From: an uncultured Dongia sp.
GTDB lineage: Bacteria > Pseudomonadota > Alphaproteobacteria > Dongiales > Dongiaceae
Assembly (NCBI GenBank): GCA_936916975.1
Contig: CAKZGO010000012.1
Location: forward strand, 1,775 to 65,774
Length of the DNA: 64,000 nt
Direction of reading: 5' to 3'
Shown: one piece after another, positions 1 to 64,000 of the stretch
How the letters are laid out: every line of letters begins with the position of its first letter
Numbering within the stretch: the first letter of the stretch is position 1
Made by a program: the position numbers and the translations under genes
The notes under the pieces: model-generated
Database searches by the model: none
Told to the model about the DNA's origin: nothing
Seen by the model: only the letters and a program-made list of their open reading frames with translations

Positions 1-2529
1 CGCTTCCATTGCGTTGAGTGCCTGCCCGGACGATACGCCGTCCGCCGGCGCGCCCTGGATCGTCACGGCGCGGGTATTGTTATAGCGAATGATGCCGGGA
101 GGGCCGGTCACCAGGCGCACTTCCAGCAGGCTGCGGAGCGGCACCATCTTGCCGTCCTTGTTGCGCACGTTGATGCGGTAGATGTCGTCGATCCGCGCCC
201 GATCGACGGCCTCGGCCTGGATCTGCACCTGCCAGGTGCGGCCGAAGAGGTTTATGTCGTTGACGTAGTAGCCGCCGAGATAGGCCTGCAAGGCCTGGAA
301 CACATCGCTGAGCGCGATGCCCAGCACCTGTACCTTGTCGCGGTCGATGTCGAGAAAGACCGACGGATTGGTGGCCGAGAAGGTCGTGAACACGCCTTTG
401 AGCTGACTCTCCTGGTTCGCCGCCACGACCAGGCCGCGCAGCACCTGCGCCAGCACCTTGGGGTCGCCGCCGCTCAGATCCTTCAGCACATAGGTGAAGC
501 CGCCGCCAGTGCCGAGCCCGATGATCGGGGGCGGCGCCAAGGGCACCACCACGCCGCCGCGGATCTCGCGGAATTTGGGGCCGAGCCGCGCGATGATGGC
601 GGCTGCACCGTTTTCCCCCTCGGCACGCTCCTCGAAGGGTTTCAGCGTGACCACAATAAAGGCCGCATTGCCCTGCGAGTAATTGTCGATGAAGTTGAGG
701 CCGACCACTGAGGTGTAGTCAGCAACCGCCTCTTCCCCCTGCAAGACCTTTTCGGCTGCGGCGATGACGTTTTGGGTCCGCTGCAAGGCCGCACCTTCCG
801 GCAATTGCACCACGACGAAGAAGGCGCCCTGATCATCCTCAGGCAGGAATCCGGTCGGCGTCACCTTGAAGAGGGCCGCCGTGCCCGCCCCTGCCGCCAG
901 CGCCAGAACCAGGCCGATGATCGAGATGCGCAGCAGGCGCGTCACCCAATCGCCATAGCGGTCGCGGACCCAGTCGATCCCGCCCATGACGCGCCCCATG
1001 ATGCCATGCTTGGGTCCGGCATGACGACGCAGCAGCACGCCGCACAGCGCCGGCGACAAAGTCAACGCGTTGATAGCCGATAGGAACATGCCAACGGCAA
1101 CGGTGATCGCGAATTGCCGGAACAGCTCGCCGGAAATGCCGGGAATGAAGGCCACCGGCACGAAGACCGAGAGCAGCACCAGCGTGATGGCGATGATCGG
1201 CGCCGTGATTTCGGCCATCGCGCGCTTGGTGGCCTCGGCCGGCGTGAGGTCGGGATGCTCTTCCATCACCCGCTCGACATTCTCCACCACCACGATCGCG
1301 TCGTCGACCACAATGCCGATCGCCAGAACGATGGCGAGCAGCGAGACTGAATTCGCCGAATAGCCGATGGCGTTGAGAACGATGAAGGTGCCGATCAGAC
1401 TCACCGGCACCGCGAGAATGGGGATCAAGGTGGCGCGAGCCGACCCCAGGAACAGGAAGACGACGATGACCACCAGGATGAAGGCTTCGACCAGGGTCTT
1501 CTGCACCTCGTGCACCGTCGCCTTGACAAAGGCCGTCGGATCATAGGTGATCTTCCAGGCAAGGTCCTCGGGGAAGGACTTCTCCATCTCGCGCAACTTG
1601 GCCTCGACGCCCTCAAGCGTGCTGATGGCATTGGCGCCCGGCGCCTGGTAGATGGCCATCACCGCGGAGGCAGCGCCGTTGAAGCGCGTCTCGCGATCGA
1701 GATTGGCGGCCCCCAGTTCCAGCTTGGCGATATCGCCAAGGCGCAACACCGATCCGTCGGCATTGGTGCGAATGACGACCTTTTCGAATTCCTCGACCGT
1801 GGCAAGGCGGCCAGCGGTCTGGATGTTGAGCTGGAACTGCTGCTCGCTGGAAATCGGTTGCGCACCGATCCGCCCCACGGCCGCCTGCACATTCTGCGAC
1901 TGTATGGCCGTCACCACGTCGCCGGCGGTAAGGCCGAGGCCGGTCAGCCGGTCGGTGCGCAGCCAGGCCCGCATGGCGTAATCCTGCGGCCCCCACAGGC
2001 TCGCGTCACCGACGCCCGGCGTGCTCTTGACCTGATCGAGGATATTGATGGTGACGTAATTGGAGATGAACAGCGGGTCGTAGGTGCCCTTGGGCGAATA
2101 GACCGCGATGACACCCAGCAGCGCCGAGGACTTCTTCTTGACCGTGACACCCTGACGCTTCACCTCGTCGGGCAGTTTCGAGAGGGCAATCTGCACCCGG
2201 TTATTGAGGTTGACCGTATTGATATCGGGATCTGTGCCGAGCTCGAATGACGCGGTCAGCGAATAGCTGCCGTCATTGCCGCTGACGCTCTTCATATACA
2301 TCATCTTGTCGACGCCGACTGCCTGAGCCTCGATCGGCTGTGCCACCGTCGCATCGACAATGGCGGCCGCGGCACCTGGGTAACTGGTCGTCACAGCCAC
2401 CTGTGGCGGTACGATGTCCGGGTATTGCGCGACCGGAATGACGAAGAGCGACAGCAGGCCGGCGATCGTGGTGACGATCGCGATGACGATGGCCAGGCGT
2501 GGCCGGTCGACGAAAACGGCGGACAGCAT
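1..2529 (-). CDS. RND (HAE1/AcrB-type) efflux permease, N-terminal 843 codons; the 3' end runs off the left edge
   Basis: The minus-strand frame is open from ATG 2527-2529 to position 1. It has no stop, so it is absent from the ORF track. My translation starts MLSAVFVDRPRLAIVIAIVTTIAGLLSLFVIPVAQYPDIVPPQV (canonical AcrB N-terminus) and reads ...IQGAPADGVSSGQALNAMEA at the edge. The start follows the MFP gene stop by about 10 nt. Confidence 0.88.
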   Translation of the reverse strand, partial: MLSAVFVDRPRLAIVIAIVTTIAGLLSLFVIPVAQYPDIVPPQVAVTTSYPGAAAAIVDATVAQPIEAQAVGVDKMMYMKSVSGNDGSYSLTASFELGTDPDINTVNLNNRVQIALSKLPDEVKRQGVTVKKKSSALLGVIAVYSPKGTYDPLFISNYVTINILDQVKSTPGVGDASLWGPQDYAMRAWLRTDRLTGLGLTAGDVVTAIQSQNVQAAVGRIGAQPISSEQQFQLNIQTAGRLATVEEFEKVVIRTNADGSVLRLGDIAKLELGAANLDRETRFNGAASAVMAIYQAPGANAISTLEGVEAKLREMEKSFPEDLAWKITYDPTAFVKATVHEVQKTLVEAFILVVIVVFLFLGSARATLIPILAVPVSLIGTFIVLNAIGYSANSVSLLAIVLAIGIVVDDAIVVVENVERVMEEHPDLTPAEATKRAMAEITAPIIAITLVLLSVFVPVAFIPGISGELFRQFAITVAVGMFLSAINALTLSPALCGVLLRRHAGPKHGIMGRVMGGIDWVRDRYGDWVTRLLRISIIGLVLALAAGAGTAALFKVTPTGFLPEDDQGAFFVVVQLPEGAALQRTQNVIAAAEKVLQGEEAVADYTSVVGLNFIDNYSQGNAAFIVVTLKPFEERAEGENGAAAIIARLGPKFREIRGGVVVPLAPPPIIGLGTGGGFTYVLKDLSGGDPKVLAQVLRGLVVAANQESQLKGVFTTFSATNPSVFLDIDRDKVQVLGIALSDVFQALQAYLGGYYVNDINLFGRTWQVQIQAEAVDRARIDDIYRINVRNKDGKMVPLRSLLEVRLVTGPPGIIRYNNTRAVTIQGAPADGVSSGQALNAMEA

Positions 2530-2538
2530 GATCCGCCC

Positions 2539-3645
2539 TCAGCTCGGATTAGCAGGGCTGATGGGAGCGGCTTGAACCGGCATGTCGGGGCGCACGAATT
2601 GCAGCCCCTCGACGATCACCATCTCGCCGCCCGACAGGCCCTCGCTGACGATGGTGTTGGGTCCGTGCTCGCCACCGGGCTTGATCCGTTTGACCACCGC
2701 CTTGTCATTCTCGACCACGAAGACATAGATGCCCTGCTGGTCGGCGAGCAGCGCCGATTGCGGTACTACCACGACATCCTCGGGCTTGGCGCTTTGCAGC
2801 AGTACATTGACGAACTGACCGTCGACCAGCGTGCCCGCGGGATTGGGAAAGCTCGCCCGCACGGCGATCGTGTCCGTCGTTTGGTCGGTGGTCACGTCGA
2901 CAAAATTGATACTGCCGGTTTCGGGATAAATACTGCCATCCGAGAAGTTGATCTTGACCAGGATGTCTTCTTTCTTGGCGCCCGCCTCCATCCCGGCACG
3001 CAGGAACTCGCGCTGGCTCACCGGGAAGGTCACATACATCGGGTCCTGGCTGACGATCACGGTCAGTGGCCCACTGCTCGGCCCCACCACATTTCCCTTG
3101 GTCACTGCCGTCCGGCCGATCTTGCCCGTGATCGGCGACTTGATCTCAGTGTAGCCGAGATTGATCTCGGCAGTGCGGACGCTCGCCTCGCTCATCGCCT
3201 GATCGGCCGCCGCCTGCTGGGTCTGCGCCTCGCGCTGATCCATGCTCATCTGGCTGGCGACTTCCTTGGTCAGCAGCTCCTTGGTGCGCCCTTTCTGCTG
3301 CTGGGCCAGCACCACCGATGCCTTGGCACTCTTTACGCTGCCTTGCGCCTGCTGCAATGCGGCTTCGTATAGGCTCTTCTCAATCGTGTAGAGCGGCGCT
3401 CCCGCCTCAACCATGCTGCCTTCGGTGAAATGGATCTGCTCCAGATATCCGGAGACGCGGGCCATAATCTCGACCCGCTCCACGGCCTGCACGCGGCCGA
3501 CGAAGCTTTCCGATTTTGCCACCGCCTGTTTCGTGGCCGCGATGGTGCCGACCGTCAGGGCCTGCGGTGCTGCGTTCTCCTGCGCGGCGACCGGCGACAT
3601 CACGCCCATAAGGAGGCAGGCAGCAATCCATCCGAATTTCTTCAT
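2539..3645 (-). CDS. RND efflux membrane-fusion (periplasmic adaptor) protein, HlyD/AcrA family
   Basis: 368-aa ORF with signal peptide MKKFGWIAACLLMGVMSPVAAQ. It has a coiled-coil hairpin segment and a lipoyl-type motif (YTEIKSPITGKIGR). It lies immediately upstream of the RND permease in the same operon. Confidence 0.88.
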   Translation of the reverse strand: MKKFGWIAACLLMGVMSPVAAQENAAPQALTVGTIAATKQAVAKSESFVGRVQAVERVEIMARVSGYLEQIHFTEGSMVEAGAPLYTIEKSLYEAALQQAQGSVKSAKASVVLAQQQKGRTKELLTKEVASQMSMDQREAQTQQAAADQAMSEASVRTAEINLGYTEIKSPITGKIGRTAVTKGNVVGPSSGPLTVIVSQDPMYVTFPVSQREFLRAGMEAGAKKEDILVKINFSDGSIYPETGSINFVDVTTDQTTDTIAVRASFPNPAGTLVDGQFVNVLLQSAKPEDVVVVPQSALLADQQGIYVFVVENDKAVVKRIKPGGEHGPNTIVSEGLSGGEMVIVEGLQFVRPDMPVQAAPISPANPS

Positions 3646-3669
3646 CGACCGTCTCCCTGCTTGCTTTAC

Positions 3670-4806
3670 CTAGAACTCGATCGCCGACCCCACCGAGAAC
3701 TCGATTGCATCATAGCCATCGGCTGGATCATCGGCGTCGTCCGCCGCCTCCGCCCAGGTATAGAAGACACCGGCGTCAAGACTGATGCCCGGCCCCATCT
3801 CGTAAATCGCGGTAACACCGGCGCGATCCAACTGATCATCATCACTGAAGCCAGTGACGTCTCGGGTACCATGGGCCCAGCCGGCACCCAAGGTCCAGGC
3901 ATCCCAGGCATAGGTGAAGCCAGTGCCTACCAGCCAAAGATCCTGGTCCTGTCCGTTCTCATTTGTAAAGTAGGTGCCAGCGACGCCGAACGTCCAACTG
4001 CCCAGAGACATATTTACGCCGGCATTGTAACCGGCCTGTTCTGCATCCTCCGGTCCTGCCTTGTTTACATCGCCCTCAATATAGGCAGCGGCACCGGCAA
4101 CGACTCCCCATCCATCGCCTTCGTGCTCATAATGCACATTGAGGCCGACATTGTTGCTCGCCGAACCTTCCGGTTTGTTTGCACGCCACGAGCCATCGAC
4201 ATTGTCGCCGGCATTATAGGCCTTTTCATCATCATTCGGCGTGAAACTGGCGCCGAAGCTGAAGCCGCTCCAGGTCGGAGAATAATACACCAGCTTGATC
4301 GGCTTATCTCTGACGGTGATCGAGTTCTCGGGGTCGAACAGCCCCGGTGACAAGACGGCGCCGATATTGTTCGGCGAGTACGGACCAAAATTGGACGTAG
4401 AACCGGGCGGCAGCATATATGAACTGCCAGCGGCGCCATCGACCAAGCCAACGCGCAGCTCGCCCCAGCCGCCGCTGAAATAGCCATACGACTGATCGAA
4501 CTGGTCACCGTCTTCATCACCGGCCTCCAGATCGAAGCGGGCACCAACTGTGACACCATTGTCCAGCGTCACTTCGCCCTCGAACTGGATCTCACCGTCA
4601 TGGCCGATACCCACCGTATTGACGTCGTCCCCGATCTCACCTTCGCTGTCGTCGTCGAAGGTCGCGCCAAAGGCGTTGTAAAGGAACCCGCCCAGCGACA
4701 GCTTCACGCCGTCGCTGGCTGCGGTCGCCGCAGCCAAGGCCTGCAGGCCGGCGAGTGCGGTGGTGCCGAGCAGAAGGCGATAAAGGTGATTGCGCCGCCC
4801 CGTCAT
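3670..4806 (-). CDS. Outer-membrane porin (beta-barrel)
   Basis: 378-aa ORF with an N-terminal signal sequence. It shows a Gly/Asp/aromatic-rich alternating-strand pattern, acidic loops and a terminal ...GSAIEF (C-terminal Phe, typical of OM barrels). Confidence 0.75.
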   Translation of the reverse strand: MTGRRNHLYRLLLGTTALAGLQALAAATAASDGVKLSLGGFLYNAFGATFDDDSEGEIGDDVNTVGIGHDGEIQFEGEVTLDNGVTVGARFDLEAGDEDGDQFDQSYGYFSGGWGELRVGLVDGAAGSSYMLPPGSTSNFGPYSPNNIGAVLSPGLFDPENSITVRDKPIKLVYYSPTWSGFSFGASFTPNDDEKAYNAGDNVDGSWRANKPEGSASNNVGLNVHYEHEGDGWGVVAGAAAYIEGDVNKAGPEDAEQAGYNAGVNMSLGSWTFGVAGTYFTNENGQDQDLWLVGTGFTYAWDAWTLGAGWAHGTRDVTGFSDDDQLDRAGVTAIYEMGPGISLDAGVFYTWAEAADDADDPADGYDAIEFSVGSAIEF

Positions 4807-4822
4807 GTTCCCCTCCCTGCCG

Positions 4823-7114
4823 CTATTTGCGAATGCACATCATGCGATACACCCCGTCTTCCACTTCCACACCATGGGTGTCGTGGGTGAAGCCGGGGAA
4901 ATGCCTGTCATAGGCCTCCAGCGCCTTGAGGTAGCCCAGGATCGAGCCGTTGGCCGGCCCGGCATTCTCACCCGGAATCAGAATCGGAATACCTGGCGGA
5001 TAGGGAACGACGCCAGTCGCGGCGATGCGGCCGGCCATACCATCGAGCGTCACCGTCTCGACCTGACCGAGCACCAGCTTTTCATAGGCCTGCACCGGGC
5101 TCAGCTCCACCTTGGGTAACAGGGAGAAGCCGGCCGACATGTTGGCCGTCGTCTTCAGGCTCTTCACCTTGGCGAACATATCGTCGGCGAGATCCTTGAG
5201 GCCCATCCCGCCATAGCGGGTGCCATAAGCTTCCACCAGATCCGGCATCACCCGCTCCAGCGACACATTGGCATCGTAATCCCGCTTGAAGTCGGCCAGG
5301 CTGCTGACCAGCGTGCCCCACTTTCCCTTGGTGATGCCAAGCGAGAACAGCACCAGGATGTTGAAATCCGTCGTCTTTTCGACCTCGATGCCGCGCCGAT
5401 GGAGATAGGCGGTGACGATGCTGGCCGGGATTCCGGTCTGGGCAAGCTTGCCGTCCGGTGACATGCCCGGTGCCAGGATCGAAACCTTGATAGGGTCGAG
5501 CATGCACCAATCACCTTCGAGCCCATCGAACCCATGCCAGGCTGCACCGGGCTCCAACACCCAGCAACTGGGATCCGTTGCCAGATGTTCCGGGTCGGCG
5601 GCATGCAGGGCAATCCTCTTGCCTTTTACCTTCACGCTATCCGGCTGCCAGATGTTGAAGAACCAGGTCTTCTTTGCGGCGCATTCGGCATGGAGACGCG
5701 CAATGATCTGGCGAAAGGCAATAGCCTCGCGGATTGACTCACCGGTCAGCGCCTCGCCCGACGGGCCGTCCATCATGGCGGCGCTGACATCGTTCGACGC
5801 GATGATCGCGTAATTGGGCGAGGTCGAGGCATGCATCATGAACGCTTCGTTGAAGCGCGCATGCTCAATCGGGCGCCGCCCGTCGCGGATGTGAATATAG
5901 GAGGCCTGCGACAAAGCAGCGAGCAGCTTGTGGGTCGACTGCGTCGCAAAGACCGTCGGCCCCTTCGGGTCGTGATCCTTGGGATCGCCATGCATGGCGT
6001 GGCGGTCGCGATAGAGTGGGTTGAAGCGCGCATAGCCGTACCAGGCCTCGTCGAAATGCAACCGATCGACCGATTTTCCCAACAACTTCTCGACCGACGT
6101 CACGTTGTAGCAGAGGCCGTCATAGGTCGAATTGGTGATGATGGCATGCTGCGGCGTCGGATCGACCCGGCCTTTCACCAGCGGATTGTCGGCGATGGAT
6201 TTCTTGAGCGCCTGCGGGGTCAGGCGCGATGGCGGGATCGGGCCGATGATGCCCAACCCGTTGCGCGACGGCATCATCCAGGTGGGAATGGTGCCGGACA
6301 GCGTCATGGCATGTTCGGCCGATTTGTGACAGTTGCGGTCACACAGCGCCACCTGGTCGCGCGTGACGCTGGACATCAGAATGACTCGGTTCGAGGTCGA
6401 TGAGCCGTTGGTGACATAATAGGTGCGGTGGGCACCGAAGACACGGGCGGCGTACCTTTCGCCGGCACCGATGGGTCCACTGTGGTCCAGCAGTGAACCG
6501 AGCTCACCGACGGAAATGGAAAGGTCGGAGCGTAAGGTGTTTTCGCCAAAGAACTCGAAGAACGCACGGCCCGCCGGATGCTTCAGGAAGGCCGTGCCCC
6601 CGGTATGCCCCGGCGTGTGCCATGAATATTCATGGACCTGCGCGAATTTCACCAAGGCGCCGAACATGGGCGGCAAGACCTGAGCCCGGTAACGATCCAT
6701 GGCGGCGATGATACGGCCGGCAACGAAGGTCGGCGTATCCTCCCGCAGCCAGATGAAATCGTCGAACTTGTCCATGGATTGCAGCGGAATGGTCGAGGCC
6801 ACACTGCGATCGGCGCAAACGAAAATCGGTAGATTGGCATTGCGCCGCCGGATCGCCTTCAGGAGGGCAATCGCCTGGCCGTATTTCTTGTCGGAGGGCA
6901 GGTCCCAATCCACCAGCGCCACCTGAATGGCGGCATCACCATCGATGATGAGGCGCGCATCCTCGCAGGTCGTCACCGACACGACGTCGACGTCACGCGC
7001 CCGCAACTCGTCGGCAAGCGCCCGCGCCGCCCGCCCGTCGGCGTTGTCGGCAGTCATTTCGGAATTGACGAACAGGGCCTTGAGGCCGAAGAGACGATAG
7101 GAACTGGTCCGCAT
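4823..7114 (-). CDS. adiA: Large PLP-dependent Orn/Lys/Arg decarboxylase, closest to biodegradative arginine decarboxylase (AdiA-like)
   Basis: The ORF track gives 786 aa (to 7183). I prefer ATG 7112-7114, which has GGAGAAGG just upstream and gives 763 aa. Several blocks match my recollection of E. coli AdiA: HTPGH.GG, DRNCHKS, STHK, DRLHFDEAWYGYARFNP, MLDPIKVSILAPGM, GKWGTLV..FKRDYDAN, VPYPPGIP and HFPGF.H. An N-terminal wing domain is present. Confidence 0.85.
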   Translation of the reverse strand: MRTSSYRLFGLKALFVNSEMTADNADGRAARALADELRARDVDVVSVTTCEDARLIIDGDAAIQVALVDWDLPSDKKYGQAIALLKAIRRRNANLPIFVCADRSVASTIPLQSMDKFDDFIWLREDTPTFVAGRIIAAMDRYRAQVLPPMFGALVKFAQVHEYSWHTPGHTGGTAFLKHPAGRAFFEFFGENTLRSDLSISVGELGSLLDHSGPIGAGERYAARVFGAHRTYYVTNGSSTSNRVILMSSVTRDQVALCDRNCHKSAEHAMTLSGTIPTWMMPSRNGLGIIGPIPPSRLTPQALKKSIADNPLVKGRVDPTPQHAIITNSTYDGLCYNVTSVEKLLGKSVDRLHFDEAWYGYARFNPLYRDRHAMHGDPKDHDPKGPTVFATQSTHKLLAALSQASYIHIRDGRRPIEHARFNEAFMMHASTSPNYAIIASNDVSAAMMDGPSGEALTGESIREAIAFRQIIARLHAECAAKKTWFFNIWQPDSVKVKGKRIALHAADPEHLATDPSCWVLEPGAAWHGFDGLEGDWCMLDPIKVSILAPGMSPDGKLAQTGIPASIVTAYLHRRGIEVEKTTDFNILVLFSLGITKGKWGTLVSSLADFKRDYDANVSLERVMPDLVEAYGTRYGGMGLKDLADDMFAKVKSLKTTANMSAGFSLLPKVELSPVQAYEKLVLGQVETVTLDGMAGRIAATGVVPYPPGIPILIPGENAGPANGSILGYLKALEAYDRHFPGFTHDTHGVEVEDGVYRMMCIRK

Positions 7115-7522
7115 TGCCTTCTCCCGTTTTTGCCTGGCGTCGCCCGTTTTAGCCTTGCGCCGATTGTGATCCAGTCTTGTCATGCGTGATGAGGGCCGGC
7201 ATGCAGAAGCCGCGTGTATCGCGTGCTGCTACCGTCGCCGCTGCGTCCTCCCGCCCGACGACGATTGCCGCAACATCGGAATCGCAGCGCGTGGTCCGGC
7301 ACCTGATTTTCTCTTCGATAAGCTCTGCGATGCGCTGGTAAGCGGAACCGCCCACGAGGAGTCGAAAGCACTCGGAGACAGGAAACATAATCTCCCCCCA
7401 AGACTGTTTTATTGGCGATCGGAGCTGGCATCACGCGTGACACCCACTGCTCAAACGACACCCAATGCCAAGCACATTAAACCCTGCTATGGTCAAATGC
7501 ACGCCCTGGGTGTAGATTTTTG

Positions 7523-7563
7523 ACGCGCGGGTTGGCATGGGTCAGGGGCTTGGACCCGCGCGT
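7523..7563 (+). promoter_or_regulatory. Perfect 10-bp GC-rich inverted repeat (ACGCGCGGGT-N21-ACCCGCGCGT) in the long potE upstream region
   Basis: Read directly: arms at 7523-7532 and 7554-7563. A TTGACG hexamer overlaps its left edge (7520-7525) and a short T-run (cgttttc) follows 13 nt downstream. Confidence 0.4.
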
Positions 7564-7818
7564 GCAGGATATGGGTATCGTTTTCATGCTGCAACTGCGC
7601 TGGCCGTTCCCGCGCCGCATGATGTTTTCGCCCGTTCGACTACGCAGCGACGCATTAAAACCTACTGCTCGGAAGCCTAACGATAACCTGCATCCATCTG
7701 GCAATGCTCAGTTAGAAAAAATACGAGCCCCGAAACAAGTTGGTAATTCGCTCAAGCCGTAGCTGTCTCGCTCGTCATAACGCATCATGACGGCGCAGCC
7801 TTCCGAAAGGAGCTTCAG

Positions 7819-9168
7819 ATGAGTGCCGCTCAAAGCAAAATGAATGTCTGGCAGCTGACTTTGTTGACAGCGGTCAATATGATGGGTTCGGGCATCATCC
7901 TGCTCCCTTCCAAGCTCGCCGAAGTCGGCACGATCTCGATTTTTTCATGGCTCATCACAGCAGGCGGCTCACTGGCGCTCGCTTACGCCTTCGCGCGCTG
8001 CGGCATGCTCAGTCGCAAGCCCGGTGGCATGGGTGGCTATGCCGAGTATGCCTTCGGCAAGGCCGGCAACTACATGGCCAACTACACGTATGGCCTGTCA
8101 TTGGTGATCGCCAACGTTGCCATCGGCATCACCGCCGTGGGCTATGGCACGGCGCTGTTCAACGTGGCACTCGATCCGCTGCAGACCTGCATCTGGACCA
8201 TCATCCTGCTGGTCCTCACCACTCTGGCCAATTTCGGCGGCGCCAGGATTACCGGGCGCATCGGTGCCGTGACGGTCTGGGGTGTCATCGGACCGGTGGT
8301 CGTCATTTCGCTCCTCGGCTGGTTCTGGTTCAGCGGCAGCACCTGGACTGCGGCCTGGAACCCCCATGGCATCGAATTCGGGCCGGCGGTCGGCAGTTCG
8401 ATTGCCATCACTCTATGGGCATTCCTCGGTCTCGAATCTGCCTGCGCCAATGCCGACGCTGTCGAGAATCCGGAGCGCGATGTCCCCATCGCCGTCCTCG
8501 GCGGTACGATCGGGGCAGCGGTGGTCTATATCGTCTCCACCAATGTCATCGCCGGTATCGTCCCGAACGCCGAACTCGCCGCATCCAGCGCACCCTTCGG
8601 TCTCGTCTTTGCCACCATGTTCTCGCCGATGGTCGGCACCATCATCATGGCGTTGATGGTGATTGCCTGCATCGGCTCGCTTCTGGGCTGGCAGTTTACA
8701 GTCGCCCAGGTGTTCAAGAGCTCGGCCGATGTCGGCTACTTCCTGCCGATCTTCGGCAAGGCGACCAAGACCGGCACCCCCATTGTCGGCATGCTCATCC
8801 TGCTGGCCGCACAGGTCGTCCTCTCCCTCATGACCATCAGTCCGGAACTCACCGCGCAGTTCCAGAAGGTGGTCAACCTCGCGGTGGTCACCAATCTCGT
8901 TCCCTATGTCATGTCGATGGCTGCCCTGATCACGATCCAGAATGTCTCCGGCGTACCACCGCAGAAAGCCATGATCACGAACGCCATTGCCATGGTCGGA
9001 ACGGTCTACAGCTTCTATGCGCTGTGGAGCTCCGGTCCCGAAGCCCTGATGCTGGGTGGCCTCAGCATCTTTGCCGGCTGGACCCTTTTCGGCTTCGTCA
9101 GCGCGCGCTTCTACCGCATGGAAGTGGCTGCCCACATCAAGGATCCCGGTAAATCCCTGCAGGCATGA
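7819..9168 (+). CDS. potE: APC-family basic amino acid/polyamine antiporter, PotE-like
   Basis: 449 aa, about 12 TM helices, with AGGAG 7 nt upstream. It has long near-identical blocks to E. coli PotE as I recall it: NMMGSGII.LP.KLAEVGTISI.SWL, GGMGGYAEYAFGK.GN.MANYTYG, TLWAFLGLESACAN.D.VENPER.VPIAVLGGT, GSLLGWQFT.AQVFKSS.D.GYF and NLAVVTN..PY..SMAAL. It is clearly less like AdiC. Confidence 0.85.
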   Translation: MSAAQSKMNVWQLTLLTAVNMMGSGIILLPSKLAEVGTISIFSWLITAGGSLALAYAFARCGMLSRKPGGMGGYAEYAFGKAGNYMANYTYGLSLVIANVAIGITAVGYGTALFNVALDPLQTCIWTIILLVLTTLANFGGARITGRIGAVTVWGVIGPVVVISLLGWFWFSGSTWTAAWNPHGIEFGPAVGSSIAITLWAFLGLESACANADAVENPERDVPIAVLGGTIGAAVVYIVSTNVIAGIVPNAELAASSAPFGLVFATMFSPMVGTIIMALMVIACIGSLLGWQFTVAQVFKSSADVGYFLPIFGKATKTGTPIVGMLILLAAQVVLSLMTISPELTAQFQKVVNLAVVTNLVPYVMSMAALITIQNVSGVPPQKAMITNAIAMVGTVYSFYALWSSGPEALMLGGLSIFAGWTLFGFVSARFYRMEVAAHIKDPGKSLQA

Positions 9169-9263
9169 TCTCGCCGAGACTGGGACTGGGACCGGCTTCC
9201 GTGACGCCGCGGCCACGAAACATCTGGGTTCGCGGGATGGCTGAAATCGGCAGCGACTCATCA

Positions 9264-10070
9264 CTAACCGCCACGCTGTGGCTGCCACGCCTGCGCCCGA
9301 CGTTGCGCCTCATCCATCTGCGACGGGGTCATCAGGCGCCGCGCCATATCGATGCTCTGCGGCGCATCCGGGTCACCGCTCTTGGACGCCAGGATGAACC
9401 ACATCATGGCCTCGACATAATCTTGGCCGACCCCCTGCCCGTCGGCATACATGGCACCTAGATTGTTCTGGGCCGTGGCATGACCCTGATCCGCCGCGCG
9501 GCGATACCATGTCATGGCATCGGCATCGCTTTGTGCGACGCCACGACCAAAATCATACATGACACCAAGCTTGAACTGGCCCTTGGCATAGCCTTGTTCG
9601 GCTGCCAGCCGATACCATTTGACGGCTTCGGCGTTATCCAGGGCGACGCCGTCGCCATTCGCATACATGACGCCAAGATTGAAACATGCTTCGACATAGC
9701 CCTGCTCCGCGGCCAGGCGATACCACTTGGCAGCTTCAGCATAGTCCTTGGGGACGCCCTGGCCCAGCCGATGTAGCTGCCCCAGATTGAACTGCGCGGC
9801 GCCGTATCCTTGCGCCGCCGACAGCAAATACCATTTCCGGGCCTCGACGGGGTCCAGCGGGACTCCGCTGCCATGCGCGAACATGATGCCAAGACTATTT
9901 TGAGCACGGGCGTCGCCCTGCTCCGCCACCGGACGCAGCAGCGCCAGGGCCGTGGCAAAATCCCCCTGCGCCTGCGCAGCCAGGCCGTCATCCACCTGGT
10001 CCGCCATCGCGATATCCGCGACCAGCAGAGAAAGCACCAGCGCCACGGCTGAGATCTTGATGACCTGCAT
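9264..10070 (-). CDS. Secreted Sel1-repeat (TPR-like) protein
   Basis: 268 aa with a signal peptide. It has tandem ~36-aa Sel1 units (A..WYRLAAEQGY..AQFNLG.MY..G.GV..D...A.KW). Confidence 0.85.
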   Translation of the reverse strand: MQVIKISAVALVLSLLVADIAMADQVDDGLAAQAQGDFATALALLRPVAEQGDARAQNSLGIMFAHGSGVPLDPVEARKWYLLSAAQGYGAAQFNLGQLHRLGQGVPKDYAEAAKWYRLAAEQGYVEACFNLGVMYANGDGVALDNAEAVKWYRLAAEQGYAKGQFKLGVMYDFGRGVAQSDADAMTWYRRAADQGHATAQNNLGAMYADGQGVGQDYVEAMMWFILASKSGDPDAPQSIDMARRLMTPSQMDEAQRRAQAWQPQRGG

Positions 10071-10459
10071 CGTCCCCGCCCAATCGACGATTTCCCGGAC
10101 TCGGCCGGCAACCCGAACGGCTATCTTGGGGAAAATTGTAAGCTAAAGAAAGATGGCTCTAAGCCGAAGAGATGGCAGAAATGATGGTCCGGCATGAGGC
10201 AATGACTCCATAGTCAACTAGTCCCAATAACGGCACAGGTCATGGCACGACTGAAGATGCAAGCGTCCAAGACCCGCAAGGAGAAGCTGAAAATGCTCGA
10301 ACCCCGCGTAACCGACCTAGTTCTAGATATCACCAAGTGAAAGCGCTGAGAATGAAGTCATAAATACAGATGCTGCATTCTGTGCCTTCGCGGGAATGCG
10401 TCCCGTGCCGCGGTGACGGCACCGACCTCAGCTATTTCTTCACCGCGCGTTTCTTCGAC

Positions 10460-13400
10460 TTAGTCGACGTCGATCGTGTTCTGGATATAGAGCGTGGCCG
10501 TCCCTGACGTGTATTTGAGGAAGGTGATGTAATCACTTGTGGCACCAGTCGGATCGACGATGCTCACCTGGCCGTTCTGGTTCCAGACGCCATCCAGATA
10601 AACCTTGTCGTCGAGGCCCGGACCCGCCTCGCCATCGCCACGGCCCAGGATGTAGAGCGTGTCATTGGCATCGGTCATGTCGATGACGTCCTGGGCGCTG
10701 AGGCCGTTATCGCCATCGGTATGATTGCCGAAATTGGCGGGGGCGCCGGACGTGCGCAGATCGAAGGCCTCGACGTCGTGGATGCGGCCGACGAAGTCCG
10801 CGCCACTGTGGTCGAGGTCGACATTGGCCAACGAGAACTTCTCGAAGCGCACCGTGTCAAAATCGAGACCGCCTTGCAGTATGTCGCTGGGGCCAAAAAC
10901 CAGCCAATCATTGCCGCCGCCGCCATCGAGCATGTCAGTGACGGGGAAGCCCGGATCGCGACCGCCATAGAGAATATCGTCACCGCCACTGCCGCTGAGT
11001 GTCTCGCCAAACTCGTTGCCGATGATGATATCGCCGTTGTGGGTGCCGGTGACCTGGTTGTTGTCGAAGGCGACGTTATAGGTCAGGACATAATCCACCA
11101 ATGTCCCGCCCTGGTCCGAATGCCCCACTTCATCGGTCACAGTGTAGGTGAAGAGAGAGTCGGGGAAGGGATACGAGTTGGCGCCGGGGTTGAGCCCTTG
11201 CGGATTGAGATCGAATTCGACGTGACTAGACACGGCGGAGACGTGGAGGGTATTGCCCGGGGATTGGGCGTTGAGTATGTCCAGCAGGTATTTGTGATCG
11301 TCGATATCGTTGCGCACCAGCCAGTCCGTGGGGATGCTCATAAACTGTGTCTCGCTGGTGATAAGCCAGTCGTTGACGGCCGTTACGGGCATGTCCGTGC
11401 GCAAGGCGACGGCAAAGGTGGCGCTGTCGGTGCTGCCGTCGGCATCCTTGATCGTGTAACTGAATTGATGCGTCGTCGGCACGGGGAGATTGTTCGGCTG
11501 TTCGAAGAACCAGCTGCCGTCGCTGTTCACTGTCAGCTTGCCGCCGGTCACGTCGATGCTGAGGCTGGCGCCGCTCATTAGGTAATCGGTGCCGTTGAAG
11601 GTCACTTTGGTGACCTGGCCCGGGCCATCGGCGCCGAACTCGTCATTGGCGGTGAGGGCATTGGTCACGAACGTCCCGGTCTGGGTAATGGCGTAGGTGC
11701 CGTCATCCACCGCATCCGGGCCAGCATCCTCCACCCGCACCGACATGTTGGCGGTCGCCGTGGCCTGGGCGCTGTCGCCATCGCCATCGGTCGCGGTCTG
11801 GGTGACATGGATCGGCAGGCTGAGGTATTTGAAACTGTCCTGCTCGCCGGTATGGTCGATGCTGCGCTGCAGATCGAACTTGACCGCTTGGGCACCGAGC
11901 GACACCACGAAGACGAGCTCGCCGCCGATCGCGGTCCGGCCTTCGATCGTGTTGGCATCGACCTGATGCAGCTTGATGAATTCGCCGGAAGCGGCATCCT
12001 TGTAAGTCGTGACCGTATCCGCCAACGGTTGTCCGTCGATCCCGGTCAAGCTGTAGCTGACAGTGCCCGGACCATCGGCGCCATAGTTCACCGGATGGAA
12101 CATCCAGCTATAGCCTTCGGTATCGTCGGTGGCCGGCGTGGCCTCATCAACCACGAATGAGACACCGCTGGTGCTGTTCTGCGTCTCCGGCCCGTCGTCA
12201 TCGATGACGAAGCCGATATCGTCGAGCCGCGTATCGCCGTCGCCATCGGTATAGCTGACACCAAAGCGGAGATAGATGTTGTCCTCGGTGTCAATGCCAT
12301 GATGGTCGAGCGGCTGGATCTGGGTGAAGGTATACGTACCTGTCACCTGGTCGATTGTGAGGGTCATCACCGGATTGTTGCTGTTGTCGGCGATCACCAG
12401 TTCGGTGGCGCTTGAGCTCAGGACTTTGAGCGCGGAACCGGCCGTCGTTTCCAGCGGGTTGCCGGCACCCCAGTAATTTGCACCGATCGCGGTGCCGGGG
12501 GCGATGATCGCCAGACCATAGGGCAGTTCGCCCGGACCATCGGCGCCGAAGATCGCCGAAAGATGGCCTTTCCCGACATTGGTCGCGATGACCGAGCCCG
12601 GACTGACGTTGAAGAACGGATCGTCGCCGTTGGTGTCCCAGTTCGAATTGCCCTGGGCATCCTTGTCTTGGTTGCCGTTGCCGACAAAGTCCTCATCGAT
12701 CCACTGATAGACCTCGGAATTCTCGATCAAGCCGGGGCCGGCGTGACCCCAGCCCCATTGCTTGATGAAGTCGTCGTCGATCGACATGGTAAGGGTATGC
12801 GAGGGCGCGCCGCCGCCATTGGTCGCGGTCACCGTGACAGGCAGCAGGACATTGTCCTCGAAGTAGGTCTCGGCATTCTGGGTCTGCGGGTTGTCCTGGG
12901 CCGGATGCTTGATCGGGCTGAACAGCTCTACCTCATAGACCGCCGTCGCATTGTCGATGACGTTGAATTCCAGCACCTTGTCGCTGTTGCCGGGCTCGCC
13001 GGCCCAGACGGTGACATGGCCGGTGCCGTTGCCCTCGACATTGGCCAGTGTCAGCACAGTGCCGTCGAGCAGCACGATCTTGGCGATCTGCACCTCGTCG
13101 AAAGTGAAGGTGATGGCGCCGACATCCCCGTTCCAGTTGAAGCCGTTGCCCAGCGTGTTGCGGAACACGGCTTCGGTCGCCGGATCGGGCAGATTGTTGA
13201 CCTGGTGGCCGCCAACATCATCGCCTGGCGTGCCATCATTGGTCGGCGCTGCGGGGTCGTCATAACTGCCGTTCGGCAGGCCATCTTCGTCGATAATCGC
13301 GGTCTCGTCCTCGAATGTCGCAGGCTGGAAGTGCTTCAGCGTAAAGCTGAATTCGGCACTGTCGGTGTCGCCATCTGCATCCTGCGCGGTATAGGAGAAG

Positions 13401-16306
13401 GTGAAGGTTGGCAGGACCTCGCCATCCGTATTCTTCAACTGGGTAAAGGTCCAGTCGCCATTCGGCGAGATGCTGAGCGCGCCGATCGCCAGCTGCGGTG
13501 AGATCAGATGGCCAGCTTCGTCGAGATAGTAAGTGTAGCCGTTGCCGGTCTGCTCATAGACGGTGTTGTCAATATAGACGGATTTCACTGTAGCTGGCCG
13601 GTCGGCACCGACATTGTCATTGGCAAGAAGGTTGCCGCCAATACTCTGGTTGAGATGTTCGACGGTGAGCGTCGTCTCGTCATGGGCGACGATCATATCG
13701 TCATCGACATCGAACTTGACCGAGACGGTCTTGGTGTCGCCATCGGCATCGGTCACTGTGACGGGGACGTTGAACAGGATATCGCTCTCGGTATTCCCAT
13801 CGCCCAGGCCGCCGCCCGCCGCATCATGGCGCAAGGCCTGGTAGAGATTGAAGGCGATTTGGTTGCCGACGATGCTGATCGAGAACATCTTGTTGTCGTC
13901 GATCTGCTCGGCCTGCGAAATAACGCCGTCATTGTCGGCATCGGCATAACCGAACACGACCTGCCCATCGCCTGTGGCCACCAGCTTCACATTGGCGCCA
14001 TCGGAGGCGCGCTTCAAATCGCCGTCGATATTGCCGCTGACCGTGATGGTGGCGGGGTCGAGCGAGAGCGGGAAGGCACCGTTCGGACCGTCGGCGCCCA
14101 CATCGAAGGCCAGCGTCGCCAGAGCCTGGGTGCCGCCGATATCGTCGCTGGAGCGGGGATCGTTGTCGTTGTTGCCGCCGCCCAGCCAATCCTCGTCGAG
14201 ATAGCCGACGCCATCACCGTTGTTGGGCGAGCCTTCGTCGTCGGCATCATGGTCGTTTGTGTAGCCGACGAGGCTGATGGTGGGACCATCGTCGCGGATG
14301 GTGACGTCGAGCGGCGTTTCCACAAAATCGCCGTCGTAATCGGTGGCACGCACGATGATCGAGGCGCCCTCAGCGATCTGCAGGCCCAGGGTCGCTTCGT
14401 CGGCATCGGTGGTGTCGGCCTGGTTGACCTGATGCAGCTGGGTCAGGATGACCTGGCCGAGGCTGGGATCGATCGACAGCACGAAGACCGGGATCACCAG
14501 ATCGCCGTCCTCGGCATAGCCCTTGATCGTGTTGGCGTCGACCTGCTCGGCCTGGACCGCCAGTTCCACGCCATCCACTGTGATGGTCCAGTTGGTAAGG
14601 CCGCCGCTCAAAGGTGCCGCGGCATCGCCGATATAGAACTGGAAGGCATTGGCATAGGCGCCGTTGTCGCCGGCAAAGACGGTTTTGCCGGCTTCCTTGT
14701 TGCCGACATAGGCAATGGCCTGGCTGTCCCAGATGCCGGCGCGACCATCAGCGCCGAAGCTCACCGAAATAGAGGTGCTGGCGGCACCGATCGGCTGGGC
14801 ATCGGGCCAGCCGGCGGCGGCAAGTGCCTTGCCGATCTCGTAGCCATATTGTTGCGGATCGATATCCTCCGGCGCATCCTGGCCGGGAGTTTCGTCATGG
14901 ACGATGCCGGTGTCGCTGGGGGCCTTGGTGACCACAACGCTGCCTTTACCTTCGCCCTGTTCGACCCAGTCGTAATCCAGGTAGCCGAGCTCAGGCACGT
15001 CGTCGATGTCGGTGAAGACGACCGAGCCGGCAGGTGCTGGGGTCACCGAATTGTTGCTGTCCACCATGAAGAAGGGGACGTCGATGTCGAGGGCATCCAG
15101 AATGTTGCCATCGGCATCGTTGATGCCGGGGACATTGTCGACCACGCCATAGAGGGTGAAGTCGATGTCGAAACTGCTGATCGGGTCGGTGCCCTCGAAT
15201 TCACGGAAGCTGATGGTGAAGACCACCTCGACGACGGTATAGGGCTTGCCCTGGCCGTCATAGGTGACTTCGGTATAGGCGACCAACGTTTCGCCATGGC
15301 TGCCGGTGGCGCCAGGCAGAACGGCATACTTCACCTCTAGGCTATGGGACGTAAGGCCGAGGGCGGTGAGCTGGTCGATGATCGGCGTGCCGCCATTGCT
15401 GAAGCTCAAATGCCCCGGCACGTCGCCAAAGAAGTTCACCTGGGCGACGGCGGTACTGCTCAGCGGCTCGCGGTCCAGATCGACGCCTTCGGGCGACGGC
15501 TCCGGCAGGCTGGGCGCGTTCTGCGAGCCATCTTCATGGTCGTCAGCGTCAAAGGGATCGTTGCCCTGTTCCTCAGGTCCCGCCCAATAGACATTGGGCT
15601 GGCCGCCGATGAGTTTGCCGAGGGCGATCAGCACATGGGAGGGGTAGGGATCGAGTTCCTTGGCCGCCGAGAATTCTTCGTTACGTTCGAGGTCGTCTTC
15701 ATTGACGACCTGGCCAGGGGTGACGCTGACCAGCGTGGGCGACGTATTGATCTCGTCGTTTTCCTCCAGGCGGTCGAACGCGCGCTGGATCAAGCCGTAT
15801 TGCAGTTCCGTGGCGCTGAGGCCGCCCACGGCGTTGAGACCGCCGATGCCGGCATTGGGATCGAAAGGGGCAAAGAGGCCGCCATTGTTGTCGACGCCAC
15901 TGCCCTGGTCGCCGGCGGCGGGACCTGCCGCCGTCGCAATGTCGATCGAGGGATCTGTCGCCGCGACCACGCTCGCCACGTCGACCGTGGTTCCGTCTTT
16001 GTCGAGCAGGGTGACCGGGGCTTCCGCCGTGGCGGCGGTGTAACCCAGCAGAATGACCGTGACCTCGCCGACCTTCACGGCGAGGTTGCCGTTGCCATCG
16101 TCAAGGCGGGCCATCATCCCGTCCTGGGCGAAGGGCAGGGACAGGATCTCGCCCGGCGTCACCTGGATCCGGACGATTGATTCACCCGCCGCGATCTGGA
16201 TCTGGGTAGCGCTCTGGGTCGGAATTACCCGCTCCACATCGCTTTCATGAACGACCGGCGCCACATCAGCATTGTCGGAATGATTGAAATTGGCATCAGT
16301 CGCCAT
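10460..16306 (-). CDS. Giant (~1,948 aa) T1SS-type RTX repeat adhesin, LapA-like
   Basis: The ORF track gives 1,995 aa (to 16447). I prefer ATG 16304-16306, which has GGGGGAG 7 nt upstream. It contains many Ca-binding D.DGD-type repeat modules (VTDADGDT, AQDADGDTDS, YTDGDGDT, TDGDGDS, IKDADGSTDS). C-terminal RTX nonapeptides are present (GSGGDDILYGG, GGGGNDWLVFG), followed by an acidic secretion-signal-like tail. The N-terminal ~120 aa are followed by ATAAGP (nt 15923-15934). Confidence 0.85.
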   Translation of the reverse strand: MATDANFNHSDNADVAPVVHESDVERVIPTQSATQIQIAAGESIVRIQVTPGEILSLPFAQDGMMARLDDGNGNLAVKVGEVTVILLGYTAATAEAPVTLLDKDGTTVDVASVVAATDPSIDIATAAGPAAGDQGSGVDNNGGLFAPFDPNAGIGGLNAVGGLSATELQYGLIQRAFDRLEENDEINTSPTLVSVTPGQVVNEDDLERNEEFSAAKELDPYPSHVLIALGKLIGGQPNVYWAGPEEQGNDPFDADDHEDGSQNAPSLPEPSPEGVDLDREPLSSTAVAQVNFFGDVPGHLSFSNGGTPIIDQLTALGLTSHSLEVKYAVLPGATGSHGETLVAYTEVTYDGQGKPYTVVEVVFTISFREFEGTDPISSFDIDFTLYGVVDNVPGINDADGNILDALDIDVPFFMVDSNNSVTPAPAGSVVFTDIDDVPELGYLDYDWVEQGEGKGSVVVTKAPSDTGIVHDETPGQDAPEDIDPQQYGYEIGKALAAAGWPDAQPIGAASTSISVSFGADGRAGIWDSQAIAYVGNKEAGKTVFAGDNGAYANAFQFYIGDAAAPLSGGLTNWTITVDGVELAVQAEQVDANTIKGYAEDGDLVIPVFVLSIDPSLGQVILTQLHQVNQADTTDADEATLGLQIAEGASIIVRATDYDGDFVETPLDVTIRDDGPTISLVGYTNDHDADDEGSPNNGDGVGYLDEDWLGGGNNDNDPRSSDDIGGTQALATLAFDVGADGPNGAFPLSLDPATITVSGNIDGDLKRASDGANVKLVATGDGQVVFGYADADNDGVISQAEQIDDNKMFSISIVGNQIAFNLYQALRHDAAGGGLGDGNTESDILFNVPVTVTDADGDTKTVSVKFDVDDDMIVAHDETTLTVEHLNQSIGGNLLANDNVGADRPATVKSVYIDNTVYEQTGNGYTYYLDEAGHLISPQLAIGALSISPNGDWTFTQLKNTDGEVLPTFTFSYTAQDADGDTDSAEFSFTLKHFQPATFEDETAIIDEDGLPNGSYDDPAAPTNDGTPGDDVGGHQVNNLPDPATEAVFRNTLGNGFNWNGDVGAITFTFDEVQIAKIVLLDGTVLTLANVEGNGTGHVTVWAGEPGNSDKVLEFNVIDNATAVYEVELFSPIKHPAQDNPQTQNAETYFEDNVLLPVTVTATNGGGAPSHTLTMSIDDDFIKQWGWGHAGPGLIENSEVYQWIDEDFVGNGNQDKDAQGNSNWDTNGDDPFFNVSPGSVIATNVGKGHLSAIFGADGPGELPYGLAIIAPGTAIGANYWGAGNPLETTAGSALKVLSSSATELVIADNSNNPVMTLTIDQVTGTYTFTQIQPLDHHGIDTEDNIYLRFGVSYTDGDGDTRLDDIGFVIDDDGPETQNSTSGVSFVVDEATPATDDTEGYSWMFHPVNYGADGPGTVSYSLTGIDGQPLADTVTTYKDAASGEFIKLHQVDANTIEGRTAIGGELVFVVSLGAQAVKFDLQRSIDHTGEQDSFKYLSLPIHVTQTATDGDGDSAQATATANMSVRVEDAGPDAVDDGTYAITQTGTFVTNALTANDEFGADGPGQVTKVTFNGTDYLMSGASLSIDVTGGKLTVNSDGSWFFEQPNNLPVPTTHQFSYTIKDADGSTDSATFAVALRTDMPVTAVNDWLITSETQFMSIPTDWLVRNDIDDHKYLLDILNAQSPGNTLHVSAVSSHVEFDLNPQGLNPGANSYPFPDSLFTYTVTDEVGHSDQGGTLVDYVLTYNVAFDNNQVTGTHNGDIIIGNEFGETLSGSGGDDILYGGRDPGFPVTDMLDGGGGNDWLVFGPSDILQGGLDFDTVRFEKFSLANVDLDHSGADFVGRIHDVEAFDLRTSGAPANFGNHTDGDNGLSAQDVIDMTDANDTLYILGRGDGEAGPGLDDKVYLDGVWNQNGQVSIVDPTGATSDYITFLKYTSGTATLYIQNTIDVD

Positions 16307-17111
16307 ATCGCCGCTCCCCCAAATGGCAGATTTGAAATCGTGTTCAAATATGTAATTCGGGGAGTCGCGGCTTGCCCTGTTGTCGCGCCCAGCGTTGTTA
16401 CGCCCGGCAACGCGAATCCCCTGCCCCGGCGCAACTCTATGGTGCACCTATGTCGAGCACAATATATGTCTTACAAATGTAACCACACGATTTTATGAGC
16501 TAAGTCGCTTTCTCCGAAAATTTTAGAGAATTTTCCATTCGCTCAATATTCGCATGCGTTGTCGCCCAGCCGCAAATTGCGTCGCGCAGGCAAATTGACG
16601 ATTGCGGCAACGAGATTGTCGGCCGCGCTATCGAGCTCGGTACGGATGTCACGAAGTACAAGATCGGCGACCATATCGCCGTTGAGGACCTGGAATGTCG
16701 GTCCCGACGGCCGCGTCATATCGCTGGCGTGGCATTCCGGAAGAAGATGCGAACTTTTATGCTATTGATGTTTATGTACAAAACTCGACCAAACGGCAAA
16801 TAGCCGTCGCTTCCGCATCCTCAAAGTCGTCGATGACGTGAGCCGGGGAATGCCTGCCTGATACGTCGATCTCGGGGCAGCGCATGGCGCGGGAGTTGAC
16901 CGCGCTCATCGCCTTACCGAATCCGGCGACCAACGCCGCCATCCTGAAAGCCGCAAGGAACGCTGAAGCTGCGCGGGCTTATAGCTCCGCGCCAGAAAGC
17001 CCCTTGCTACCACCGCGCCAGACGGCGCATCAAACGACCAGATTCCAAAAGCGACTGGATGACGCTTCAGGGGCATTTTGGCGGCCTGCAAGTTTGGAGC
17101 ATGCATTGCTC

Positions 17112-18886
<1,775 letters not shown>

Positions 18887-18923
18887 GGAATCAATCCTCT
18901 ATTTTGCGGCTGGTCATGCGCTT

Positions 18924-19955
<1,032 letters not shown>

Positions 19956-20067
19956 TCACGACCTGATGTTTGGAAGGTAGTGCTCTCCTATTGCCCCCAC
20001 TAGACAAGGTATATCGCTTGGGCTTATGACTCCAAGTCATGGAACTTTTCACAGCTGATACGAGCAT

Positions 20068-20961
20068 ATGCAGCGCGACGAGCTAGATAGCCTGGCTTTG
20101 CTTCTCGTCGTGGCGGACGAGCAAAGCTTCACCAGAGCCGCGGCGAAGCTCGGGATATCGCAATCGGCGCTCAGCCATTCGGTTAGCCGCTTGGAGCAAA
20201 AGCTCGGCGTGCGGCTTCTCACAAGGACCACCCGCAGCATTGCGCCGACTGAGGCGGGCGAACAATTGCTGGCCACGCTGCGCCCCGCGATCGGCGAGAT
20301 ACGTGCCAAGCTCGCCGCCCTATCCGACTTTCGCGAACGTCCTGCCGGAACGATCCGCATCAGTACGCCCGAACACGCGGCCCGCACGATCCTATGGCCT
20401 GTGGCCGACCGACTGACGGCTGCTAATCCAGATCTCCATATCGAGTTGAACGTGGAGTCTGGATTCTCCGACATCGTGACCGAGCGTTTCGACGCTGGGG
20501 TTCGGCTCGGCGAGCGGATCGAGAAAGATATGATTGCGCTCCGGATCGGCCCGATGCTTCGCATGGCGGCCGTGGGCTCGCTTAGCTACTTCAAGCGGCG
20601 CGGAATCCCCAAGACACCGCACGATCTTGCACAGCATTCATGCATTAATCTCCGCCAGACAAGTTCGGGCGGCACATATGCGTGGGAATTCGAGAAAGAT
20701 GGGCGCGAGCTGAACGTGCGCGTTGAGGGCCAGCTTACATTCAACAGAGTGAGCCTGATGCTTGACGCGGCCGCGGCGGGACACGGCATCGCTTTAGTGA
20801 TGGAAGATCAAACGGCCGAGCTACTTAAGAGCGGCGCCCTAGTTCGGGTGCTCGAAGACTGGTGCGATGCTTTCGATGGCTACCACCTCTACTACCCCAG
20901 CCGACGCCAGCCCTCCGTCGCATTTCAGCTTTTGGTGGATGCACTGCGCTACAAGGGCTGA
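20068..20961 (+). CDS. LysR-family transcriptional regulator
   Basis: 297 aa with an N-terminal wHTH (FTRAAAKLGISQSALSHSVSRLEQKLGVRLLTRTTR) and a LysR substrate-binding domain. It is divergent from the AKR operon across a ~160-nt gap. Confidence 0.9.
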   Translation: MQRDELDSLALLLVVADEQSFTRAAAKLGISQSALSHSVSRLEQKLGVRLLTRTTRSIAPTEAGEQLLATLRPAIGEIRAKLAALSDFRERPAGTIRISTPEHAARTILWPVADRLTAANPDLHIELNVESGFSDIVTERFDAGVRLGERIEKDMIALRIGPMLRMAAVGSLSYFKRRGIPKTPHDLAQHSCINLRQTSSGGTYAWEFEKDGRELNVRVEGQLTFNRVSLMLDAAAAGHGIALVMEDQTAELLKSGALVRVLEDWCDAFDGYHLYYPSRRQPSVAFQLLVDALRYKG

Positions 20962-21127
20962 CGCGAACGTCACGCGCACCACATCGCTGGCTCGCAATCC
21001 AGCCGGCGTGAGCAACGAAATATCAACGGCTTAGATAGTGGCGTCCCCAACGGGAGTTGGCCGTTATCACGCGCTGCCAACGACGTCGATCCGGATCAAG
21101 ATATAGTTTGGAAAAGCAACATATTAA

Positions 21128-21391
21128 TCATTCCGACGGCTTCCGATCACTCAGCCCCATCTCCGGCGGCGACAGATCGAACTCAATCTTATTGGCCCGG
21201 CCGCCGCAGTCGCATTTGAGTTTGGCCAGGACTTCCTCGACGGTTCCGACCTTGCGCATCCTGGCCCAAAGTTGATTGCTCTTGGCGGACCCGCTCCAGA
21301 TGGCCGGCTTTCCGCAGCTGGCGCAGGTGATGGTGGTGTGCAGTAGCGTGCCTAGGCCGCGGCCGCGCCAGGGGTGTTTCGGGTCCGTCAT
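21128..21391 (-). CDS. Small Cys-rich hypothetical protein (CxxC...CxC)
   Basis: 87 aa with TCASCGKP...KCDCGG, suggesting a zinc ribbon. Its start overlaps the stop of the upstream ORF (ATGA). GC content matches the host and phage. Confidence 0.45.
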   Translation of the reverse strand: MTDPKHPWRGRGLGTLLHTTITCASCGKPAIWSGSAKSNQLWARMRKVGTVEEVLAKLKCDCGGRANKIEFDLSPPEMGLSDRKPSE

Positions 21392-21600
21392 TTCATTGGG
21401 GCCACCTCACCCCGGCGCCGGCTCTCCTCGATGGCCCAATCCGTGTGCTCATCGCAGTGCATGACGCCGAAGTGCGCCCAGGTCGCCGCAGTGCCGTAGA
21501 TGCCGGCGAGCGCGCAGCCGGGATATTGGCACGTCGTCGCCATCTCGGGCTCGCCGACGAAGTTGAGGGTGATCGGGCCGGGGGCGGAGGGGTCGGTCAT
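21388..21600 (-). CDS. Small Cys/His-rich hypothetical protein
   Basis: 70 aa with CQYPGC...HCDEH. It is translationally coupled to the 87-aa ORF, and both begin MTDP. Confidence 0.45.
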   Translation of the reverse strand: MTDPSAPGPITLNFVGEPEMATTCQYPGCALAGIYGTAATWAHFGVMHCDEHTDWAIEESRRRGEVAPMK

Positions 21601-21757
21601 GACGGCACAAATGGCTGTTCCATTCGCGGCACGATAATGAGAACATCAGCGGAACGTCAATGGGATGAAAGTCCGGTCGCCCCCGGGTTGGACTTAGCTC
21701 CAGTAAGGCCACTCCTGATATTTGCAATCGTCTGTGATAGGCTCAGCGCAATAAAAA

Positions 21758-22138
21758 GTGGGCAGGGGTGGGGCGGTGTTCACCAAGATTTCAAATCTAT
21801 GTCTAAGTATAGTGGTTTCCTTGGTCGTTCCATGCATCCCGCTAGTAGTGGAATTGGTTAAGAATCAACAGATTAAGCCGGAAACTACGTTTGTAACCGC
21901 CGCAGTAATGGCGGGCACATTTGGTGGTCTTGCTGAAAACAAACTTAATCGCAGCATCTATGCTATTCTCTTTCTGGTAACTCTTATCCTGTACGTTATA
22001 TCTACAGATGGCACGTCCCGGCCCATTGATGGTTACGCTAATCTCTTACTGTACGGCACTATGGTAACTCATTTCTTCGAGAGATTCTGGTGGCACATAG
22101 TTTTAGATAGAAGGTTCCCATCTCCGGAAAGAGATTGA
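21758..22138 (+). CDS. Small integral membrane protein (about 4 TM), no recognised family
   Basis: 126-aa ORF starting at GTG. An alternative GTG at 21776, preceded by AGGGGTGGGG, gives 120 aa. Four hydrophobic segments are present. The region is visibly AT-rich. Confidence 0.6.
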   Translation: MGRGGAVFTKISNLCLSIVVSLVVPCIPLVVELVKNQQIKPETTFVTAAVMAGTFGGLAENKLNRSIYAILFLVTLILYVISTDGTSRPIDGYANLLLYGTMVTHFFERFWWHIVLDRRFPSPERD

Positions 22139-22142
22139 GAAA

Positions 22143-22481
22143 ATGTTAGAATTTTGGCTCCCCTTCGCTGGTCTAATTGTCGCTCTGATTGGCGCATCAA
22201 TGAGCTTTATTCGGGCTGTCCGGGCGATTGCAGCTAAGAAAAGGATGCGTAGTCTCTTGGTTAAGCGGGCAGAGTACGACGCAAATTTCCGACTTCTTGC
22301 ACAACGCGCCATAAATGAAAAGCTCACGAATAGTGAAACAGAAGCTGTCGCGCGCGCCATTGAGTCTGTCGCGCAAAAGCAAATGTCTTTGCAAGAGAGA
22401 CGCCTTGTTGAGAGCGGGATAAATCAATCAAACAATCCCGGGCGGAAGCGTTATATCCGCGACCTTCTGTCAGCGGCCTAG
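22143..22481 (+). CDS. Membrane-anchored protein (one N-terminal TM helix plus a charged helical domain), no recognised family
   Basis: 112 aa with MLEFWLPFAGLIVALIGASMSFI followed by a Lys/Arg/Glu-rich helical region. It starts 4 nt after the preceding ORF and shares its low GC. Confidence 0.6.
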   Translation: MLEFWLPFAGLIVALIGASMSFIRAVRAIAAKKRMRSLLVKRAEYDANFRLLAQRAINEKLTNSETEAVARAIESVAQKQMSLQERRLVESGINQSNNPGRKRYIRDLLSAA

Positions 22482-22552
22482 TGCACGCGAAAGAGTTGGA
22501 AGTCGCAGTCGGCGAAATCCGTGTTCGACCATGAAGAAGAAATCCTGAAACG

Positions 22553-22590
22553 CAAAAAGACCCGCCCCAGCCGAGCTGGGGCGGGTCTTA
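22553..22590 (-). terminator. Rho-independent terminator ending the late/lysis operon (bidirectional geometry)
   Basis: 14-bp perfect stem AGACCCGCCCCAGC / GCTGGGGCGGGTCT (22558-22588) with a 3-nt loop. On the minus strand it is followed by TTTTT. It lies between convergent genes. Confidence 0.85.
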
Positions 22591-22640
22591 CGTTTGTAGC
22601 CGAGGGCCGATCATCTCGGCCGCTCGGTTGAGATCAGGCG

Positions 22641-22835
22641 TCAGGCACTTTCGTGCAGGATTGTGACAGCCGTATTGATCGCGCTGATCCGCTCTTTGGC
22701 ACCGTCCGGTCGACGACCATGGATGGTTTCCAGGCTCACGTTGCAGAATTCCTCGGTCGCGCTGACCTCAGTCACCACGGCGGGGATCATCACAACATCA
22801 CCTTTTTTGAGCGGCGTCCCGTTTTTATCATGCAT
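22641..22835 (-). CDS. Hypothetical phage protein (last gene of the late transcript)
   Basis: 64-aa ORF with balanced composition, followed by the strong terminator. Confidence 0.5.
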   Translation of the reverse strand: MHDKNGTPLKKGDVVMIPAVVTEVSATEEFCNVSLETIHGRRPDGAKERISAINTAVTILHESA

Positions 22836-22883
22836 CGCTATTCTCCTTGCTGAGGGTAGTACAACGTCAATCGACGCTGTTCG

Positions 22884-23021
22884 TTAGAACCGGAATATCC
22901 AAAAGGTCACTGTCGGGATGTTGATGCCGCCATCAGACGCAACGAACGGCATCAGTTCGGGCCGCGGCGACACTGGCACCTGACAGCCTGCCAGGAGCAG
23001 GGACAGCAGCAGCCAGCGCAT
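22884..23021 (-). CDS. Small (45 aa) lipoprotein, function unknown
   Basis: An internal ATG of the 65-aa track ORF gives MRWLLLSLLLAGCQVPVSPRPELMP.... It has a lipobox LAGC. Its ATG overlaps the stop of the preceding gene (TGATG at 23019-23023). Confidence 0.55.
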   Translation of the reverse strand: MRWLLLSLLLAGCQVPVSPRPELMPFVASDGGINIPTVTFWIFRF

Positions 23022-23371
23022 CACGGCGCCGGCATATCCTGCCTCTGCGTCGCTCGGATCGTGTCGAGCTTCGACCGGCAATCGATCAGGTCGCTCTGGT
23101 ACCGAATCATCGCGACGCCCTGAATGCCGATGATAAGATTGGCCCGCTGCGACGGCGGCACGGCCGGGTCATATTTCACCGCCTCGACCTGCGCCATGGC
23201 CGCAACCAGATCCGGGCCCGAGGGGCAATCCAGCAGCGCGCCATCGATCGGCGCGAAGGATACGACCTTTTCAACAGGCGCCGGCGGTGGCAGCACTTCC
23301 GGCTTCGCGAAGCTTTCGCAGGCACTCAAAATTGCGCAGAGCGATGTCAGCAGGATCAGCCTTCGGATCAT
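23021..23371 (-). CDS. Outer-membrane spanin subunit candidate (o-spanin lipoprotein)
   Basis: Internal start MIRRLILLTSLCAILSAC (lipobox LSAC), a Pro-rich mature N-terminus, 116 aa. It starts inside the 3' end of the i-spanin gene in another frame (overlap 23271-23371). Confidence 0.65.
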   Translation of the reverse strand: MIRRLILLTSLCAILSACESFAKPEVLPPPAPVEKVVSFAPIDGALLDCPSGPDLVAAMAQVEAVKYDPAVPPSQRANLIIGIQGVAMIRYQSDLIDCRSKLDTIRATQRQDMPAP

Positions 23372-23753
23372 GGGAGAGTTCCTTGATTTTCCGCTCGGCC
23401 TCGGCATAGACGGTCGCGCGGGCTTTGGACTGGGTGGCGAGATGCTCGGCATCGGCGCGGGTGCTGCGCCAGGCTGTGGTGAGTAAATCGATCTGACGGC
23501 TCTGCCCGTCGATCACGCGGGCCTGATCGCGGGCGCCAGCCGCCTGAGCTTTCGCGCTGGCTTCAAAGATGTCGCGCTCCACAGCAACGCCCTTCAGCTG
23601 GCCCTCCAGGCTGGTGATCTCCTTGCCCTGCCAGATCCAAGCGCCCGCCGCGGCGGCAAGACCCAGCGCCAGGCCGAGGCCGCCGCCAAGCACGGCCGGC
23701 AGAATCCATTTCTTGGCGGCGCGGTAGCCGAGGCCGGCGAGAATGTCGGTCAT
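23271..23753 (-). CDS. Inner-membrane spanin subunit candidate (i-spanin)
   Basis: 160 aa with an N-terminal TM helix (WILPAVLGGGLGLALGLAAAAGAWIW) and then a long coiled-coil-like Ala/Arg/Glu/Gln region. It sits downstream of the endolysin. Confidence 0.65.
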   Translation of the reverse strand: MTDILAGLGYRAAKKWILPAVLGGGLGLALGLAAAAGAWIWQGKEITSLEGQLKGVAVERDIFEASAKAQAAGARDQARVIDGQSRQIDLLTTAWRSTRADAEHLATQSKARATVYAEAERKIKELSHDPKADPADIALRNFECLRKLREAGSAATAGAC

Positions 23754-23947
23754 GTCTCGACCTTCTCAGGATGGGCCATGATCACCAGGCGCTGATCGGC
23801 CTCGATCATGAACGGCTCGGATTCGCCCGGGTTCATGAAGCGGAATGGAATGCCCGGCACGGCACTGCCGGCGATCGTCTCGGTGCGCACGATGCAGCGC
23901 GGCGACGTCTCCGGGATGTTGATCTCGACGCGGGTCGGGTCGGTCAT
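23750..23947 (-). CDS. Hypothetical 65-aa protein in the lysis cassette
   Basis: I take ATG 23945-23947 (MTDPTRVEINIPE...), which overlaps the upstream stop as ATGA. The N-terminal 77 aa of the track ORF are Arg/Ala/Gly-rich shadow sequence. Confidence 0.5.
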   Translation of the reverse strand: MTDPTRVEINIPETSPRCIVRTETIAGSAVPGIPFRFMNPGESEPFMIEADQRLVIMAHPEKVET

Positions 23948-24369
23948 GGCAGCAGCCCTCCCAGCGGCCCGGTGCCGACCTTCGCCAGCAGCTTCATGAT
24001 GTTGCCCTGCGCGTCGATCAGCAGCGGCCCGCAGGCCAGCTTGATCTCGTCCGACATGCCGCCTTCCCGGGCGCGGCGGATGTTGCGCAGCTTCTGATAC
24101 TTGGAGAGGACGCCCCTGCCCGGCGGTGAATCGGTCCCGCCGAGTTCCGGCAGGTTGTCGATGATGCCGCGCCAGCACTGCGCCGCGATGATGTCGCCAT
24201 GGGCTTCGGCATCGACCAGCGCGGCCTGTGCATCCTCGCGCGCGAACGTCACGAGTTCGTCGCCGACGTCGACGGAACCGATCTTGCCGTCACCGAGTTG
24301 CACGTCGCCGGTGCCAGATGCCGAACACGCCGCGAGCAACAGGCAGCACGCAAGGAGAAGCGACCTCAT
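23944..24369 (-). CDS. Lipoprotein, function unknown
   Basis: 141 aa with MRSLLLACCLLLAACSASG (lipobox LAAC). Confidence 0.6.
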   Translation of the reverse strand: MRSLLLACCLLLAACSASGTGDVQLGDGKIGSVDVGDELVTFAREDAQAALVDAEAHGDIIAAQCWRGIIDNLPELGGTDSPPGRGVLSKYQKLRNIRRAREGGMSDEIKLACGPLLIDAQGNIMKLLAKVGTGPLGGLLP

Positions 24370-24370
24370 G

Positions 24371-24493
24371 TCAATATTCCTTTGGGTTGCGGTCGGAACA
24401 CCAGATCACGACCAGGACGAAAATGATGAAAACGACCGCCGCACCGATCGCCGCGAAGATGTTGATCGTGGCGTTGATAACGGCATCGATCAC
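24371..24493 (-). CDS. Possible 40-aa single-TM protein
   Basis: A GTG at 24491-24493 overlaps the endolysin stop (GTGA). The product is (M)IDAVINATINIFAAIGAAVVFIIFVLVVIWCSDRNPKEY. The upstream part of the 88-aa track ORF overlaps the endolysin gene. Confidence 0.4.
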   Translation of the reverse strand: MIDAVINATINIFAAIGAAVVFIIFVLVVIWCSDRNPKEY

Positions 24494-25014
24494 CGCGGCG
24501 GGCCGGGCCGATGGTTGGGGCTGTACTCGATATCGAAGATGTAGCCGCGGCAGATGAACATCTCGATCGTCCGGCGCTTGACCAGTCCCCAGACGACCAC
24601 CAGCGCGCCGCCCCTGCCCTTGCGGGCCTTGTTCCATTTTGGCAACTCATGGCAGGCACCTAGCCAGTCGCCCTGGTTGGCAAGCTTGAGCAGCGTCGAT
24701 TTCATCAAGGCGCCTTCGCCAAAATTGTAGGTCCAGGACGTCACCGCCACCCATTGCCACAACGTCATGGCCGATTTGACGCGGCGGTCGACGGCCTCCC
24801 AATATTTCATCCCCTCTTCGCTCAGCAGGTCTTCGCACAGCTCACGGGGATAGAGTTTTCCGACGATGGCCTCCGGGCCAGTCTTGCCGTAGCAATAGGT
24901 GGGCACGCCGGCGATGTCGTTGTATCCGACCAGCCGCAATCCCTCGAACCCACCGAGGATCACCAGCAGGAACGCGAATGCCGCGCCCGCGGACTTGAGG
25001 CTATTGCGCGTCAA
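24490..25014 (-). CDS. SAR endolysin (GH24 T4/P21-type lysozyme with N-terminal signal-anchor-release helix)
   Basis: 174 aa with the weakly hydrophobic Gly/Ala-rich helix AGAAFAFLLVILGG. The catalytic E-x8-D-x5-T is present (FEGLRLVGYNDIAGVPT). The YN.G.G, STLL.K.NQGD and GL..RR..E blocks resemble P21 R. Confidence 0.88.
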   Translation of the reverse strand: MTRNSLKSAGAAFAFLLVILGGFEGLRLVGYNDIAGVPTYCYGKTGPEAIVGKLYPRELCEDLLSEEGMKYWEAVDRRVKSAMTLWQWVAVTSWTYNFGEGALMKSTLLKLANQGDWLGACHELPKWNKARKGRGGALVVVWGLVKRRTIEMFICRGYIFDIEYSPNHRPGPPR

Positions 25015-25301
25015 AGTTCCGGATCCCCAAGTTCTTTGACGCGGTCGCTTGCCCGGCGATTGAGCGCACCCTTACGGGCCAGCTTCCGCGCTTTGCGACG
25101 ATGCAGCGCGTCGATCGTCTTGGGGATCAGCAACAAGGATTGCCACGCCATGAACACAAAGGTCGCGGCAGCGGCCCATTCGCTGAAGGTCAGACCGGCT
25201 ATACGTACCTCGACACCCTGGGTGACCAGCGATGTGGTGACACCGCCAACGGCAATGCCGATCTTTCCCAACGACCCTTCGAAGAACTGCTGATTGCTCA
25301 C
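25011..25301 (-). CDS. Holin (two-TM, pinholin-like)
   Basis: 96 aa with two hydrophobic helices and a basic C-terminal tail (HRRKARKLARKG). It lies immediately upstream of, and overlaps, the SAR endolysin gene. Confidence 0.7.
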   Translation of the reverse strand: MSNQQFFEGSLGKIGIAVGGVTTSLVTQGVEVRIAGLTFSEWAAAATFVFMAWQSLLLIPKTIDALHRRKARKLARKGALNRRASDRVKELGDPEL

Positions 25302-25685
25302 TCAGACGCCCTCCCCAATCCAGCGTTTAAACCACTCCGTTGGCGCAAAGATCGTGACCGTCGCGCACCCGCCGTCGAACAGATCCGCGCGGGCCAATCC
25401 CTCTGCCTGCGACGGCGTCGAGATGATGGCGTAGTTGCCGACATAGGGTTTTCGTGGACCCCAGACCAACTCGCCATTGATCTTGTTGAGCAGGCGTCGA
25501 GCCTCGCCGCCCATGACGACGACCATTGAGGCGTTGACCTTGGCGGCGCGGATCTCGGCGATCACCGCGTCATGGCTGATACACAGCGCCGCACCACCAT
25601 CGACCTTGTCGATCGATTTGCCACGCGCGCCGGGACATATCCACGCCAGCAACATGACCAACAGAATGGCCGTGACGACTTTCAT
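25302..25685 (-). CDS. Secreted hypothetical protein
   Basis: I take ATG 25683-25685 (AGGGGA 4-5 nt upstream), giving MKVVTAILLVMLLAWICPGARG, a signal peptide. The product is 127 aa. Confidence 0.55.
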   Translation of the reverse strand: MKVVTAILLVMLLAWICPGARGKSIDKVDGGAALCISHDAVIAEIRAAKVNASMVVVMGGEARRLLNKINGELVWGPRKPYVGNYAIISTPSQAEGLARADLFDGGCATVTIFAPTEWFKRWIGEGV

Positions 25686-25695
25686 CTTTTCCCCT

Positions 25696-25720
25696 AAAGA
25701 AAAAGCCGCCAAAAGGCGGC
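25696..25720 (-). terminator. Intrinsic terminator-like hairpin between the tail genes and the lysis cassette
   Basis: The minus strand reads GCCGCC-TTTT-GGCGGC followed by TTTTTCTTT. Confidence 0.6.
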
Positions 25721-25746
25721 CTGTATTGGTGATGTGTCAGGTGCCG

Positions 25747-26535
25747 CTACAACGCTTCGGATATCTCGAACGCCCGCGCATGGGCCGGATGCGTCGTATG
25801 CTCGTTGGCGCCCAACTCACTCATCTGACCGATGATCATCTGCCGGTTCTGGCGCTCGCCACCCGGCGATTTGATGTAGAGAATATTGCCGCTGATGCCC
25901 GCCACGGCGTCGAGTTGGTCGCTGATGATCTCGACCACCTCATCCTCGCCCAGGAAGTTGAACTCGAATCGCTCGGCCCGGAACTTGTTGCGGATGTCGC
26001 TGTAATTCTGCCCGCCGATCGACTTCGATTTCTGCGTGGGATCGATGGTGATGTTCTGTGCGCCGTAACTGAAATTGCGCCGGGGTTGCCATAGATCCGC
26101 CAACCACAGATGCCCGATGTCGATCGAACCAACACCAACCCGGCCGCTATCCTCGAGATTGATCTTGATGTAGCGCGCTGTGACGATAGTCGGCAGCAGC
26201 AACAAGGCCTGCCAGCGCGCCTTGACGATCTCGGCCGGGTCCGCGGCAATCAAGCCGCTGTCATAGAGATCGCCGTCATGGGCATCGGTGGTTGAAAGCC
26301 GCAGCCGCCATTGCAGCGCGGCACTCACCTGGGCACCGGCTACTGCCATGACAGATACGGGCTGCGCGGCGCCCAGATCCGCGGTCACCTCAATACCGGT
26401 CGCGGCCTGCGTACGCCACACCGTCGCCCCGTGCAGATCCTTGATGTTGGACACCGGCAGCGTGGCAACTTCGCTGTTTGTCGCCAGGACCGCGGTCATC
26501 AAATGATTGACCCAGGCCAACCCCGCATTCGCCAT
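25747..26535 (-). CDS. Putative distal tail/host-recognition protein
   Basis: 262 aa, the last structural ORF of the tail module. Assigned by position only. Confidence 0.4.
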   Translation of the reverse strand: MANAGLAWVNHLMTAVLATNSEVATLPVSNIKDLHGATVWRTQAATGIEVTADLGAAQPVSVMAVAGAQVSAALQWRLRLSTTDAHDGDLYDSGLIAADPAEIVKARWQALLLLPTIVTARYIKINLEDSGRVGVGSIDIGHLWLADLWQPRRNFSYGAQNITIDPTQKSKSIGGQNYSDIRNKFRAERFEFNFLGEDEVVEIISDQLDAVAGISGNILYIKSPGGERQNRQMIIGQMSELGANEHTTHPAHARAFEISEAL

Positions 26536-26540
26536 CTATC

Positions 26541-28079
26541 TCACCACATCACGTCTAGGGTTGATTCGTTGCGGGCGGCCATGATCCCTTGCCCGATGAT
26601 GAACACGTTGCGGCCGCCCACAAGCGGTGCCACGGGAAGGTCGAGATTGATCGTTTCCCCCAGCTTCCGAAGGTAGCCTTGGGTCTTGGTGACAATGCGC
26701 AAGGCGCTGCGCCGCGTGCCCCACAACGCCCCCAGTCGGTTGACTTCGACCTGTGCATCCGCCTCATGCTGGAACAGCGACGGCATCGGTGGCGCATCCT
26801 GGGCCCGCAGATGGGTGGTCTGCACCACGGGGTCGGTCCAGGGCGCATAACGCCATTCGGCCGCCAGGAACTGCCGACGTTCTGCTGTGACACCACCCGC
26901 AAAGTCGCTGTCCTGCGGCGTCCAATTGTGCTCGTAACCGACCTGTGCCCGGTACCAGGGCGGATCGATCGAGGTGGGCAGATCGAACCACGTGTAATCG
27001 AGGACCTGGTTCGCGTTGAAATATGCCTTCGGCCGCAGCGCCGGCGCTTCCACCCGGCCACAATCGATCTGATCAAACCGGTTCGGACCCCACCATGCGC
27101 CAATGCCGGCGAACAAGACGTCCAGCACCGCCGCCACCGAGACCGTCTGGGAACCCACGAAGATCCCAACCGGCGCCGGTTGGTTGGATCGCAGCAGATC
27201 AAATGATGCCGGGTCAATATTGGAATCATCGAGGCCGCCGCGCAGGCTGATCAAGCGGAACGCGATGTCTGCCACTTTGTCGACATAGGTCCCGAAGCTG
27301 GCGTCGCCTTCGACATCGCAGGTGACCTTGCCGTCCGGTACCGCGCCGAGGCGAAAGTAACCGCCGGAGAGTTGCGTGACATAGGTACCAGCCGCCACCA
27401 CCGCGGCCGTGATATCGGCGACATCGCCGGCATAGGTCAACGCCAGACCGCGATCATAAACGGCGATGATGCGGCGCGTGGCCCCATCGTTCGCCTGGAA
27501 GATGAGCTGACTGGCGCTGACCAGTGTCGGCGTCACATTGAGACAGCCGCCATAGCAGAACGGCCGTGGCGCGCCCTTGATCTCCGGACCGCCATTCAGC
27601 CCCCCCGTACCGAGAAACAGATTGGTCTGTGCCGGTTTCTCCAGCCGCCAGGTGATATCGCGCAGTTCGAAACCGACATCGCGGCGGCCGGACGCCCGCC
27701 GCGACCGCGCCGTGCCCTTGAACAGTGTCGCAAAATCCGCATAGGCGAAGTCCGGCCGGCCGATCTTGATCTCGACATCCCGGCCGTCAATCGGGTAATC
27801 GCGCAGGAACCCGTCCAACCCGCCGTCGCCATTGACCAGCGCCATGCTGCCCAGCTGCAGAAGCACCCGCGACCCTGAGAACGGGTTGAGCGGCAGGCTG
27901 CGCTCGATCGTAAGCGGGTCCAGCACGCGCGGCGCGAAGTGCCGGTTCGGCAACGTCGCATCGACGGCAAGGGTGGTGAAGCCCCGGTCGCTGAAATGAA
28001 AGTCAACCGGGCCGGAGATCCCGGTCGCCGGCGGTACCGACAGAACCGGGCCACCATTGACCGGCAGGATCATCGTCAT
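26541..28079 (-). CDS. Putative tail tip/baseplate protein
   Basis: 512 aa within the tail module. The N-terminus (FSDRGFTT...NGDGGLD...DGRDV.IK.G) resembles N-termini of phage tail/host-specificity proteins as I recall them. Not verified. Confidence 0.5.
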   Translation of the reverse strand: MTMILPVNGGPVLSVPPATGISGPVDFHFSDRGFTTLAVDATLPNRHFAPRVLDPLTIERSLPLNPFSGSRVLLQLGSMALVNGDGGLDGFLRDYPIDGRDVEIKIGRPDFAYADFATLFKGTARSRRASGRRDVGFELRDITWRLEKPAQTNLFLGTGGLNGGPEIKGAPRPFCYGGCLNVTPTLVSASQLIFQANDGATRRIIAVYDRGLALTYAGDVADITAAVVAAGTYVTQLSGGYFRLGAVPDGKVTCDVEGDASFGTYVDKVADIAFRLISLRGGLDDSNIDPASFDLLRSNQPAPVGIFVGSQTVSVAAVLDVLFAGIGAWWGPNRFDQIDCGRVEAPALRPKAYFNANQVLDYTWFDLPTSIDPPWYRAQVGYEHNWTPQDSDFAGGVTAERRQFLAAEWRYAPWTDPVVQTTHLRAQDAPPMPSLFQHEADAQVEVNRLGALWGTRRSALRIVTKTQGYLRKLGETINLDLPVAPLVGGRNVFIIGQGIMAARNESTLDVMW

Positions 28080-28082
28080 GCG

Positions 28083-28250
28083 TCAGCTGTTTCCGGACGG
28101 CACATAGGGCCGCAACACCACAAGATGGATGACATCGACATCGCCCCGGTCCTTGTAGAGCTCAATAAGCGGTTCCGTCGGCGGCACATAATCAGGAACG
28201 CCCATGACGGGCAGCCCCATGACCGCCAGTGACGGGTCGATGTCGGCCAT
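28083..28250 (-). CDS. Possible 55-aa tail-module protein
   Basis: This is my own reading, below the ORF-track cutoff: MADIDPSLAVMGLPVMGVPDYVPPTEPLIELYKDRGDVDVIHLVVLRPYVPSGNS. It fills the gap between the neighbouring genes exactly and has a more plausible composition than the overlapping 70-aa track ORF. Confidence 0.4.
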   Translation of the reverse strand: MADIDPSLAVMGLPVMGVPDYVPPTEPLIELYKDRGDVDVIHLVVLRPYVPSGNS

Positions 28251-28253
28251 CGG

Positions 28254-28787
28254 CTAGATCCCGTTCTGCCAACCGGACGAGATGTCATAAGCCAACACCG
28301 CCTCGGCCGTTTCCAGGGCGGTGATGGCGTCCTTATGGCCCCAGCTGACCAGGCGCAGGCGATAGACCTCGGCCTTCGCCGCCTCCCCCAGCGCGATCAT
28401 GTCATCGGCGGTCGGTAGCGCCAGGAATGTATCGTCCGCCATGCGCCAGGCAAACTGTGTCGGCCATGCGGCACCCAGCGCCTTTGCCCAACGCGCCTCA
28501 TTGCCCATGGTGGTGAGATTGGCTTGATCCTGTGGTCGGATCTGCAGCACCGTGCCCTGGTAAGCCATCCCGGCGATCAGCGCCGCGTCGTAGAGAGCGC
28601 CGACTTCGTCGACGCGCTGCACCTTGATGAGATCCAACGGCAGGACCCAGACTTCCTTGGTTGCATCCCAGACTTGCCGACCGTCCGACGGCGCGGCCGG
28701 AACTTCCGCGACCGCACCGGGCGGCAGCCCGCCATCAACACCTGTCCCGGCAAAGGTGTTGTCGTTTCGGATGTAGTGCCGTGCCAT
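28254..28787 (-). CDS. Tail-fibre-associated protein (DUF4376-like pattern)
   Basis: I take ATG 28785-28787 (MARHYIRNDNTF...), 177 aa. It starts 2 nt after the upstream stop. The family call is from memory only. Confidence 0.4.
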   Translation of the reverse strand: MARHYIRNDNTFAGTGVDGGLPPGAVAEVPAAPSDGRQVWDATKEVWVLPLDLIKVQRVDEVGALYDAALIAGMAYQGTVLQIRPQDQANLTTMGNEARWAKALGAAWPTQFAWRMADDTFLALPTADDMIALGEAAKAEVYRLRLVSWGHKDAITALETAEAVLAYDISSGWQNGI

Positions 28788-28788
28788 T

Positions 28789-30486
28789 TTACCAACCCCT
28801 GCTGAGATTGACTGCATAAGACCAACTTGCCAGCGTCAGGCCGACAATCGCGCCGCCCCCCTTGGGCACGGCACGGGCGGCGCCATTTCCGGTCGCCATC
28901 TGCATGGCCTTTGCGCTGGTGAGGACGAAGGTGAACGGTCGGTCATAGGATACGCTGTCATTGGTCTGAAGATCGTAAAGCAGATCGTTGACGGCGTAGC
29001 TGGCATCTATCGTCGTGCACCGGGCGATAAGTTGGGGACGACCGAGGATATTCGACCAGCCGAGATTGTGGTTGAAGGCTACAGCGGTCGACGGCGATGG
29101 CAGTGTCGCGGTGAATGAAGACTGATATCGACCCTGCAAAGCATAGTGAACCACGGATGTCACACCGCTGCCGTTCGTCACCGCCTCGCCGATATAGACG
29201 CGGTAGGTCTGGGTCGCGACAGATCCGTTGCCGACTTTCCCGACCATTTCGACGATGTTGAAGGTGAACTGACCATTGGTGATCGAATAGGTGCCACCGC
29301 GCTGATCGGCCGGCGCCACACTCGTCTTACCGAATGTGATCGTGCCATCGGCAGCGATATCGCCATAGATGTAGTTTGTTGTGCTGGCGGTCATCACGAG
29401 CGACGTATCTGCCGATTGAATACCGACGCGATCCACCGCGCCATTGGCATCACACCCATTCGCGGCAGTGAGGATGAGCGGTGTCGGGGCGGCATTAATA
29501 TCGACCGCCAGACCCGATCCCGCAGCGATATAATTGGGGAAGCCATTCGCATCAACCACCGATGACAGCACGCATTGCCGCACAGGCACTTCCAGCATGG
29601 ATGAACTGGCCGAACGCGTGAAATAGTTCGTCCCCTCGGTACGGATTTCTCCGCTGGTGTTCTTGGCCACCGTCAGACTGGCGGCGCCATCGATCTGTGA
29701 TGTGGTGGGGGTGAAGACCAGCGCGCCGCCAACCGCCAGAAAATCGACATGCCAGGGGCGGCGGAGGGCGTTGCTGCTCGTGACCTGATCGAGGGCCACG
29801 GCACAGCCACTGGCATGGGTAAAGCGCAACAGACGCCCGCCATCAGAGGCAAGGACCGTATAGGTGTTGGTCGCGATCGTCTTGACGCCGAACTTTTCCG
29901 GCGCGTTCTCCCAGATATGGTGATCCAGCCCGGCGTCGTGTCTGATCTTCAAGACATCGTCGATCGCCCAATCGTCCGCGACGATCGGGATGTCGTGGCC
30001 GCGCCGTAGGGGTTTCGCGGCGCTGTCGCCCACCTCCAGGGTCACGGGTCCGGCCGGTGCCGCCTTCATGCGCACCGAAAGGTCCATCCAATCGACCAGC
30101 AGCGGAACCTTGACCGGTAGTGCCACCGCAAATGCATCGGCCACATTGCTGCTATCGGCACCCTTCAAGCGGCCCTGCAAGGCCCCCATCAGCTCGGCCG
30201 GGATGCCGTTGAAGACCTGCTTGTTACCGCCCGTAAAGCTGACCGGCGAGCCGCCATTGCTGGACGCCAGCGTGCGCACGCGCGTCAGTTTCGGCGGCGC
30301 GCCCGTCAGAAAAACACCCTCGATCACCTCCCACGACAGGCCATCAAGGACGCAATAGATGAGCGGATCGTTGTTGTTGTAATCGGCGCCGGCAAAGGCA
30401 CGGTATCCATCGACGGCGCCGCCATCGAGGTCAAGCGGGCCGGTGCCTGACGTGGTGCTGATCTGTTGAACGCGGTCGCGGATCAT
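28789..30486 (-). CDS. Putative tail fibre/tail structural protein
   Basis: 565 aa, the first ORF after the tape measure. It is Gly/Thr/Ser/Ala/Val-rich, consistent with a beta-rich fold. Confidence 0.5.
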   Translation of the reverse strand: MIRDRVQQISTTSGTGPLDLDGGAVDGYRAFAGADYNNNDPLIYCVLDGLSWEVIEGVFLTGAPPKLTRVRTLASSNGGSPVSFTGGNKQVFNGIPAELMGALQGRLKGADSSNVADAFAVALPVKVPLLVDWMDLSVRMKAAPAGPVTLEVGDSAAKPLRRGHDIPIVADDWAIDDVLKIRHDAGLDHHIWENAPEKFGVKTIATNTYTVLASDGGRLLRFTHASGCAVALDQVTSSNALRRPWHVDFLAVGGALVFTPTTSQIDGAASLTVAKNTSGEIRTEGTNYFTRSASSSMLEVPVRQCVLSSVVDANGFPNYIAAGSGLAVDINAAPTPLILTAANGCDANGAVDRVGIQSADTSLVMTASTTNYIYGDIAADGTITFGKTSVAPADQRGGTYSITNGQFTFNIVEMVGKVGNGSVATQTYRVYIGEAVTNGSGVTSVVHYALQGRYQSSFTATLPSPSTAVAFNHNLGWSNILGRPQLIARCTTIDASYAVNDLLYDLQTNDSVSYDRPFTFVLTSAKAMQMATGNGAARAVPKGGGAIVGLTLASWSYAVNLSRGW

Positions 30487-30499
30487 ACGTATTCCCCAA

Positions 30500-33400
30500 T
30501 CATGTGCGGTCGTAACGGAGATAGGCGTTGTTCATCGCCGTGCTTTGCGTCAGGGCGCGCATCGCGTTGGACATGTCCTGACGCAAACCGACGACCTCGC
30601 GCTGCAGGGCCTGCAATTGGCGGGTCGCCGCGGAACCGGTTTCACGGAACAACGACGAGTTGCCGGCCCGCTGTGTTTCCAGATCCCGGGTCGGGCTGGC
30701 ATTGGCACTGCTCAATGACGACATCCGGTCGACGGCCGCGGCATCCGCCGCGGAGCTGCCAGATCCGCCCACCGTGCCGCTCGGCGCGCTGCCAGGGGCG
30801 CCAGCACCGCCGAAGACGTCCGCACCCATGTTGATCTCAAACGGTCGCCCCAACAGATCGCTGATCTGATCGGCGACAAGACCAAGCCCGGGAATGCCCG
30901 CCACCAGGCCGGCAAGTGATGCCAGCCCGACGACTGGATCCCACCCCCAATTAGCCCGCCCGGTTTGACCCGGCATATTGGGTTGGCTGTACCCCGGGGC
31001 GGTCGGGTCCATTTCATTGAAGCCCACCAGTCCGGCGAAGAAGTTGACGACCTTTTCGAAGACGCTATCGTCAATCCCGCTTTGATCGCGCACAGCCTCA
31101 TTGACATTGGCGGCGACCTGATCTTGCACTTGGTACATATCGCGCGTCGGGCCGGCGGGCCCGCCAAATGATCCAGCCGCGTTGCCCGTGTTTTGGCTGG
31201 TATCGCCGGTGTTCTGCATGCCGGCGGCCTTCATGCTGTCCGCATACTCCTTGTAGGCTTTGTCGACGGGCGTGCCACCAGACGACTTGTTACCGCCTTT
31301 GCCGTCACCCTTGCTGTTGGCGCCGCCAGACTGCTTGCCTGTGGCGCCACCTTCCTTGGTATCGGCGCCATACTTGAACTCCAGCAGGCCGCTCCGGGAA
31401 TTGATCGTCCCCGATCCACCCATGCGGTGCAGCAGCCCGATCACCTCACTCTTGTTGGTGTGAATGAGTTGGGTGTCGCCCCCGTCGCCCAAGCCAGCAA
31501 CGAACTGTGCTGCCTGCCGGCCGTTGATGATGCGCGACGGCGATCCGATGTTGATCAGCTCTTCGCCCTTCTCACCCACCCGCGCCAACCCATGGGCGAT
31601 GCCGCCGCCGGCAAACTGCGGAATGTCGGATGTCAACCCACCCAGCGCCTTCGTCTGTGCCAGCACATCCTTGAACGCCGCCACGAATTCAGGCGTCGAG
31701 GCGAAGAACTCCCGCATCAACGACAGATATTGATCGGCCGCCGGCAGGAACGCGCCCTTATCGCCACTGGCGACCGCCGCGTCATAGGCGGATTTGGCGC
31801 CGGCCAACTGCATTTCGGGCGCCACGGCTGAATCTGCGCCATAGACCAGACCGTCGAAGAAGGTCTGAAAACTGGACCCGACCGAACTCAACCCCTGCTC
31901 GACGATGGCCTGGCGCTTCAACGCATACAGTTCTTCGACGTCGGCGATGGCGATGCCAAGGCGCTCGGCCACGGCAACACGGGCTGCCTTCTCTTTTTCG
32001 AGTTCCTTGAGGGCCAGTGCCTCCGGGTCTTTTAACCCCAGCAGTTCATCGGCAACACCTTCGGCAAAGTTGTCGCGAAACACGCTGTCGATATGGTCGA
32101 CCGCCAGGCCGAACTCATCCGCCGTCGATTTGGCGGCGCGCATATTGCGCTCGAGTTCCTTGATCGCCTCGGCAGCCGCCTGCGCCGGGTTGCGGATCTG
32201 ATCGACGCGGTCATAGAACTTGCCGAACTCGACCATCCGGGTGAGGTCTTCCGGATCGGAAACGCCGACGCGGTTGTTCTCATTAAACACATTCGTGAAA
32301 ATGGCTTTGATCGTGTCGGAAACGCCCGTCACCAGGCCCTTTTCGACGGCGATGGCCAGGCTGCCCGACAGGAACATCGGCAGCAATTCTTCGGCGGTGT
32401 TGGCGGTACCGACATTCTCGCCCGCGAACGACCCATAATAATAGGTCTTCTCGCCCTTCTTCTTCTTGCCCTTGACCCGCGCCTGATAGACGCCCTGCAC
32501 CTGTGCATCAGCCGACGGATCGAACTCGGCGCCAAGCTCACTGAAAAAATCATTGAACGCATCAACCACAGCGCCGCCGAGCTTGGCGCCCTCGCCGGCA
32601 TTGGCGGTAACGCCCTTGCCTTTGGTCTTGGCGAAACTGCTCTCCATGTCGAGCATGCCGAACTCGTCGAAACCGAGTGACGCGCCGACGGTCGACTTGA
32701 CCTTCTTGTATTTGTCCTTCTTGCCGAACAGGCCACCGACCATCTTGCCGAGCATGCCGCCGATGGTGGACCCCACCATCGTGCCGATCGGCCCGAAATA
32801 ACTCCCGGCGATCCCGCCTGCCGCCGCACCCAGCCCGGCACCAATGCTCTCCGCCCCCGTGCCACCCGATGCATAGGTGGCAGCCCCCGCCGCCAACCCA
32901 GCGAACGCACCGCCGCCGATCGGGCTGTTGAGCATCGACGATAGTTGCCCAGCGCCATTCAACCCGAACAGGCCAGCGGAGGCTGTGCCTGGCGCGATCT
33001 GGCTGGAGACACCAGCACCACCTTTGCCCATCGCACCCAGTGTGGAACCTGAATTTCCAAGCAGCATCGTGCCGATGCCGGTATTCCACTGGCCAGCAGA
33101 GAATGTGCCGGGGCTAAGTAGATTTGAGAGGTTAAACCCGCCCGTCAGGCTATTGCCGCCATTCACACCGGTAACACCAACGCCGCTACTGCCAAGCGAT
33201 TGGCCCGTCGCACCCCCCAACAGTTGTGGCTGAAAGATCAGCAGGGTAGAGAGTTCGGCGGCCAGATGCGTGAACATCTTGAATACGCCGTCGCTCAGCG
33301 ACGAGAAGCTGTCGATGCCGTTGTTGTAGATGTCGTCGAAGAAATCAGTAAACGAGCGCTGCACGCCGTCGAGCGCGTTTTCAAACGGCTTCGCCAGTAG

Positions 33401-35053
33401 ATCCGCCTGCCTGTCCGCTATCCGCTGCTGCTCCTTGGCAATGTCTTCGATGGCTTTAAGACGGTCCTTGGCGGCGTCATCGTCCTTCTTCTGGTTCTTC
33501 GCCATTTCATCCATGAACCCAAGGAGCGTTTCCCACTCTTCGGTTTCCTTGACGATTAGGTCGATGGTCGTGCGCGCCTGCGCGATGCCCTTGTCATTGA
33601 TGTTAATCAATCCAGACTTTATCTGGCTTTCCAGTTCAAGCAGGGAATTCTGTCGCGCGCGCTCGACCGAACTCATACCGATCTGCAACCGCTCGATCTC
33701 CAACCCGTGTACAAATTCATCGAGTTTTTTCGATGCTTCTGCTCGAGATGTTGTGGCTTTTGTGAGCTCGTCCGCGAGGGCCCCGGCTTGCGCGGCCGCA
33801 GCCGCGTCTTTCATTGCCTGCTCACCTGCAGAAATGGCATAATTTTCGCTTGCCGTCGTCGCGATCTTGGTCCAACGGGTTAGTGTTTCAAGGCCCTCAA
33901 TCTGCATCTTGATGGCATCGACATTCGCCTGTGCCTCGGCAATGACGGTGTCGCCAAACGACCGGTGATGAACCTTATCATTCGACGCCGTTTTCTTGGC
34001 GTCGGTCAGATCCTGTTCGGCTCTAGCAAGATCACTTCGCAAGCTCGCGAGGCTCTCCGCGGGCGTTGCACCATGGACGACCTTTGCCCAGCGCTCCGAC
34101 CGCTCGATTACCCCGTCAAGGATGCCGGTCAGTCCACCGATAACGCCGAAGCTGTTTCCCATCCTCTCAATGAACACGTTCCATGAATCGCCGAGGCGAT
34201 TGATCGACCCGGTCAAGCCCGTCTGTTCACCCTCGGCGGCGCCTCCGACGCGCTTTTCCAATTCACCCAGGATGATCCCTTGCGCCTTGGCGAGCTCGCC
34301 GGACTTGACCAGCGAGACGACAAGATCACGTTGCGCAGCGCTCAAGCGCACGCCGGATTTCGTCAGATCGTCATAACCTGAGATCGGATCTTCCAGCGCC
34401 TTGCCAAGTTTCAGCACCGCGCTATTGAGATCCATATCGAACACGGTGGCGAGATCCGCCGCGTCTCGGATGACGCGTTTAAACGTGTCGCCAGCAATAC
34501 CGCGGAATGTGGCGAGGCGTGCCGACGCTTCCTTGATTTGGGAATCGCCGAACAGTGTCTTGTTCTGCATCTGGGTAGCGAATTGACCCAGTTGATTGGC
34601 CGTGAGCCCAGCTGCATTGCCGGTTGCCCGCAACACCAGTTCCATCTTGCGCTGTGCGCGTTCGGCATTCTCCGCCGCCATAATTGACGCGGTAAAGGCG
34701 GCGGTCAGCGCGCCAACCCCTGCCGCCGCCACCAGCCCAGCCGGGCCAATAGCCCCCATGACAACGCCCACCGGACCCAGCCGCTGCGCAAAGCCATCGG
34801 CGAATACAGCAGCTTCACGGCCCGCAGCACCTAGCGCCTTGCCGGTCGCCGACGATTCCCGCGCAACCTGGGTCAGGCGGTCTTTTGTCTTCGCCAAGGC
34901 CGCATCGGCGCCGCGTAAGCCATTGGCAAGACCCGGTGCCGCATCCTGCAGCTTATTGAAGACGCGGGCGCCCTCGGTCCCCAGCCCCTTCAGATCGCGC
35001 TCAAGTTCCTTGAGCCCCTCCGAAGTGATGCGAAAGGTCCACGTCTTTGCCAT
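30500..35053 (-). CDS. Tail tape measure protein
   Basis: 1,517 aa, the largest phage ORF. It has long Ala/Glu/Lys/Leu coiled-coil stretches and Gly-rich segments, and follows the chaperone pair. Confidence 0.85.
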   Translation of the reverse strand: MAKTWTFRITSEGLKELERDLKGLGTEGARVFNKLQDAAPGLANGLRGADAALAKTKDRLTQVARESSATGKALGAAGREAAVFADGFAQRLGPVGVVMGAIGPAGLVAAAGVGALTAAFTASIMAAENAERAQRKMELVLRATGNAAGLTANQLGQFATQMQNKTLFGDSQIKEASARLATFRGIAGDTFKRVIRDAADLATVFDMDLNSAVLKLGKALEDPISGYDDLTKSGVRLSAAQRDLVVSLVKSGELAKAQGIILGELEKRVGGAAEGEQTGLTGSINRLGDSWNVFIERMGNSFGVIGGLTGILDGVIERSERWAKVVHGATPAESLASLRSDLARAEQDLTDAKKTASNDKVHHRSFGDTVIAEAQANVDAIKMQIEGLETLTRWTKIATTASENYAISAGEQAMKDAAAAAQAGALADELTKATTSRAEASKKLDEFVHGLEIERLQIGMSSVERARQNSLLELESQIKSGLININDKGIAQARTTIDLIVKETEEWETLLGFMDEMAKNQKKDDDAAKDRLKAIEDIAKEQQRIADRQADLLAKPFENALDGVQRSFTDFFDDIYNNGIDSFSSLSDGVFKMFTHLAAELSTLLIFQPQLLGGATGQSLGSSGVGVTGVNGGNSLTGGFNLSNLLSPGTFSAGQWNTGIGTMLLGNSGSTLGAMGKGGAGVSSQIAPGTASAGLFGLNGAGQLSSMLNSPIGGGAFAGLAAGAATYASGGTGAESIGAGLGAAAGGIAGSYFGPIGTMVGSTIGGMLGKMVGGLFGKKDKYKKVKSTVGASLGFDEFGMLDMESSFAKTKGKGVTANAGEGAKLGGAVVDAFNDFFSELGAEFDPSADAQVQGVYQARVKGKKKKGEKTYYYGSFAGENVGTANTAEELLPMFLSGSLAIAVEKGLVTGVSDTIKAIFTNVFNENNRVGVSDPEDLTRMVEFGKFYDRVDQIRNPAQAAAEAIKELERNMRAAKSTADEFGLAVDHIDSVFRDNFAEGVADELLGLKDPEALALKELEKEKAARVAVAERLGIAIADVEELYALKRQAIVEQGLSSVGSSFQTFFDGLVYGADSAVAPEMQLAGAKSAYDAAVASGDKGAFLPAADQYLSLMREFFASTPEFVAAFKDVLAQTKALGGLTSDIPQFAGGGIAHGLARVGEKGEELINIGSPSRIINGRQAAQFVAGLGDGGDTQLIHTNKSEVIGLLHRMGGSGTINSRSGLLEFKYGADTKEGGATGKQSGGANSKGDGKGGNKSSGGTPVDKAYKEYADSMKAAGMQNTGDTSQNTGNAAGSFGGPAGPTRDMYQVQDQVAANVNEAVRDQSGIDDSVFEKVVNFFAGLVGFNEMDPTAPGYSQPNMPGQTGRANWGWDPVVGLASLAGLVAGIPGLGLVADQISDLLGRPFEINMGADVFGGAGAPGSAPSGTVGGSGSSAADAAAVDRMSSLSSANASPTRDLETQRAGNSSLFRETGSAATRQLQALQREVVGLRQDMSNAMRALTQSTAMNNAYLRYDRT

Positions 35054-35127
35054 GTTTGCTTGGTTCCTAGCCCCGTAACATTGGGGTTGGTGGGGTGGCC
35101 ATTGTTACGGGGCTAATCAAACGCCCC

Positions 35128-35889
35128 CTACAGATCCGGCAGTGCTTTATCGATCAAGCCCGGCACCCGCGCCGCCCACAATTCGGGCAGCCCGTCGATC
35201 GTGATACGACGCTTGACCGTCGCCTGCGGCACCAGAATGAACAGCACCACATCCTCTTCGATGTTCCGCCGCGCGCGCTTGCCCGGCGTCGGCTTCCGGT
35301 ATCCGCCGCGCTTGCCGCGCCCGACTGCAAGATCCGCGACGATGAACAAAGTGCCCTTGGCATTACTAGCCTTGGGCACGACCAACCGCGTCTTGATCCC
35401 CAACCCGTAACTGCTGCTGACAAACGCAGCACCACCGCGCGCCTTCAACAATCCCTTGCCGGCCTCGGTCGGGATGGCGAGATACCTTCCACCTTTAGCG
35501 CGGATAATGGCGCCATTGGCATAGGCTTCGATGATGGCGCGGGTCTTGACACCCTTGACATAGATCCACCCGGCGGCGGCGAAACTGGCCCCATTGCGCG
35601 GAAACATCTCAGCCCTGATGGCGTTGGGCAGCTTGTCGCCCAACCCACCGGCCACCACCGCACGTCGCAGATCTGTCTTCAACCCCTCGGTCGCGACTTT
35701 GATACCGGCCGTCACCGCAGCCGCCGCGATATTGGCATTGCGCGCCAACCATTCCTGGAACGGCCCCGTGCCACCCGGGCCGGTGACACGCATCCCGGAC
35801 ATGAAACTGCCCTTCTGAAACGACGATGTCGCTCGCCCGCGGGGTGCTTCCGTGGGCGGGATGATTTCTGCCTTGACGCGGATGGACAT
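35128..35889 (-). CDS. Phage protein between the chaperones and the tape measure (unknown function)
   Basis: I take ATG 35887-35889 (MSIRVKAEII...), 253 aa, which overlaps the T-frame stop as TGATG. The upstream part of the 324-aa track ORF is shadow sequence. Confidence 0.55.
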   Translation of the reverse strand: MSIRVKAEIIPPTEAPRGRATSSFQKGSFMSGMRVTGPGGTGPFQEWLARNANIAAAAVTAGIKVATEGLKTDLRRAVVAGGLGDKLPNAIRAEMFPRNGASFAAAGWIYVKGVKTRAIIEAYANGAIIRAKGGRYLAIPTEAGKGLLKARGGAAFVSSSYGLGIKTRLVVPKASNAKGTLFIVADLAVGRGKRGGYRKPTPGKRARRNIEEDVVLFILVPQATVKRRITIDGLPELWAARVPGLIDKALPDL

Positions 35890-36760
35890 CACCGCCCCTT
35901 CAACTCGTGAAACGTCGCGGCGATCACCCCAAACGCTTCCATCAGCCAGTTGCATTGATCGTTGACGCCGCCCGCATCCGGCAACCGCGCCATCTCGCCC
36001 ATGCCGCCGCGGCACAGCTGATAGAGCTCGACCACCTCGAAATAGATCGGCGGCAGGTCTAGCTTTGGGTTGCGGGTGTAGCTGTCTTGACCGATCTCCC
36101 ACGCGCTGCCGTCTGGGGCGGTTTCTCCGCAGGCGAAGTCGCCGGGTCGGGCGGCAATGGTGGCGGCAATTCGGAGTTTTTTACGTCGGCCGCCTTGGGC
36201 CGCATGATGCTCATGATCTCGGTCCACAATTCGTTGAGTTCATCGTCGCTGATGCCCTCAACCAACACCTCTTCCATGAGGTCGTCGGCGCCACGCTTGA
36301 ATACCGCGGCGCGGTTCTCCCAACCGGCAACGAAGACACGGGTGGCGATGACCGGCGCCATGTTCATATAGAACCGGTTGTCAGCCACCATCTGGCGCAT
36401 CTGTGGATCGACCTTGCGCACCATCATGTCGATGCCACGCCAATCCATTTGATCGCTGACGAGTTGAGCAACGTCGGTATCCCGCGCGTCACCATCAGGC
36501 ATCGCTTGAGTCGTCAACCGGTCGATGATGGCCAGTATGTCCGCGCGATTATCGATATCGAGCTTGGCAACAACCTCTCTCGCGCGCGCATAGAGGCCCA
36601 TGATGCCGTAATGGGTGACGCCAGCTGAGATCAGTTCCCGGTCATAGATATGGCGCAGGGTGCGGGTGGGGATCTGCAGCAGATAGACGGGGGGTGATGG
36701 CAGGGACTTGACGCTGTCCGGGGTGAACCGGTGCAGCCCCTTGGCAGAGGTGGGGGTCAT
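35889..36760 (-). CDS. Tail assembly chaperone frameshift product (gpGT analogue, -1 PRF)
   Basis: After a -1 slip on A_AAA_AAC the reading continues as ...VKKLRIAATIAARPGDFACGETAPDG...DLPPIYFEVVELYQL... to the stop at 35889. This is exactly the frame of the 35889..36227 track ORF. The 872-nt length fits one -1 shift. Confidence 0.65.
36059..36760 (-). CDS. Tail assembly chaperone (gpG analogue)
   Basis: I take ATG 36758-36760 (MTPTSAKG...), 233 aa. It lies between the tail tube gene and the tape measure and contains the slippery heptamer near its 3' end. Confidence 0.65.
   Translation of the reverse strand: MTPTSAKGLHRFTPDSVKSLPSPPVYLLQIPTRTLRHIYDRELISAGVTHYGIMGLYARAREVVAKLDIDNRADILAIIDRLTTQAMPDGDARDTDVAQLVSDQMDWRGIDMMVRKVDPQMRQMVADNRFYMNMAPVIATRVFVAGWENRAAVFKRGADDLMEEVLVEGISDDELNELWTEIMSIMRPKAADVKNSELPPPLPPDPATSPAEKPPQTAARGRSVKTATPATQS
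36176..36182 (-). other. Programmed -1 ribosomal frameshift slippery heptamer A_AAA_AAC
   Basis: The minus strand reads GAC GTA AAA AAC TCC in the G frame (X_XXY_YYZ pattern). It lies in the 169-nt overlap between the G and T frames. Confidence 0.65.
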
Positions 36761-36820
36761 GGGAGAAAACCTTATAGTGGAGAGTTGACGCCAGCGGTTG
36801 CCGACACGATGAGGGAGCAC

Positions 36821-36847
36821 CAGTTGCCCGGCAATTCCGGGCAACTG
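36821..36847 (-). other. Perfect 11-bp stem-loop immediately 3' of the tail tube gene
   Basis: CAGTTGCCCGG-caatt-CCGGGCAACTG, located 8 nt past the stop codon. No U-tract follows. Confidence 0.6.
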
Positions 36848-36855
36848 GATATCAA

Positions 36856-38256
36856 TTACCAAACAACGATCTGCGCGCCGCTATCCTGGCCTTGAGCGAA
36901 GAACCCGACCGCTTCGGTCGAGAGGCCTTCCTTGTCGCCGGGTGCGAACGTCTCATAGAAGGCCAACGGCACGGTGACGCCGATCCGATTGCCAGGTGCC
37001 GCGGCACCGCCCTGGACCCGGCCATGCAGGATGCTGTTGAGGCCGGCGCGGAACTTGGCGAAGAGATCGCGCGTGGCCTTGAGGGTGGCAAAGGGGTCCA
37101 TCGACCCACCGACGCGGCGACCGGTGAACTGCGGCGGCGAGAAACCTTCCTGCTGGTTGGGATCGTCCGGGAAGGTCAACTGACCGTTGCTGCCCAGCGA
37201 GAACGTGCTGAGGGCCGCCGCCTGACGGTTGATGAGGAAGGCCGAATTGCGCCAGGTGGGCGGCCGCGTGCCGTCGTAGGTCGGTGTCGGCACCGCGGCA
37301 TCGCCCTGGCTTTCGAACATCGCGGAAATCGTGAAGTTGCCGGAGCAGGCGCCACCGCTTTCCAGCGTGAAATCGATGTTGCCGCGGGCGCCGGCGAACC
37401 GATAGACGACACCGTCCATGTAATATTCGAACGACGCCGACGGAATGCCCGTCGAGATCGGCTGATAGAAGACGTGCGCGGGAATGCCGAGATCCGTCAC
37501 GTTGTCGAGCGCGGGGGAGAACAGATCCGTGAAGGTCGCAACGCGGGCCGCCGTGTAATCGGCGATAAAGCTGAGCTTCGGCGTGGCTGGATTGCCTGAC
37601 AACAGCACCGGTTTGCCACGATAGAGCTGCGCTGTGGCTGCCCAGGGCGCCTGCGCCGTGGCGCTGATCGTGGTGCCGCCCGTCGCCGCCGCACCCGCGA
37701 TACCGCGGCGGATGGTGACGCTGTCGCCCGCTGCCTCGACCACCAACGCGGCCGGGGTGCCGTCGACATTGGAAACAGTGATGGCACCGGCAGCCGACGC
37801 CGTCACCACCAGTTCGCGGTTGACGTTCGCGGCCTCCGTAAAGCCCTTGACGAAGATCGGGGTGCCGACGGTGAGGGCCGCGAGGCCGCTGCCGGAATCG
37901 CTGATCTCATCGACATCGGTCACCGAGATCGTGGTTGCCGTGATATCGGTCAACGTCACCGTTTCGGCCCAGCTGCAGATCTTCAGCAGCTTGCCCCATT
38001 CTGGGGCCACGCCCGGCTCGCCCGGACCTTTCAGATAGATCTTGCCGGTGATCTGGCATTGCATGCCACCCACCAACGGACCGCGCCCGTCCAGCGAACC
38101 GGTCACTTCGTTGGTTTCGGTGTTCTGAGGGTTGAAGGCGATCTGCGGGCTTTCCACCAGAATGCCGCCGGTGGCGCCGTCCGGCGCGTCGAAGACGCCT
38201 TCGACGGACTCAAGCTTCATCAGCATCGCCGCGTTGCGCGAACGAATGAATGGCAT
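36856..38256 (-). CDS. Major tail (tube) protein candidate
   Basis: 466 aa. It occupies the conserved position between the head-tail connector genes and the G/GT chaperone pair. Confidence 0.6.
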   Translation of the reverse strand: MPFIRSRNAAMLMKLESVEGVFDAPDGATGGILVESPQIAFNPQNTETNEVTGSLDGRGPLVGGMQCQITGKIYLKGPGEPGVAPEWGKLLKICSWAETVTLTDITATTISVTDVDEISDSGSGLAALTVGTPIFVKGFTEAANVNRELVVTASAAGAITVSNVDGTPAALVVEAAGDSVTIRRGIAGAAATGGTTISATAQAPWAATAQLYRGKPVLLSGNPATPKLSFIADYTAARVATFTDLFSPALDNVTDLGIPAHVFYQPISTGIPSASFEYYMDGVVYRFAGARGNIDFTLESGGACSGNFTISAMFESQGDAAVPTPTYDGTRPPTWRNSAFLINRQAAALSTFSLGSNGQLTFPDDPNQQEGFSPPQFTGRRVGGSMDPFATLKATRDLFAKFRAGLNSILHGRVQGGAAAPGNRIGVTVPLAFYETFAPGDKEGLSTEAVGFFAQGQDSGAQIVVW

Positions 38257-38279
38257 CGAACTCTCCTATGTTTGCGGGT

Positions 38280-38729
38280 TTACGGCGCCAGCTGATCCGG
38301 AGCGTTATCTTGCGTCCAGTAATCGACCAGCAATTGCAGTTGGAAACTTGCGACAAACGGCGCGCCGCGCGTGCGGTCTATCGCCACCACGAATGCGCCT
38401 TCCTGTGTGTCGACCGCCAGGCCGCCATAGCTCGGGTCCGCCATCACGGCCTTGATGACGGCCACATACAGCGCGTTGGCGAGCGTGCCTTGGGCACCTT
38501 CGGCACCCGCTTTGACCATGCCGTCGACCGACATCGACATGCGGTATTCTTTGAGTGACGCGGTTGACGCGATCACTTCTTGGTCCCCGTCGACCGGGAT
38601 CAGCACCGGCAGATTCTCGTCATCTTCCGGATAGGAAATGTTGCGGTGGACCTCCAGGCCGGGGAAACCGACGATGGTTCCGAGCCGCGCCTTGATGGCC
38701 TCAAGGATCTGTTCGCGCACTGCTGTCAT
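38280..38729 (-). CDS. Tail terminator/head-tail connector protein candidate
   Basis: 149 aa, assigned by position and size. It overlaps the upstream gene stop. Confidence 0.45.
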   Translation of the reverse strand: MTAVREQILEAIKARLGTIVGFPGLEVHRNISYPEDDENLPVLIPVDGDQEVIASTASLKEYRMSMSVDGMVKAGAEGAQGTLANALYVAVIKAVMADPSYGGLAVDTQEGAFVVAIDRTRGAPFVASFQLQLLVDYWTQDNAPDQLAP

Positions 38730-39082
38730 ATTTTCACCAGGTCAAGGGTCCACACCAGCGCGCAGCGATCCGACCGATCCGGCCTCTTGGTCACTTGCAG
38801 TACTTCGGCACCCGGTGCCCAGACGCCGGGGCTTGTCTCGATATAGGGCGTCACCGTGTCGCCCTGTGCCGGTGTCGGCACTTCAGATACCCGCACATCG
38901 ATCAACCGCTGTTGCCCCTGCACGGCGATGCTGCCGACATCGCGCCGATAATCCGGCGACGTGGCGATCACGCGCACCTTCACGGCCGGGCCTGGCGCCT
39001 TGTAGTAGTCAGCATCCCGCGCGATGTCGGATGCAAAGGCGGCATCGACTGCCATCTGTTCAATCGACATCGATATCTCCAC
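38726..39082 (-). CDS. Head-tail joining protein candidate
   Basis: 118 aa, the first ORF after the capsid gene. Confidence 0.45.
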   Translation of the reverse strand: MEISMSIEQMAVDAAFASDIARDADYYKAPGPAVKVRVIATSPDYRRDVGSIAVQGQQRLIDVRVSEVPTPAQGDTVTPYIETSPGVWAPGAEVLQVTKRPDRSDRCALVWTLDLVKI

Positions 39083-39115
39083 TGTTCATCCAGCAAGAAG
39101 TTGGCGCATCACGGA

Positions 39116-39145
39116 CCCCGCCGGCATGTCATCACGCCGGCGGGG
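39116..39145 (-). other. Perfect 10-bp GC stem-loop 3' of the major capsid gene
   Basis: CCCCGCCGGC-N10-GCCGGCGGGG, located 26 nt past the capsid stop. No U-tract follows. Confidence 0.6.
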
Positions 39146-39170
39146 TGGATCATGCGTCAGTTCTCAGGTG

Positions 39171-40193
39171 TCAGCCGCCCGCGCGACCCTGCCCCAAGGC
39201 ACCCGGCATCGTGCAGACCATCAGCGGATAGGAGGCAACTTCAACGTCGACCCAGGAATTACGGTCCTTGTCGAAGACCACCCAGGAATAGAGTTCCTTG
39301 CCCGGCGTGTTGACGAAGTCGAATGGCTCGGCGGGTGCCCACGCGCGCTGGAAGATGCCGGCATTGACCGGGAAGAACTTCGCCTTGTCGGTCGGGATGC
39401 CGACGGTGGTGTTGTCGTCGGTGCCGCGGTAGTTGATCCAGTCGATGTTGCCGTAAGAGAACGCGCCGAAAGCACTCCCCTTGCGCAAATCCTGCGCCGC
39501 CTGCCAACCCTTGAAAGTCTCGCGCACTTCCTCGGACGTGGTGAGCTGGTCAAAGAACTGATCGCCCGCCAGCGCCGTAATGCGGATGTCGTTGTTGACC
39601 TGCCCATCACCCAGGGCACGCAACATGCCGCGCGCCATGTTATTGCAGGCGATCAAAATTTCACCCACGTCCGCGCCGGCAAAGTCGAAAGCGACTTCGG
39701 CCGGAATCGCCTGCCCGAACTCGGTCGCCCAGTTGTAGATAGTCGATGCATCCTTATCCTTGACCAGCCCCTGGACCGCACCAAGGCAGTGATATTCGAG
39801 GGTCGTGTAGACGTCGCGGGTCAGACGCTGCTGCCGGCGCGCCACTTCGGTCATGACGTTCTGCAGCTCGCTCTCGGTGCCGAAGGCACGCACGTTCTGG
39901 ATTTCATGGGAGTGGATGGTGCTCTTCTTGATAATGCGGCGGGTCCGAAACGACCGCGCCTCGCGTTGATCACCTCCCATCGATTCGGGCGGCGCCCCGC
40001 GGGGGGACGTCTGGATGAGAGCCGGGCCATCCGCGCGGCTCTCGATAAACACATCGGTGGTGGTGACCGGTACATCCTCGAACAAGCCTGGCATATCGAA
40101 CAGCATGCGCGGCGCATGGCCCATCTTGTCGATGGCCCGGGTCATATTGATGGCAGAGAAGGCATCGCCTTTGAATACGTCGATCGTGGCCAT
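39171..40193 (-). CDS. Major capsid protein, lambda gpE family
   Basis: I take ATG 40191-40193 (AAGGAG 8 nt upstream), 340 aa. Its size, its position after the decoration protein and its overall pattern resemble lambda gpE (Phage_cap_E) as I recall it. Confidence 0.8.
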   Translation of the reverse strand: MATIDVFKGDAFSAINMTRAIDKMGHAPRMLFDMPGLFEDVPVTTTDVFIESRADGPALIQTSPRGAPPESMGGDQREARSFRTRRIIKKSTIHSHEIQNVRAFGTESELQNVMTEVARRQQRLTRDVYTTLEYHCLGAVQGLVKDKDASTIYNWATEFGQAIPAEVAFDFAGADVGEILIACNNMARGMLRALGDGQVNNDIRITALAGDQFFDQLTTSEEVRETFKGWQAAQDLRKGSAFGAFSYGNIDWINYRGTDDNTTVGIPTDKAKFFPVNAGIFQRAWAPAEPFDFVNTPGKELYSWVVFDKDRNSWVDVEVASYPLMVCTMPGALGQGRAGG

Positions 40194-40321
40194 CGCTGGC
40201 ACTCCTTTTCAATGAATGCCCGCAAGGCAAAAGCCTGGCCGGGCCGAAACGAGAAAACCCCGCGCAACCATCAGGACGGCGGGGCAGTGAAGGATGAAAA
40301 GCGCGAGAGTACTAGTTCGGA

Positions 40322-40987
40322 CTAGCGGAACAGGATTCCCATCGCGGCGAGGGTCGCAATGTCGGCGCCGGTAGCGTCCTCGAATGCCTCCGCAAAAACT
40401 TCGGCCTGACGTGCCAACATCACAGCACGCACGTTACCCAGATTAAGATCGGCATCATAGGCCGGCACACTTACCTCGCCGTAGAGGATACCGGCAGGCT
40501 GCCCGGTCGATCCATTGTAGGCATACGGAACATAGACTGACGTGCCGAACATCGTTGCACCATGGACATAGATGGTGAACGAATCACCAGCAACGAAGTT
40601 GTTTCCACCGTCAGCGACAGTGAATTGGATCTCGCCGCTGAACGCTACGGCCACAACCACCTTGCCGACAAATTTGCCTGCAGGATCGTACAGTGCAAAA
40701 TTTCCGGCATCTGCGGCGGGTTCAACACAGACCAGCTTGTAGGCGCCAATCTTGTAGCCCGTGCCAAGCTCAACATCGGCGATCGTGCCGTTGCCGGAAT
40801 TGCCGGCAGTCGCAGCGACTTGCGTGTTGCTGACGGCGCGCGCCAGCAAGGACCCAGCCTGCAGGATGACAGCTTCTTCCTGGTTTTCGTCAATCGCCCG
40901 AACTAGGACTCCGTCGAAGGACTGATTACCGTTAGCGCAGCTGATCACAAACGCGCCGTCATGCGGGCGCTCAACAAGTGTCGTCAT
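40322..40987 (-). CDS. Head decoration protein (gpD-like region in an enlarged 221-aa protein)
   Basis: It lies directly upstream of the gpE-type capsid gene. The segment ...PAGILYGEV...ARQAEV... resembles the gpD family pattern. It is about twice the length of lambda gpD. Confidence 0.55.
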   Translation of the reverse strand: MTTLVERPHDGAFVISCANGNQSFDGVLVRAIDENQEEAVILQAGSLLARAVSNTQVAATAGNSGNGTIADVELGTGYKIGAYKLVCVEPAADAGNFALYDPAGKFVGKVVVAVAFSGEIQFTVADGGNNFVAGDSFTIYVHGATMFGTSVYVPYAYNGSTGQPAGILYGEVSVPAYDADLNLGNVRAVMLARQAEVFAEAFEDATGADIATLAAMGILFR

Positions 40988-41110
40988 GATTACCTCTCAA
41001 GTTTGGGTGCATTCCGCCTGCCATAACGGCGGAACTGGATTGGCAAGTCTGTCCGTTCCCGCTCTCACGAGAGTGCGGGTGGTGATTAGATGAAATGTTG
41101 AGTGGTGTGC

Positions 41111-41641
41111 TTAGCGCTTAGTGACGCCAACCTTCGCGAGTGCCTTGTCCCAATCGGCTTCGACCTGCGCACCCGGCGACTTGCCGCCATCCGTGCCTAC
41201 CTTCGGTGCCGGATTTGCAGCCATGGCAGCGGCGAGGCCGCCGCCCTTGCCCGCGGGCGATACCTTCAGGCTGGTGACCACTGCCGACAGGCTGAGGCCG
41301 GTGTTGCAGGCAAGGTGTGCCGCCAGGCTGGGATTTGTGCCCGCCTCCGTCGACGCCAGGATCTGACCGATCCGCTTGCGTTCCGCGGCGACACCACGAC
41401 GGAAAGATGCCTTCGCGGCGGCGTTGGCTTCCTTCTCTTCCTCGTCATTGGCGGCGTCGCCACCATCACCCTCATCTTCGTCGCCCTCTCCGGACTTCGC
41501 CTTGTCCTTGTCTTCCTCGTTCTCGCCGTCCTTGCCCTTGGTGCCTTCGGCACCTTCGTCCTTGTCCTTTTCTTCTTCCTCGGCACGAGGTGCCGGGCTG
41601 GCATTAAGGTGGCCGAAACTGAATAGATGGCTGAGCTTCAT
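41111..41641 (-). CDS. Scaffold-like acidic protein
   Basis: 176 aa with an extreme Glu/Asp/Lys/Gly low-complexity N-terminal half and an ...AAERKRIGQIL... C-terminal domain. It lies between the prohead protease and the decoration gene. Confidence 0.5.
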   Translation of the reverse strand: MKLSHLFSFGHLNASPAPRAEEEEKDKDEGAEGTKGKDGENEEDKDKAKSGEGDEDEGDGGDAANDEEEKEANAAAKASFRRGVAAERKRIGQILASTEAGTNPSLAAHLACNTGLSLSAVVTSLKVSPAGKGGGLAAAMAANPAPKVGTDGGKSPGAQVEADWDKALAKVGVTKR

Positions 41642-41674
41642 GAATCTCTCCTATGTGGCTAGGCGGCCGGTGGT

Positions 41675-42565
41675 TTAGACCGGGGCCGCGGTTGATTGCC
41701 GGATGACGGCGGCAAGGGCGTCGAGCGGCGCCATGATGTCGTCCGCCAGGCCGAGCTTGACCGCCGCCGCCAGGGCGCTCGGGCTGGAGAAGGTTGCGGC
41801 TTCGGTATCCAGGACCGCCTTGATGTCGATGGCGGTACCGGCAGCGGATCGATGCTTGGTGACGGTCGCCGCGAACAACTGACGGATGTCTTCGCATTCC
41901 GCCTGCCACACCGCTTTGACCTCTTCCGGCAACTCAGCATAGGGGTGACCATCCACCTTGTGCTTACCGGCAAAAATGAACGTGAGCTTGATGCCCCATT
42001 CATCGAGGATCTTTGAATAGTCGACATGCATCATGACGACGCCGATCGAGCCAACCCCACCTGTGCGCGGCACGGTCAACGTATCGGCAGCACTGGCGAT
42101 GGCATAGGCGGCGCTGTACGCCATTTCATCGAGGATGGCGACGACCGGTTTTCCAGCGGCAGCCTTGGCGGCAACGATCCAGTCGACCAGATCGAAGCAA
42201 CCGGACACCTCGCCGCCACCGCTGTTGATCCACAGGACAACTGCCTTGATCTCCGGGTCCGCCATGGCCTGCGCGATCTGCAGCCGCAGGCAATTATAGC
42301 CGGTGGCGTATTCCCATCCGATGACGGGAAACTCCTGCAGCAGCACACCCGCAACCGGGATAATGGCAACACCCTGCACGACATCATAGGTCCGGGCGCT
42401 GCCATCCCAATGGTCCAGCCATAGGATGCGGCCGCCCGATTTGGCTGGCGGCGCCAGCTTGCCGCTGGCAAGGCCCGCCATCACCTCGACAAACTTGTGC
42501 TCATAGCTGGGGGCCACCAGGGCAATCGGTGCCGGCGGCAATTGCAATCCGCCCTTTTCGCTCAT
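41675..42565 (-). CDS. Prohead protease, S49 (SppA/ClpP-like; lambda gpC type)
   Basis: I take ATG 42563-42565 (MSEKGG...), which overlaps the portal stop as ATGA, giving 296 aa. It has the motifs VLWINSGGGEV and EMAYSAAYAIASAAD (Ser nucleophile context). Confidence 0.8.
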   Translation of the reverse strand: MSEKGGLQLPPAPIALVAPSYEHKFVEVMAGLASGKLAPPAKSGGRILWLDHWDGSARTYDVVQGVAIIPVAGVLLQEFPVIGWEYATGYNCLRLQIAQAMADPEIKAVVLWINSGGGEVSGCFDLVDWIVAAKAAAGKPVVAILDEMAYSAAYAIASAADTLTVPRTGGVGSIGVVMMHVDYSKILDEWGIKLTFIFAGKHKVDGHPYAELPEEVKAVWQAECEDIRQLFAATVTKHRSAAGTAIDIKAVLDTEAATFSSPSALAAAVKLGLADDIMAPLDALAAVIRQSTAAPV

Positions 42566-44178
42566 GCTGCTTGCTCCCCGCTGCTGCTGTTGCCAGGCGC
42601 TTGCGACCCTTCGCGCTCGTCCTGTTGCGGTACCATAAGGGTGGCGAAGGACCGCAAGCTGGGATGCACGATGCCGGCAGCTTGGCATTCCTTGATCTCG
42701 CGCATGATCTGCTGCAGCTTTTCCTGATAGTCGCCGCCTTGCTCCGCAACCTCATCCTCGAGCGTCGAGATGCCGGCCGCCATGCGCAATACCGCCGCTT
42801 GGATTTCCTTGACCGGATCGACCCAACCACGACCCGGGCCGATCCACCGGCACTTGGCATAGGCCGCGCGGGCTTCATAAAAGTCCGGTGCGTTTGGGGG
42901 CAGCCGGACAATGCCCTTGTCGATCGCTTCTTCCAAGAAACCGAGATAGACCGGCGTCGAAAACCCCTGTGCGAAGTCGTCGCGGCGGTAGGTCATCGTT
43001 TTCCACATATCGAGGAGCGACGCACGCGCCGATGAATAATTGGTCTTGGACCAATCCTTCGACAACTGCTCGTAACTGGTACCGGTACCCGCCGCGATAT
43101 TGCGCAGTACCGTGGCTTGGAATGCATCGAAGGATGAGTTCGGACGTGTGACGGTTTGAAAGCCTAACTTCTCCCCCGGAAACAGGGCCGGGACACGGAT
43201 GCCACCAAGCGTGATGGCCTTGTTCTCGTGAAAGCCGGATCGGGCGGTCTGGTAGTCATTAAGGTTGGCGGCCTGTCCGTCCTCGAGGATGCCCTGCAAC
43301 AGATTGTGATCAAACGGGCTCTCGATAAAGGCCGCCAAGATCGCATTCAGCACCGCGGCCTGGAGTTCAACCTTGTCGTAACGGTCGAGCATCTTCAGCC
43401 GCTCGAGGATCGGCGTCAGACGGCCGACGCCGCGCGACAGGCCATCACGTTCCTTGTCGAAGTGATGAATGACCTGCGGGCGACCCCACGGCGTGTCCCG
43501 CGCGATCCGCTCCCAGATCCACGCATCCATTGCGGTGCCCACATCATGTGGATGGCGCTTGCGGAAGTGATAGGCGATGGCTGCCGTGTTGTGGTCGATC
43601 TCGACGCCGCCGCGCAGAAAATCGGTATCCTCGCCTTGGTTCGGGTTGGACAACCGATCCGGATCGACGACCCGCAAGGCCGTCGCGAAAGCACCGCCGC
43701 GGTTCGGCTCCCACACCAGCACACCCAACGCATCGCCATCGACCACATAATGCCGATAGGCAAGGCCGAACAACCCACCCATCTGTGAATGCCGGCTGGC
43801 ATCGCAGTAGAATCCAGGATCGTTGGCATAGGTACGCCAGGCCGCCTCGACCTCTTTAGACCATTCATGCGCCCACTCGGCATCGAGGCCGAGTGCTGCA
43901 TAGTCCGGCTTGACCGACAGGCGCAAACCGCCGCCGATCACATTGTCGATCTCACGCCCGACGATGCCGGCGGCCCAACCGTTGTTGCGGGCAATGTCGC
44001 GGATGCGTGCCGTGATCCGGTCACGGTTATGCAACAGGTCATAATCGGCGGATGCCAGTGACGGCCACCAGTTGGCCATGTCCTGGCTGGCTGGATCAGC
44101 GGCCTGATACGCCGTCACCTGATGCGACGCACGGCGCATCGGCGTCCCATCCTGGTTGATGATCAAGGGCACGCCCAT
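42562..44178 (-). CDS. Portal protein, lambda gpB family
   Basis: 538 aa. Its N-terminal pattern (...AD.DL....R...RAR.RDL.RNN.WA.G...) and its position between gpW and the protease fit the family. Confidence 0.85.
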   Translation of the reverse strand: MGVPLIINQDGTPMRRASHQVTAYQAADPASQDMANWWPSLASADYDLLHNRDRITARIRDIARNNGWAAGIVGREIDNVIGGGLRLSVKPDYAALGLDAEWAHEWSKEVEAAWRTYANDPGFYCDASRHSQMGGLFGLAYRHYVVDGDALGVLVWEPNRGGAFATALRVVDPDRLSNPNQGEDTDFLRGGVEIDHNTAAIAYHFRKRHPHDVGTAMDAWIWERIARDTPWGRPQVIHHFDKERDGLSRGVGRLTPILERLKMLDRYDKVELQAAVLNAILAAFIESPFDHNLLQGILEDGQAANLNDYQTARSGFHENKAITLGGIRVPALFPGEKLGFQTVTRPNSSFDAFQATVLRNIAAGTGTSYEQLSKDWSKTNYSSARASLLDMWKTMTYRRDDFAQGFSTPVYLGFLEEAIDKGIVRLPPNAPDFYEARAAYAKCRWIGPGRGWVDPVKEIQAAVLRMAAGISTLEDEVAEQGGDYQEKLQQIMREIKECQAAGIVHPSLRSFATLMVPQQDEREGSQAPGNSSSGEQAA

Positions 44179-44189
44179 TCGCTACTCCG

Positions 44190-44417
44190 CTAACCGAACC
44201 GAACACCGATCGCGCGACGCCGCGTCTTGCAGCCCGTTGGATCAAGCTGTGCCTTGATCTCGACGATGCGCGCGCGAATGGCAGTGAGGTCGGTCTTGTT
44301 ATATTCAACCCGCGTGTCGCCATAACCGACAGACGCCGTCTGCTTCCCCAGCAACAGCTGTTGCTCGGCAGCCTCAAGCTGCGCGAGATATACCTGCAAC
44401 GTCGCGGTATCGGTCAT
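44190..44417 (-). CDS. Head-tail joining protein gpW-like
   Basis: 75 aa with MTDTATLQVYLAQLEAAEQQLLLGKQ..SVGYGD..V.Y...DL..I...I. It lies between terL and the portal gene, as in lambda. Confidence 0.75.
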   Translation of the reverse strand: MTDTATLQVYLAQLEAAEQQLLLGKQTASVGYGDTRVEYNKTDLTAIRARIVEIKAQLDPTGCKTRRRAIGVRFG

Positions 44418-46357
44418 GCCAGGCCCTTCACAAGCTTATTCATCTTCGTTTCTACAACTGGCGCGGTTGCCGGTGCCGGTTTCGCGGGTGCTGGACCAAC
44501 CGCCACCATCAGATCTTCCATATCCGTCTGACCGCCGTGGCGCGGCACCTCCAATTCGGCTGCCAACATGTCCCAGGCATCGGCCGTCTTGATGTACCAG
44601 CCCATGCGATAGGCAGCGGCCTCCGCATAGAGCATGGTGTCCAGCACCTCATTGCGCTGGTTCGGGTCCTTGCTCCAGCGATAGGCCTCGAAACCGTCCT
44701 TGCTCTTGATCGGTACGCGGCGCTCGGCACACAGCTGCTGGTAATAATCATCCTCGAACCCGGCCGGGAAGCTGACATAACCGCGGGCGAGCTCGTCGGT
44801 CTTCTGCAAATTCTTATAGAGGGCCATCTTCATGACGCTCGTGCCGACGTTGTAGAAACGCCCGGCGTATTTCAGCGACTTGCCTTCCTTGTTCTTCTCG
44901 CGCTTCACCTTGACCAGCGGTGGCGCCAGTTCGGACTTCGCACCGCGCACCATCATGACCCGGCTCGACGGATGGCGCTTCGCCCAGGAAAACACATCCT
45001 CGGTCCAGGCATTGCCGTCGATGGCAATCATGCCGGCCTTGCGGCGGTTGCGGAACCGATCCGGCCATTCCTGCAGCAGCAGCTTATCGAGCGCCTCGCG
45101 CGTCAACGTGTCGCTGATATGGCCGGAAATTACCCCGTAATCGACCGGGTAGCGGCGAAACTCGCGGCCGAAACCGACCGCATGCCATTCGACCCGGTCG
45201 CCCTGGCAATCGATGCCGATCGCCAGCAGCAAGGCACCGACTTCGATGATCCCGCGCGGACGCTCAGACGCCTGCGCGCGATCCCGCAGATCTTCCCAGG
45301 GTGGCGATTCGCCGGCCGCCTTATAGGCCAACCCGACGGTGTCATTCAGAAACACCTTCTCCTTGGGTGGATTGCCTTTGGCTGTGAACCACGCATCGCG
45401 GATGCTGCTCCAATCCTCCAGCGGCGAATAGGCGGACCACAGATAAAAGCCGATCGACTTGGCGCCCGGGTTGTGTGCCACCCATACGCCGCGGCGGTTC
45501 ATCTCCGCGCGATGATGCTGCTCGATCAAACAACCGTTGGCCGGGCAGGTGAAGCATGGGGCATCATCCGGATGTGCTTCGATGTAAGCTTGTAGGTTGC
45601 TCCATTCCAGCGGGTGCACGTGACCGCACCCAGGACACGGCACATGGAAGTGTTCCTGCGTCGACTTGGCAAAGACCTGCGTGATGCGACACCCCGGCTC
45701 GATGAGCGGCGTGCTGATCTTGAGGATCTTCGCCCAATTGAAGGCCTTCGACCGACTGTCCGCCTGCGTCTCAGGATCGCCCGCCTTGTTCTGCTCCCAC
45801 TTCGCCAGATCGTCCTGCACCTGGCGCTTGACGCTGATCATCGACAGGGACGATTCGGAATTGGCGCCGCCGATCTGCAGGAACCCGCGCCCGTCCTGGC
45901 GCTCCTGGTACAGCATCGAATTCGTAACATCACGGCCCTTGGCGACCGGCAGCATCGCGCGCAGGCGATCGGACTGCCGCACCATCGGGCGCCACTTCTG
46001 CTTTGCCCAGCGCTGTGCATTCGGTTCGGTCGGATGGACATAAAGGATGCCGCAGGGGTCGAGATCGAGCGAACCTGCCACGAAGATCTGCGCCAGGACG
46101 GTACCGCCCAGCTGCGCCGACTTCTTCATGACGACGACGCGGGCCGGATGTTCCGGCCCCAATACCTCCAGCGGCCGGGCGAAAAACGGAAACAGGTCCG
46201 GATTGTATGGACCTGGAAAGCGGCTCTCATTGGCGAAGCGGATGTTATCCACTGCCCACCGGTTGAGATCGACGGGTGGTGGTGGTGCCACAACCTCAGC
46301 CAGAACCTGCGCTGCCATACGGCGCGGGTTGGCGAGGAACGCGTCACCATCAGGCAT
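44414..46357 (-). CDS. Terminase large subunit, lambda gpA family
   Basis: 647 aa with the FPGPYNPDLFPFFARP...MKKSAQLGGT Walker-like region and a zinc-ribbon-like HVPCPGCGH...FTCPANGC, typical of gpA-type terminases. Confidence 0.88.
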   Translation of the reverse strand: MPDGDAFLANPRRMAAQVLAEVVAPPPPVDLNRWAVDNIRFANESRFPGPYNPDLFPFFARPLEVLGPEHPARVVVMKKSAQLGGTVLAQIFVAGSLDLDPCGILYVHPTEPNAQRWAKQKWRPMVRQSDRLRAMLPVAKGRDVTNSMLYQERQDGRGFLQIGGANSESSLSMISVKRQVQDDLAKWEQNKAGDPETQADSRSKAFNWAKILKISTPLIEPGCRITQVFAKSTQEHFHVPCPGCGHVHPLEWSNLQAYIEAHPDDAPCFTCPANGCLIEQHHRAEMNRRGVWVAHNPGAKSIGFYLWSAYSPLEDWSSIRDAWFTAKGNPPKEKVFLNDTVGLAYKAAGESPPWEDLRDRAQASERPRGIIEVGALLLAIGIDCQGDRVEWHAVGFGREFRRYPVDYGVISGHISDTLTREALDKLLLQEWPDRFRNRRKAGMIAIDGNAWTEDVFSWAKRHPSSRVMMVRGAKSELAPPLVKVKREKNKEGKSLKYAGRFYNVGTSVMKMALYKNLQKTDELARGYVSFPAGFEDDYYQQLCAERRVPIKSKDGFEAYRWSKDPNQRNEVLDTMLYAEAAAYRMGWYIKTADAWDMLAAELEVPRHGGQTDMEDLMVAVGPAPAKPAPATAPVVETKMNKLVKGLA

Positions 46358-46934
46358 CTATCGCCGCATCCTCGATCAATTCCGGCTCGGCGGCCACAAC
46401 CTCAAGTGCCGCCAGCATCTGCCGCTCGCGCCAGGCGCGAACCTCGCGCCGCAACACGACTGTCGCTGCCTTGGCATCAGCGTGGCACTCGGCCGCGATC
46501 GCATCCCCCAGCATCGGGATCAACTCTTCAAGTCCCGACAGCAGTTGCGCCAGTGTTCGGGACCATTCGCGCGACGTCGCATCGGCGCGGACATAGATCC
46601 CCATCTCTTCAAGTTCTCTGCGCCGCGACCGCCGCGCTTCGATCTCCGCCTGCTCGGCCCTGGCATCCTGGGTGCGTCGCGCTGCATCCGACAGCGGCGG
46701 CAAGGCCGGGTCCAAGCTCGGCCGGGTTTGCGCGACCGACTGCGTGATGTCGAGCGTCGCCCCCAGCTGGCTGTTCGCCACCTCGGCATTGATCCGTGCG
46801 TCGAGGCCAGTACCGACGATCGCCTCGCCGTAGATCTTGCCTTCCTTGATCCACTGCGACACACGGGCGGCAGACACCTGACGCAGGCGCGCAAAGTCTC
46901 CCTTGCGCATCGTCGTGACCTGCGCAGGTTGCAT
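46350..46934 (-). CDS. Terminase small subunit candidate
   Basis: 194 aa with an N-terminal HTH-like segment (KGDFARLRQVSAARVSQWIKEGKI). It overlaps the terL start by 8 nt. Confidence 0.65.
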   Translation of the reverse strand: MQPAQVTTMRKGDFARLRQVSAARVSQWIKEGKIYGEAIVGTGLDARINAEVANSQLGATLDITQSVAQTRPSLDPALPPLSDAARRTQDARAEQAEIEARRSRRRELEEMGIYVRADATSREWSRTLAQLLSGLEELIPMLGDAIAAECHADAKAATVVLRREVRAWRERQMLAALEVVAAEPELIEDAAIDA

Positions 46935-47096
46935 GGCTTTACTCGCTTAATCCCGCTTAAGCCCTAAACTTAAGGCTCTAAATTCGCCGATAAACTGCCG
47001 CACCCAAACGCCCTGCCCGCCCGTATACGGTTTGGGGCTGGGAAGGACCCGCTGCCTAGGCGCATTGATTAACATTAATGTGCCCTCACCTTCACA

Positions 47097-47142
47097 TTGA
47101 TGAAGATGAATGATCCGTCGCGTTGATCTTGATGAAGATGAA
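47097..47142. repeat. Two perfect 14-bp direct repeats TTGATGAAGATGAA (47097-47110, 47129-47142) in the terS upstream gap
   Basis: Read directly. The spacing is 32 bp. They lie in a relatively AT-rich 334-bp non-coding region between the late regulator gene and terS. Confidence 0.8.
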
Positions 47143-47268
47143 CGCCCTGTAGCTCTGGTGACAGACTGGAGCGTCGGCCCAGAAACGCGAAGCGCCCGCG
47201 CGGAGGTTGTCCGGCGGGCGCATCTGTTTCGATCTTGCCTATCTGAATGCCCCTTTTTGTCAAAACTG

Positions 47269-47880
47269 TCAATCGCGATCTGCGATTTGCAGGGCCAAAG
47301 AAAAGAGCGCGGTCTGATATTCGCTGCGGACCTTCTCATAGCTGCAGCGGAATTCCTTGGCGATCACACGATACGAGAAGCCCATGACGCGGGCGCTGAT
47401 GATCTTGCGATCCCGCGAAGAAAGCTTGTAGAGCAAGGTGATGATGGCCATAGCCTTGACGATCTCATCCTCGCTCGGGATCTCGCGTGGCAGTTCGTTC
47501 TCGACGTGCTTGGCTGATTCCCAGTAGTCCCGCACGACGTCGGGCATGCCCGACGCACCGGACGACGGGAAGGCATAGCGACCTGCCGGCATCCGAGTCA
47601 CCACACTCACGGCATCGCGGATGATCTCCTCGACCTGTACCACCATGCTGGCGATCGGGTTGTCGTTCGCGGCTTCCTTGCTATAGGCCGTACCGATCCG
47701 CACCTTGCGGCCATAGGGCACGCGCCGCGCCAACTCTGCCAGCACATCGTCGTTCGCCGGCTCTGGCTGCAACGTCGCACGCCTTGCCTTGGCCTTCGCC
47801 ATCGACGATTGCCGAACCTCAGCCTGTCTCTGCTCGGTTTCCGTTACCTTAGCAGCCCGCTTGGCCTTCTTCGCACCCAT
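47269..47880 (-). CDS. Putative late-gene transcriptional regulator (C-terminal sigma-70 region-4/LuxR-like HTH)
   Basis: I take ATG 47878-47880 (AAGGGGA upstream), 203 aa. The C-terminus LSSRDRKIISARVMGFSYRVIAKEFRCSYEKVRSEYQTAL has an HTH pattern. It is the last gene before the cos/late region. Confidence 0.45.
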   Translation of the reverse strand: MGAKKAKRAAKVTETEQRQAEVRQSSMAKAKARRATLQPEPANDDVLAELARRVPYGRKVRIGTAYSKEAANDNPIASMVVQVEEIIRDAVSVVTRMPAGRYAFPSSGASGMPDVVRDYWESAKHVENELPREIPSEDEIVKAMAIITLLYKLSSRDRKIISARVMGFSYRVIAKEFRCSYEKVRSEYQTALFSLALQIADRD

Positions 47881-47891
47881 CACAATCCCCT

Positions 47892-48995
47892 TTACGCCAC
47901 GCGTTTCGATAAGCATTCATCCTGCAGCCGCTTCGGCATCGGACAGTGAGGCGAACCCGGTGGATCACCCCAGTTCGGCAACCACGTGCCACGCTCCCAA
48001 GCCACCATCTGCGGCGCCCATCGGTCGCGTTCGATGTCCGGCCTGCCGTCGGATTTGATCTGTGCCCGATCCGCCAAGGCCGCGCGCATCTCCGGATCGA
48101 TGATCTTCAGCAGCTTCGGCACTACATTCCGCTGATGCATGCGGGGAAACTCCCGCCTTGCCACCTCGGCCACCAAGGCCGCATCGGCACCCCCCAGCAC
48201 CCATGCCCGAGCGATTGGGTAATCCTGACCATGCGGATGCGCGCGCCCTGCCATTGCCCCCCATTCGGCCACCAGCGCCGCGTCGAACGCATCGATCAAC
48301 ACCCGGCATTCGCGGTCATGCACCACCCGGTCAACAGCACCCGGCGGCCGCGCGGCATTCAGACTGGATGTGGCAGGGGATTCTCTTTCTTCTCTCCCTC
48401 TCCTCTCCTCTCCTAGGGGAACTGGTTCCCCACCGGTACGGTACTGGTTCCCCACTGGTGGGGAACTCGATGACTGGTAAGTCGCTGATTTTGTTCCGTG
48501 GAGGATTTCCCCGTCACGTTCTGCCGATGCGCGGACCTTGTCGCCCGCCGCCCCATCAGGACGGACCGGTGCGGGATGCACGTCATTGGCGGGTGGTTTC
48601 ACGTTGGCGGCGGCGGGTGAGCCCTTGCCCTTGCCGGGCGGCTGCTCCCCCTCAAACCCCGCATAGGCGGCCAACACGCCTGGCAGGGGATAGCGATATC
48701 CTGGCTTCTTCGGCTTCTGATACTCGCCGAAATTGCGCGACACGCCATAGCGGCGCCCATCCACCTCAAAGCTGCGGATGCGGTCGTGTTCAATGAGCTC
48801 GGCCAAGAGTGGTACGATCTCGACCGGCTGATCCGGGAAAAGCTCGCGCTTCATTTCGCCGGGCTTCCACTCGAACACGCCGTGATCGTCGGATTGGGTC
48901 CACAGGCCGATGAGTAGCAGGCGCGCCCAGGCGGAGGTGCTAACAACACCATCATCCTTAAAGAACGCCGCGTGAATAGACCGGATGCGGCTCAT
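47892..48995 (-). CDS. Replication initiator/helicase-loader candidate (contains internal iterons)
   Basis: 367 aa, directly downstream of and overlapping the DnaB gene. It has a central low-complexity linker encoded by the repeat cluster at 48381-48466. No family was recognised with certainty. Confidence 0.45.
   Translation of the reverse strand: MSRIRSIHAAFFKDDGVVSTSAWARLLLIGLWTQSDDHGVFEWKPGEMKRELFPDQPVEIVPLLAELIEHDRIRSFEVDGRRYGVSRNFGEYQKPKKPGYRYPLPGVLAAYAGFEGEQPPGKGKGSPAAANVKPPANDVHPAPVRPDGAAGDKVRASAERDGEILHGTKSATYQSSSSPPVGNQYRTGGEPVPLGEERRGREERESPATSSLNAARPPGAVDRVVHDRECRVLIDAFDAALVAEWGAMAGRAHPHGQDYPIARAWVLGGADAALVAEVARREFPRMHQRNVVPKLLKIIDPEMRAALADRAQIKSDGRPDIERDRWAPQMVAWERGTWLPNWGDPPGSPHCPMPKRLQDECLSKRVA
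48381..48466. repeat. Origin-like cluster: a 34-nt polypyrimidine tract followed by four GGGGAAC/GTTCCCC half-sites
   Basis: Positions 48381-48414 are all pyrimidine on the + strand. The half-sites are GGGGAAC at 48416-22, GTTCCCC at 48425-31 and 48447-53, and GGGGAAC at 48460-66. ACTGGTTCCCCAC is repeated at 48421-33 and 48443-55. Confidence 0.6.
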
Positions 48996-50479
48996 TGGAT
49001 CTCGCCCCGGCGCAGGTTGGTGAAGCTGCCGGCCTCGCCGTTGAAATACGTTTCAACCATCATCGGCGCCTTGCCCATGCGGTTCTTGGCGATGATCAGT
49101 TCGCAGACGTTGCGGGAATGCGCGATGGCGGCTTCCCAATGATCCATCCGATCGCGGAATTTGTCTTGCCCCTCGCTCTCGCGCTTCTGCGGCATGGTGC
49201 GGGAAAGATAATACTCATCGCGGTAACAGAACATGATCGCATCGGCATCCTGCTCGATGGTGCCGCTCTCGCGAAGGTCCGCCATCTGCGGGCGCTTATC
49301 CTCGCGTGCTTCAAGGGCGCGCGATAACTGGCTGAGGGCGACGACAGGCGCGTCCAACGCTTTCCACATGCCGGCAAGCCCGCGTGTCATCTGCGACAGT
49401 TCCTGTACACGGTTTTCGCTACGACTGCCGATGTTGGGTTGGGCCAGTTGCAGATAATCGAGACCCACAATCGCGAGCTTGCCGCCTCTCTGCACCATCT
49501 TGCGGCTGAATCGTCGGGCGCGCGATTGAATGCCGGCGATGGTCTGTCCAGGTTGATCGTCAATCTCCATATCGAGCTTTTCGATCCGCTTGACGGCAGC
49601 GAGTACCGCTCGGACCTCATCTTCATTCAGCTGGCCCCTGTCCTGACGGTCGGTCGCAATCCCCGTCTCCAAAGCGATGAGCTTCTTGCCCACCTTGGCG
49701 CGGTCCATTTCGAGCGAGGCGAGAAACGCGCCGGATGGCGTGCCGTCGTCGCGTGGCATGGCAGCCCGCCACAGCCAGTTGAACAGCAGGGAACTTTTCC
49801 CCATGCTGGGTCGACCACCCAGGATGATCAGGCCAGGCTGCAGCCCGCCGAAGCGATAGTCGAGATCGCCGATGCCGGTTGGCAGTCCCGTGATGTGGTC
49901 GGGCGAACGTAAGGCGCGCTCTATATCCGCCATAGCCTCCGCCGCAGCATCACCTGCCGTGACCACCGAACGCTGCGCCGTGGCCGAATCGGCGATCAGT
50001 GCCAATCGCGCCTCAAGCCCTTCAATAATGTTGCTGGCGTTGACCTTGAGGTCCGGGATCGCGGCCTCAGCCTCGAACACGCGTGCCGCATCCATCACCT
50101 GGCGCCGGAGATAGAGATCGACCACCTCACGCGCATAGTCGTCGGCGTTGATCACCGTCACCACGCATTGCGCCAGATGGATGATATAAGCGCCGCCGCC
50201 ACGATCACGGTACTCCGGGATCGCCTGCAACGCGAGATCGCTATCGAACACACGCTTCAACGTGATCGGATCTGCGCGCTTACCATCGCTGATGAGATCG
50301 CTGCACGCCGCATAGATGCGCCCATGCAGGGGATCGGCGAAGTGTTCCGGCCGCAGATAACCGTCGACCAGATGGAACACGCCATTATTGGTGATGACCG
50401 CGCCTAGAAAGGCCTTCTCGGCATCGTAATTAACCGGCGGCTCATAGTCGCCCCGGCGCAAGGACACCACGTTGCTCAT
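48992..50479 (-). CDS. dnaB: Replicative DNA helicase, DnaB family
   Basis: 495 aa with an N-terminal DnaB domain (EKAFLGAVI.NN) and Walker A GGRPSMGKSS. Also present are IVGLDYLQL and the RecA-like C-terminal motifs (VVALSQLSR, ESG.IEQDAD). Confidence 0.92.
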   Translation of the reverse strand: MSNVVSLRRGDYEPPVNYDAEKAFLGAVITNNGVFHLVDGYLRPEHFADPLHGRIYAACSDLISDGKRADPITLKRVFDSDLALQAIPEYRDRGGGAYIIHLAQCVVTVINADDYAREVVDLYLRRQVMDAARVFEAEAAIPDLKVNASNIIEGLEARLALIADSATAQRSVVTAGDAAAEAMADIERALRSPDHITGLPTGIGDLDYRFGGLQPGLIILGGRPSMGKSSLLFNWLWRAAMPRDDGTPSGAFLASLEMDRAKVGKKLIALETGIATDRQDRGQLNEDEVRAVLAAVKRIEKLDMEIDDQPGQTIAGIQSRARRFSRKMVQRGGKLAIVGLDYLQLAQPNIGSRSENRVQELSQMTRGLAGMWKALDAPVVALSQLSRALEAREDKRPQMADLRESGTIEQDADAIMFCYRDEYYLSRTMPQKRESEGQDKFRDRMDHWEAAIAHSRNVCELIIAKNRMGKAPMMVETYFNGEAGSFTNLRRGEIQ

Positions 50480-50480
50480 G

Positions 50481-51368
50481 CTAAGCGGGCGCTCCGATAG
50501 ACAGCAGATCTGTCTGCCGGTCCTGTCCGTCCAATGTGCGGCAGGCCTGCCGCCAATAGCTTTCCTTCAACTCGGTGCCGACGAACTTGCGCTTGAGCTT
50601 CAACGCGACGTGACCCTCCGATCCGATGCCCATGAACGGCGACAGCACCGTGTCTCCGGGATTGCTCCACAGGATGATGGCGCGGTCGATGACGTCGAGC
50701 TGCAGTGGGCACAGATGACGCTCGTCAGAGCCTTCACGCGCCAGCTTGACATTGAGCACGTTGGATTGGTTAACCGTCATCCACACGGGCGAGGCCCATT
50801 CCTGCCACTGCGATACCGAGAATTCCTCGGGCCGATGGCTGATCGGCGACGCATTCTCGCCGGGCTTCACGAAGGTCAGGAGATAGTCCGGCATGCCGCC
50901 GCGCGACTTGGCGCTGTCTTTCTGCAACTGCTTGTAGAGCAACCCGACATGCTTGGTGCGGGTCATCTCGGTGACCGGGCATTTCCAGATCGTGCGGCGC
51001 GAATGCAAGATCCACCCCGCCTCTTCATGGATGCGGATGATGTCGCCGCTGAAATCCTTGATGCCGACAACGCCGTCCTTCCATTTTGTCATCGGCAGAT
51101 CGGAGCAATGCACGGCAGTGAGACGCCCCGGCTTGGTGACACGGAATTTCTCCTTCACCAGATAGGCATAGTGCTGCGCGAACTCTTCATCGGTCGAGTT
51201 GCCCATATCGGCTGCACTCTCCGAATAGACGAAGAGCGAGCCGAAGGGCGGCGAATAGACCGAGAAATCGATGAACGCATCCGGCATCTGGCTGATGATG
51301 TCGACACAATCGCCATGATAGGCGGCAAACTCCAGCCCATGGGCCTCATTCAAGCAACGGATAGCCAT
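50481..51368 (-). CDS. DNA methyltransferase, N4/N6 beta-class (PF01555-like)
   Basis: 295 aa. Motif IV SPPF precedes motif I (SPFMGIGSE), and YHGDC is near the N-terminus. This is the circular permutation typical of beta-class amino-methyltransferases. Confidence 0.8.
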   Translation of the reverse strand: MAIRCLNEAHGLEFAAYHGDCVDIISQMPDAFIDFSVYSPPFGSLFVYSESAADMGNSTDEEFAQHYAYLVKEKFRVTKPGRLTAVHCSDLPMTKWKDGVVGIKDFSGDIIRIHEEAGWILHSRRTIWKCPVTEMTRTKHVGLLYKQLQKDSAKSRGGMPDYLLTFVKPGENASPISHRPEEFSVSQWQEWASPVWMTVNQSNVLNVKLAREGSDERHLCPLQLDVIDRAIILWSNPGDTVLSPFMGIGSEGHVALKLKRKFVGTELKESYWRQACRTLDGQDRQTDLLSIGAPA

Positions 51369-52756
51369 CCTGGCATCCTTCCCTGGTGTTGCGGGTTATA
51401 GGGCGACTTCACGATGGCATCGATGCCGATGGCGCGGCGCATAGCAGCGCGCATCGACACTTTCATCTTGAGGTGATCGTCCGCCTTGCGGTCGATGACG
51501 CGACCCACCGACTTCTCGCCCTCATCTAGGAAGAGATGGACGTCGACCGGGTTGATCTGTCCGAAGCGCCAGAAGCGGCGGACCGCCTGATAGAACAGCT
51601 CATACGAAAAGCTGCGGCCGACAAATCCCGTGCGATGGCAGAATTGGAAGTTGAGGCCATAGGCGCAGATCGACGGCTTGGTGATGAGCTTCAATTTGCT
51701 GCCGTCGGCGAAGCGCCGCAGGTTGGTTTCCTTTTCACTCGCCGTCATGCTGCCGCGTACCTCGACGGCATCCGGCATCAGGGCCCTGACCGCATCGGCT
51801 TCATAATCGGTATCCACCCACAACACCCACGCGTCGCGATCCGCCGCGGCGATCTCGACCGCGGCTGTTGCCCTGGCGCTCGACGTCGCGCGCTTCACCT
51901 GATGCATGTTTGTGGCATTCATCTGGATCGTGCTGAACATGCCCTCGGCCATCGGCAGGGTGCCGCCATCGACCCGGTGTGGGATGATATTGAGCGGCGG
52001 CAGGATATAGCCGGTATCATCGAAGCCGAGATCGGACGGCAGGGTCGCCATGCGCGCCCAACTCGCCATCCAATCCCAGAACGCCGTCTCGGCATGACCC
52101 TTGAGGCGCCAGTTCTGCGACGCTGTCGAGGTGTCATTGATGAAGAACCGGGACAGCATCTCGTTGCTGTGCATGACCTCCAGGAATTCGGCATGGGTGC
52201 CAATTTCCATATGATCATTGGGCGCCGGCGTCGCCGTGGCGGCGATCTTCCATCGTTGGCCGGCAAATCCGTCGATGAGATCGCGGGTGGTCTTGCCGGT
52301 GAAGTTCTTGATGATCGAACTCTCATCAAGCCCGCCGGCACCGAAGACACCGAGGTCGAATTTGTCGCGGATGTCATAGTTGAAGATGTTGATGCCTTCG
52401 CGCACCTCATCGGGGGCACGCACCAGCTGCGACCGATAACCGAACCGCTTGGCTTCCTCATGGATCTGCCAACCGACGGTGAGAGGCGCCAGCAGCGCCG
52501 CCTTGCCGTTGCTGGCATCCGCGGCATGGGTCAGGAACTCCAGCTCGGCAAGCGTCTTGCCGAGGCCGGTATCGAGGAAGCAGCCGGACCCACCACTCTC
52601 CAAGGCGAAGGCCACGCAATGGGCCTGGATCGGCTTGAGGTGCGATGACAAGGCCGGCACAGCGGACATCCCCCGGCGCGGTGCCTTCACTTCCTTGCTG
52701 CGCAGGAAGGCGGTGTAGTCGTCGTCATTCGCGGGATTGCGGAAGATCTCGCTCAT
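51350..52756 (-). CDS. SF2 (SNF2/DEAD-like) helicase
   Basis: 468 aa with motif I DTGLGKT, motif II GLDESS, motif III ATATP and a C-terminal helicase domain (KPSICAYGLNFQ). Confidence 0.75.
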   Translation of the reverse strand: MSEIFRNPANDDDYTAFLRSKEVKAPRRGMSAVPALSSHLKPIQAHCVAFALESGGSGCFLDTGLGKTLAELEFLTHAADASNGKAALLAPLTVGWQIHEEAKRFGYRSQLVRAPDEVREGINIFNYDIRDKFDLGVFGAGGLDESSIIKNFTGKTTRDLIDGFAGQRWKIAATATPAPNDHMEIGTHAEFLEVMHSNEMLSRFFINDTSTASQNWRLKGHAETAFWDWMASWARMATLPSDLGFDDTGYILPPLNIIPHRVDGGTLPMAEGMFSTIQMNATNMHQVKRATSSARATAAVEIAAADRDAWVLWVDTDYEADAVRALMPDAVEVRGSMTASEKETNLRRFADGSKLKLITKPSICAYGLNFQFCHRTGFVGRSFSYELFYQAVRRFWRFGQINPVDVHLFLDEGEKSVGRVIDRKADDHLKMKVSMRAAMRRAIGIDAIVKSPYNPQHQGRMPGWLSVA

Positions 52757-53283
52757 GCCTTCGTCCCCCGCCCGCGCCAGGACAGGCCCAGCTTGTAGCC
52801 GCGCGACTGCACCGCGCTGGCAGGTATGTCCATGATGCCGGCGATGTCGTGGATCGTGAACCCGTCGCCATGCAACTGCCGCAGCCAGGATTCGCGGGCC
52901 TCACCCCACTCGATATCCGGCCCGCGCTTTGGGGCGACGAGGTCCTTGACGATCCGGGGCTGGAGATCGTTCGCCGGGACATAGCTCGTCACCACGATGG
53001 ACCCCAGCCGCACGCGACTGCGGCCCTGCATGATATCGAGGGTGACGACCGATCCCGCCTTCAACGGCTCGTTGCGCCCCTGGTTCTCCGACGGGCGGTG
53101 CAGGATCGGTCGCGGTGCCGGGTCCTGGGTGGTGATGGAATACCAGCCCGCCAGCCAGCGCGCGCCGTCATGGCTCTCCGGGTCATAGGGGCACCAGGCG
53201 ATGACTTGCCCAGGCCGCCGCAGCCGCGCAGCCTGGACGCCCATCTGATGGGGGATATCGAGCAGGCGCGTGCTTACAGGCAT
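52753..53283 (-). CDS. Phage protein with C-terminal GcrA-like HTH
   Basis: 176 aa. The C-terminus WGEARESWLRQLHGDGFTIHDIAGIMDIPASAVQSRGYKLGLS follows the GcrA N-domain pattern W..E....L..L...G.S...IA......R.AV.GK..RLGL. Confidence 0.45.
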   Translation of the reverse strand: MPVSTRLLDIPHQMGVQAARLRRPGQVIAWCPYDPESHDGARWLAGWYSITTQDPAPRPILHRPSENQGRNEPLKAGSVVTLDIMQGRSRVRLGSIVVTSYVPANDLQPRIVKDLVAPKRGPDIEWGEARESWLRQLHGDGFTIHDIAGIMDIPASAVQSRGYKLGLSWRGRGTKA

Positions 53284-53537
53284 AATGCGCCCCGCTTGTT
53301 ATGTGGCACGGTCCACCGCTTGCGCGTCAGCTTGGCGCGGACAGCGCCATGGGACCGGCCGAGATGATCGGCAATGACGCGGGTCTTAATCCCCTCGGTT
53401 CGCATGCGCTCCATGGTGTTGAGGTCATCCTCGCTCCAGGGCATACGCGGCGGTCGCGCGTCTTCGGTGGTTTCACGTGAAACTGTTACATCGCGGATAT
53501 AACGGGACCGGATTTCGGCAATGGAGCTGACCCTCAT
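53274..53537 (-). CDS. Small GcrA/Myb-SANT-like HTH protein
   Basis: I take ATG 53535-53537 (ATGA overlap with the upstream stop), 87 aa, with PWSEDDLNTMERMRTEGIKTRVIADHLGRSHGAVRAKL. Confidence 0.4.
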   Translation of the reverse strand: MRVSSIAEIRSRYIRDVTVSRETTEDARPPRMPWSEDDLNTMERMRTEGIKTRVIADHLGRSHGAVRAKLTRKRWTVPHNKRGALCL

Positions 53538-53941
53538 GGGCGATCCTCCGCGGCAACACCCAGCATCGTCCCGGCCGGGACATAGGTGGCCGGCAGCGCC
53601 AGGCGGCCCGGCGGCGACCGTCGGATGTTGAAGTCGGTGAAGCGGGCGCCGCACAACGCCGCCCGCCAGAGATCATTGGCCCAAGACGGCTGCTCCAGGG
53701 GGCCGCCATCCTCTTCTGCCTCGGACTTGGTGACGGGTGCCTGCGTAAGAACCGGTCGCGGCGCCGGTATCCGGGTGGGCGGCAAGCCATGGCGATGCGG
53801 GGCGACGACAGGATCGACGCCGCAGGCCCGGCGCGCGGTCGCGACCTCGGTCACTTCAATGCGGAACGCCGCCGCGATGGCCGCATCGGCATAGCCCGCC
53901 CGGATCAGGCGGAGAACGCTGTCGGTGAGGGTTTTAATCAT
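53534..53941 (-). CDS. Hypothetical early protein
   Basis: I take ATG 53939-53941 (MIKTLTDSVLRLIRAGYADAAIAAAFRIEVTEV...), 135 aa. The long N-terminal extension in the track ORF is Arg/Gly-rich shadow and overlaps the + strand HicB-like gene. Confidence 0.45.
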   Translation of the reverse strand: MIKTLTDSVLRLIRAGYADAAIAAAFRIEVTEVATARRACGVDPVVAPHRHGLPPTRIPAPRPVLTQAPVTKSEAEEDGGPLEQPSWANDLWRAALCGARFTDFNIRRSPPGRLALPATYVPAGTMLGVAAEDRP

Positions 53942-54037
53942 GCCGCCCCCCCCCGGGCCAAAAGACGCGATGATTGCAAATCCCGGGCGGCTCATGTCAC
54001 AAAGGCTGCGGGGTTGCCGTTGGGAAGGGGAAAGCCT

Positions 54038-54367
54038 ATGGCCGATTATATCGCAGTCCTGATGCCGGATGGCCGTAAGGGCTACACCGTGCTGTTTCCG
54101 GACCTGCCATGCTGTGCGACACAGGGCGTTGACATTGTGACCGCAACCGCAGCGGCCGGGCGCACCCTTGCCGACCATCTGGCGGCGATGCAGGACGCGC
54201 AGCAATCGCTGCCCGAACCCAGTACGCTGGAGATGATCCGCGCCGATAGCGCCTGGGCCGCAGAGTACAACGTCGATTGGTCGCGCGCGCTCGTCACGCA
54301 TGTCGCCGAACCTGACACGCCGGATCTGATCCCGGTCCGCAACAGCAGGCCTATCGCGAAAGAATGA
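54038..54367 (+). CDS. HicB-like (UPF0150) antitoxin-fold protein, solitary
   Basis: ATG 54038-54040 has GGAAGGGGAAAG upstream, giving 109 aa. MADYIAVLMPDGRKGYTVLFPDLPCCATQGVDIVTATAAAGRTLADHLAAM matches the HicB N-domain pattern (Y.....e.dg.gy.v.fPDLPGC.t.G.t.eEa...a.eAl..hl). Confidence 0.6.
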   Translation: MADYIAVLMPDGRKGYTVLFPDLPCCATQGVDIVTATAAAGRTLADHLAAMQDAQQSLPEPSTLEMIRADSAWAAEYNVDWSRALVTHVAEPDTPDLIPVRNSRPIAKE

Positions 54368-54393
54368 GCGGCGGGTGCTTGCAATCACACCAC

Positions 54394-54606
54394 TCATATC
54401 ACTTCGCCTTTCAGAAAGAACCGGCCGTGGCCATCGGACATAAGAACCCCGTGACCGACCAGCCGTAGCCATGTGACCGGAGCGATCCCGCCGGTAACTT
54501 CGCCCATCGCCAGCATATGGCCATCTTTGTCGATGACACCCTGTCTGCCACGTTGTTTGATCCACTCAACGGCCTTTGACTGTGCTGCGGTTAGCTTATG
54601 GCTCAT
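54394..54606 (-). CDS. Hypothetical early protein
   Basis: 70-aa ORF overlapping the stop of the C5 methyltransferase gene by 4 nt. Confidence 0.45.
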   Translation of the reverse strand: MSHKLTAAQSKAVEWIKQRGRQGVIDKDGHMLAMGEVTGGIAPVTWLRLVGHGVLMSDGHGRFFLKGEVI

Positions 54607-56522
54607 GCGACCTCGCTTCCCGGCGCAGCCAAGTCATCATTGGCTGCGCCGGCTTCCGCGAAGTTCGCGCGCACCAGAGCCTCGGCAATCGGTGGGCAGA
54701 CGCTGTTGCCGCAGCGGCCGATCTGTGCGGTCTTGGTAATGGGTGTGCCATCGGCTGCGCGATCGATGATGTACGAATCCGGGAACCCCTGCGCGCGGAA
54801 CAACTCGCGCGGTGTCAGCATCCGCATGCCGATATCGACGATCTGGTATTCCTCGCCCTTCACCGTGACGAGGCCGAAGCGCGCCTTGTCGGTCGCGGTG
54901 TGCAGGGGCGACAACAGATCCTGACCGTGTTCCGCGCTACCGAAATACTTGATGAGGAAGGCGCGGACCTCACCGATGTGGAAACCACCTGCGGTGACAG
55001 TCGGCATGGGGTCATCGACCGGTTGTCCATCCTTGCAGGTGCCGCGCAGCTTAATGAGATGACTGGCGACGATTTGCTGCTGCGCGCCGCTTTGCGTCAC
55101 GGTCGACACGGGATCATCTGCAGCGCGCCCGGCGCCTTCGTTATAGCCGCCATTGTGCTGTGCCAGGAAGGCGGCAACGACGGCGTGACGGTTCTCCGTC
55201 GTTTGGGTACGTAGTGGATCATCTAGTGATGCACTACGATCCGTTCCCCCACTGCCTTCTCCGTAATATGCCGACAAGTGTGCAGACACCAGGCCGATGG
55301 GCGCACTGCCGCCGGGTCGCTTGATAAAGCTGTTGGCCGTCACCGTATGCATAGGCTCGTCGATGCCGTGGCCTGTGCTGTTGGCCCGGAATTTGGTGAT
55401 GTGCGGCACCACCAGCGCATGCTTGACGCCGCCAGCGACGACTGTGCCGAGCGGCTTCTCGATATCGAGTGAGCGCGGCGCCTGCCCTTCCCGCTCGCCA
55501 TAGCCCGTCTGAATCAGCGTTGCTGTCGCCAGGCAAGCATCGGCTTTGGCTGTCATCGTGGCGAGTGGTTCATCGCCACCACGGGGCCTGGACTGTGCGG
55601 CCCGACCGCCGCAACCGACCACCGTCGGCACGACCAACGCCATCTCGCCCCGCTGCGCGGTCGTGATGGTCCGCAACGGTTCGGATGTCGGGTGGACGCG
55701 CGTGTCGCCATGATGTGTCACGGGCACGATGAACGGTTCGGCGGCATCGATCACATAGCGCTTCACGCCGCGCGCGATCCGCTTCAACGTATTTTCTGCC
55801 AATGGCTTCTTGCGCTCGAAGATGGACGGGCACGGGATGGCCCAGTCGATGCAGTCGGCGGCCGTGCGGTATGGCAGCAGGCCGGAACCTTTGGGACCAT
55901 GTGTCGGCTTTGGCCACACGATCGGCAGGCCGTCACAGCGGGCAATCAGAAACAGCCGCTTGCGGATCGTCGGCGCGCCATAATCGCTGGCGCGCAACTC
56001 GCGCCAGTCGACCTGATAGCCGAGCGACTTTAGCCGGGCAACCCAACGGCGGAAGGTAACGCCCTTCTGCAGCGGGCATGGCATCAGCTTGCCGTCATCG
56101 GTCGTGACCAATGGTCCCCAATCGCGGAATTCCTCGACATTCTCCAGCATGATGACGCGCGGGCGCTCCAACTTCGGCAGCGCGGCATAGCGGATCACGA
56201 CCCAGGCGAGGTCGCGGATATGCCGCTCAACCGGCTTGCCGCCCTTGGCCTTGGAGAAATGCTTGCAGTCGGGGCTGAACCAGGCAAGGCCGATCGGCCG
56301 GGCCTTGCCGCTGGCATCGCGCGTGGCGTCGCGCGGATGCACGGACCATACGGATTGGCATAGGTGATTGGTATGGGGGTGATTGGCCGCATGCATCGCC
56401 ACCGCGGCGGGATCGTGGTTCACGGCAACATCGATGGCGCGGCCCAAGGCCGCTTCGATCCCTGTCGATGCGCCGCCACCGCCCGCAAAATTATCGACGA
56501 CGATTTCCCCCGGCAGCAGCAT
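54603..56522 (-). CDS. DNA (cytosine-5) methyltransferase
   Basis: 639 aa with motif I DNFAGGGG, the PC motif FSPDCKHFS, ENV (MLENVEEF), RELFRAQGFPDSY and GNSVCPP. A long variable target-recognition region lies between them. Confidence 0.88.
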   Translation of the reverse strand: MLLPGEIVVDNFAGGGGASTGIEAALGRAIDVAVNHDPAAVAMHAANHPHTNHLCQSVWSVHPRDATRDASGKARPIGLAWFSPDCKHFSKAKGGKPVERHIRDLAWVVIRYAALPKLERPRVIMLENVEEFRDWGPLVTTDDGKLMPCPLQKGVTFRRWVARLKSLGYQVDWRELRASDYGAPTIRKRLFLIARCDGLPIVWPKPTHGPKGSGLLPYRTAADCIDWAIPCPSIFERKKPLAENTLKRIARGVKRYVIDAAEPFIVPVTHHGDTRVHPTSEPLRTITTAQRGEMALVVPTVVGCGGRAAQSRPRGGDEPLATMTAKADACLATATLIQTGYGEREGQAPRSLDIEKPLGTVVAGGVKHALVVPHITKFRANSTGHGIDEPMHTVTANSFIKRPGGSAPIGLVSAHLSAYYGEGSGGTDRSASLDDPLRTQTTENRHAVVAAFLAQHNGGYNEGAGRAADDPVSTVTQSGAQQQIVASHLIKLRGTCKDGQPVDDPMPTVTAGGFHIGEVRAFLIKYFGSAEHGQDLLSPLHTATDKARFGLVTVKGEEYQIVDIGMRMLTPRELFRAQGFPDSYIIDRAADGTPITKTAQIGRCGNSVCPPIAEALVRANFAEAGAANDDLAAPGSEVA

Positions 56523-56554
56523 GGCAGTCCCCGAACAAGATTGATGAGTGTCGA

Positions 56555-56914
56555 CTAGTTTCCGGCAATGAATTTGCGGCCGGTGTCAGGATCTCGCCCG
56601 TCTTGCACCGCGCGACGCCGGAGGGCGGCAAAGGCGAACGGCTTGAGTTTGATGAGGTCCTTGTCTCGCAGTCCGGGATAGCCGGCGCGTGCCCACTGTT
56701 TGCGTTCGCGATTGGTCATTGCCTCGACGACAAACTGGAAGTCGCCTCTTTCCGCAGCGCCGCGACCCTTGTGAGGATGTTTCTTGTCCAAAGGCCGTCG
56801 CGCGGTCGGGCGACCCGACGGCTCGCGACCCACATCGGCCGGGTAAAAACTCAAACCCGGCGCCATGGAGAGTAAAGCTGCTGTCGCGGCACCGAGTAGA
56901 TTTGCTTTGAACAT
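56555..56914 (-). CDS. Hypothetical early protein
   Basis: 119-aa ORF. The start is uncertain; an internal MTNRERKQW... is possible. Confidence 0.35.
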   Translation of the reverse strand: MFKANLLGAATAALLSMAPGLSFYPADVGREPSGRPTARRPLDKKHPHKGRGAAERGDFQFVVEAMTNRERKQWARAGYPGLRDKDLIKLKPFAFAALRRRAVQDGRDPDTGRKFIAGN

Positions 56915-57099
56915 GGCATTCCCCGTTGATGAAACTGGTAGCGATAGATCGGGCCGGCCTTGATACCGGCTAGGTGAATATTTTGTTCTTGGCAGTCGTC
57001 ACCGCCGCAAACCGGAGGCCTGCTCTGCAAGAGCGCGACCACCCACCATGGATTCGCGTGTGCCTTCCACGCCGCCGACCTTCCCTTGCGGGAACCGAA

Positions 57100-57579
57100 T
57101 TATTTCCGCCCGTTCTTCGCCGCCTTGGCGATGGCGGCGCGCACATCGTCGAGCTGCTTCTGCGCGACCTTGAGGGCCTTGGTGAGGGCGGCGTTCTCGG
57201 TAGGCGAGATCGAGGCGCCCTCATCGGACCCAAGGTCATTAGCCCTGCACACCAGGCCGTGAAAGCCACCGACGGCCTCGCCCAATTCCAGGGCTTCGAA
57301 CATCACGCCGCGCAGCTTGGGATCGTCGCCGCGGCCGACCAGCTTCAGCTGCTCGGCATAGGCCGAGAGAAACGGTGGTTCGTTCCCTGCAGCAAGACAC
57401 GCGGCATCGATCTGCAGGCAGTTGTGAATCGTCGGGCGCCCGTCATGGTCCGGGTTGGTCCAGTTGCGCACCGAACCGGTGCCGCGATCAGCGATAGCCG
57501 CGACCTGTTCGGCACCGAGAAAATGGATGGCAGCAAGGGCCGCCGCCTCGAACGAGGCCGCGTCACGCAGTCGGACCAT
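57100..57579 (-). CDS. Early regulatory protein candidate (CII position)
   Basis: I take ATG 57577-57579 (MVRLRDAASF...), 159 aa. It is the second gene of the rightward-type early operon, after the cro-like gene. Assigned by position only. Confidence 0.35.
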   Translation of the reverse strand: MVRLRDAASFEAAALAAIHFLGAEQVAAIADRGTGSVRNWTNPDHDGRPTIHNCLQIDAACLAAGNEPPFLSAYAEQLKLVGRGDDPKLRGVMFEALELGEAVGGFHGLVCRANDLGSDEGASISPTENAALTKALKVAQKQLDDVRAAIAKAAKNGRK

Positions 57580-58069
57580 GATGGATCTCCTCTTGGGTGG
57601 GTTTGTCGGGATTGGGTGTCGGTGTGGCGTCGCCGTCTGGGGTGACACCGCTTGGCAACGCACCTGCTAAAACGTCAGGTCGATTAGCGTTGTTAACCAT
57701 GGCGGGATCGGTGAGGGTGTCGGTGGCGGCGTCCCCGCCGACATGGTCGGGATTACCCCCTGGGTGAGCGCTGTCAGGAACGACGTCGCCGCAAGGCGCA
57801 TTGTCGTTCGCCGGCACACCCAGTGCAGGCAGCTTGGTGAGGCCGAAGAAATCTTCCGGCTTCAAATCGATCCCGGCAGCCCGCGCGCAACGAAGGATGG
57901 TTGGTTGAAGATCAGCAGGGATAAGGCCGTCCGTTCCGCCGCGCGCACGCGGATAGGCCCAGCAATAGACCGTCTTGGTCGTGCGGTTGACCCAGAGCGC
58001 GATGGCTTTCACCCCATCGGTCCGCGAGCCTTGGCCGCATTTCGTGATGACATGTTCCGCGATGTTCAT
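57563..58069 (-). CDS. Cro-like HTH protein with a long Pro/Asp/Thr-rich tail
   Basis: 168 aa, the first gene divergent from the repressor. The N-terminal ~75 aa fit a YdaS/Cro-type HTH pattern. ATG 58067-58069 lies 8 nt downstream of a -10 element. Confidence 0.5.
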   Translation of the reverse strand: MNIAEHVITKCGQGSRTDGVKAIALWVNRTTKTVYCWAYPRARGGTDGLIPADLQPTILRCARAAGIDLKPEDFFGLTKLPALGVPANDNAPCGDVVPDSAHPGGNPDHVGGDAATDTLTDPAMVNNANRPDVLAGALPSGVTPDGDATPTPNPDKPTQEEIHHGPTA

Positions 58070-58077
58070 GACGCCGA

Positions 58078-58098
58078 TAATTACAGATTGTGTAATTC
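58078..58098. promoter_or_regulatory. Operator O-R1: TAATTAC-N7-GTAATTC
   Basis: Inverted repeat read directly. It overlaps the spacer and -10 of the PR-like promoter. Confidence 0.65.
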
Positions 58099-58106
58099 AG
58101 CGTCAA
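58078..58106 (-). promoter_or_regulatory. PR-like promoter for the cro-like operon
   Basis: The minus strand reads TTGACG (58106-58101), 17 nt, TAATTA (58083-58078), then 8 nt to the ATG. No Shine-Dalgarno sequence is possible, so the message is leaderless or nearly so. Confidence 0.6.
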
Positions 58107-58112
58107 TAGCTG

Positions 58113-58133
58113 ATCTTACGGAACCAGTAAGAG
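58113..58133. promoter_or_regulatory. Operator O-R2 (degenerate): ATCTTAC-N7-GTAAGAG
   Basis: It has the same TTAC-N7-GTAA core and the same 21-bp geometry, centred 35 bp from O-R1. It abuts the -35 position of the PRM-like promoter. Confidence 0.45.
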
Positions 58134-58153
58134 AATTCGATTGTCTGCACCCG

Positions 58154-58159
58154 TATAAT
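58154..58159 (+). promoter_or_regulatory. PRM-like -10 hexamer TATAAT for the repressor gene (weak -35)
   Basis: A consensus TATAAT lies 6 nt upstream of the repressor ATG (58166). The 17-bp-upstream hexamer is GAGAAT, a poor -35. Confidence 0.55.
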
Positions 58160-58176
58160 TACGGGATGCGTAACAA
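58156..58176. promoter_or_regulatory. Operator O-R3: TAATTAC-N7-GTAACAA
   Basis: The left arm is perfect and the right arm matches 4 of 7 positions. It spans the repressor start codon. Confidence 0.5.
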
Positions 58177-58873
58177 GTGGCTGAAATTGCGGCTTAAAGA
58201 GATCGGCAAGACCCAAAAGGCTCTTGCGGATTTCATTGGCCTGCCCGAGCCGCGCATCACCGACATCATCCGCGGTGACCGGCGCGTCACGGCGGGCGAA
58301 TCTGAAAAGATCGCCGCCTTTATTGGATGGTCGTCGAAGAAGGTTGCGCGGATGTTGGACCCGTCCTTACCGCCGCTCGACACAGAACTAGATCTGATCG
58401 ATACGACTCGCGTTCCTGTCGTCGGTGTAATCGAAGCCGGTGAATGGCGGGAAGCGGTGGAATTCGCCATGGACGAGGATCAACCTTTTGTCGACGTGCC
58501 CCCGGACCCGCGCTATCCCGGAATTCGGCGTTTCGCATTGAGGGTCAATGGGCCGTCGATGAACCAGCTCTACCCGGACGGCAGCCATGTCATCGTCGTA
58601 CCCGCCATGGATCTCGGTGATGGTTGGCGACCAAATAACGGTCAGCGAGTTGTGGTTCAACGCACGAATGACACTGGCGGCGTCGAAACGACCGTCAAGG
58701 AATTCATGGTGCGCGAGGACGGTCAAACATTTCTGGTGCCTCGCTCGACCGATCCCACCTTCGTGGCTTGGCCTGTGCCCGCGTTCTGGGATGGGGATGG
58801 CGAGTTTGAGGAGCACAGCGATAACATTCGCGTCACTGCATTGGTAACTCAGCGGCTAACCAACGAGCCTTAA
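58166..58873 (+). CDS. CI-type prophage repressor (HTH plus S24 LexA-like autopeptidase)
   Basis: I take ATG 58166-58168 (MRNKWLKLRLKEIGKTQKALADFIGLPEPRITDIIRG...), 235 aa. The C-terminal S24 domain carries Ser in VNGPSM and Lys in TTVKEF. Confidence 0.88.
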   Translation: MRNKWLKLRLKEIGKTQKALADFIGLPEPRITDIIRGDRRVTAGESEKIAAFIGWSSKKVARMLDPSLPPLDTELDLIDTTRVPVVGVIEAGEWREAVEFAMDEDQPFVDVPPDPRYPGIRRFALRVNGPSMNQLYPDGSHVIVVPAMDLGDGWRPNNGQRVVVQRTNDTGGVETTVKEFMVREDGQTFLVPRSTDPTFVAWPVPAFWDGDGEFEEHSDNIRVTALVTQRLTNEP

Positions 58874-59301
58874 AACACCACATTCCGCAGCGCATGGGGT
58901 GGAACGTCGCGGCCGCAATAGCGACACACATTCGCTTCCAGCCGGATGATCTCAGCACAGTGCGGACATTTCTTCGAATCGTCCGCCGAATGCCCGGGTG
59001 CTATTGTAATTTCAGGGCGACGAGGCAACGTTAAAACAACTATCAACATCAAGAGACCAGCGCCGCCACTACACATGACGTGAATGGCGTCATTGAAGTA
59101 AGGGCGATAAATGAGAGGCGAATTAATCATGTGGACCACGATGTAGAAAAAAAGCCAACTGCTGTATGACAAGAATATCGTGATGGCGGCCCAATAGGCG
59201 CCGGTTCTGCCTTTAACGAATTGAGCAGTGGCACCGATCGCGATTCCCAAGACAAGTCCGGTCCAAGAGAACGATCCAGCCAGGTATGGTGATTCAACCA
59301 T
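58870..59301 (-). CDS. Membrane protein (about 4 TM) with C-terminal zinc ribbon; unknown function
   Basis: 143 aa with hydrophobic segments and CPHCAEIIRLEANVCRYCGRDV at the C-terminus. Its stop codon overlaps the repressor stop in TTAA (58870-58873). The region is low in GC. Confidence 0.65.
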   Translation of the reverse strand: MVESPYLAGSFSWTGLVLGIAIGATAQFVKGRTGAYWAAITIFLSYSSWLFFYIVVHMINSPLIYRPYFNDAIHVMCSGGAGLLMLIVVLTLPRRPEITIAPGHSADDSKKCPHCAEIIRLEANVCRYCGRDVPPHALRNVVF

Positions 59302-59337
59302 TTTTGCCTTCCTCCGATTTCCCGTCCTGAGAACTTC

Positions 59338-60033
59338 CTATTGCCATCCACAAGCCATCCGCAGTGGCGCGATAGCAGTATCCAATCCAGCCACATCGAA
59401 CTCCGCGAGAAGAGATCCGCTGTTGATTGGGGCAACCTCAATTAGCAGCGTTTTGGCGGCTGCTAGTTCTTTGGCAAAGACAATCGCACCCGGGTAAAAG
59501 ATGGACCGATTGTCTGTCGATCCACCCCACAGCTTTTCACGCAACTTCTTTTTATCGATCCGACTTTTGACATAGTGTTCCCGGTGAAACCAATGTTGGC
59601 CAATCGAGAAAATCACGCTCGTAACGTCATCCTTGCAGCGAATGAACAGCAACGCCCGTGCGGTTCCGCCGCGATCATCGGACATATAGTTTTCTGAGAA
59701 CAAACTTAGATAAATATTCACGGTGTCACTGATCTTCGACACCTCTTGCTCGACGCTCCAGCCATTACCGGTCGGTAAGGCGGCCACTGCACTATCAATC
59801 TCAGCGGGCGTGGCCCGGCGTGCTGACTTTGGTTTATCCACCTTAGTCGGAGCGATCGGTGGCGGCAGAGCGCCGTTGCCCACAGTCACACCCTTCTCGT
59901 CCATGCACAAAACATCAGTACCCAGTTGAACCGGTTTCATGCAGCCAGGTAGCGGCGCGGATTGGGGTTGTTCGGCCGATGCGATCGAAGCCGACACAAT
60001 CAGAACAAGCGACACCACCACCCATAGCCGCAC
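59338..60033 (-). CDS. Secreted/periplasmic protein, unknown function
   Basis: The track ORF starts at GTG 60039. I prefer GTG 60031-60033 (GGGAGG 5 nt upstream), giving (M)RLWVVVSLVLIVSASIASAEQ, a signal peptide, and 231 aa. The region is low in GC. Confidence 0.6.
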   Translation of the reverse strand: MRLWVVVSLVLIVSASIASAEQPQSAPLPGCMKPVQLGTDVLCMDEKGVTVGNGALPPPIAPTKVDKPKSARRATPAEIDSAVAALPTGNGWSVEQEVSKISDTVNIYLSLFSENYMSDDRGGTARALLFIRCKDDVTSVIFSIGQHWFHREHYVKSRIDKKKLREKLWGGSTDNRSIFYPGAIVFAKELAAAKTLLIEVAPINSGSLLAEFDVAGLDTAIAPLRMACGWQ

Positions 60034-60133
60034 AGTCACCTCCCATTACCCGCATTCGCATTGCATCGACTCGCCGCCGTTTTGGCAAGGCTAGTCTGTT
60101 GGGAGAATTCGCATTCCATGCCCGGATATAATA

Positions 60134-60154
60134 AAATTACAGCTTCCGTAATTT
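60134..60154. promoter_or_regulatory. Operator O-L1: AAATTAC-N7-GTAATTT
   Basis: Perfect 7-bp arms with a 7-bp spacer, read directly. Confidence 0.65.
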
Positions 60155-60158
60155 TTCC

Positions 60159-60188
60159 TTGACGGCGTAATTACAGATATCGTAATTA
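60159..60188 (+). promoter_or_regulatory. PL-like rightward promoter
   Basis: TTGACG (60159-64), 18 nt, TAATTA (60183-88). It uses the same hexamers and the same operator placement as the PR-like promoter. Confidence 0.55.
60168..60188. promoter_or_regulatory. Operator O-L2: TAATTAC-N7-GTAATTA
   Basis: Perfect 7-bp arms, centred 34 bp from O-L1. It overlaps the spacer and -10 of the PL-like promoter. Confidence 0.7.
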
Positions 60189-60242
60189 TTGATCACCGCC
60201 GGTTTCCCCCAGCGGTTGCGAGTGTCGTTCCCTCCACTCGAC

Positions 60243-60315
60243 GGCGGCCCCGGTTCCCTGTCTCCCCTCCCTGGGACGTGACGGGACCCTCCCTGACCGG
60301 GGCCGCCGCTTTTCT
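60243..60315 (+). terminator. Long hairpin with U-tract about 50 nt downstream of the PL-like start (terminator or structured RNA)
   Basis: A 12-bp perfect GC stem, GGCGGCCCCGGT (60243-54) / ACCGGGGCCGCC (60296-60307), encloses a 41-nt loop containing three TCCCTG repeats. GCTTTTCT follows. Confidence 0.45.
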
Positions 60316-60349
60316 GGGACCGCTGATCAAGGATCGTTATGCCTTACGC

Positions 60350-60649
60350 TCAGTACCTGCCAGTGGCGCGCGCCTGCCCCGATGTGCGGATGTTCAAATT
60401 CGCCGCCATCTGCCGCAGTTTCTGCTCGACGTTCTCGCGCATCGTGTACCTGGAATGCGCGCTGAAACCGATCTCGCGGCTGTACTCCGCCTTGGCCTGC
60501 CGCATGGCGCCATCATGGATTTCCTTGAGCAAGGTGGTGCGGTCGATCCCATGCCGGATCATCGCACAGGCCAGCTCCTCGTTGATGATTTCCATCGCGT
60601 TGACACGGCCAAGCAGTTCTTCAAACCGATACTCCAATACTTCCGACAT
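60350..60649 (-). CDS. Hypothetical 99-aa protein
   Basis: I take ATG 60647-60649 (MSEVLEYRFEELLGRVNAMEIINEEL...). It has balanced composition and high third-position GC in this frame. The rest of the 309-aa track ORF overlaps + strand genes and looks like shadow sequence. Confidence 0.5.
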   Translation of the reverse strand: MSEVLEYRFEELLGRVNAMEIINEELACAMIRHGIDRTTLLKEIHDGAMRQAKAEYSREIGFSAHSRYTMRENVEQKLRQMAANLNIRTSGQARATGRY

Positions 60650-60684
60650 CTTGGGGTTCCAGTCTCTTTGGGTTTCGGGAGTTA

Positions 60685-60721
60685 GGCACCGGGTCTCGAC
60701 GGCGAATCGAGATCCGGTGCC
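60685..60721. repeat. 15-bp near-perfect inverted repeat GGCACCGGGTCTCGA-N7-TCGAGATCCGGTGCC
   Basis: Read directly, with one mismatch. It lies in the 148-bp gap between divergent genes 60350-60649 (-) and 60798 (+). Confidence 0.6.
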
Positions 60722-60797
60722 GTCATCATATGCGCGGGCGGCGCAACTGTCCTTTTTTCCCACGATCACTTTTGCCCTTGTTGAGGAGTGCTGAGCC

Positions 60798-61100
60798 ATG
60801 TCCCGACTGTATGGCGGCGCCGGCCGCATCAAGGATAAACCTGACCTCACCGCCTTGCGCGCCGCCCTGGCGCTGGACCAGGCGCGCGCCGCCAACGGCA
60901 AGCCGCTGCATGGTGCCGCCCGTCTCCAGGCCCGCATCACCGCGATGGCCGAGGAGATCGTGGCCCGCACGATCGCCAACGACAATTGCACCGCCGCCGA
61001 TCTGCTGCAGGCGGGCTTTGCCCAGGCCGACATCGACGCCCTGGGTGCGCGGGCCGTTGAACGTGCCCGCTTGCGCGCGCCCAATCTGCGCGTCGCGTGA
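60798..61100 (+). CDS. Hypothetical early-left protein
   Basis: 100 aa with GAGGAG 9 nt upstream of the ATG. Confidence 0.55.
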   Translation: MSRLYGGAGRIKDKPDLTALRAALALDQARAANGKPLHGAARLQARITAMAEEIVARTIANDNCTAADLLQAGFAQADIDALGARAVERARLRAPNLRVA

Positions 61101-61333
61101 GCGTGATGCTGGGCCTCTTCCGCCGCAAGCCGGCACCCGCATCGACCTTCGACGCCGACGCCTATCTGCGCGACGCGCGCCCGCCGCGCGACCTGTCGCC
61201 GGATCGGATCGCCGCCTTGCGCGCGCACTCGCCGAAGTTTGCTGAGGCTCATTCCAGCATCGCGAAGGCCGATATCCACGCCGACGAGATCCGCACCGAT
61301 CCAGCCAAGGTCGGAAGGAAGGCCGAGATATGA
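61097..61333 (+). CDS. Hypothetical early-left protein
   Basis: 78 aa. A GTG start overlaps the upstream stop (GTGA); an alternative ATG is at 61106. Confidence 0.45.
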   Translation: MSVMLGLFRRKPAPASTFDADAYLRDARPPRDLSPDRIAALRAHSPKFAEAHSSIAKADIHADEIRTDPAKVGRKAEI

Positions 61334-61914
61334 TCCTCCGCGCGATCATCCTGGCTCTCATTGCCCCGCTCCTGGCGGCGCCTATCTATGGCGACCCCGT
61401 CAGCGCAGCACCCGACTTCATGCCCGTTGCCGAATTCAATGAACCGGTCGGCCTGCGCGGCAAGGTGCCGGGCGCCAGCTATGCGTTCTGTATGGCCCAG
61501 CGTGCGTTGTGTTCCTTTGTCCTGCCGGCCCTGCCTTTGCCCGACGATGCCATGGCAATACTCAACCGCGTCAACCGCGATGTGAATGCCGGCATCGCCT
61601 TCCGTGCCGATGAGCCCAGCATAGATGCCTGGGAGATCGAACCCGTCGCCGGTGACTGCGAAGACTATGTCGTCACCAAATTGGCGCGCTTGGTGGCGGC
61701 CGGCATCCCGCGCGATACCCTGCGCCTCGCCACGGCACAGTTGCCCGATGGCCGGTTCCACATCGTGCTGGTGGCCCAGACCTGGCGCGGCTCGTTCATT
61801 CTCGACAACCGCACCGATGCGATCCTGCCGTGGCGCGGTGTCAATTATCGCTGGCTGGCCATGGAAACCAATGGCGCCGGCACGGCGATGGCGTGGCACG
61901 AGGTGCTGCCGTGA
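61330..61914 (+). CDS. Secreted transglutaminase-like cysteine peptidase (BTLCP/LapG family, PF06035-like)
   Basis: 194 aa with signal peptide MILRAIILALIAPLLAAPIYG. It has the hallmark GDCEDYVVTKL (Cys), GRFHIVLV (His) and FILDNRTD (Asp) spacing of BTLCPs. Its start overlaps the upstream stop (ATGA). Confidence 0.8.
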   Translation: MILRAIILALIAPLLAAPIYGDPVSAAPDFMPVAEFNEPVGLRGKVPGASYAFCMAQRALCSFVLPALPLPDDAMAILNRVNRDVNAGIAFRADEPSIDAWEIEPVAGDCEDYVVTKLARLVAAGIPRDTLRLATAQLPDGRFHIVLVAQTWRGSFILDNRTDAILPWRGVNYRWLAMETNGAGTAMAWHEVLP

Positions 61915-62192
61915 GCGATCTCTATCAGATCCGTCACGACGTTCCGCCACCCCGGCGCAAGCCCATCGATGCGGCTACGCGCAGGGGCAAGAAGCCCGGC
62001 AAGGTGCGGCGGACCATGGAAGCGCTGCAGATCGACGAGTATTTCGACGTGCCGCTCGCCGACTTTCCATCCTACCCGGATGTCAAGACGCTGCTGAGCC
62101 GTGTCTCCGCCATCGGGCTTCGCACGCTCGGCGCCGGCAACAGCACGACAGAGGGCCATGAGGATTTCGTCCGCGTCTGGCGGATCGCCTGA
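61911..62192 (+). CDS. Hypothetical early-left protein
   Basis: GTG 61911-13 overlaps the BTLCP stop (GTGA), giving 93 aa ((M)SDLYQIRHDVPPPRRKPIDAATRRGKKPG...). Confidence 0.45.
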   Translation: MSDLYQIRHDVPPPRRKPIDAATRRGKKPGKVRRTMEALQIDEYFDVPLADFPSYPDVKTLLSRVSAIGLRTLGAGNSTTEGHEDFVRVWRIA

Positions 62193-62220
62193 CCGTCATT
62201 TAGCCAAGGGGGACTGACCG

Positions 62221-62574
62221 ATGTTTGAAACGACCGCGTTCAACCGGGTTCATGCCAATGTAAACGCATCGAACGTGGTCGATATCTCCGCCATCCGGGC
62301 ACGGCTGGCAACCGGTCAACCGATGTTCGATAAACCCACGGCCGATCAATCGGCAGCGTCCCTCCCCCACATTGGGGTTGGCGACTGGGTCAGGACCGCA
62401 ACCAACATCGTCGGCTTTGTGAAACGCACCTATGTCGATGACAAGGGTGTGCCGCGCGCCGTCATCACCAACGGCAGTGGCATAGAGCAGAGCCACGCGA
62501 TCCGCACCCTCACCTTGAGCGAGCGCGCCGGGTTCCACCAACCCGCACCTGTCGCCATCCAGGAGGGCTGCTGA
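62221..62574 (+). CDS. Hypothetical early-left protein
   Basis: 117-aa ORF with AAGGGGGA upstream. Confidence 0.5.
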   Translation: MFETTAFNRVHANVNASNVVDISAIRARLATGQPMFDKPTADQSAASLPHIGVGDWVRTATNIVGFVKRTYVDDKGVPRAVITNGSGIEQSHAIRTLTLSERAGFHQPAPVAIQEGC

Positions 62575-62575
62575 C

Positions 62576-62899
62576 ATGGCGTCTGCCACCGATGAAATCG
62601 CCGACGACCATCCCGGCAGCTTGCAGAGCGACGGAACCAGTCGCGACGGCGACAATCGCCAGGGCGGCATCGCCGCTGATCACCTTAAATCCTTCATTGA
62701 GCGCATTGAACGGCTCGAGGAAGAGAAGGCCGCCATCGCGAACGACATCACGGAAGTCTACGCCGAGGCCAAGGGCACCGGCTTTGACGTCAAGATCATG
62801 CGCCAGCTGGTCCGCCTACGGAAGATGGAAGCCAACGACCGCAGCGAGCAAAGCGAATTGCTCGACATCTACATGCGCGCCGTCGGGATGGTGGTGTGA
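62576..62899 (+). CDS. GapR-like (DUF2312/UPF0335) DNA-binding protein
   Basis: 107 aa. [48 protein letters not shown]....[13 protein letters not shown] aligns almost residue for residue with Caulobacter GapR as I recall it ([48 protein letters not shown]...DLYLSAIG). Confidence 0.8.
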   Translation: [107 protein letters not shown]

Positions 62900-63414
62900 T
62901 GAGCTATGCACGCATGGATCACGCCGGCTGGGTTGAGAAGAACAATGTCGCCGGCAAGCGGTTGATGACGGCGACACAGCGCAAGAGCGATCGTGGATTT
63001 GCCACCGCACCGGACCAACTCTCGCCCTTCCAGGTCAAGGTGATGGATATCCTCGGCATGGTGGGTGGTGGCATCTACAATGCGCCCATTGTCTGGGAGA
63101 GCATTGATTGGGGCCGGCCATATTCAAGCGGAAAACCAGGCGCCATATCCGTGTCGTGGCGCGGCCATCTTGCAACATTCGATTTCAACCAACTTACACG
63201 CCTCGTCTTTTTGTGCCATGAAGCGCGCATTCGGTGCGCTCTCAGTCCTTGGAACCCGGGCCATCTGCGTCTGAGTTTCAGCTCCCGTACGGACGAGGAT
63301 GGTTTTAGCGACGGGCATCCGAGCCTGGATGAGGCCGTTACCACGTTTCGCGACTATCTGCCTGCCGAACATCGGATCATCTATATACCGGCGTCGACGA
63401 AAGCGGGGGCGTGA
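62896..63414 (+). CDS. Hypothetical early-left protein
   Basis: 172-aa ORF that overlaps both neighbours by 4 nt. Confidence 0.5.
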   Translation: MMSYARMDHAGWVEKNNVAGKRLMTATQRKSDRGFATAPDQLSPFQVKVMDILGMVGGGIYNAPIVWESIDWGRPYSSGKPGAISVSWRGHLATFDFNQLTRLVFLCHEARIRCALSPWNPGHLRLSFSSRTDEDGFSDGHPSLDEAVTTFRDYLPAEHRIIYIPASTKAGA

Positions 63415-63971
63415 TGGCACGCATCCGGACGGCGATCCTTGATTTCATCCGCCATCGCGTTGTCCCTGTGCGCAAGCCGGATCAGGTCATTGGCGGCAGC
63501 GACCGGCCCTACATGCTGCGCTGGTTTCTGATCCCCAAGAATCGCCTTTTCAATATCTATCTGCATCAGTTCCTGCGCGACGACGATGACCGCGCGCTGC
63601 ATGATCACCCGTGGGCCAGTATGTCCTATGTGCTGGAGACTGGCTATTGGGAGCACACGCCCAAGGGCCGCTTCTGGCGTGCACCAGGGGCCGTCGTCTT
63701 CCGTCGTGCCACCGCCCAGCACCGCATCGCGCTGCTGCGCGACGAAGGCGTGCCGGAGACGTGGGGTGGGATGTCGGCCTGGACCATCTTCATCACCGGC
63801 CCGAACGTCCGCCAATGGGGCTTCCACTGCCAGCACGGATTTGTCCACTGGCGCGACTTCACCAGCCAGGACGGCAACAGCATCGGTGCGGGCTGCGATC
63901 AATCGGCGAATGACAACGCTGCCGAGATCATTCCGTTGCAGCGGCGGCAGGGTGGCGGTCACAATGGCTGA
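63411..63971 (+). CDS. Hypothetical early-left protein
   Basis: 186-aa ORF (…LHDHPW…). No family recognised. Confidence 0.5.
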   Translation: MMARIRTAILDFIRHRVVPVRKPDQVIGGSDRPYMLRWFLIPKNRLFNIYLHQFLRDDDDRALHDHPWASMSYVLETGYWEHTPKGRFWRAPGAVVFRRATAQHRIALLRDEGVPETWGGMSAWTIFITGPNVRQWGFHCQHGFVHWRDFTSQDGNSIGAGCDQSANDNAAEIIPLQRRQGGGHNG

Positions 63972-64000
63972 TCCGGAACTCTTCCCGCGCCAACTGCCGG
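63964..64000 (+). CDS. Start of a further + strand ORF (truncated by the window edge)
   Basis: ATG 63964-66 overlaps the upstream stop region. The visible product is MADPELFPRQLP... Confidence 0.3.
   Translation, partial: MADPELFPRQLP

Follow-up and report, generated by a model that had tools for sequence, protein, structure and literature searches.

A two-gene cassette of foreign composition, predicted to encode small membrane proteins and convergent with the late genes of a prophage

The region from 21758 to 22481 of the 64-kb stretch of DNA that was analysed (the window) carries two open reading frames on the + strand. Gene 1 (ORF1, 21758-22138) encodes 126 aa when read from the GTG at 21758, which lacks a clear Shine-Dalgarno sequence, or 120 aa when read from the GTG at 21776, which is preceded by the purine run GGGGTGGGG. 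Gene 2 (ORF2, 22143-22481) starts with ATG, encodes 112 aa, and is separated from gene 1 by a gap of 4 nt. All late genes, as well as the tail and lysis genes, lie on the - strand from position 22641 onward, including the last late-strand gene (22641-22835, - strand) and the candidate holin of the prophage lysis cassette (25011-25301, - strand), so that the + strand pair is convergent with them. The ORF listing thereby bore out the original prediction of two + strand genes, 4 nt apart, that face the late operon. A 70-aa gene (21388-21600, - strand) is divergent from gene 1, and a CI-like repressor gene (57743-58873) is located approximately 35 kb from the pair.

A hairpin with a perfect 15-bp GC-rich stem and a 3-nt loop was identified at 22557-22589, 76 nt past the stop codon of gene 2 and 52 nt past the stop codon of the 22641-22835 gene (-38 kcal/mol in a 71-nt context, z = -5.8). 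On the - strand, the stem is followed by a proper T-run, TTTTTGCGTTT, and the hairpin is a canonical intrinsic terminator for the late operon. Read on the + strand, the stem is followed by TTACGTTTGT, and as a terminator for the pair the hairpin is at best weaker. The original description of the hairpin as bidirectional proved half right because a proper T-run is present on the - strand only.

The 724-nt stretch that holds both genes has a GC content of 47.4%, compared with a mean of 61.0% for the 64 kb (z = -4.45), and this is the lowest value among windows of the same size, with 0.35% of such windows being equally low and each of these overlapping the stretch itself. In 200-nt windows, the GC content was 0.43-0.47 across 21700-22299, 0.64-0.705 in the left flank (21200-21599) and 0.575-0.60 in the right flank (22500-22799), in agreement with an initial count of 43-47% against 60-70% in neighbouring sequence. 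The GC content at third codon positions (GC3) was 0.457 for ORF1 and 0.504 for ORF2, compared with 0.65-0.85 for the lysis and tail genes and 0.64-0.87 for the other genes scored; the sole exception to this range was another low-GC islet, at 58870-60039 (0.56-0.58). Since GC3 is low in both ORFs, the bias is synonymous and does not result from hydrophobic amino-acid content. Thus, the GC and codon-usage profile, which had been singled out as a check, differs from that of the flanks, and ORF1 and ORF2 are genes of foreign composition.

The change in composition begins upstream of gene 1, where the GC content drops from approximately 70% to approximately 45% near 21690, inside the 157-nt intergenic region (21601-21757) between the 70-aa gene and gene 1. 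A consensus scan upstream of gene 1 found no + strand promoter-like site, and its sole match in the intergenic region was a sigma-70-like site on the - strand at 21660-21631; a promoter for the cassette within 21601-21757 is therefore presumed.

A compositionally deviant insert at the distal end of an operon, with what may be a terminator of its own, fits the moron concept (PMC3594210), and the pair deviates in GC content from the surrounding phage genes (47% versus 62%). The search for att-like or cassette-flanking repeats yielded chance matches only, with no repeat of at least 13 nt shared with 50000-64000, and no tRNA was found; the window ends before the right end of the prophage is reached. 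When genomes were scanned with the flanking LysR protein, 80 loci were recovered at no more than 72% identity, and none of them carried the pair; as the closest genomes are only about 72% identical in this protein, they provide no empty site for comparison. No match to phages was obtained by blastn of 21000-26600, and in IMG/VR no confirmed relative emerged when the endolysin, the i-spanin and the 262-aa, 87-aa and 70-aa proteins were used as queries. Contig breaks near 21682-21686 were rejected as a junction signal, as another assembly runs through this position at even depth. The prophage junction was not located by these searches, and the placement of the pair at the left end of the prophage, as a prophage moron, is plausible but unproven.

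The AlphaFold2 model of ORF1 (pLDDT 93.4, pTM 0.84) consists of four helices, at residues 3-36, 41-58, 62-82 and 88-115, two of which are strongly and two weakly hydrophobic. The gene 1 product is thus predicted by modelling to be a four-helix-bundle integral membrane protein, as had been anticipated for a protein of approximately 120 aa. A word-indexed protein search with ORF1 and ORF2 returned ORF2 itself as the sole match, and the ORF1 family was reached only by an exhaustive HMMER (phmmer) search of 1.84 billion representatives, which identified 70 representatives at E<=1e-3, of which 29 reached E<=1e-10, with relatives showing 35-42% identity over residues 8-122. The family, of about 70 clusters at 50% identity that hold 1-5 sequences each, is extremely rare and patchy. 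Its invariant residues P25, P28, E108, R109 and H113 (alignment A1) are all found in the window protein, as are the near-invariant E32, Y68, H105 and W112, and its C-terminal motif is H-FF-ERFWWHIVLDRRFP.

ORF1 also matched phrog_22626 of PHROGs v4, for which the function is given as unknown (E=1e-4, residues 10-115 on profile positions 11-122 of 133), and 33 out of 36 members of the ORF1 family matched the same profile, the best at 9e-13. The phrog_22626 proteins are of similar size, approximately 130 aa, and the match covers nearly the whole profile; as phrog_22626 is unannotated, membership in it means no more than that the ORF1 family includes some (pro)phage proteins. Comparison of the ORF1 model with PDB and BFVD by Foldseek gave no match under E=0.1, and sequence-profile and fold searches detected no likeness of the family to a transporter or enzyme fold.

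ORF2 contains one N-terminal transmembrane (TM) helix (approximately residues 3-24), followed by a basic juxtamembrane stretch, RAVRAIAAKKRMRSLLVKR, and an all-helical tail. It is predicted to be a bitopic membrane protein, with a helical tail domain that is probably cytoplasmic. Both the sequence and the single-sequence structure model, which is of low confidence and was left out of the fold searches, agreed with the initial description of a 112-aa protein with one N-terminal TM helix and a helical domain. Members of the ORF2 family end in the motif G-[LI]-x-Q-x-[SN]-x-x-G-x-x-R-[YF]-[IV]-x-x-[LV]-L, and the invariant residues Q95 and R103 of this partner family are present in ORF2. No PHROG covering the gene-2 partner protein was found. 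Neither family contains a Pfam or NCBIfam domain, and no meaningful match emerged when PDB sequences were searched with both profiles. The original prediction that neither protein resembles a known family therefore held for curated families, but ORF1 falls into the phrog_22626 family of about 70 clusters and ORF2 into a co-conserved partner family.

At all intact gene-1 loci examined (L087-L092, L094-L097, L100, L101 and L102), a gene-2 homologue was located directly 3' of gene 1 on the same strand. Three pairs among these 13 fetched loci are near-duplicates, leaving approximately 10 independent loci, and the set is completed by the window pair and a decaying copy in L086. The spacing between the two genes ranged from -8 to +22 nt, with overlaps or short gaps of -8, -4, +2 or +4 nt being common. 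These locus comparisons indicate that genes 1 and 2 form one co-inherited, strictly linked module, and the anticipated layout of a multi-TM protein with a membrane-anchored partner was found to recur throughout the independent loci.

The conservation of the pair bears on whether the two ORFs are chance open frames in an AT-rich non-coding spacer, a reading with next to no probability. The weak start context of the GTG at 21758 is consistent with it, as is the fact that gene callers skipped ORF1 in L001 and both ORFs in L002, the contigs of which are identical to the window, but the callers did annotate ORF1 in L005 and ORF2 in L001. The loci L001-L005, with identical proteins, represent the same strain (99.95-100% identity) and hence carry no comparative information. 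Jointly, the two ORFs span 251 codons on one strand, compared with 158 +/- 27 in dinucleotide shuffles, of which 3 out of 1000 reached 251. Full-length homologues with conserved motifs, the retention of the pair in the independent loci and the confident AlphaFold2 model also argue against chance frames, as does the dN/dS ratio between L090 and L091, which was 0.153 for gene 1 and 0.156 for gene 2 in this one orthologous pair and which indicates that both genes are under purifying selection. The homology and selection data ruled out chance open frames, and ORF1 and ORF2 are real genes in conserved families.

Holin/antiholin pairs are likewise small membrane proteins encoded beside an endolysin and spanin cassette, and the genes described here adjoin the lysis cassette. 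It is very improbable, however, that they serve as an auxiliary lysis-timing pair, for instance as antiholin, holin regulator or additional holin. They lie on the opposite strand, behind a terminator, and their codon usage differs from that of the lysis genes. The prophage already has a - strand holin, an endolysin and overlapping spanins, and homologous pairs are found in loci that contain neither an endolysin nor phage genes of other kinds. Faint matches to PHROG holin profiles (phrog_1299 for ORF1, E=0.54, and phrog_1350 for one gene-2 homologue, E=0.0078) are at chance level, and neither protein had a significant match to holin, antiholin or spanin families in Pfam and PHROG. Homology to a holin or antiholin, the finding that would have spoken against the original prediction, was thus looked for and was absent, and genes 1 and 2 are not lysis components.

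The foreign composition of the pair is not confined to the window. The pair was lower in GC than the rest of its own contig in 12 out of 12 loci computed, and lower in GC3 than housekeeping neighbours wherever these were present (for example, 0.30 versus 0.79 in L092 and 0.54-0.62 versus 0.95 in L088), and the copy in L100 was largely ameliorated. Insertion sites vary by genome and have no recurring functional partner. Several copies are found near mobile or conflict-related genes: in the Bradyrhizobium locus L086, an IS1595 remnant is fused to gene 1 and ParDE is located 1.2 kb away; in L097, the neighbours are a PIN-domain gene and an IS1595 transposase; in L093, a truncated copy lies between IS5 and IS66 elements; and in L101, a small-terminase gene is adjacent and an S24 repressor is among the neighbours. 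A horizontally mobile, conserved and self-contained cassette is the best explanation for this distribution. Searches of 50,697 phage records, 72,556 plasmids and IMG/VR revealed no family members; with ORF1, ORF2 and the family consensus as tblastn queries, nothing significant was obtained from phages or plasmids, and IMG/VR scans with alignment A2 and the degenerate motif H..ER.WWH yielded no confirmed relative. A search of sequencing runs detected the locus sequence in three small DNA runs only and in none of the RNA-seq runs.

Many of the homologous loci are plain chromosome, where the pair is accompanied by pfkB and an outer-membrane protein gene, CueR/CopA, PlsC, cmk, GGDEF-EAL or MerR/IHF genes. 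One chromosomal site is syntenic in two diverged genomes (L090 and L091), and at two independent loci a convergent MerR-family regulator gene lies directly downstream, one of these loci adjoining a copper P-type ATPase gene. Such plain chromosomal loci also fit an ordinary accessory membrane function, in which case the pair would take part in ion or metal handling or envelope homeostasis, as a chromosomal islet that merely abuts the prophage. This alternative is rather unlikely, and much the same can be said of its molecular form, in which the His/Glu/Arg/Trp cluster of the four-helix protein would serve for binding or catalysis, with the bitopic protein as its subunit or regulator. Besides the prevalence of ordinary chromosomal sites and the MerR-family neighbours, it is favoured by the stable synteny and purifying selection in L090 and L091, the amelioration in L100, and the absence of the family from the phage, plasmid and IMG/VR collections searched. 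The invariant E108, R109 and H113, together with the near-invariant H105, W112 and Y68, also suggest a defined site rather than a generic pore. An accessory function does not, however, readily account for sites that differ among genomes and share no partner, for foreign GC3 in nearly every host, or for copies, some of them decaying, beside IS, toxin-antitoxin, PIN-domain and phage genes. The extreme rarity and patchiness of the family (clusters of 1-5), its PHROG membership and the lack of transporter or enzyme fold similarity also argue against it.

Two small co-oriented genes, often overlapping, that form an autonomous unit of foreign composition at unrelated sites might alternatively be a membrane toxin-antitoxin or addiction pair without an anti-phage role, in which one protein is harmful to the membrane and is neutralised by its partner. 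The ParDE, PIN-domain and IS neighbours are consistent with such a pair, and so is the decaying Bradyrhizobium copy, in which both genes are damaged together. We consider this unlikely, as we do the corollary that the cassette persists because its loss is penalised, stabilising the prophage end or the islet. No known toxin or antitoxin domain was found in Pfam and NCBIfam, nor was a DNA-binding antitoxin of the HTH or RHH type. Moreover, both partners are predicted membrane proteins, an uncommon situation among protein-protein toxin-antitoxin pairs, and dN/dS is equally low in both genes, whereas antitoxins often evolve faster.

Our best guess, to which we assign a probability of roughly 40%, is that the pair is a membrane-acting conflict module. 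The neighbouring IS, ParDE, PIN-domain, terminase/S24 and prophage-end genes were counted in favour of this reading, as were the conservation, strict pairing, purifying selection and foreign composition of the two genes, the orientation of the pair and the terminator; the chromosomal contexts, the L090/L091 synteny, the ameliorated L100 copy, the absence of members from phage, plasmid and IMG/VR collections, the lack of matches in PADLOC, Pfam, NCBIfam, PDB and BFVD and of similarity to RexA or RexB, the ORFs skipped by gene callers and the negative promoter scan were counted against it.

According to this conflict-module reading, the pair would be a compact two-gene inner-membrane cassette acquired horizontally. 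The polar residues of the gene 1 product would gather at one face of the membrane, probably the cytoplasmic face, with E/H closing helix 2, R65 and Y68 opening helix 3, and H105, E108, R109, W112 and H113 closing helix 4 ahead of DRPFP. Gene 2, which would usually be translationally coupled to gene 1, may place its helical domain, ending in GLHQxSxxGxxRY, at the same face as these residues. The pair would lie between the last late/lysis gene and the chromosome, transcribed against the late operon and insulated from it by the hairpin, so that the lysogen could express the pair even with the late genes silent. The bitopic protein might hold or gate the four-helix protein, which upon a trigger could perturb the inner membrane, through ion leak or depolarisation, or block DNA entry. 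The use would probably be phage exclusion, abortive infection or toxin-antitoxin-like addiction, with a logic as in lambda RexA/RexB carried out by unrelated proteins. What we infer in this proposal is the membrane topology, a physical contact between the two proteins, their expression in the lysogen and the functional reading as a whole.

A bolder form of the conflict-module reading, possible but on the doubtful side, is a new and wholly membrane-embedded anti-phage or addiction system in which a four-helix effector of approximately 120 aa is gated by a bitopic sensor of approximately 112 aa. With similarly tentative standing, its H-x2-E-R-x-W-W-H site would lie at the cytoplasmic face, and the system would be unrelated to Rex, Kiwa, Zorya, Sie and the PADLOC systems. 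Equally speculative is the corresponding picture of an AT-rich islet that moves among alphaproteobacterial chromosomes, IS-rich islands and prophage ends. If the cassette proves protective or of the toxin-antitoxin kind, it would represent an additional defence or addiction architecture, minimal in size at approximately 240 aa in total, with both components being membrane proteins, neither of which is found by current defence-finding tools, and its conserved polar site would be open to dissection. Even with the function left aside, two skipped hypothetical ORFs have become a defined two-family module with diagnostic motifs, and the cassette is directly testable by cloning.

The exclusion or abortive-infection role put forward in the original prediction gained no support from similarity to known systems, as neither family had a PADLOC match or similarity to RexA or RexB. 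With PADLOC-DB 2.0 (5027 models), ORF1 gave no match and ORF2 a chance-level one only (E=0.0088, 13 bits), and 10 relatives of both families gave one chance-level match (PDLC01162, E=0.0032, 14.6 bits) and otherwise none. Comparison by hhalign of alignment A1 with lambda RexB gave a probability of 0.2% (E=0.25), and that of alignment A3 with lambda RexA a probability of 0.1%. None of the PHROG families annotated as superinfection exclusion matched either protein.

Small inner-membrane proteins of a resident phage, such as Imm and Sp of T4, block incoming phage at the membrane. The P22 SieA protein is a prophage-borne membrane protein that excludes other phages (PMC10883804), and phage-excluding membrane proteins of prophages are an established class (PMC12894663, PMC10883804, PMC9122126). 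SieA, Imm and Sp resemble the proteins described here in size class and membrane location, but they are single proteins, whereas here two are strictly co-inherited and most family members are outside phages. Prophage defence hotspots, including those of the P2/P4 type, are likewise a known class (PMC9122126). As with these hotspots and with morons such as lambda lom and bor, the pair is a deviant insert at the distal end of a late operon, near a presumed attachment junction; it differs in that the prophage boundary is presumed only and in that the consensus scan gave no + strand promoter.

A parallel in logic exists with lambda RexA/RexB, in which RexB is a small four-TM protein of 144 aa, RexB-type proteins being membrane-damaging effectors (PMC12894663). 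RexA is a soluble DNA-binding protein of 279 aa, whereas the partner here is a membrane-anchored helical protein of 112 aa, and here the membrane protein is encoded by the first gene, opposite to the order in lambda. Furthermore, the lambda rex genes lie beside the repressor gene and are co-transcribed with it, whereas the pair lies at the end of the late operon, far from the CI-like gene. Both, however, are two-gene prophage-associated modules with a small four-TM inner-membrane protein, and the pair may share with RexAB an expression in the lysogen apart from the late genes and, by analogy, the proposed logic of a regulator or sensor that acts with a membrane effector.

Both the sliding GC profile and third-position composition set the two adjacent genes at the presumed left end of the prophage apart from their surroundings. 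GC content was 0.43-0.47 across 21700-22299, compared with 0.64-0.705 over 400 nt on the left side of the pair and 0.575-0.60 on the right, and the 724-nt stretch had 47.4% GC versus a window mean of 61.0% (z = -4.45), the lowest in the whole 64 kb. This deviation is synonymous: GC3 was 0.457 for ORF1 (gene 1; 21758-22138, +; 126 aa from a GTG, or 120 aa if the GTG at 21776 is the start) and 0.504 for ORF2 (gene 2; 22143-22481, +; 112 aa), whereas all other genes scored, chromosomal and phage alike, fell at 0.64-0.87, except those of an islet at 58870-60039 (0.56-0.58). The AT-rich stretch and the two plus-strand genes 4 nt apart, both features of the original prediction, were thus borne out by the computed values and ORF coordinates. 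The strong hairpin that it described as bidirectional does exist between the two transcription units (22557-22589; perfect 15-bp stem; -38 kcal/mol in a 71-nt context, z = -5.8), but its T-run serves the minus strand only.

Exhaustive HMMER analysis of 1.84 billion representative proteins identified 70 relatives of ORF1 at E ≤ 1e-3, including 29 at E ≤ 1e-10, with 35-42% identity across residues 8-122. In an alignment of 36 family sequences (A1), P25, P28, E108, R109 and H113 were invariant and E32, Y68 and W112 near-invariant, and a C-terminal signature, H-x2-E-R-F-W-W-H-V-V-L-D-R-P-F-P, was recognized; the window protein retains every one of these residues. AlphaFold2, with A1 as input, returned a confident four-helix model (pLDDT 93.4, pTM 0.84; helices 3-36, 41-58, 62-82 and 88-115), for which Foldseek detected no structural neighbor in PDB or BFVD. 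The earlier statement that no known family was involved held for Pfam, NCBIfam and PADLOC, but 33 of the 36 family members matched phrog_22626, a group of unknown function. Members of the family are very rare, with 1-5 sequences per cluster, mostly from short soil or peat metagenome contigs, and none was found in 50,697 phage records, 72,556 plasmids or IMG/VR as searched. ORF1 lacked even a self-match in the word-indexed search, because gene callers drop low-GC cargo of a high-GC genome from protein databases; in two contigs with DNA identical to the window, metagenome gene callers left ORF1 (L001, compared over 21686-24512) or both ORFs (L002, compared over 10068-30961) uncalled.

ORF2 alone appeared to be an orphan in the word-indexed protein search and in phage and plasmid searches, a status that was overturned by genomic context. 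Directly 3' of the intact ORF1 homolog, on the same strand, an ORF2 homolog of 97-124 aa was located in 13 of 13 fetched loci with an intact gene 1 (L087, L088, L089, L090, L091, L092, L094, L095, L096, L097, L100, L101 and L102), which represent approximately 10 independent loci given the near-duplicates L090/L091, L092/L094 and L101/L102; spacing between the genes was -8 to +22 nt. Alignments of the partner family (A3 and A4) revealed an N-terminal TM helix followed by a juxtamembrane ALRAK-R-R stretch and then by a helical domain ending in G-L-H-Q-x-S/N-x-x-G-x-x-R-Y/F-I-x-x-L-L, with Q95 and R103 invariant, and no family match in Pfam, PHROG, PADLOC, NCBIfam or PDB. Between the orthologous loci L090 and L091 (~85% DNA identity), dN/dS was 0.153 for gene 1 and 0.156 for gene 2. 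ORF1 and ORF2 are real genes, and a non-coding origin is effectively excluded. The linkage of the homologs and the dN/dS of about 0.15 indicate, as judged from sequence, that the two genes form a conserved module maintained by purifying selection. The predicted layout of a multi-TM protein with a membrane-anchored partner was right and can be sharpened to a defined two-family cassette.

The pair had lower GC than the rest of the contig in all 12 loci computed, and lower GC3 than housekeeping neighbors wherever these were present (0.30 versus 0.79 in L092, 0.54-0.62 versus 0.95 in L088, 0.61-0.68 versus 0.83-0.85 in L091, and 0.79-0.87 versus 0.91-0.94 in L100); in L087 and L097 the adjoining genes were also low in GC3. 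Insertion sites were mutually unrelated. L090 and L091 carry the pair between pfkB and the gene for an outer-membrane protein, L092 and L094 beside CueR and CopA, L089 beside PlsC, L088 after cmk, and L100 between a GGDEF-EAL gene and MerR/IHF. These many plain chromosomal contexts support the main rival explanation, an ordinary accessory membrane function. A convergent MerR-family regulator lies just 3' of the cassette in two unrelated loci, CueR-like beside the copper ATPase in L092/L094 and beside IHF in L100, which may be fortuitous or may point to a function.

Other loci carried mobile or phage genes. In Bradyrhizobium sp. USDA 4448 (L086, 10001-11352) a decaying copy was found, in which a 328-aa ORF joins gene 1 in frame with the C-terminal portion of an IS1595 transposase, gene 2 encodes 69 aa without the TM helix, and ParE/ParD genes are located 1.2 kb downstream; the NCBI label 'uncharacterized protein YkuJ' on the fusion protein looks wrong. 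In L097 (1018-3418) the pair is beside a PIN-domain gene, a 272-aa no-family gene and an intact IS1595 transposase gene, all low in GC3, and this second association points to possible transfer of the pair by IS1595-type elements. A truncated remnant lies between IS5 and IS66 elements in L093. In L101 and L102 the pair directly follows a small-terminase gene, with an S24 repressor in the region. In the forest-soil contig L101 (8443-10948) the pair follows both that terminase gene (PF03592) and a low-GC gene for a 285-aa, putatively HEPN-like protein with an RNPLVH (Rx4H) motif; upstream are the S24 repressor and a low-GC islet that includes an Imm-NTF2-2 gene.

The window contains most of a prophage, including a C5 cytosine DNA methylase (54603-56522, -; 639 aa), a CI-like repressor (57743-58873; HTH_3 and Peptidase_S24), a GapR-like DNA-binding protein (62576-62899, +) along with the late, tail and lysis genes, and it extends on the right beyond 64000. 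The minus-strand late genes, which end at 22641, include those for a tape-measure protein (PF06791), the GH24 endolysin (PF00959; phrog_7 at 6e-40), a candidate holin and the i- and o-spanin, as well as small terminal genes. The overlapping spanin genes (23021-23753, -) encode a 160-aa i-spanin with an N-terminal TM helix and a 102-aa lipoprotein (lipobox LSAC) beginning within the 3' end of the i-spanin gene, neither with a PHROG or Pfam match. A lysis role for the pair itself is effectively excluded. The pair and two divergent small genes separate the last late gene from a chromosomal LysR gene (20068-20961); a giant DUF5801/Big_9 repeat protein (10460-16447, -; 1995 aa) is encoded on the chromosomal side. 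The small overlapping genes (21128-21600, -; GC 63-68%, GC3 0.80-0.87) encode proteins of 87 and 70 aa, both beginning MTDP and carrying Cys/His-rich zinc-ribbon-like motifs, without relatives in Pfam, PHROGs, NCBIfam or IMG/VR. This anatomy is compatible with a moron at the late operon's distal end and, equally, with an independent chromosomal islet abutting attL. No tRNA or att-like repeat was found in the window and no related phage was found; all other contigs with window DNA were from the same strain, and no empty site was available for comparison because LysR of the closest genomes is only ~72% identical. The second low-GC islet (58870-60039, -), immediately right of the repressor gene, looks like another moron, at the immunity region. 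One of its products is a multi-TM protein of 143 aa that has a C-terminal zinc ribbon; the other is a secreted protein of 233 aa in which a VasI-like domain was detected (PF11319, E=4e-6).

The distribution of positive charges favors a cytoplasmic location for both ends of the gene 1 protein, loop 1 being ambiguous, and the basic stretch following the TM helix places the predicted helical domain of ORF2 in the cytoplasm. This topology would put the conserved polar residues clustered in gene 1 on the same side of the membrane as the conserved gene 2 tail, which, together with the strict linkage and frequent start-stop overlap, argues for a putative complex. We propose that the pair may be a membrane-acting conflict module, in which the four-helix protein, gated or restrained by the bitopic gene 2 protein, would depolarize the membrane or block entry when triggered. 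A conflict function is a reasonable hypothesis (probability about 0.4), and that the pair is prophage cargo specifically is less likely than this. A membrane toxin-antitoxin pair without a defense role would be a close variant of the conflict module.

In conclusion, the pair is a rare, uncharacterized but conserved membrane gene pair that is experimentally easy to test. PADLOC was negative for both families, and hhalign gave probabilities of 0.2% against lambda RexB and 0.1% against lambda RexA; the mechanism suggested for the conflict module draws on anatomy, mobility and neighborhood rather than homology. Its logic would resemble that of RexAB (PMC12894663) or SieA (PMC10883804).

What the first reader, a model, noticed from the sequence alone, without database searches (positions are those of the whole stretch)
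58870..60033. Low-GC two-gene cassette between the CI repressor gene and the OL-like operators (rexAB-position moron; candidate exclusion/defence module)
Two minus-strand genes occupy the slot lambda uses for rexA-rexB, between cI and OL/PL. One encodes a 143-aa protein with about 4 TM helices and a C-terminal CPHC-x13-CRYC zinc ribbon. The other encodes a 231-aa signal-peptide protein. My hand counts of several 60-nt lines here give about 42-45% GC, against about 60-70% in the rest of the prophage, so the pair looks laterally acquired. The zinc-ribbon gene and cI converge, and both stop codons overlap in one TTAA (58870-58873). There is no terminator between them, so cI read-through is antisense to the cassette. 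I recognise no characterised family for either protein.
Basis: partly seen in the sequence, partly recalled or inferred. Interest (0 to 1): 0.72.

Follow-up and report, generated by a model that had tools for sequence, protein, structure and literature searches.

The report
Prophage VasI-like envelope gene pair beside cI
Next to the repressor gene of a lambda-like prophage sit two imported genes, one for a secreted protein of the poorly understood VasI/TagO family and one for a small zinc-ribbon membrane protein; they most likely act at the cell envelope to keep other phages out, which has not been tested.

Summary
The two minus-strand genes are real (58870-59301 and 59338-60033). They lie between a CI-type repressor gene and two operators that share the motif of the three operators at the switch.

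- GC is 53%, not 42-45%.
- The membrane protein has three hydrophobic helices, not four.
- The zinc motif is CPHC-x10-CRYC.

The 231-aa protein is not an orphan. Its C-terminal 145 residues belong to the VasI/TagO domain family (PF11319, phrog_1848), with an IalB-like fold and more than 2,000 homologous clusters. It is far below the cut-off for a true T6SS VasI.

Homologues recur in prophage lysogeny modules:
- two lie directly downstream of CI-type repressors;
- in P2-like prophages the gene is always paired with a zinc-ribbon membrane gene;
- 8 of 149 top homologues fuse zinc ribbon, membrane helix and VasI domain in one chain.

A 2024 preprint reports that SDIC4B, a protein with a VasI-like fold, alone gives 10-200-fold phage protection. 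Whether this pair belongs to SDIC4 could not be tested.

Best reading: an envelope-acting, prophage-expressed exclusion module. It is a new variant of a known kind, of moderate interest.

The parts
59338..60033 (-). Gene A, 231 aa. A Sec-type signal peptide is followed by a Cys-pair motif (C31, C43), a Pro-rich linker and a C-terminal VasI/TagO-like domain (about residues 90-231, with conserved C133 and C228).
   Evidence: The ORF is listed and the 231-aa call is on record as P0001. It matches PF11319 at 27.0 bits (cut-off 26.5) and phrog_1848 at E = 5.8e-28. Exhaustive HMMER finds 2205 clusters. The AF2 model has pLDDT 84.9, above 90 in the domain. The best PDB fold match is IalB 3DTD.
58870..59301 (-). 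Gene B, 143 aa. A small inner-membrane protein with three hydrophobic helices and a C-terminal CPHC-x10-CRYC zinc ribbon, inferred to face the cytoplasm.
   Evidence: The ORF is listed. Zn_ribbon_3 scores 25.7 bits, just under its cut-off of 27. It also matches phrog_8032, phrog_31852 and phrog_8436. Homologues share KCPHCAExIxxEAxVCRYCGRD. Hydropathy and the AF2 helices agree on three segments.
59302..59337 (-). 36-nt spacer between genes A and B, with SD GGAGG at 59315-59311. The two genes are probably co-transcribed.
   Evidence: Read from the sequence. No terminator-like site was found here.
60034..60136 (-). Upstream region of gene A. It holds SD GGGAGG (60044-60039), a candidate sigma-70-like promoter TTGCCA (60088-60083)-17-TGCAAT (60065-60060), and a direct repeat ATTCGCATTGCAT / ATTCGCATTCCAT (60054-60066 and 60107-60119).
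   Evidence: The promoter is my reading; the automatic scan did not call it. The repeat is family D20.
60137..60185 (.). Two OL-like operators, TTAC-N7-GTAA, at 60137-60151 and 60171-60185. The second overlaps a rightward promoter-like site, TTGACG (60159-60164)-18-TAATTA (60183-60188).
   Evidence: The motif gives 5 matches against 0.08 expected. The promoter is my reading.
58166..58873 (+). cI-type repressor gene, 235 aa, converging on gene B with a 4-base overlap.
   Evidence: HTH_3 and Peptidase_S24 and phrog_4 transcriptional repressor. A 235-aa gene call is recorded.
58081..58173 (.). Three OR-like operators at 58081-58095, 58116-58130 and 58159-58173, between cI and the divergent leftward genes. 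TATAAT at 58154-58159 lies 6 nt before the cI ATG, so the cI mRNA is probably leaderless, as from lambda PRM.
   Evidence: Operators, sequence, and a leftward promoter-like site at 58106-58077. The layout is my reading.

Best explanation
This is a horizontally acquired two-gene moron in the immunity region of a lambda-like prophage of an uncultured Dongia sp. (an alphaproteobacterium).

Gene A makes a periplasmic protein. A Sec signal peptide is removed, two disulfides probably form, and the C-terminal domain has the VasI/TagO fold, which resembles IalB. Gene B makes a small inner-membrane protein whose zinc ribbon faces the cytoplasm.

I infer that the two work as one trans-envelope unit, the split form of single-chain 'zinc ribbon - membrane helix - VasI domain' proteins found elsewhere. 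I also infer that the unit is made in the lysogen from its own promoter, and that the periplasmic VasI-like domain interferes with an envelope step of infection by other phages. The most likely step is passage of the tail tip or DNA across the periplasm and inner membrane, which would make this superinfection exclusion. The membrane partner would anchor or tune it.

Shown: the gene structures, the domain family and fold, the foreign composition, the position between cI and the operators, and the recurrence of homologues next to prophage repressors.

Inferred: expression in the lysogen, a physical A-B interaction, and the anti-phage effect and its step.
For: Family and fold:
- phrog_1848 at E = 5.8e-28 and PF11319 above its cut-off.
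- 2205 homologous clusters.
- A confident AF2 model with an IalB-like fold (Foldseek E = 1e-5, TM 0.6).

Link between zinc ribbon and VasI domain, from three independent lines:
- The two genes are adjacent here, 36 nt apart.
- A zinc-ribbon membrane gene lies immediately upstream of the VasI/TagO-like gene in P2-like prophages. The pair is in 240 of 5426 complete E. coli genomes, and both genes lie under the match in every listed row. In three E. coli loci and one Klebsiella phage examined it sits after ogr at the prophage end. In enterobacterial species genomes the zinc-ribbon ORF is detected in 5 of 7 loci, plus a truncated copy in a sixth.
- 8 of 149 top homologues are single-chain fusions of zinc ribbon, membrane helix and VasI domain.

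Lysogeny-module context:
- P0017 (39% identical) lies 23 bp after a CI homologue on the same strand. That CI is 43% identical to this one.
- The fusion P0050 lies 3 bp after an HTH+S24 repressor.
- Two IMG/VR contigs have the order repressor - X - VasI-like, followed in L020 by an integrase-like ORF (my reading).
- Labrenzia phage vB_LagS-V1 has its copy in the CI region.

Foreign composition.

Experimental precedent: SDIC4B, a protein with a VasI-like fold, alone gave 10-200-fold protection against phages in E. coli and Serratia. [quoted passage not shown] SDIC4 is among the DefenseFinder subtypes counted in PMC13639185.
Against: - No direct evidence of expression or phenotype exists for this locus.
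- PADLOC v2 has no hit for either protein or for any of the four phage/prophage VasI-like homologues and two neighbour proteins tested, apart from one weak 13.6-bit hit.
- Homology to SDIC4B could not be tested because its sequence is not held here. SDIC4A was dispensable and even lowered protection.
- The mechanism of SDIC4, and of VasI, TagO and IalB, is unknown, so the 'entry block' step is a guess.
- Most VasI-like genes in other phages have no zinc-ribbon neighbour.
- Zinc-ribbon homologues occur without a VasI gene.
- The zinc-ribbon partners in the three settings belong to different PHROGs and have different topologies.
- The cassette converges on cI, so antisense read-through could damp it in lysogens.
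- The same fold occurs in virulent T4-like phages.
Confidence: 0.45

Rival explanations
1. The pair is a lysogenic-conversion or envelope-fitness factor unrelated to phages. It might modulate or protect against type VI secretion attack, or alter envelope or host-interaction properties as proposed for IalB. It would benefit the lysogen without blocking phages.
For: - The domain family is named for T6SS-associated VasI/TagO.
- The closest solved fold is Bartonella IalB, an invasion-associated protein.
- Prophage VasI-family genes have been listed as virulence cargo (PMC6456863).
- The envelope location suits many non-phage roles.
Against: - The protein scores 24 bits against a 124-bit cut-off for the T6SS VasI equivalog. 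The six phage and prophage homologues tested also fall far below it.
- No T6SS gene was seen among the neighbours or the large ORFs that were examined.
- The role of TagO/VasI in T6SS is itself unknown.
- The only experimental phenotype for a VasI-fold protein outside T6SS clusters is anti-phage.
Confidence: 0.2
2. The two genes are independent neighbours rather than one system. The zinc-ribbon membrane gene would be a separate small moron (or part of the immunity region), and the VasI-like gene would act alone.
For: - SDIC4B works alone.
- Many phage VasI-like genes have no zinc-ribbon neighbour.
- In L009 the partner is a lipoprotein instead.
- A zinc-ribbon homologue (P0004) converges end-to-end on an HTH repressor with different upstream cargo and no VasI gene.
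- Other homologues sit in non-phage contexts.
Against: - There are 8 fusions among 149 top homologues, one of them directly after a CI-type repressor.
- The pairing holds in every P2-like prophage examined, even at 69% DNA identity and at different integration sites.
- Here the genes share a 36-nt gap with an SD and a similar low GC.
Confidence: 0.25
3. The cassette serves the phage's own lytic cycle. It might provide exclusion or lysis-timing during infection, in the manner of T4 Imm/Sp, and be switched on after induction rather than in the lysogen.
For: - Operators lie just upstream. One (60137-60151) could overlap an alternative AT-rich promoter, so CI might repress the cassette (my reading).
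- Fold relatives exist in virulent T4-like phages RB16 and KP15 and in Aeromonas phage 65.2.
- Read-through from cI would oppose cassette expression in lysogens.
Against: - Two homologues are placed to be co-transcribed with the repressor gene.
- The P2-like copies sit at the prophage end beside hok/mok cargo, which is typical of lysogen-expressed morons.
- The better candidate promoter (60088-60060) is clear of the operators.
Confidence: 0.1

Closest known systems
SDIC4 anti-phage system (SDIC4A + SDIC4B) of Serratia and Enterobacteria (bioRxiv 10.1101/2024.01.28.577318; among the DefenseFinder subtypes counted in PMC13639185)
   Same: It is a two-gene locus whose key protein has a VasI-like fold. 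[quoted passage not shown] SDIC4B alone protects 10-200-fold.
   Different: SDIC4 sequences are not held here, so homology is untested. SDIC4 is often found next to BrxR in chromosomal islands, whereas this pair is beside cI in a prophage. The nature of SDIC4A is unknown to me. Here the partner lies downstream and is a zinc-ribbon membrane protein. The host is an alphaproteobacterium.
Zinc-ribbon + 'TagO' pair of P2-like prophages (e.g. Escherichia phage 500465-2 gp37/gp38; Klebsiella phage 3LV2017)
   Same: It pairs a zinc-ribbon membrane protein with a signal-peptide protein that ends in the same phrog_1848/VasI domain (about 31% identity over 140-150 aa). It is prophage cargo.
   Different: The gene order is reversed. 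There the zinc ribbon is N-terminal (110 aa, phrog_6586); here it is C-terminal after three helices (phrog_8032/8436). The two partners align only over the ribbon. The P2-like pair sits between ogr and attR, not beside the repressor. Its function is unknown.
T6SS accessory protein VasI/TagO (VCA0118; PF11319, TIGR03360)
   Same: It shares the domain family.
   Different: The protein here scores 24 bits against a 124-bit equivalog cut-off and is not in a T6SS cluster. The function of TagO is itself listed as unknown (PMC13584744).
Lambda rexA-rexB
   Same: Both are accessory two-gene cargo between cI and OL, and both include a membrane component.
   Different: There is no sequence relationship (no RexA or RexB family came up). 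The strand is opposite to cI, so the pair is not part of the PRM transcript. The products are periplasmic plus membrane, rather than a cytoplasmic sensor plus an ion channel.
IalB (PDB 3DTD, Bartonella henselae)
   Same: It is the best solved-structure match to the C-terminal domain (Foldseek E = 1e-5, TM about 0.6 on the target). Both are envelope proteins of alphaproteobacteria.
   Different: Identity is only 13-16%. No Pfam IalB hit and no sequence hit in the PDB were found. The biochemical function of IalB is also unknown.

Membership tests
VasI/TagO domain family (Pfam PF11319) | Match to the PF11319 profile above the gathering score | tested here: met
   The score is 27.0 bits against a cut-off of 26.5, over residues 126-232. 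This is marginal on its own. It is backed by homologues that carry PF11319 on record and by E. coli homologues that hit TIGR03360 at 3.5e-21.
T6SS VasI proper (NCBIfam TIGR03360 equivalog) | Score above the equivalog cut-off (124.2 bits) | tested here: not met
   The score is 24.2 bits. The six phage and prophage homologues tested score 20-76 bits.
T6SS VasI proper (NCBIfam TIGR03360 equivalog) | Encoded within a type VI secretion gene cluster | tested here: not met
   The gene lies inside a lambda-like prophage with terminase, portal and tape measure genes. Its neighbours are cI, a CII-like gene, a methylase and a GapR-like gene.
PHROG phrog_1848 (phage proteins of unknown function) | Significant match to the family profile over its full length | tested here: met
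   E = 5.8e-28, 98.7 bits, profile positions 18-166 of 166. The P2-like, Labrenzia, P0017 and P0050 homologues match the same family.
SDIC4 defence system | Key protein with a VasI-like fold | tested here: met
   PF11319 match and a confident AF2 model of the domain.
SDIC4 defence system | Sequence homology to SDIC4B and SDIC4A (the authors' cblaster search for SDIC4 loci used at least 30% identity and 50% coverage) | not testable with these tools
   Only the locus tags are given, AWY87_RS12625 and AWY87_RS24860 in NZ_FCKZ01000002.1.
SDIC4 defence system | Two adjacent genes with an intergenic gap under 70 bp | tested here: inconclusive
   The two genes are 36 nt apart. However, the partner lies downstream of the VasI-like gene, and what kind of protein SDIC4A is remains unknown to me.
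SDIC4 defence system | Reduces the plating efficiency of phages | not testable with these tools
   This needs an experiment.
Lambda RexAB | Located between cI and OL | tested here: met
   cI ends at 58873, the operators lie at 60137-60185, and the cassette lies between them.
Lambda RexAB | Co-transcribed with cI (same strand, from PRM) | tested here: not met
   The cassette is on the minus strand and cI is on the plus strand. They converge.
Lambda RexAB | Homology to RexA or RexB | tested here: not met
   No such family appears in Pfam, PHROGs, NCBIfam or PADLOC at E <= 0.1-1.
IalB family | Sequence match to IalB | tested here: not met
   There is no Pfam IalB hit at E <= 0.1 and no PDB sequence hit with the family profile. 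Only the fold resembles IalB.
Zinc-ribbon domain (PF13248 Zn_ribbon_3) | Four-Cys ribbon and a profile match above the cut-off | tested here: inconclusive
   CPHC-x10-CRYC is present and invariant in homologues. The score is 25.7 bits against a cut-off of 27.

The most novel reading that the evidence does not exclude
VasI/TagO-fold periplasmic domains, alone or coupled to a cytoplasmic zinc ribbon through a membrane segment, could be a general guard against puncturing machines. On this reading they recognise the tip of a phage tail, or a T6SS spike, as it crosses the periplasm. The prophage copies beside cI would be the exclusion arm of immunity. This would give a first function to the long-unexplained T6SS accessory protein TagO/VasI and to the IalB fold. 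It would also make the split and fused zinc-ribbon forms a trans-envelope device that reports or anchors that recognition.
Probability: 0.12. Interest if true: 0.8.

Novelty: new variant of a known kind. Interest (0 to 1): 0.45.

Why it matters
If the reading is right, a protein family annotated for years as 'type VI secretion-associated, function unknown' has a large phage-borne branch. That branch has more than 2,000 sequence clusters, forms its own PHROG, and is present in 4% of complete E. coli genomes through P2-like prophages. Its natural place would be the lysogeny module, where temperate phages keep their exclusion genes.

The recurrent coupling to a zinc-ribbon membrane protein appears as a neighbour here, as a neighbour in P2-like phages and as a fusion elsewhere. 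It gives a concrete two-part unit to test. It would extend the single experimental report (SDIC4) from enterobacterial islands to alphaproteobacterial prophages.

If the reading is wrong, this is still a clean example of a moron slot beside cI that different phages appear to fill with different envelope proteins.

Tried and rejected
- **PADLOC v2**: no hit for either window protein. The four phage/prophage VasI-like homologues, their two neighbours and the 99-aa ORF gave nothing either, apart from one weak 13.6-bit hit.
- **PDB by sequence**: nothing with the family profile.
- **Rfam on 57000-61500**: nothing.
- **tRNA scan**: none, so no att-site clue.
- **Word-based homologue search**: only the protein itself for gene A, and ribbon-dominated hits for gene B.
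- **Close relatives of CI**: none in viral or metagenome contigs with the single protein. A two-sequence CI alignment did find 11 loci.
- **Family alignments A1 and A2** were too divergent for locus scans.
- **Contigs for P0016, P0019 and P0093** were too short to give context.
- **Neighbours of zinc-ribbon homologues** are not VasI-like by hmmsearch.
- **Link from the P2-like pair to SDIC4 through BrxR adjacency**: all four flanks I examined (three E. coli, one Salmonella) were P2-like prophages, so the link stays open.
- **AF2 of the zinc-ribbon protein**: low confidence (pLDDT 66), used only to count helices.
- **Holin or spanin reading**: rejected, because the lysis genes appear to lie elsewhere, at about 23.0-25.0 kb (my reading of the ORFs).
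Full report
**1. What is in the sequence**

The window is a lambda-like prophage in an alphaproteobacterial genome. One source names gene B's product as from 'uncultured Dongia sp.'. The prophage has a gpA-type large terminase, a lambda-family portal and a tape measure protein, with host genes below about 20 kb.

At the finding's coordinates there are two minus-strand ORFs, 58870-59301 (143 aa) and 59338-60033 (231 aa). For the 231-aa gene the second GTG (60033) is the likely start, because it lies five bases after GGGAGG (my reading). The public record P0001 makes the same 231-aa call. The genes are 36 nt apart, with GGAGG nine bases before the second ATG.

The cI-type gene (58166-58873, HTH_3 + Peptidase_S24) converges on the 143-aa gene. 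The two stop codons share TTAA 58870-58873. No terminator-like site is predicted there.

**2. The immunity switch is real**

The palindrome TTAC-N7-GTAA occurs five times in 64 kb against 0.08 expected. Three copies lie between cI and the divergent leftward genes (58081-58173). Two lie just beyond the cassette (60137-60185).

By my reading, the layout resembles lambda:
- TATAAT at 58154-58159 sits six bases before the cI ATG, so the mRNA is probably leaderless.
- One operator is centred near -43.
- One operator lies over the start site.
- One operator lies over a leftward TTGACG-18-AATTAT site.

At the right-hand pair, a rightward TTGACG-18-TAATTA site is overlapped by operator 60171-60185.

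A further minus-strand 99-aa ORF (60350-60649, GC3 0.79, called in public records) separates the operators from the rightward early genes.

**3. Corrections to the observation**

- Cassette GC is 52.9%, not 42-45%. The window mean is 61.1% (sd 2.6% for windows of the same length). The cassette is in the lowest 1.8% of windows, and GC3 is 56-58% against 75-79% in neighbours. Foreign origin remains a fair inference.
- The membrane protein has three hydrophobic helices, at about residues 13-32, 35-60 and 69-91.
- The motif is CPHC-x10-CRYC.

**4. Gene A is a VasI/TagO-family protein**

- It matches phrog_1848 (E = 5.8e-28).
- It matches PF11319 VasI just above the gathering score (27.0 against 26.5).
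- It matches TIGR03360 only weakly (24 against 124 bits).
- An exhaustive HMMER search finds 2205 clusters at E <= 1e-3. All align to the C-terminal 145 residues or so, and the best non-self hit is 39% identical.
- Conserved positions include W92, C133, R158, D160, S172, C228 and W230.
- The AF2 model is confident in the domain (pLDDT above 90).
- Its best solved-structure match is Bartonella IalB, 3DTD (E = 1e-5, TM about 0.6). There is no sequence-level PDB hit.
- Among predicted viral structures it matches only uncharacterised phage proteins, including some from virulent T4-like phages.

TagO/VasI is listed as 'unknown' in a 2026 review of T6SS accessory factors (PMC13584744).

**5. Gene B**

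Gene B encodes a small membrane protein with a C-terminal zinc ribbon. Homologues are mostly 86-120-aa proteins with two helices and an almost invariant KCPHCAExIxxEAxVCRYCGRD. Pfam zinc-ribbon models score just under their cut-offs. A cytoplasmic ribbon is inferred from the positive-inside rule and from the need for reduced cysteines.

**6. Are the two genes one unit?**

Three independent lines say probably yes.

- *Adjacency here.* The genes are 36 nt apart and share low GC.
- *P2-like prophages.* In Escherichia, Klebsiella, Enterobacter, Raoultella and Salmonella, a 110-117-aa protein (N-terminal zinc ribbon plus two helices) lies immediately upstream of a signal-peptide protein that ends in the same VasI domain. 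The Salmonella and four E. coli/Klebsiella loci were checked and are P2-like prophages. The pair is in 240 of 5426 complete E. coli genomes and both genes lie under the match in every listed row, including one at 69% DNA identity at another integration site. In the loci examined it sits after ogr at the prophage end.
- *Fusions.* 8 of 149 top homologues are single chains of zinc ribbon, membrane helix and VasI domain.

Against this:
- The ribbon partners belong to different PHROGs and align only over the ribbon.
- Most other phage VasI-like genes lack such a neighbour.
- Ribbon homologues occur without a VasI gene, including one that converges on an HTH repressor in a phage-like region.

**7. 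Context of homologues**

- P0017 (39% identical) lies 23 bp downstream of a CI homologue on the same strand and is followed by a lipoprotein gene. That CI is 43% identical to this one.
- The fusion P0050 lies 3 bp downstream of an HTH+S24 repressor.
- Two IMG/VR contigs have the order repressor - X - VasI-like; in L020 an integrase-like ORF follows (my reading).
- Labrenzia phage vB_LagS-V1 has its copy in the CI region.
- A Klebsiella phage has its copy beside an arc/ant/repressor block.

In 11 loci with CI homologues of 35-47% identity, no VasI or ribbon homologue was found downstream of cI. By naive ORF calls, several carry convergent genes for small membrane, secreted or lipoprotein-like products instead. 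One is a low-GC pair of a signal-peptide protein and a 72-aa two-helix protein. The slot therefore looks like a variable island that favours envelope proteins.

**8. Link to known biology**

A 2024 preprint (10.1101/2024.01.28.577318) describes SDIC4, a two-gene system whose SDIC4B has a VasI-like fold:
- It occurs in about 18,000 mostly enterobacterial genomes.
- SDIC4B alone gives 10-200-fold protection against several phages, whereas SDIC4A does not protect.
- SDIC4 is among the DefenseFinder subtypes counted in a 2026 synton survey.

PADLOC v2 (2023) has no hit. Whether the P2-like zinc-ribbon/TagO pair is SDIC4 is plausible on distribution but unproven.

**9. Mechanism**

Shown: an exported VasI-fold protein and a small membrane protein, encoded together as foreign cargo in an immunity region.

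Inferred: they form a trans-envelope unit made in the lysogen. The periplasmic domain blocks an envelope step of superinfecting phages, and the ribbon protein anchors or tunes it. I put this at 0.45.

The rivals are an envelope or T6SS-related fitness role, independent neighbours, and a lytic-cycle role. The regulatory reading is open in three respects:
- A candidate promoter (TTGCCA-17-TGCAAT, 60088-60060) lies clear of the operators.
- An AT-rich alternative would be overlapped by operator 60137-60151.
- Convergent read-through from cI could interfere with the cassette.

**10. Verdict**

The 'orphan' claim is wrong, and the defence idea is reasonable but unproven. This is a new variant of a known kind, of moderate interest.

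Noticed in passing
window 60350-60649 (-): A 99-aa ORF with gene-like GC3 (0.79) lies between the OL-like operators and the rightward early genes. Public gene calls disagree: some call this ORF and others call an antisense 151-aa ORF. It has no PHROG or PADLOC match, and no Pfam family is on record for the public gene call. A rightward promoter at the operators would read antisense through it.
   Followed up: partly
window 60210-60325 (+): A GC-rich structured element lies just downstream of the rightward promoter-like site. It has perfect 13-nt arms (60242-60254 and 60296-60308) followed by CTTTTCT. Its MFE is -62.7 kcal/mol (z = -3.3) and it has no Rfam match. It could be a terminator or an antitermination-type leader.
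   Followed up: partly
window 60685-60721: A 15-nt inverted repeat (GGCACCGGGTCTCGA-N7-TCGAGATCCGGTGCC, 93% complementary) lies in the divergent intergenic region between the 99-aa ORF and the first rightward gene (60798). It may be a second operator or a terminator.
   Followed up: no
window 58081-58173: The switch looks lambda-like in detail. TATAAT lies 6 nt before the cI ATG (leaderless mRNA), one operator is centred near -43, one lies over the start site, and one lies over the leftward promoter-like site.
   Followed up: partly
window about 21100-22900: A second low-GC island, the lowest in the window (about 50%), lies beyond the lysis-like genes at the low-coordinate edge of the phage genes, next to a LysR-like ORF (my reading). 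It has ORFs that look like small membrane proteins (21758-22138 and 22143-22481). It is probably another moron slot.
   Followed up: no
L001, L016, L017, L023-L029 (E. coli, Klebsiella, Enterobacter, Raoultella, Salmonella): A zinc-ribbon membrane gene plus a 'TagO' gene form a fixed pair after ogr at the prophage end in the P2-like prophages examined, beside hok/mok in two E. coli loci. The pair is present in 240 of 5426 complete E. coli genomes. It may be the published SDIC4 system, but I could not check this.
   Followed up: partly
L049, L050, L055, L057 (metagenome loci with CI homologues): Downstream of related cI genes, naive ORF calls show unrelated convergent ORFs for small membrane, signal-peptide or lipoprotein-like products. 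L050 has a low-GC pair of a 150-aa secreted protein and a 72-aa two-helix protein. The slot seems to collect envelope proteins.
   Followed up: partly
L045/L046 2949-3608: A homologue of the zinc-ribbon protein (P0004) abuts a convergent HTH_3 gene end-to-end in a phage-like region with GapR and CII-like genes. This is the same geometry as in the window, but the upstream cargo differs (364 aa + DUF4325 + 149 aa).
   Followed up: partly
window 60054-60066 and 60107-60119: A direct repeat, ATTCGCATTGCAT / ATTCGCATTCCAT, lies 53 bp apart in the upstream region of the VasI-like gene. One copy overlaps the candidate -10.
   Followed up: no
window 61330-61914 (+): A BTLCP-type cysteine peptidase gene (Peptidase_C93, E = 1.7e-30) sits in the rightward early operon, near a GapR-like gene. 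This is unusual early-region cargo.
   Followed up: no

Follow-up and report, generated by a model that had tools for sequence, protein, structure and literature searches.

A prophage BTLCP of the HvyA-type branch in a conserved accessory-operon position, and its possible role at the host surface

A prophage in the window (the whole 64-kb stretch of DNA that was analysed) encodes a BTLCP, a transglutaminase-like cysteine protease, with intact catalytic residues, which is assigned by sequence comparison to the alphaproteobacterial (HvyA-type) branch. It is thus placed in the branch that controls the capsule and not in the LapG branch, whose members cut adhesins. The nearest relatives of the protein form an all-phage clade, and the gene has the same accessory-operon position in at least four other phages. 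The locus defines a clade of temperate alphaproteobacterial phages with an HvyA-type BTLCP at a fixed position of the early operon. The two characterised bacterial branches of BTLCPs differ in what they act on, with adhesins for LapG/DvhG and capsule for HvyA, and genes for BTLCPs rank with the commonest accessory genes of environmental phage genomes. An HvyA-type BTLCP at a fixed position in an apparently repressor-controlled operon points to surface remodelling during lytic growth, and not to lysogenic conversion.

The BTLCP gene and its product

The gene, whose previously quoted sequence was confirmed, is as follows.

61330..61914, + strand: BTLCP (Peptidase_C93) gene, 194 aa, ATG start

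The gene has good coding statistics (GC3 of 0.79, codon log-likelihood ratio of 0.41) and is preceded by the Shine-Dalgarno sequence GGAAGGAAGG. The protein matches Pfam PF06035 at residues 45-182 with E=1.7e-30 (106.4 bits vs cutoff of 27), and the motifs GDCEDY, FHIVLV, and ILDNRTD were all found in it. In an alignment of 30 family sequences, C110 (codon 61657-61659) and H144 are invariant and D159 is nearly invariant, which bears out the BTLCP Cys-His-Asp triad described in the earlier note. The check for Ca-binding residues of LapG that was proposed there found D109/E111/D112 in place. These acidic residues flank C110; D109 and D112 are invariant in the same alignment, and position 111 is E in the phage protein and E, N, or D across the family. 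Their equivalents in DvhG include D316/E318, which are the residues mutated in that protein (PMC13090378). The N-terminus, MILRAIILALIAPLLAAPIYGDPVSA followed by AP, resembles a Sec signal peptide, with a hydrophobic stretch and then a cleavage-like site of small residues. Similar N-termini are common to all members of the phage clade, so that the signal peptide claimed earlier stands as a Sec-like N-terminus, judged in all cases by eye.

The AF2 model of phage BTLCP has pLDDT of 88.2, with low confidence over residues 1-30. The only PDB matches with E<1e-5 in Foldseek were LapG structures (4u65_E and 4fgo/4fgp/4fgq), which were aligned over the catalytic core with E=1e-7, TM of about 0.5, and rmsd of 2.0 A in 117 columns. 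A cysteine pair, C54/C61, lies upstream of GDC and forms a C-x6-C motif.

Prophage, accessory operon, and control region

Genes for terminase, portal, major head, tape measure, lysozyme, DnaB, replication initiator, and HTH/S24 repressor were found on the prophage. A contig of 72 kb links the phage to chromosomal genes, and the junction gene is present on long contigs in several assemblies. These structural, replication, and repressor genes, together with the chromosomal junction, agree with the prophage context that had been proposed for the BTLCP gene. Shorter contigs carrying the same phage region end inside or just past dnaN. The other genes of the accessory operon within the window are:

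60798..61100, + strand: g100, opening the operon, with no family matched and a homologue of 46% identity in phage L168
61097..61333, + strand: g78, second gene of the operon, stop codon overlapping the BTLCP start (ATGA)
61911..62192, + strand: g93, start overlapping the BTLCP stop, 55% identical homologue in L168
62221..62574, + strand: g117, function not assigned
62576..62899, + strand: GapR-like nucleoid-associated protein (DUF2312)
62899..63414, + strand: g171, phrog_22261
63414..63971, + strand: g185, phrog_4786

The BTLCP gene comes third in this tightly packed operon, which is located to the OL side of a lambda-like immunity region. Beyond the end of the window, the operon goes on with a gene of 135 aa and one for a phage DnaN sliding clamp. 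Of the "early operon" named in the earlier note, the packed phage accessory operon stands as observed, and "early" is deduced from gene order and operator sites. In the related phage L168, the g93 homologue is located directly upstream of the BTLCP gene, and in the phages P0003-P0006, the BTLCP gene is one of a series of small overlapping genes and has a start/stop overlap with each neighbour. The sister of phage BTLCP is a phage-context sequence in 199 of 200 bootstraps. The clade as a whole forms a long branch, with at most 49% identity to any sequence found.

The earlier note treated a phage-borne BTLCP as undescribed, which does not hold. BTLCP genes are annotated in Rhizobium phages vB_RleS_L338C (L338C_150), RHph_I4 (EVC24_001), and P11VFA, and a study of river-virus genomes reported BTLCP as their commonest "AMG", present in many viral clusters that are unrelated to one another (Nishikawa et al. 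2024, PMC11283719). At least 182 IMG/VR contigs carry such genes. The BTLCPs of the Rhizobium phages belong to rhizobiophages of about 109 kb and are 31-35% identical to the protein described here, which belongs to a clade of its own, found in temperate phages and with a fixed slot in a lambda-like accessory operon.

The following features were recognized in and around the immunity region.

57563..58069, - strand: gene in Cro position, first in the replication/late operon
58077..58173, no strand assigned: OR-like control region, candidate operator in three copies (58081, 58116, 58159)
58166..58873, + strand: phage repressor of 235 aa (HTH_3 and Peptidase_S24)
60137..60189, + strand: OL-like control region, candidate operator palindromes at 60137-60151 and 60171-60185
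60350..60649, - strand: gene of 99 aa, antisense between the OL-side promoter and g100

The candidate operator TTACRG-N5-GTAA has exactly five sites, vs 0.01 expected, and these are arranged as three plus two around the immunity region. A rightward promoter-like site, TTGACG(60160)-18-TAATTA(60189), has a candidate operator in its spacer, and a leftward promoter of the Cro operon, TTGACG-18-AATTAT, is found in the OR-like region. The heteroimmune phage L169 has its own operator set of three plus two, and there the pair is located 140-190 bp upstream of the BTLCP operon. From this arrangement, the phage repressor appears to control the BTLCP accessory operon. Hairpins at 60242-60308 and 60685-60721 flank the 99-aa antisense gene, and a terminator-like structure at 60736-60752 is followed by a T run. 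Because the promoter is separated from the operon by this gene and two terminator-like hairpins, the true start and timing of transcription are uncertain.

It is quite improbable that the lysogen expresses phage BTLCP as an "AMG" or moron for the benefit of the host (lysogenic conversion), or that the gene is a functionless passenger. A contribution to host adaptation has been suggested for viral BTLCPs (Nishikawa et al., PMC11283719), which would fit expression in the lysogen. The gene itself, however, lies inside a polycistronic run of overlapping genes, has GC3 typical of the phage, and carries no promoter or terminator of its own, and the operator pair is placed between the immunity region and its operon. 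Features of morons belong here to other genes and not to the BTLCP gene. Across the phage clade, the gene has kept its catalytic residues and its place in the operon, which argues against a decaying gene. The moron-like genes, with 54% GC and on the opposite strand, code for Zn-ribbon and VasI-like proteins inside the immunity region.

Branch assignment and possible role at the host surface

Relatives of phage BTLCP were gathered by an exhaustive HMMER search, as a word-indexed homology search gave only two. The protein had been described as a member of the LapG family, and this was not borne out by the membership tests for LapG. Against the LapG equivalog NF045674 (NCBIfam, gamma/beta-proteobacterial type) it scored 26 bits vs cutoff of 320, with residues 78-167 only aligned. 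In the NJ tree, the LapG clade is monophyletic in 195 of 200 bootstraps and a group of LapG with phage BTLCP was recovered in 0 of 200. Phage BTLCP is nested in a group that holds 36-38 of the 38 BTLCPs from polysaccharide loci, with no particular chromosomal group assigned as its sister. The phylogeny that the earlier note had proposed hence places it outside the LapG clade and together with non-LapG BTLCPs, which weakens the LapG reading by that note's own reasoning. Profile scores of phage BTLCP were 27 bits for LapG, 141.7 bits for BTLCPs of polysaccharide loci, and 138-142 bits for the alpha-type profiles. A held-out protein of the Caulobacter HvyA locus gave a similar pattern (159 bits with the polysaccharide-locus profile vs 58 with the LapG profile). 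The C-x6-C motif is present in all 38 polysaccharide-locus BTLCPs and in 39 of 42 other chromosomal alpha-type proteins, as well as in the Caulobacter L161 protein, and is absent from all 29 LapGs. Core identity of phage BTLCP to LapG is 34-39%.

In Caulobacter crescentus, the periplasmic BTLCP HvyA blocks capsulation and thereby sets phage susceptibility (PMC4241560). As judged from its sequence, phage BTLCP shares with HvyA (CCNA_00166) and its Sinorhizobium orthologues SMc00998 and NGR_c12490 the C-H-D triad, Ca-site residues, and C-x6-C motif, and with its Sec-like N-terminus it would likewise be periplasmic. As in HvyA, its biology would be tied to surface interactions of phage and host. 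It is about 36% identical in the core to the protein of the Caulobacter HvyA locus, and is shorter (194 aa vs 272 aa). Unlike HvyA, it is encoded by a phage and in a phage operon, not in a capsule-export locus. Expression of HvyA is CtrA-dependent and restricted in the cell cycle, whereas no CtrA box TTAA-N7-TTAA was found anywhere in the 64-kb window, where operators of the phage take its place.

The genomic context of the chromosomal relatives is consistent with this assignment in part. A census of 143 neighbours in about 37 loci counted Wzy_C 12 times, Wzc-type Wzz/GNVR/AAA_31 6-7 times, and Wza-type Poly_export/SLBB 5-6 times, with Metallophos as the commonest family (13). GGDEF, EAL, and LapD are absent from the 25 most frequent neighbour families in this census. 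In 38 loci out of the 80 best chromosomal matches, the BTLCP gene has a Wzc- or Wzy-like gene within 8 kb, and Caulobacter HvyA likewise adjoins genes of the Wzy, Wzc, or Wza kind; examples of such loci are the gene orders Wzc-x-BTLCP...WecG in Caulobacter (L161) and Wzy-BTLCP-x-Wzc in Bradyrhizobium (L090). The other 42 are located away from polysaccharide genes, which counts against the capsule reading.

On balance, the reading tentatively favoured, at less than even confidence, is an early periplasmic remodelling of the host surface by phage BTLCP, with Wzy/Wzc/Wza-dependent assembly of capsule or EPS as the most likely target class. In the lysogen, the phage repressor would keep the BTLCP operon silent. 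After induction or infection, phage BTLCP would be made alongside the early accessory genes, exported via Sec to the periplasm, and there cleave or otherwise modify a protein of the host envelope. As in Caulobacter HvyA, this target may belong to the machinery for Wzy/Wzc/Wza-dependent capsule or exopolysaccharide assembly, and the infected cell would then cease to build surface polysaccharide during lytic growth. The phage might benefit by easier release of progeny, or alternatively because neither progeny nor superinfecting phages would go astray on a receptor or barrier layer. The host is represented by an uncultured MAG, and its 64-kb window shows no locus for capsule or EPS. If phage BTLCP does block capsule or EPS assembly, it would represent a new means by which a phage, acting from within the cell, manages a receptor or barrier layer.

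Possible, and less probable than the capsule reading, is that phage BTLCP is directed at some other periplasmic or outer-membrane protein, e.g., the phage's own receptor or an envelope-integrity factor. The purpose could then be superinfection exclusion, or sparing the progeny from adsorption to lysing cells, with neither capsule nor adhesin involved. Lambdoid phages keep genes for exclusion and host takeover in an early accessory operon beside the immunity region, and the BTLCP gene is found in such an operon. That about half of the chromosomal relatives lie outside polysaccharide loci also fits this reading, as does the diversity of function among alphaproteobacterial BTLCPs, together with the spread of viral BTLCPs over many unrelated clusters. 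Orthologues from Sinorhizobium complement hvyA and lie outside capsule/EPS export loci, and Atu0252, NGR_c19800, and NGR_c36180 fail to complement it, so alpha-type BTLCPs are functionally diverse (PMC4241560). On the other hand, nothing positive singles out a target of this kind, and those members of the superfamily that have been characterised all act on capsule (HvyA) or on adhesins (LapG, DvhG).

The host adhesin as a candidate substrate

The earlier note had proposed that phage BTLCP cuts an adhesin encoded in the same window, for which these features were mapped.

10460..16306, - strand: T1SS-type repeat adhesin, 1948 aa from MATDANF, a host gene and not a phage gene
15923..15979, - strand: LapG-type processing segment of the adhesin, with predicted helix VASVVAAT, DP at 118-119, TAAG at 125-128, and PAAG at 129-132

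The adhesin is built of four DUF5801 repeats (E=7e-45), T1SS_rpt_143 (118 bits vs 66), and Big_9/VCBS modules, with module ends of the DDxP type, and has one RTX-like GGxGxD motif only. ATAAGP is found at residues 124-129, exactly as had been reported. A [TAP]AA[GV] motif within residues 70-150 has a chance expectation of 2-5%. In 15 N-terminal homologues, down to about 36% identity, D-I-x-T-A-A-G is invariant, the helix is kept, and T-D-P is nearly invariant. In the AF2 model of the N-terminus, strands at 44-101 (pLDDT 81-90) are followed by a helix (residues 110-116), DP, and TAAG, after which the chain is disordered. This order corresponds to the published consensus of LapG/DvhG substrates, which is a beta domain, helix, DP, and [T/A/P]AAG (PMC13090378). 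The cleavage motif claimed for the adhesin is accordingly upheld as a conserved helix-DP-x5-TAAG segment, and, on homologues and model, the protein is judged to carry a genuine, conserved LapG-type processing site.

In its giant repeats, T1SS-143/DUF5801 modules, and beta domain-helix-DP-[T/A/P]AAG order at 118-128, the adhesin is similar to LapA, MapA, FrhA, CraA, DvhA, and DDxP proteins. Unlike LapA-like adhesins, it has no match to a retention module (E<=0.01, NCBIfam scan), its N-terminal model has no significant fold match in PDB (best E=0.016, to an RTX block), and no T1SS, LapG, or LapD genes were found among the scanned genes near the adhesin and phage BTLCP in the 64-kb window. Such genes may be unlinked from the adhesin, as in Legionella (PMC7730722). 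The family extends the helix-DP-TAAG site to a Hyphomicrobiales-type protein that is missed by current retention-module models.

With such a site in the host, phage BTLCP could be a LapD-independent, LapG-like enzyme that cuts the adhesin between A126 and A127 of TAAG and detaches the induced or infected cell from the surface or biofilm, which is considered unlikely. Phage BTLCP has the fold, triad, and Ca-binding D-C-E of LapG (P. fluorescens, L. pneumophila; 4U65, 4FGO) and DvhG (D. vulgaris) and would likewise be periplasmic, and the host has a substrate-like adhesin with helix-DP-TAAG, as in the systems of these proteases. The conserved site, the AF2 architecture of the adhesin, and the intact catalytic and Ca-site residues of the enzyme all speak for cleavage. 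With a core identity to LapG of only 33%, DvhG is still specific for TAAG (PMC13090378), and phage BTLCP is no more distant from LapG than that. The pocket for the LapD tryptophan is missing even from the functional DvhG. The absence of a LapD partner, as the earlier note had it, was confirmed in that no LapD-like restraint is encoded near the phage gene, which also fits unrestrained cleavage.

Against cleavage of the adhesin, phage BTLCP failed every LapG membership test run, and its N-terminal half, with the cysteine pair, has no counterpart in LapG. Unlike LapG/DvhG, it has no LapD/DvhD partner, and its relatives are unlinked to T1SS or adhesin genes. Across about 160 loci with genes for relatives of phage BTLCP, no homologue of the adhesin was found with an HMM of its N-terminus or with the whole protein in blastp, and none of these loci encodes a protein of at least 600 aa with DP..[TAP]AAG in the first 300 residues; the giant neighbours in L122 and L165 lose their N-termini at the locus ends and fall outside the latter search. 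The neighbour census of the relatives shows polysaccharide genes and not T1SS or LapD, and none of the 80 best chromosomal matches lies in a context of T1SS with LapD-like genes. A T1SS/LapD-linked rhizobial BTLCP was sought in a plasmid collection, where the two loci inspected had copper/cytochrome genes or were unannotated. The DDxP-type adhesins of Bradyrhizobium and Mesorhizobium have dedicated genes for BTLCP and LapD-like proteins within T1SS clusters (PMC7730722), and therefore this host probably has a protease of its own. The 45-kb proximity of adhesin and prophage is not a functional link, because unrelated aldo-keto reductases, a flavodoxin-like protein, and a LysR regulator lie in between. 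The adhesin itself is neighboured by genes for a Sel1-repeat protein, permease, decarboxylase, flavodoxin-like protein, and aldo-keto reductases.

Since phage BTLCP is placed in the HvyA branch and not with LapG, adhesin shedding driven by the phage is at present an unsupported, minority possibility. Improbable, too, is the wider scenario in which the early phage BTLCP acts as a LapD-independent release protease that cuts DP-x5-TAAG, sheds the adhesin, detaches the doomed cell before lysis, and so disperses the phage, with viral BTLCP "AMGs" in general as phage-timed tools of surface stripping. If phage BTLCP did cut the TAAG adhesin, phage induction would be linked to biofilm dispersal. Either outcome, a block of capsule/EPS assembly or cleavage at TAAG, would help to identify the substrate of HvyA. 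On a 26-kb contig (P0161) with a homologue of the adhesin N-terminus, the gene is fragmented and adjoins ABC substrate-binding genes.

Family branch of the phage protease

The gene at 61330–61914 (+) was confirmed as an ORF of 194 aa with an ATG start, identical in sequence to that quoted in the earlier note. Its coding signal is good (GC3 0.79; codon log-likelihood ratio, trained on phage genes, 0.41 vs. 0.15 for the antisense ORF), a Shine-Dalgarno sequence GGAAGGAAGG is located 5' of the ATG, which itself overlaps the stop codon of the preceding gene. The product belongs to the BTLCP family, as proposed (Pfam Peptidase_C93/BTLCP, E=1.7e-30), and its catalytic triad is intact: when the 29 closest relatives are aligned with it, C110 and H144 fall in invariant columns and D159 in a nearly invariant one. 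The same alignment shows no variation at G108, D109, D112, or the cysteine pair C54/C61. A Sec-signal-peptide-like N-terminus was recognized by eye in the phage enzyme and in every close relative. Structure prediction with AF2 was confident (pLDDT 88.2), and in the PDB the model strongly matched nothing but LapG structures, the match covering the catalytic core.

The narrower claim of a LapG-family enzyme did not hold. The NCBIfam LapG equivalog model gave 26 bits vs. a cutoff of 320, and solved LapGs align with the phage enzyme in the catalytic core only, with 34–39% identity there, whereas its alphaproteobacterial (alpha-type) relatives are 45–58% identical in the core. The BTLCP family is large, with 4,089 clusters (50% identity) at E<=1e-3, and the phage enzyme is a long branch, the nearest relative being 49% identical. 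Neighbour-joining analysis of 194 sequences recovered the 29 genuine LapG-type proteins as monophyletic in 195/200 bootstraps and never placed the phage enzyme within them. Its sister is a phage-context sequence (199/200), and an all-phage clade of seven nests inside the alphaproteobacterial group. Group profiles scored the phage enzyme at 27 bits for the LapG type, 142 for the polysaccharide-locus type, 138 for other chromosomal alpha-type proteins, and 141 for other viral ones. A C-x6-C motif was found in 0/29 LapGs, 38/38 polysaccharide-locus proteins, and 39/42 other alpha-type proteins. The tests against LapG are consistent with one another. The phage enzyme is newly placed here in the HvyA-type branch.

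The best 80 chromosomal matches in species-representative genomes are almost all from Hyphomicrobiales, and a Wzc- or Wzy-like gene is located within 8 kb in 38 of these 80 loci. When 143 neighbours at about 37 de-replicated loci were classed by Pfam, the recurrent families included Wzy_C (12), Wzc-type AAA_31/CbiA (7) and Wzz/GNVR (6), Wza-type SLBB (6) and Poly_export (5), and sugar transferases, epimerases, and HlyD (3 each); GGDEF, EAL, and LapD were not among the 25 commonest families. The commonest single neighbour in the chromosomal loci (L088–L167), on par with Wzy, is a calcineurin-like phosphoesterase (Metallophos, 13/143). The gene order is Wzc-x-BTLCP...WecG in Caulobacter locus L161 and Wzy-BTLCP-x-Wzc in Bradyrhizobium locus L090, which is the setting of HvyA. 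HvyA is a periplasmic BTLCP that stops capsulation of Caulobacter G1 cells and so renders them sensitive to phage phiCr30; hvyA is complemented by Sinorhizobium orthologues, but not by some other alpha-type BTLCPs (PMC4241560).

Prophage layout and probable control of the accessory operon

The element is a prophage with lambda-like layout. On its minus strand, going from about 58 kb down to 21 kb, the gene order is the Cro-position gene, DNA methyltransferases and helicases, DnaB and a replication initiator, small and large terminase, portal, major head, tape measure, tail genes, and lysozyme. The methyltransferases are a 639-aa C-5 cytosine methylase fusion (54603–56522, −) and a 295-aa protein adjoining the helicases (50481–51368, −). 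On a 72-kb contig, the prophage end adjoins LysR and aldo-keto reductase genes of the chromosome, and the junction gene is also on long contigs in several assemblies.

Features of the immunity region and of its counterpart in the related phage L169
58077–58173, three operator sites between the Cro-position and repressor genes
58166–58873 (+), HTH/S24 repressor gene, divergent from the Cro-position gene
58870–59301 (−) and 59338–60033 (−), two genes on the strand opposite to the repressor
60137–60189, OL-side operators (60137–60185) and promoter-like site
60242–60308, perfect 13-bp hairpin, then CTTTTCT
60350–60649 (−), real-looking 99-aa gene
60685–60721, 15-nt palindrome
60736–60758, terminator-like hairpin with T6 run
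L169 4691–4763 and 7035–7082, operator clusters

The 64 kb contain exactly five copies of the 15-nt operator TTACRG-N5-GTAA, where 0.01 would be expected; they form a 3 + 2 pair of clusters, and both clusters overlap outward-facing promoter-like sites of one design, TTGACG-18-(A)AATTA(T). L169 is heteroimmune; its operator is ATCGCATT-N4-AATGCG instead, again arranged 3 + 2, and the pair is 140–190 bp upstream of the L169 BTLCP operon, which continues to RecT. On the good support of the operators in both phages, the BTLCP gene is predicted to lie in an early, repressor-controlled accessory operon. A gene expressed in the lysogen, or an inert one, is very improbable. L169 lacks the 99-aa antisense gene and the two terminator-like hairpins that, in the window phage, separate the OL-side promoter from the BTLCP operon; the several hairpins and the opposite-strand gene of 60242–60797, the interval up to the first operon gene, may represent an antitermination or antisense control layer.

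The two minus-strand genes beside the repressor, inside the immunity region, lie where the GC content of the window is lowest (54%). The product of one is a membrane protein that has a zinc ribbon at its C-terminus; that of the other has a signal peptide and matches phrog_1848 strongly and VasI (T6SS-associated) weakly. The pair looks like lysogeny-expressed morons. L169 likewise has two minus-strand genes at the equivalent position, unrelated to these.

The rightward operon consists of g100, g78, BTLCP (third), g93, g117, GapR, g171, and g185, the g-numbered ones being small genes, and goes on past the window end with a 135-aa gene and then phage DnaN. In the closest relatives with usable genomic context (P0003–P0006), the BTLCP genes are all in same-strand small-gene runs with start/stop overlaps on both sides. 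The run of L169 adjoins an S24 repressor, and related phage L168 has three further operon genes in common with the window phage. This temperate-phage clade with BTLCP at a fixed accessory-operon position is new here, as is the operator architecture that probably places the gene under repressor control.

The GapR-like nucleoid-associated protein (62576–62899, +; NF010247, 117 bits), the DnaN sliding clamp (L001 8110–9366, just past the window end), and the GcrA and sigma-70 factor of L169 are phage-encoded versions of chromosome and cell-cycle factors of Alphaproteobacteria. In L170, a related BTLCP-carrying phage found on >24 contigs, 16384–end encodes a >1038-aa protein with intein (PT-HINT/Intein_splicing) and LAGLIDADG homing-endonuclease domains.

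The host adhesin as candidate substrate

The adhesin (10460–16306, −) is a 1948-aa T1SS-143/DUF5801 repeat protein with DDxP-type module ends.

15923–16306 (−), adhesin N-terminus

The di-alanine site claimed for it is present (TAAG 125–128), together with PAAG at 129–132; the chance of such a motif in residues 70–150 is 2–5%. The 15 N-terminal homologues all share D-I-x-T-A-A-G, and T-D-P is nearly invariant among them. The AF2 model has a beta-strand domain at 44–101 (pLDDT 81–90), a helix at 110–116, DP, TAAG, and then disorder, which matches the architecture published for LapG/DvhG substrates, namely retention domain, targeting helix, DP, and [T/A/P]AAG (PMC13090378). Given this conservation and modelled architecture, the site is real and probably functional. 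No NCBIfam retention-module model matched the adhesin, and its N-terminal model matched no solved fold.

Presumably some BTLCP cleaves this site. Di Nocera and De Gregorio report that T1SS clusters of Bradyrhizobium and some Mesorhizobium combine DDxP adhesin genes with BTLCP- and LapD-like genes (PMC7730722), and by this analogy a dedicated host enzyme is probably encoded elsewhere in the genome. No T1SS genes were found near the adhesin gene. Directly downstream on the same strand is a gene for a five-repeat Sel1 protein (9264–10070). Genes in the host flank at 2539–9168 encode an HlyD-family membrane-fusion protein, a porin, an Orn/Lys/Arg decarboxylase of 786 aa, and an amino-acid permease, a set that resembles a decarboxylase/antiporter module for acid stress.

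Shedding of this adhesin by the phage enzyme is quite unlikely. DvhG has only 33% core identity to LapG yet retains di-alanine cleavage of both LapA and DvhA (PMC13090378), so low identity need not abolish such cutting. However, nothing besides co-residence in one genome supports the link: chromosomal genes tied to neither (aldo-keto reductases, a flavodoxin-like protein, a LysR regulator) stand between the adhesin gene and the prophage insertion, which is 45 kb away, and neither this adhesin family nor a DP..TAAG giant protein was present in the relatives' loci, the latter check covering all but the N-termini of two giant neighbours, which extend outside the fetched loci. These two are repeat proteins adjoining chromosomal BTLCPs in a Rhizomicrobium MAG (L122 2–5941, >1980 aa) and a Devosia MAG (L165 8499–16265, >2589 aa), and neither has BLAST homology to the window adhesin.

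BTLCPs in phages and their possible role

The observation in the earlier note stands and its interpretation is supported in part. BTLCPs as such are not new to phages. They are already annotated in Rhizobium phages vB_RleS_L338C, RHph_I4, and P11VFA; further ones occur on at least 182 IMG/VR contigs, and the viral structure library has some too, Caulobacter phage proteins among them. Among AMGs of river single-virus genomes, BTLCP has been published as the commonest, with speculation on surface modification and biofilm (PMC11283719). The literature search found no paper testing phage BTLCP function or tying one to HvyA or capsule.

The best explanation, a tentative one, is a phage-timed periplasmic HvyA-type protease that would act early in lytic growth to remodel the host surface; interference with Wzy-dependent capsule or EPS assembly would be its likeliest mode of action. 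Another envelope target is rather doubtful. The result is of use mainly because it suggests definite experiments on a class of phage accessory genes that is abundant but uncharacterised.

In Caulobacter, the genus where HvyA governs capsule and phage entry, phages encode related transglutaminase-like folds, found in BFVD by Foldseek:
A0A385EA13, Caulobacter phage CcrPW 'Transglutaminase', E=2e-6, 18% identity
A0A1V0EDH2, Caulobacter phage Ccr32, E=3e-3, 23% identity
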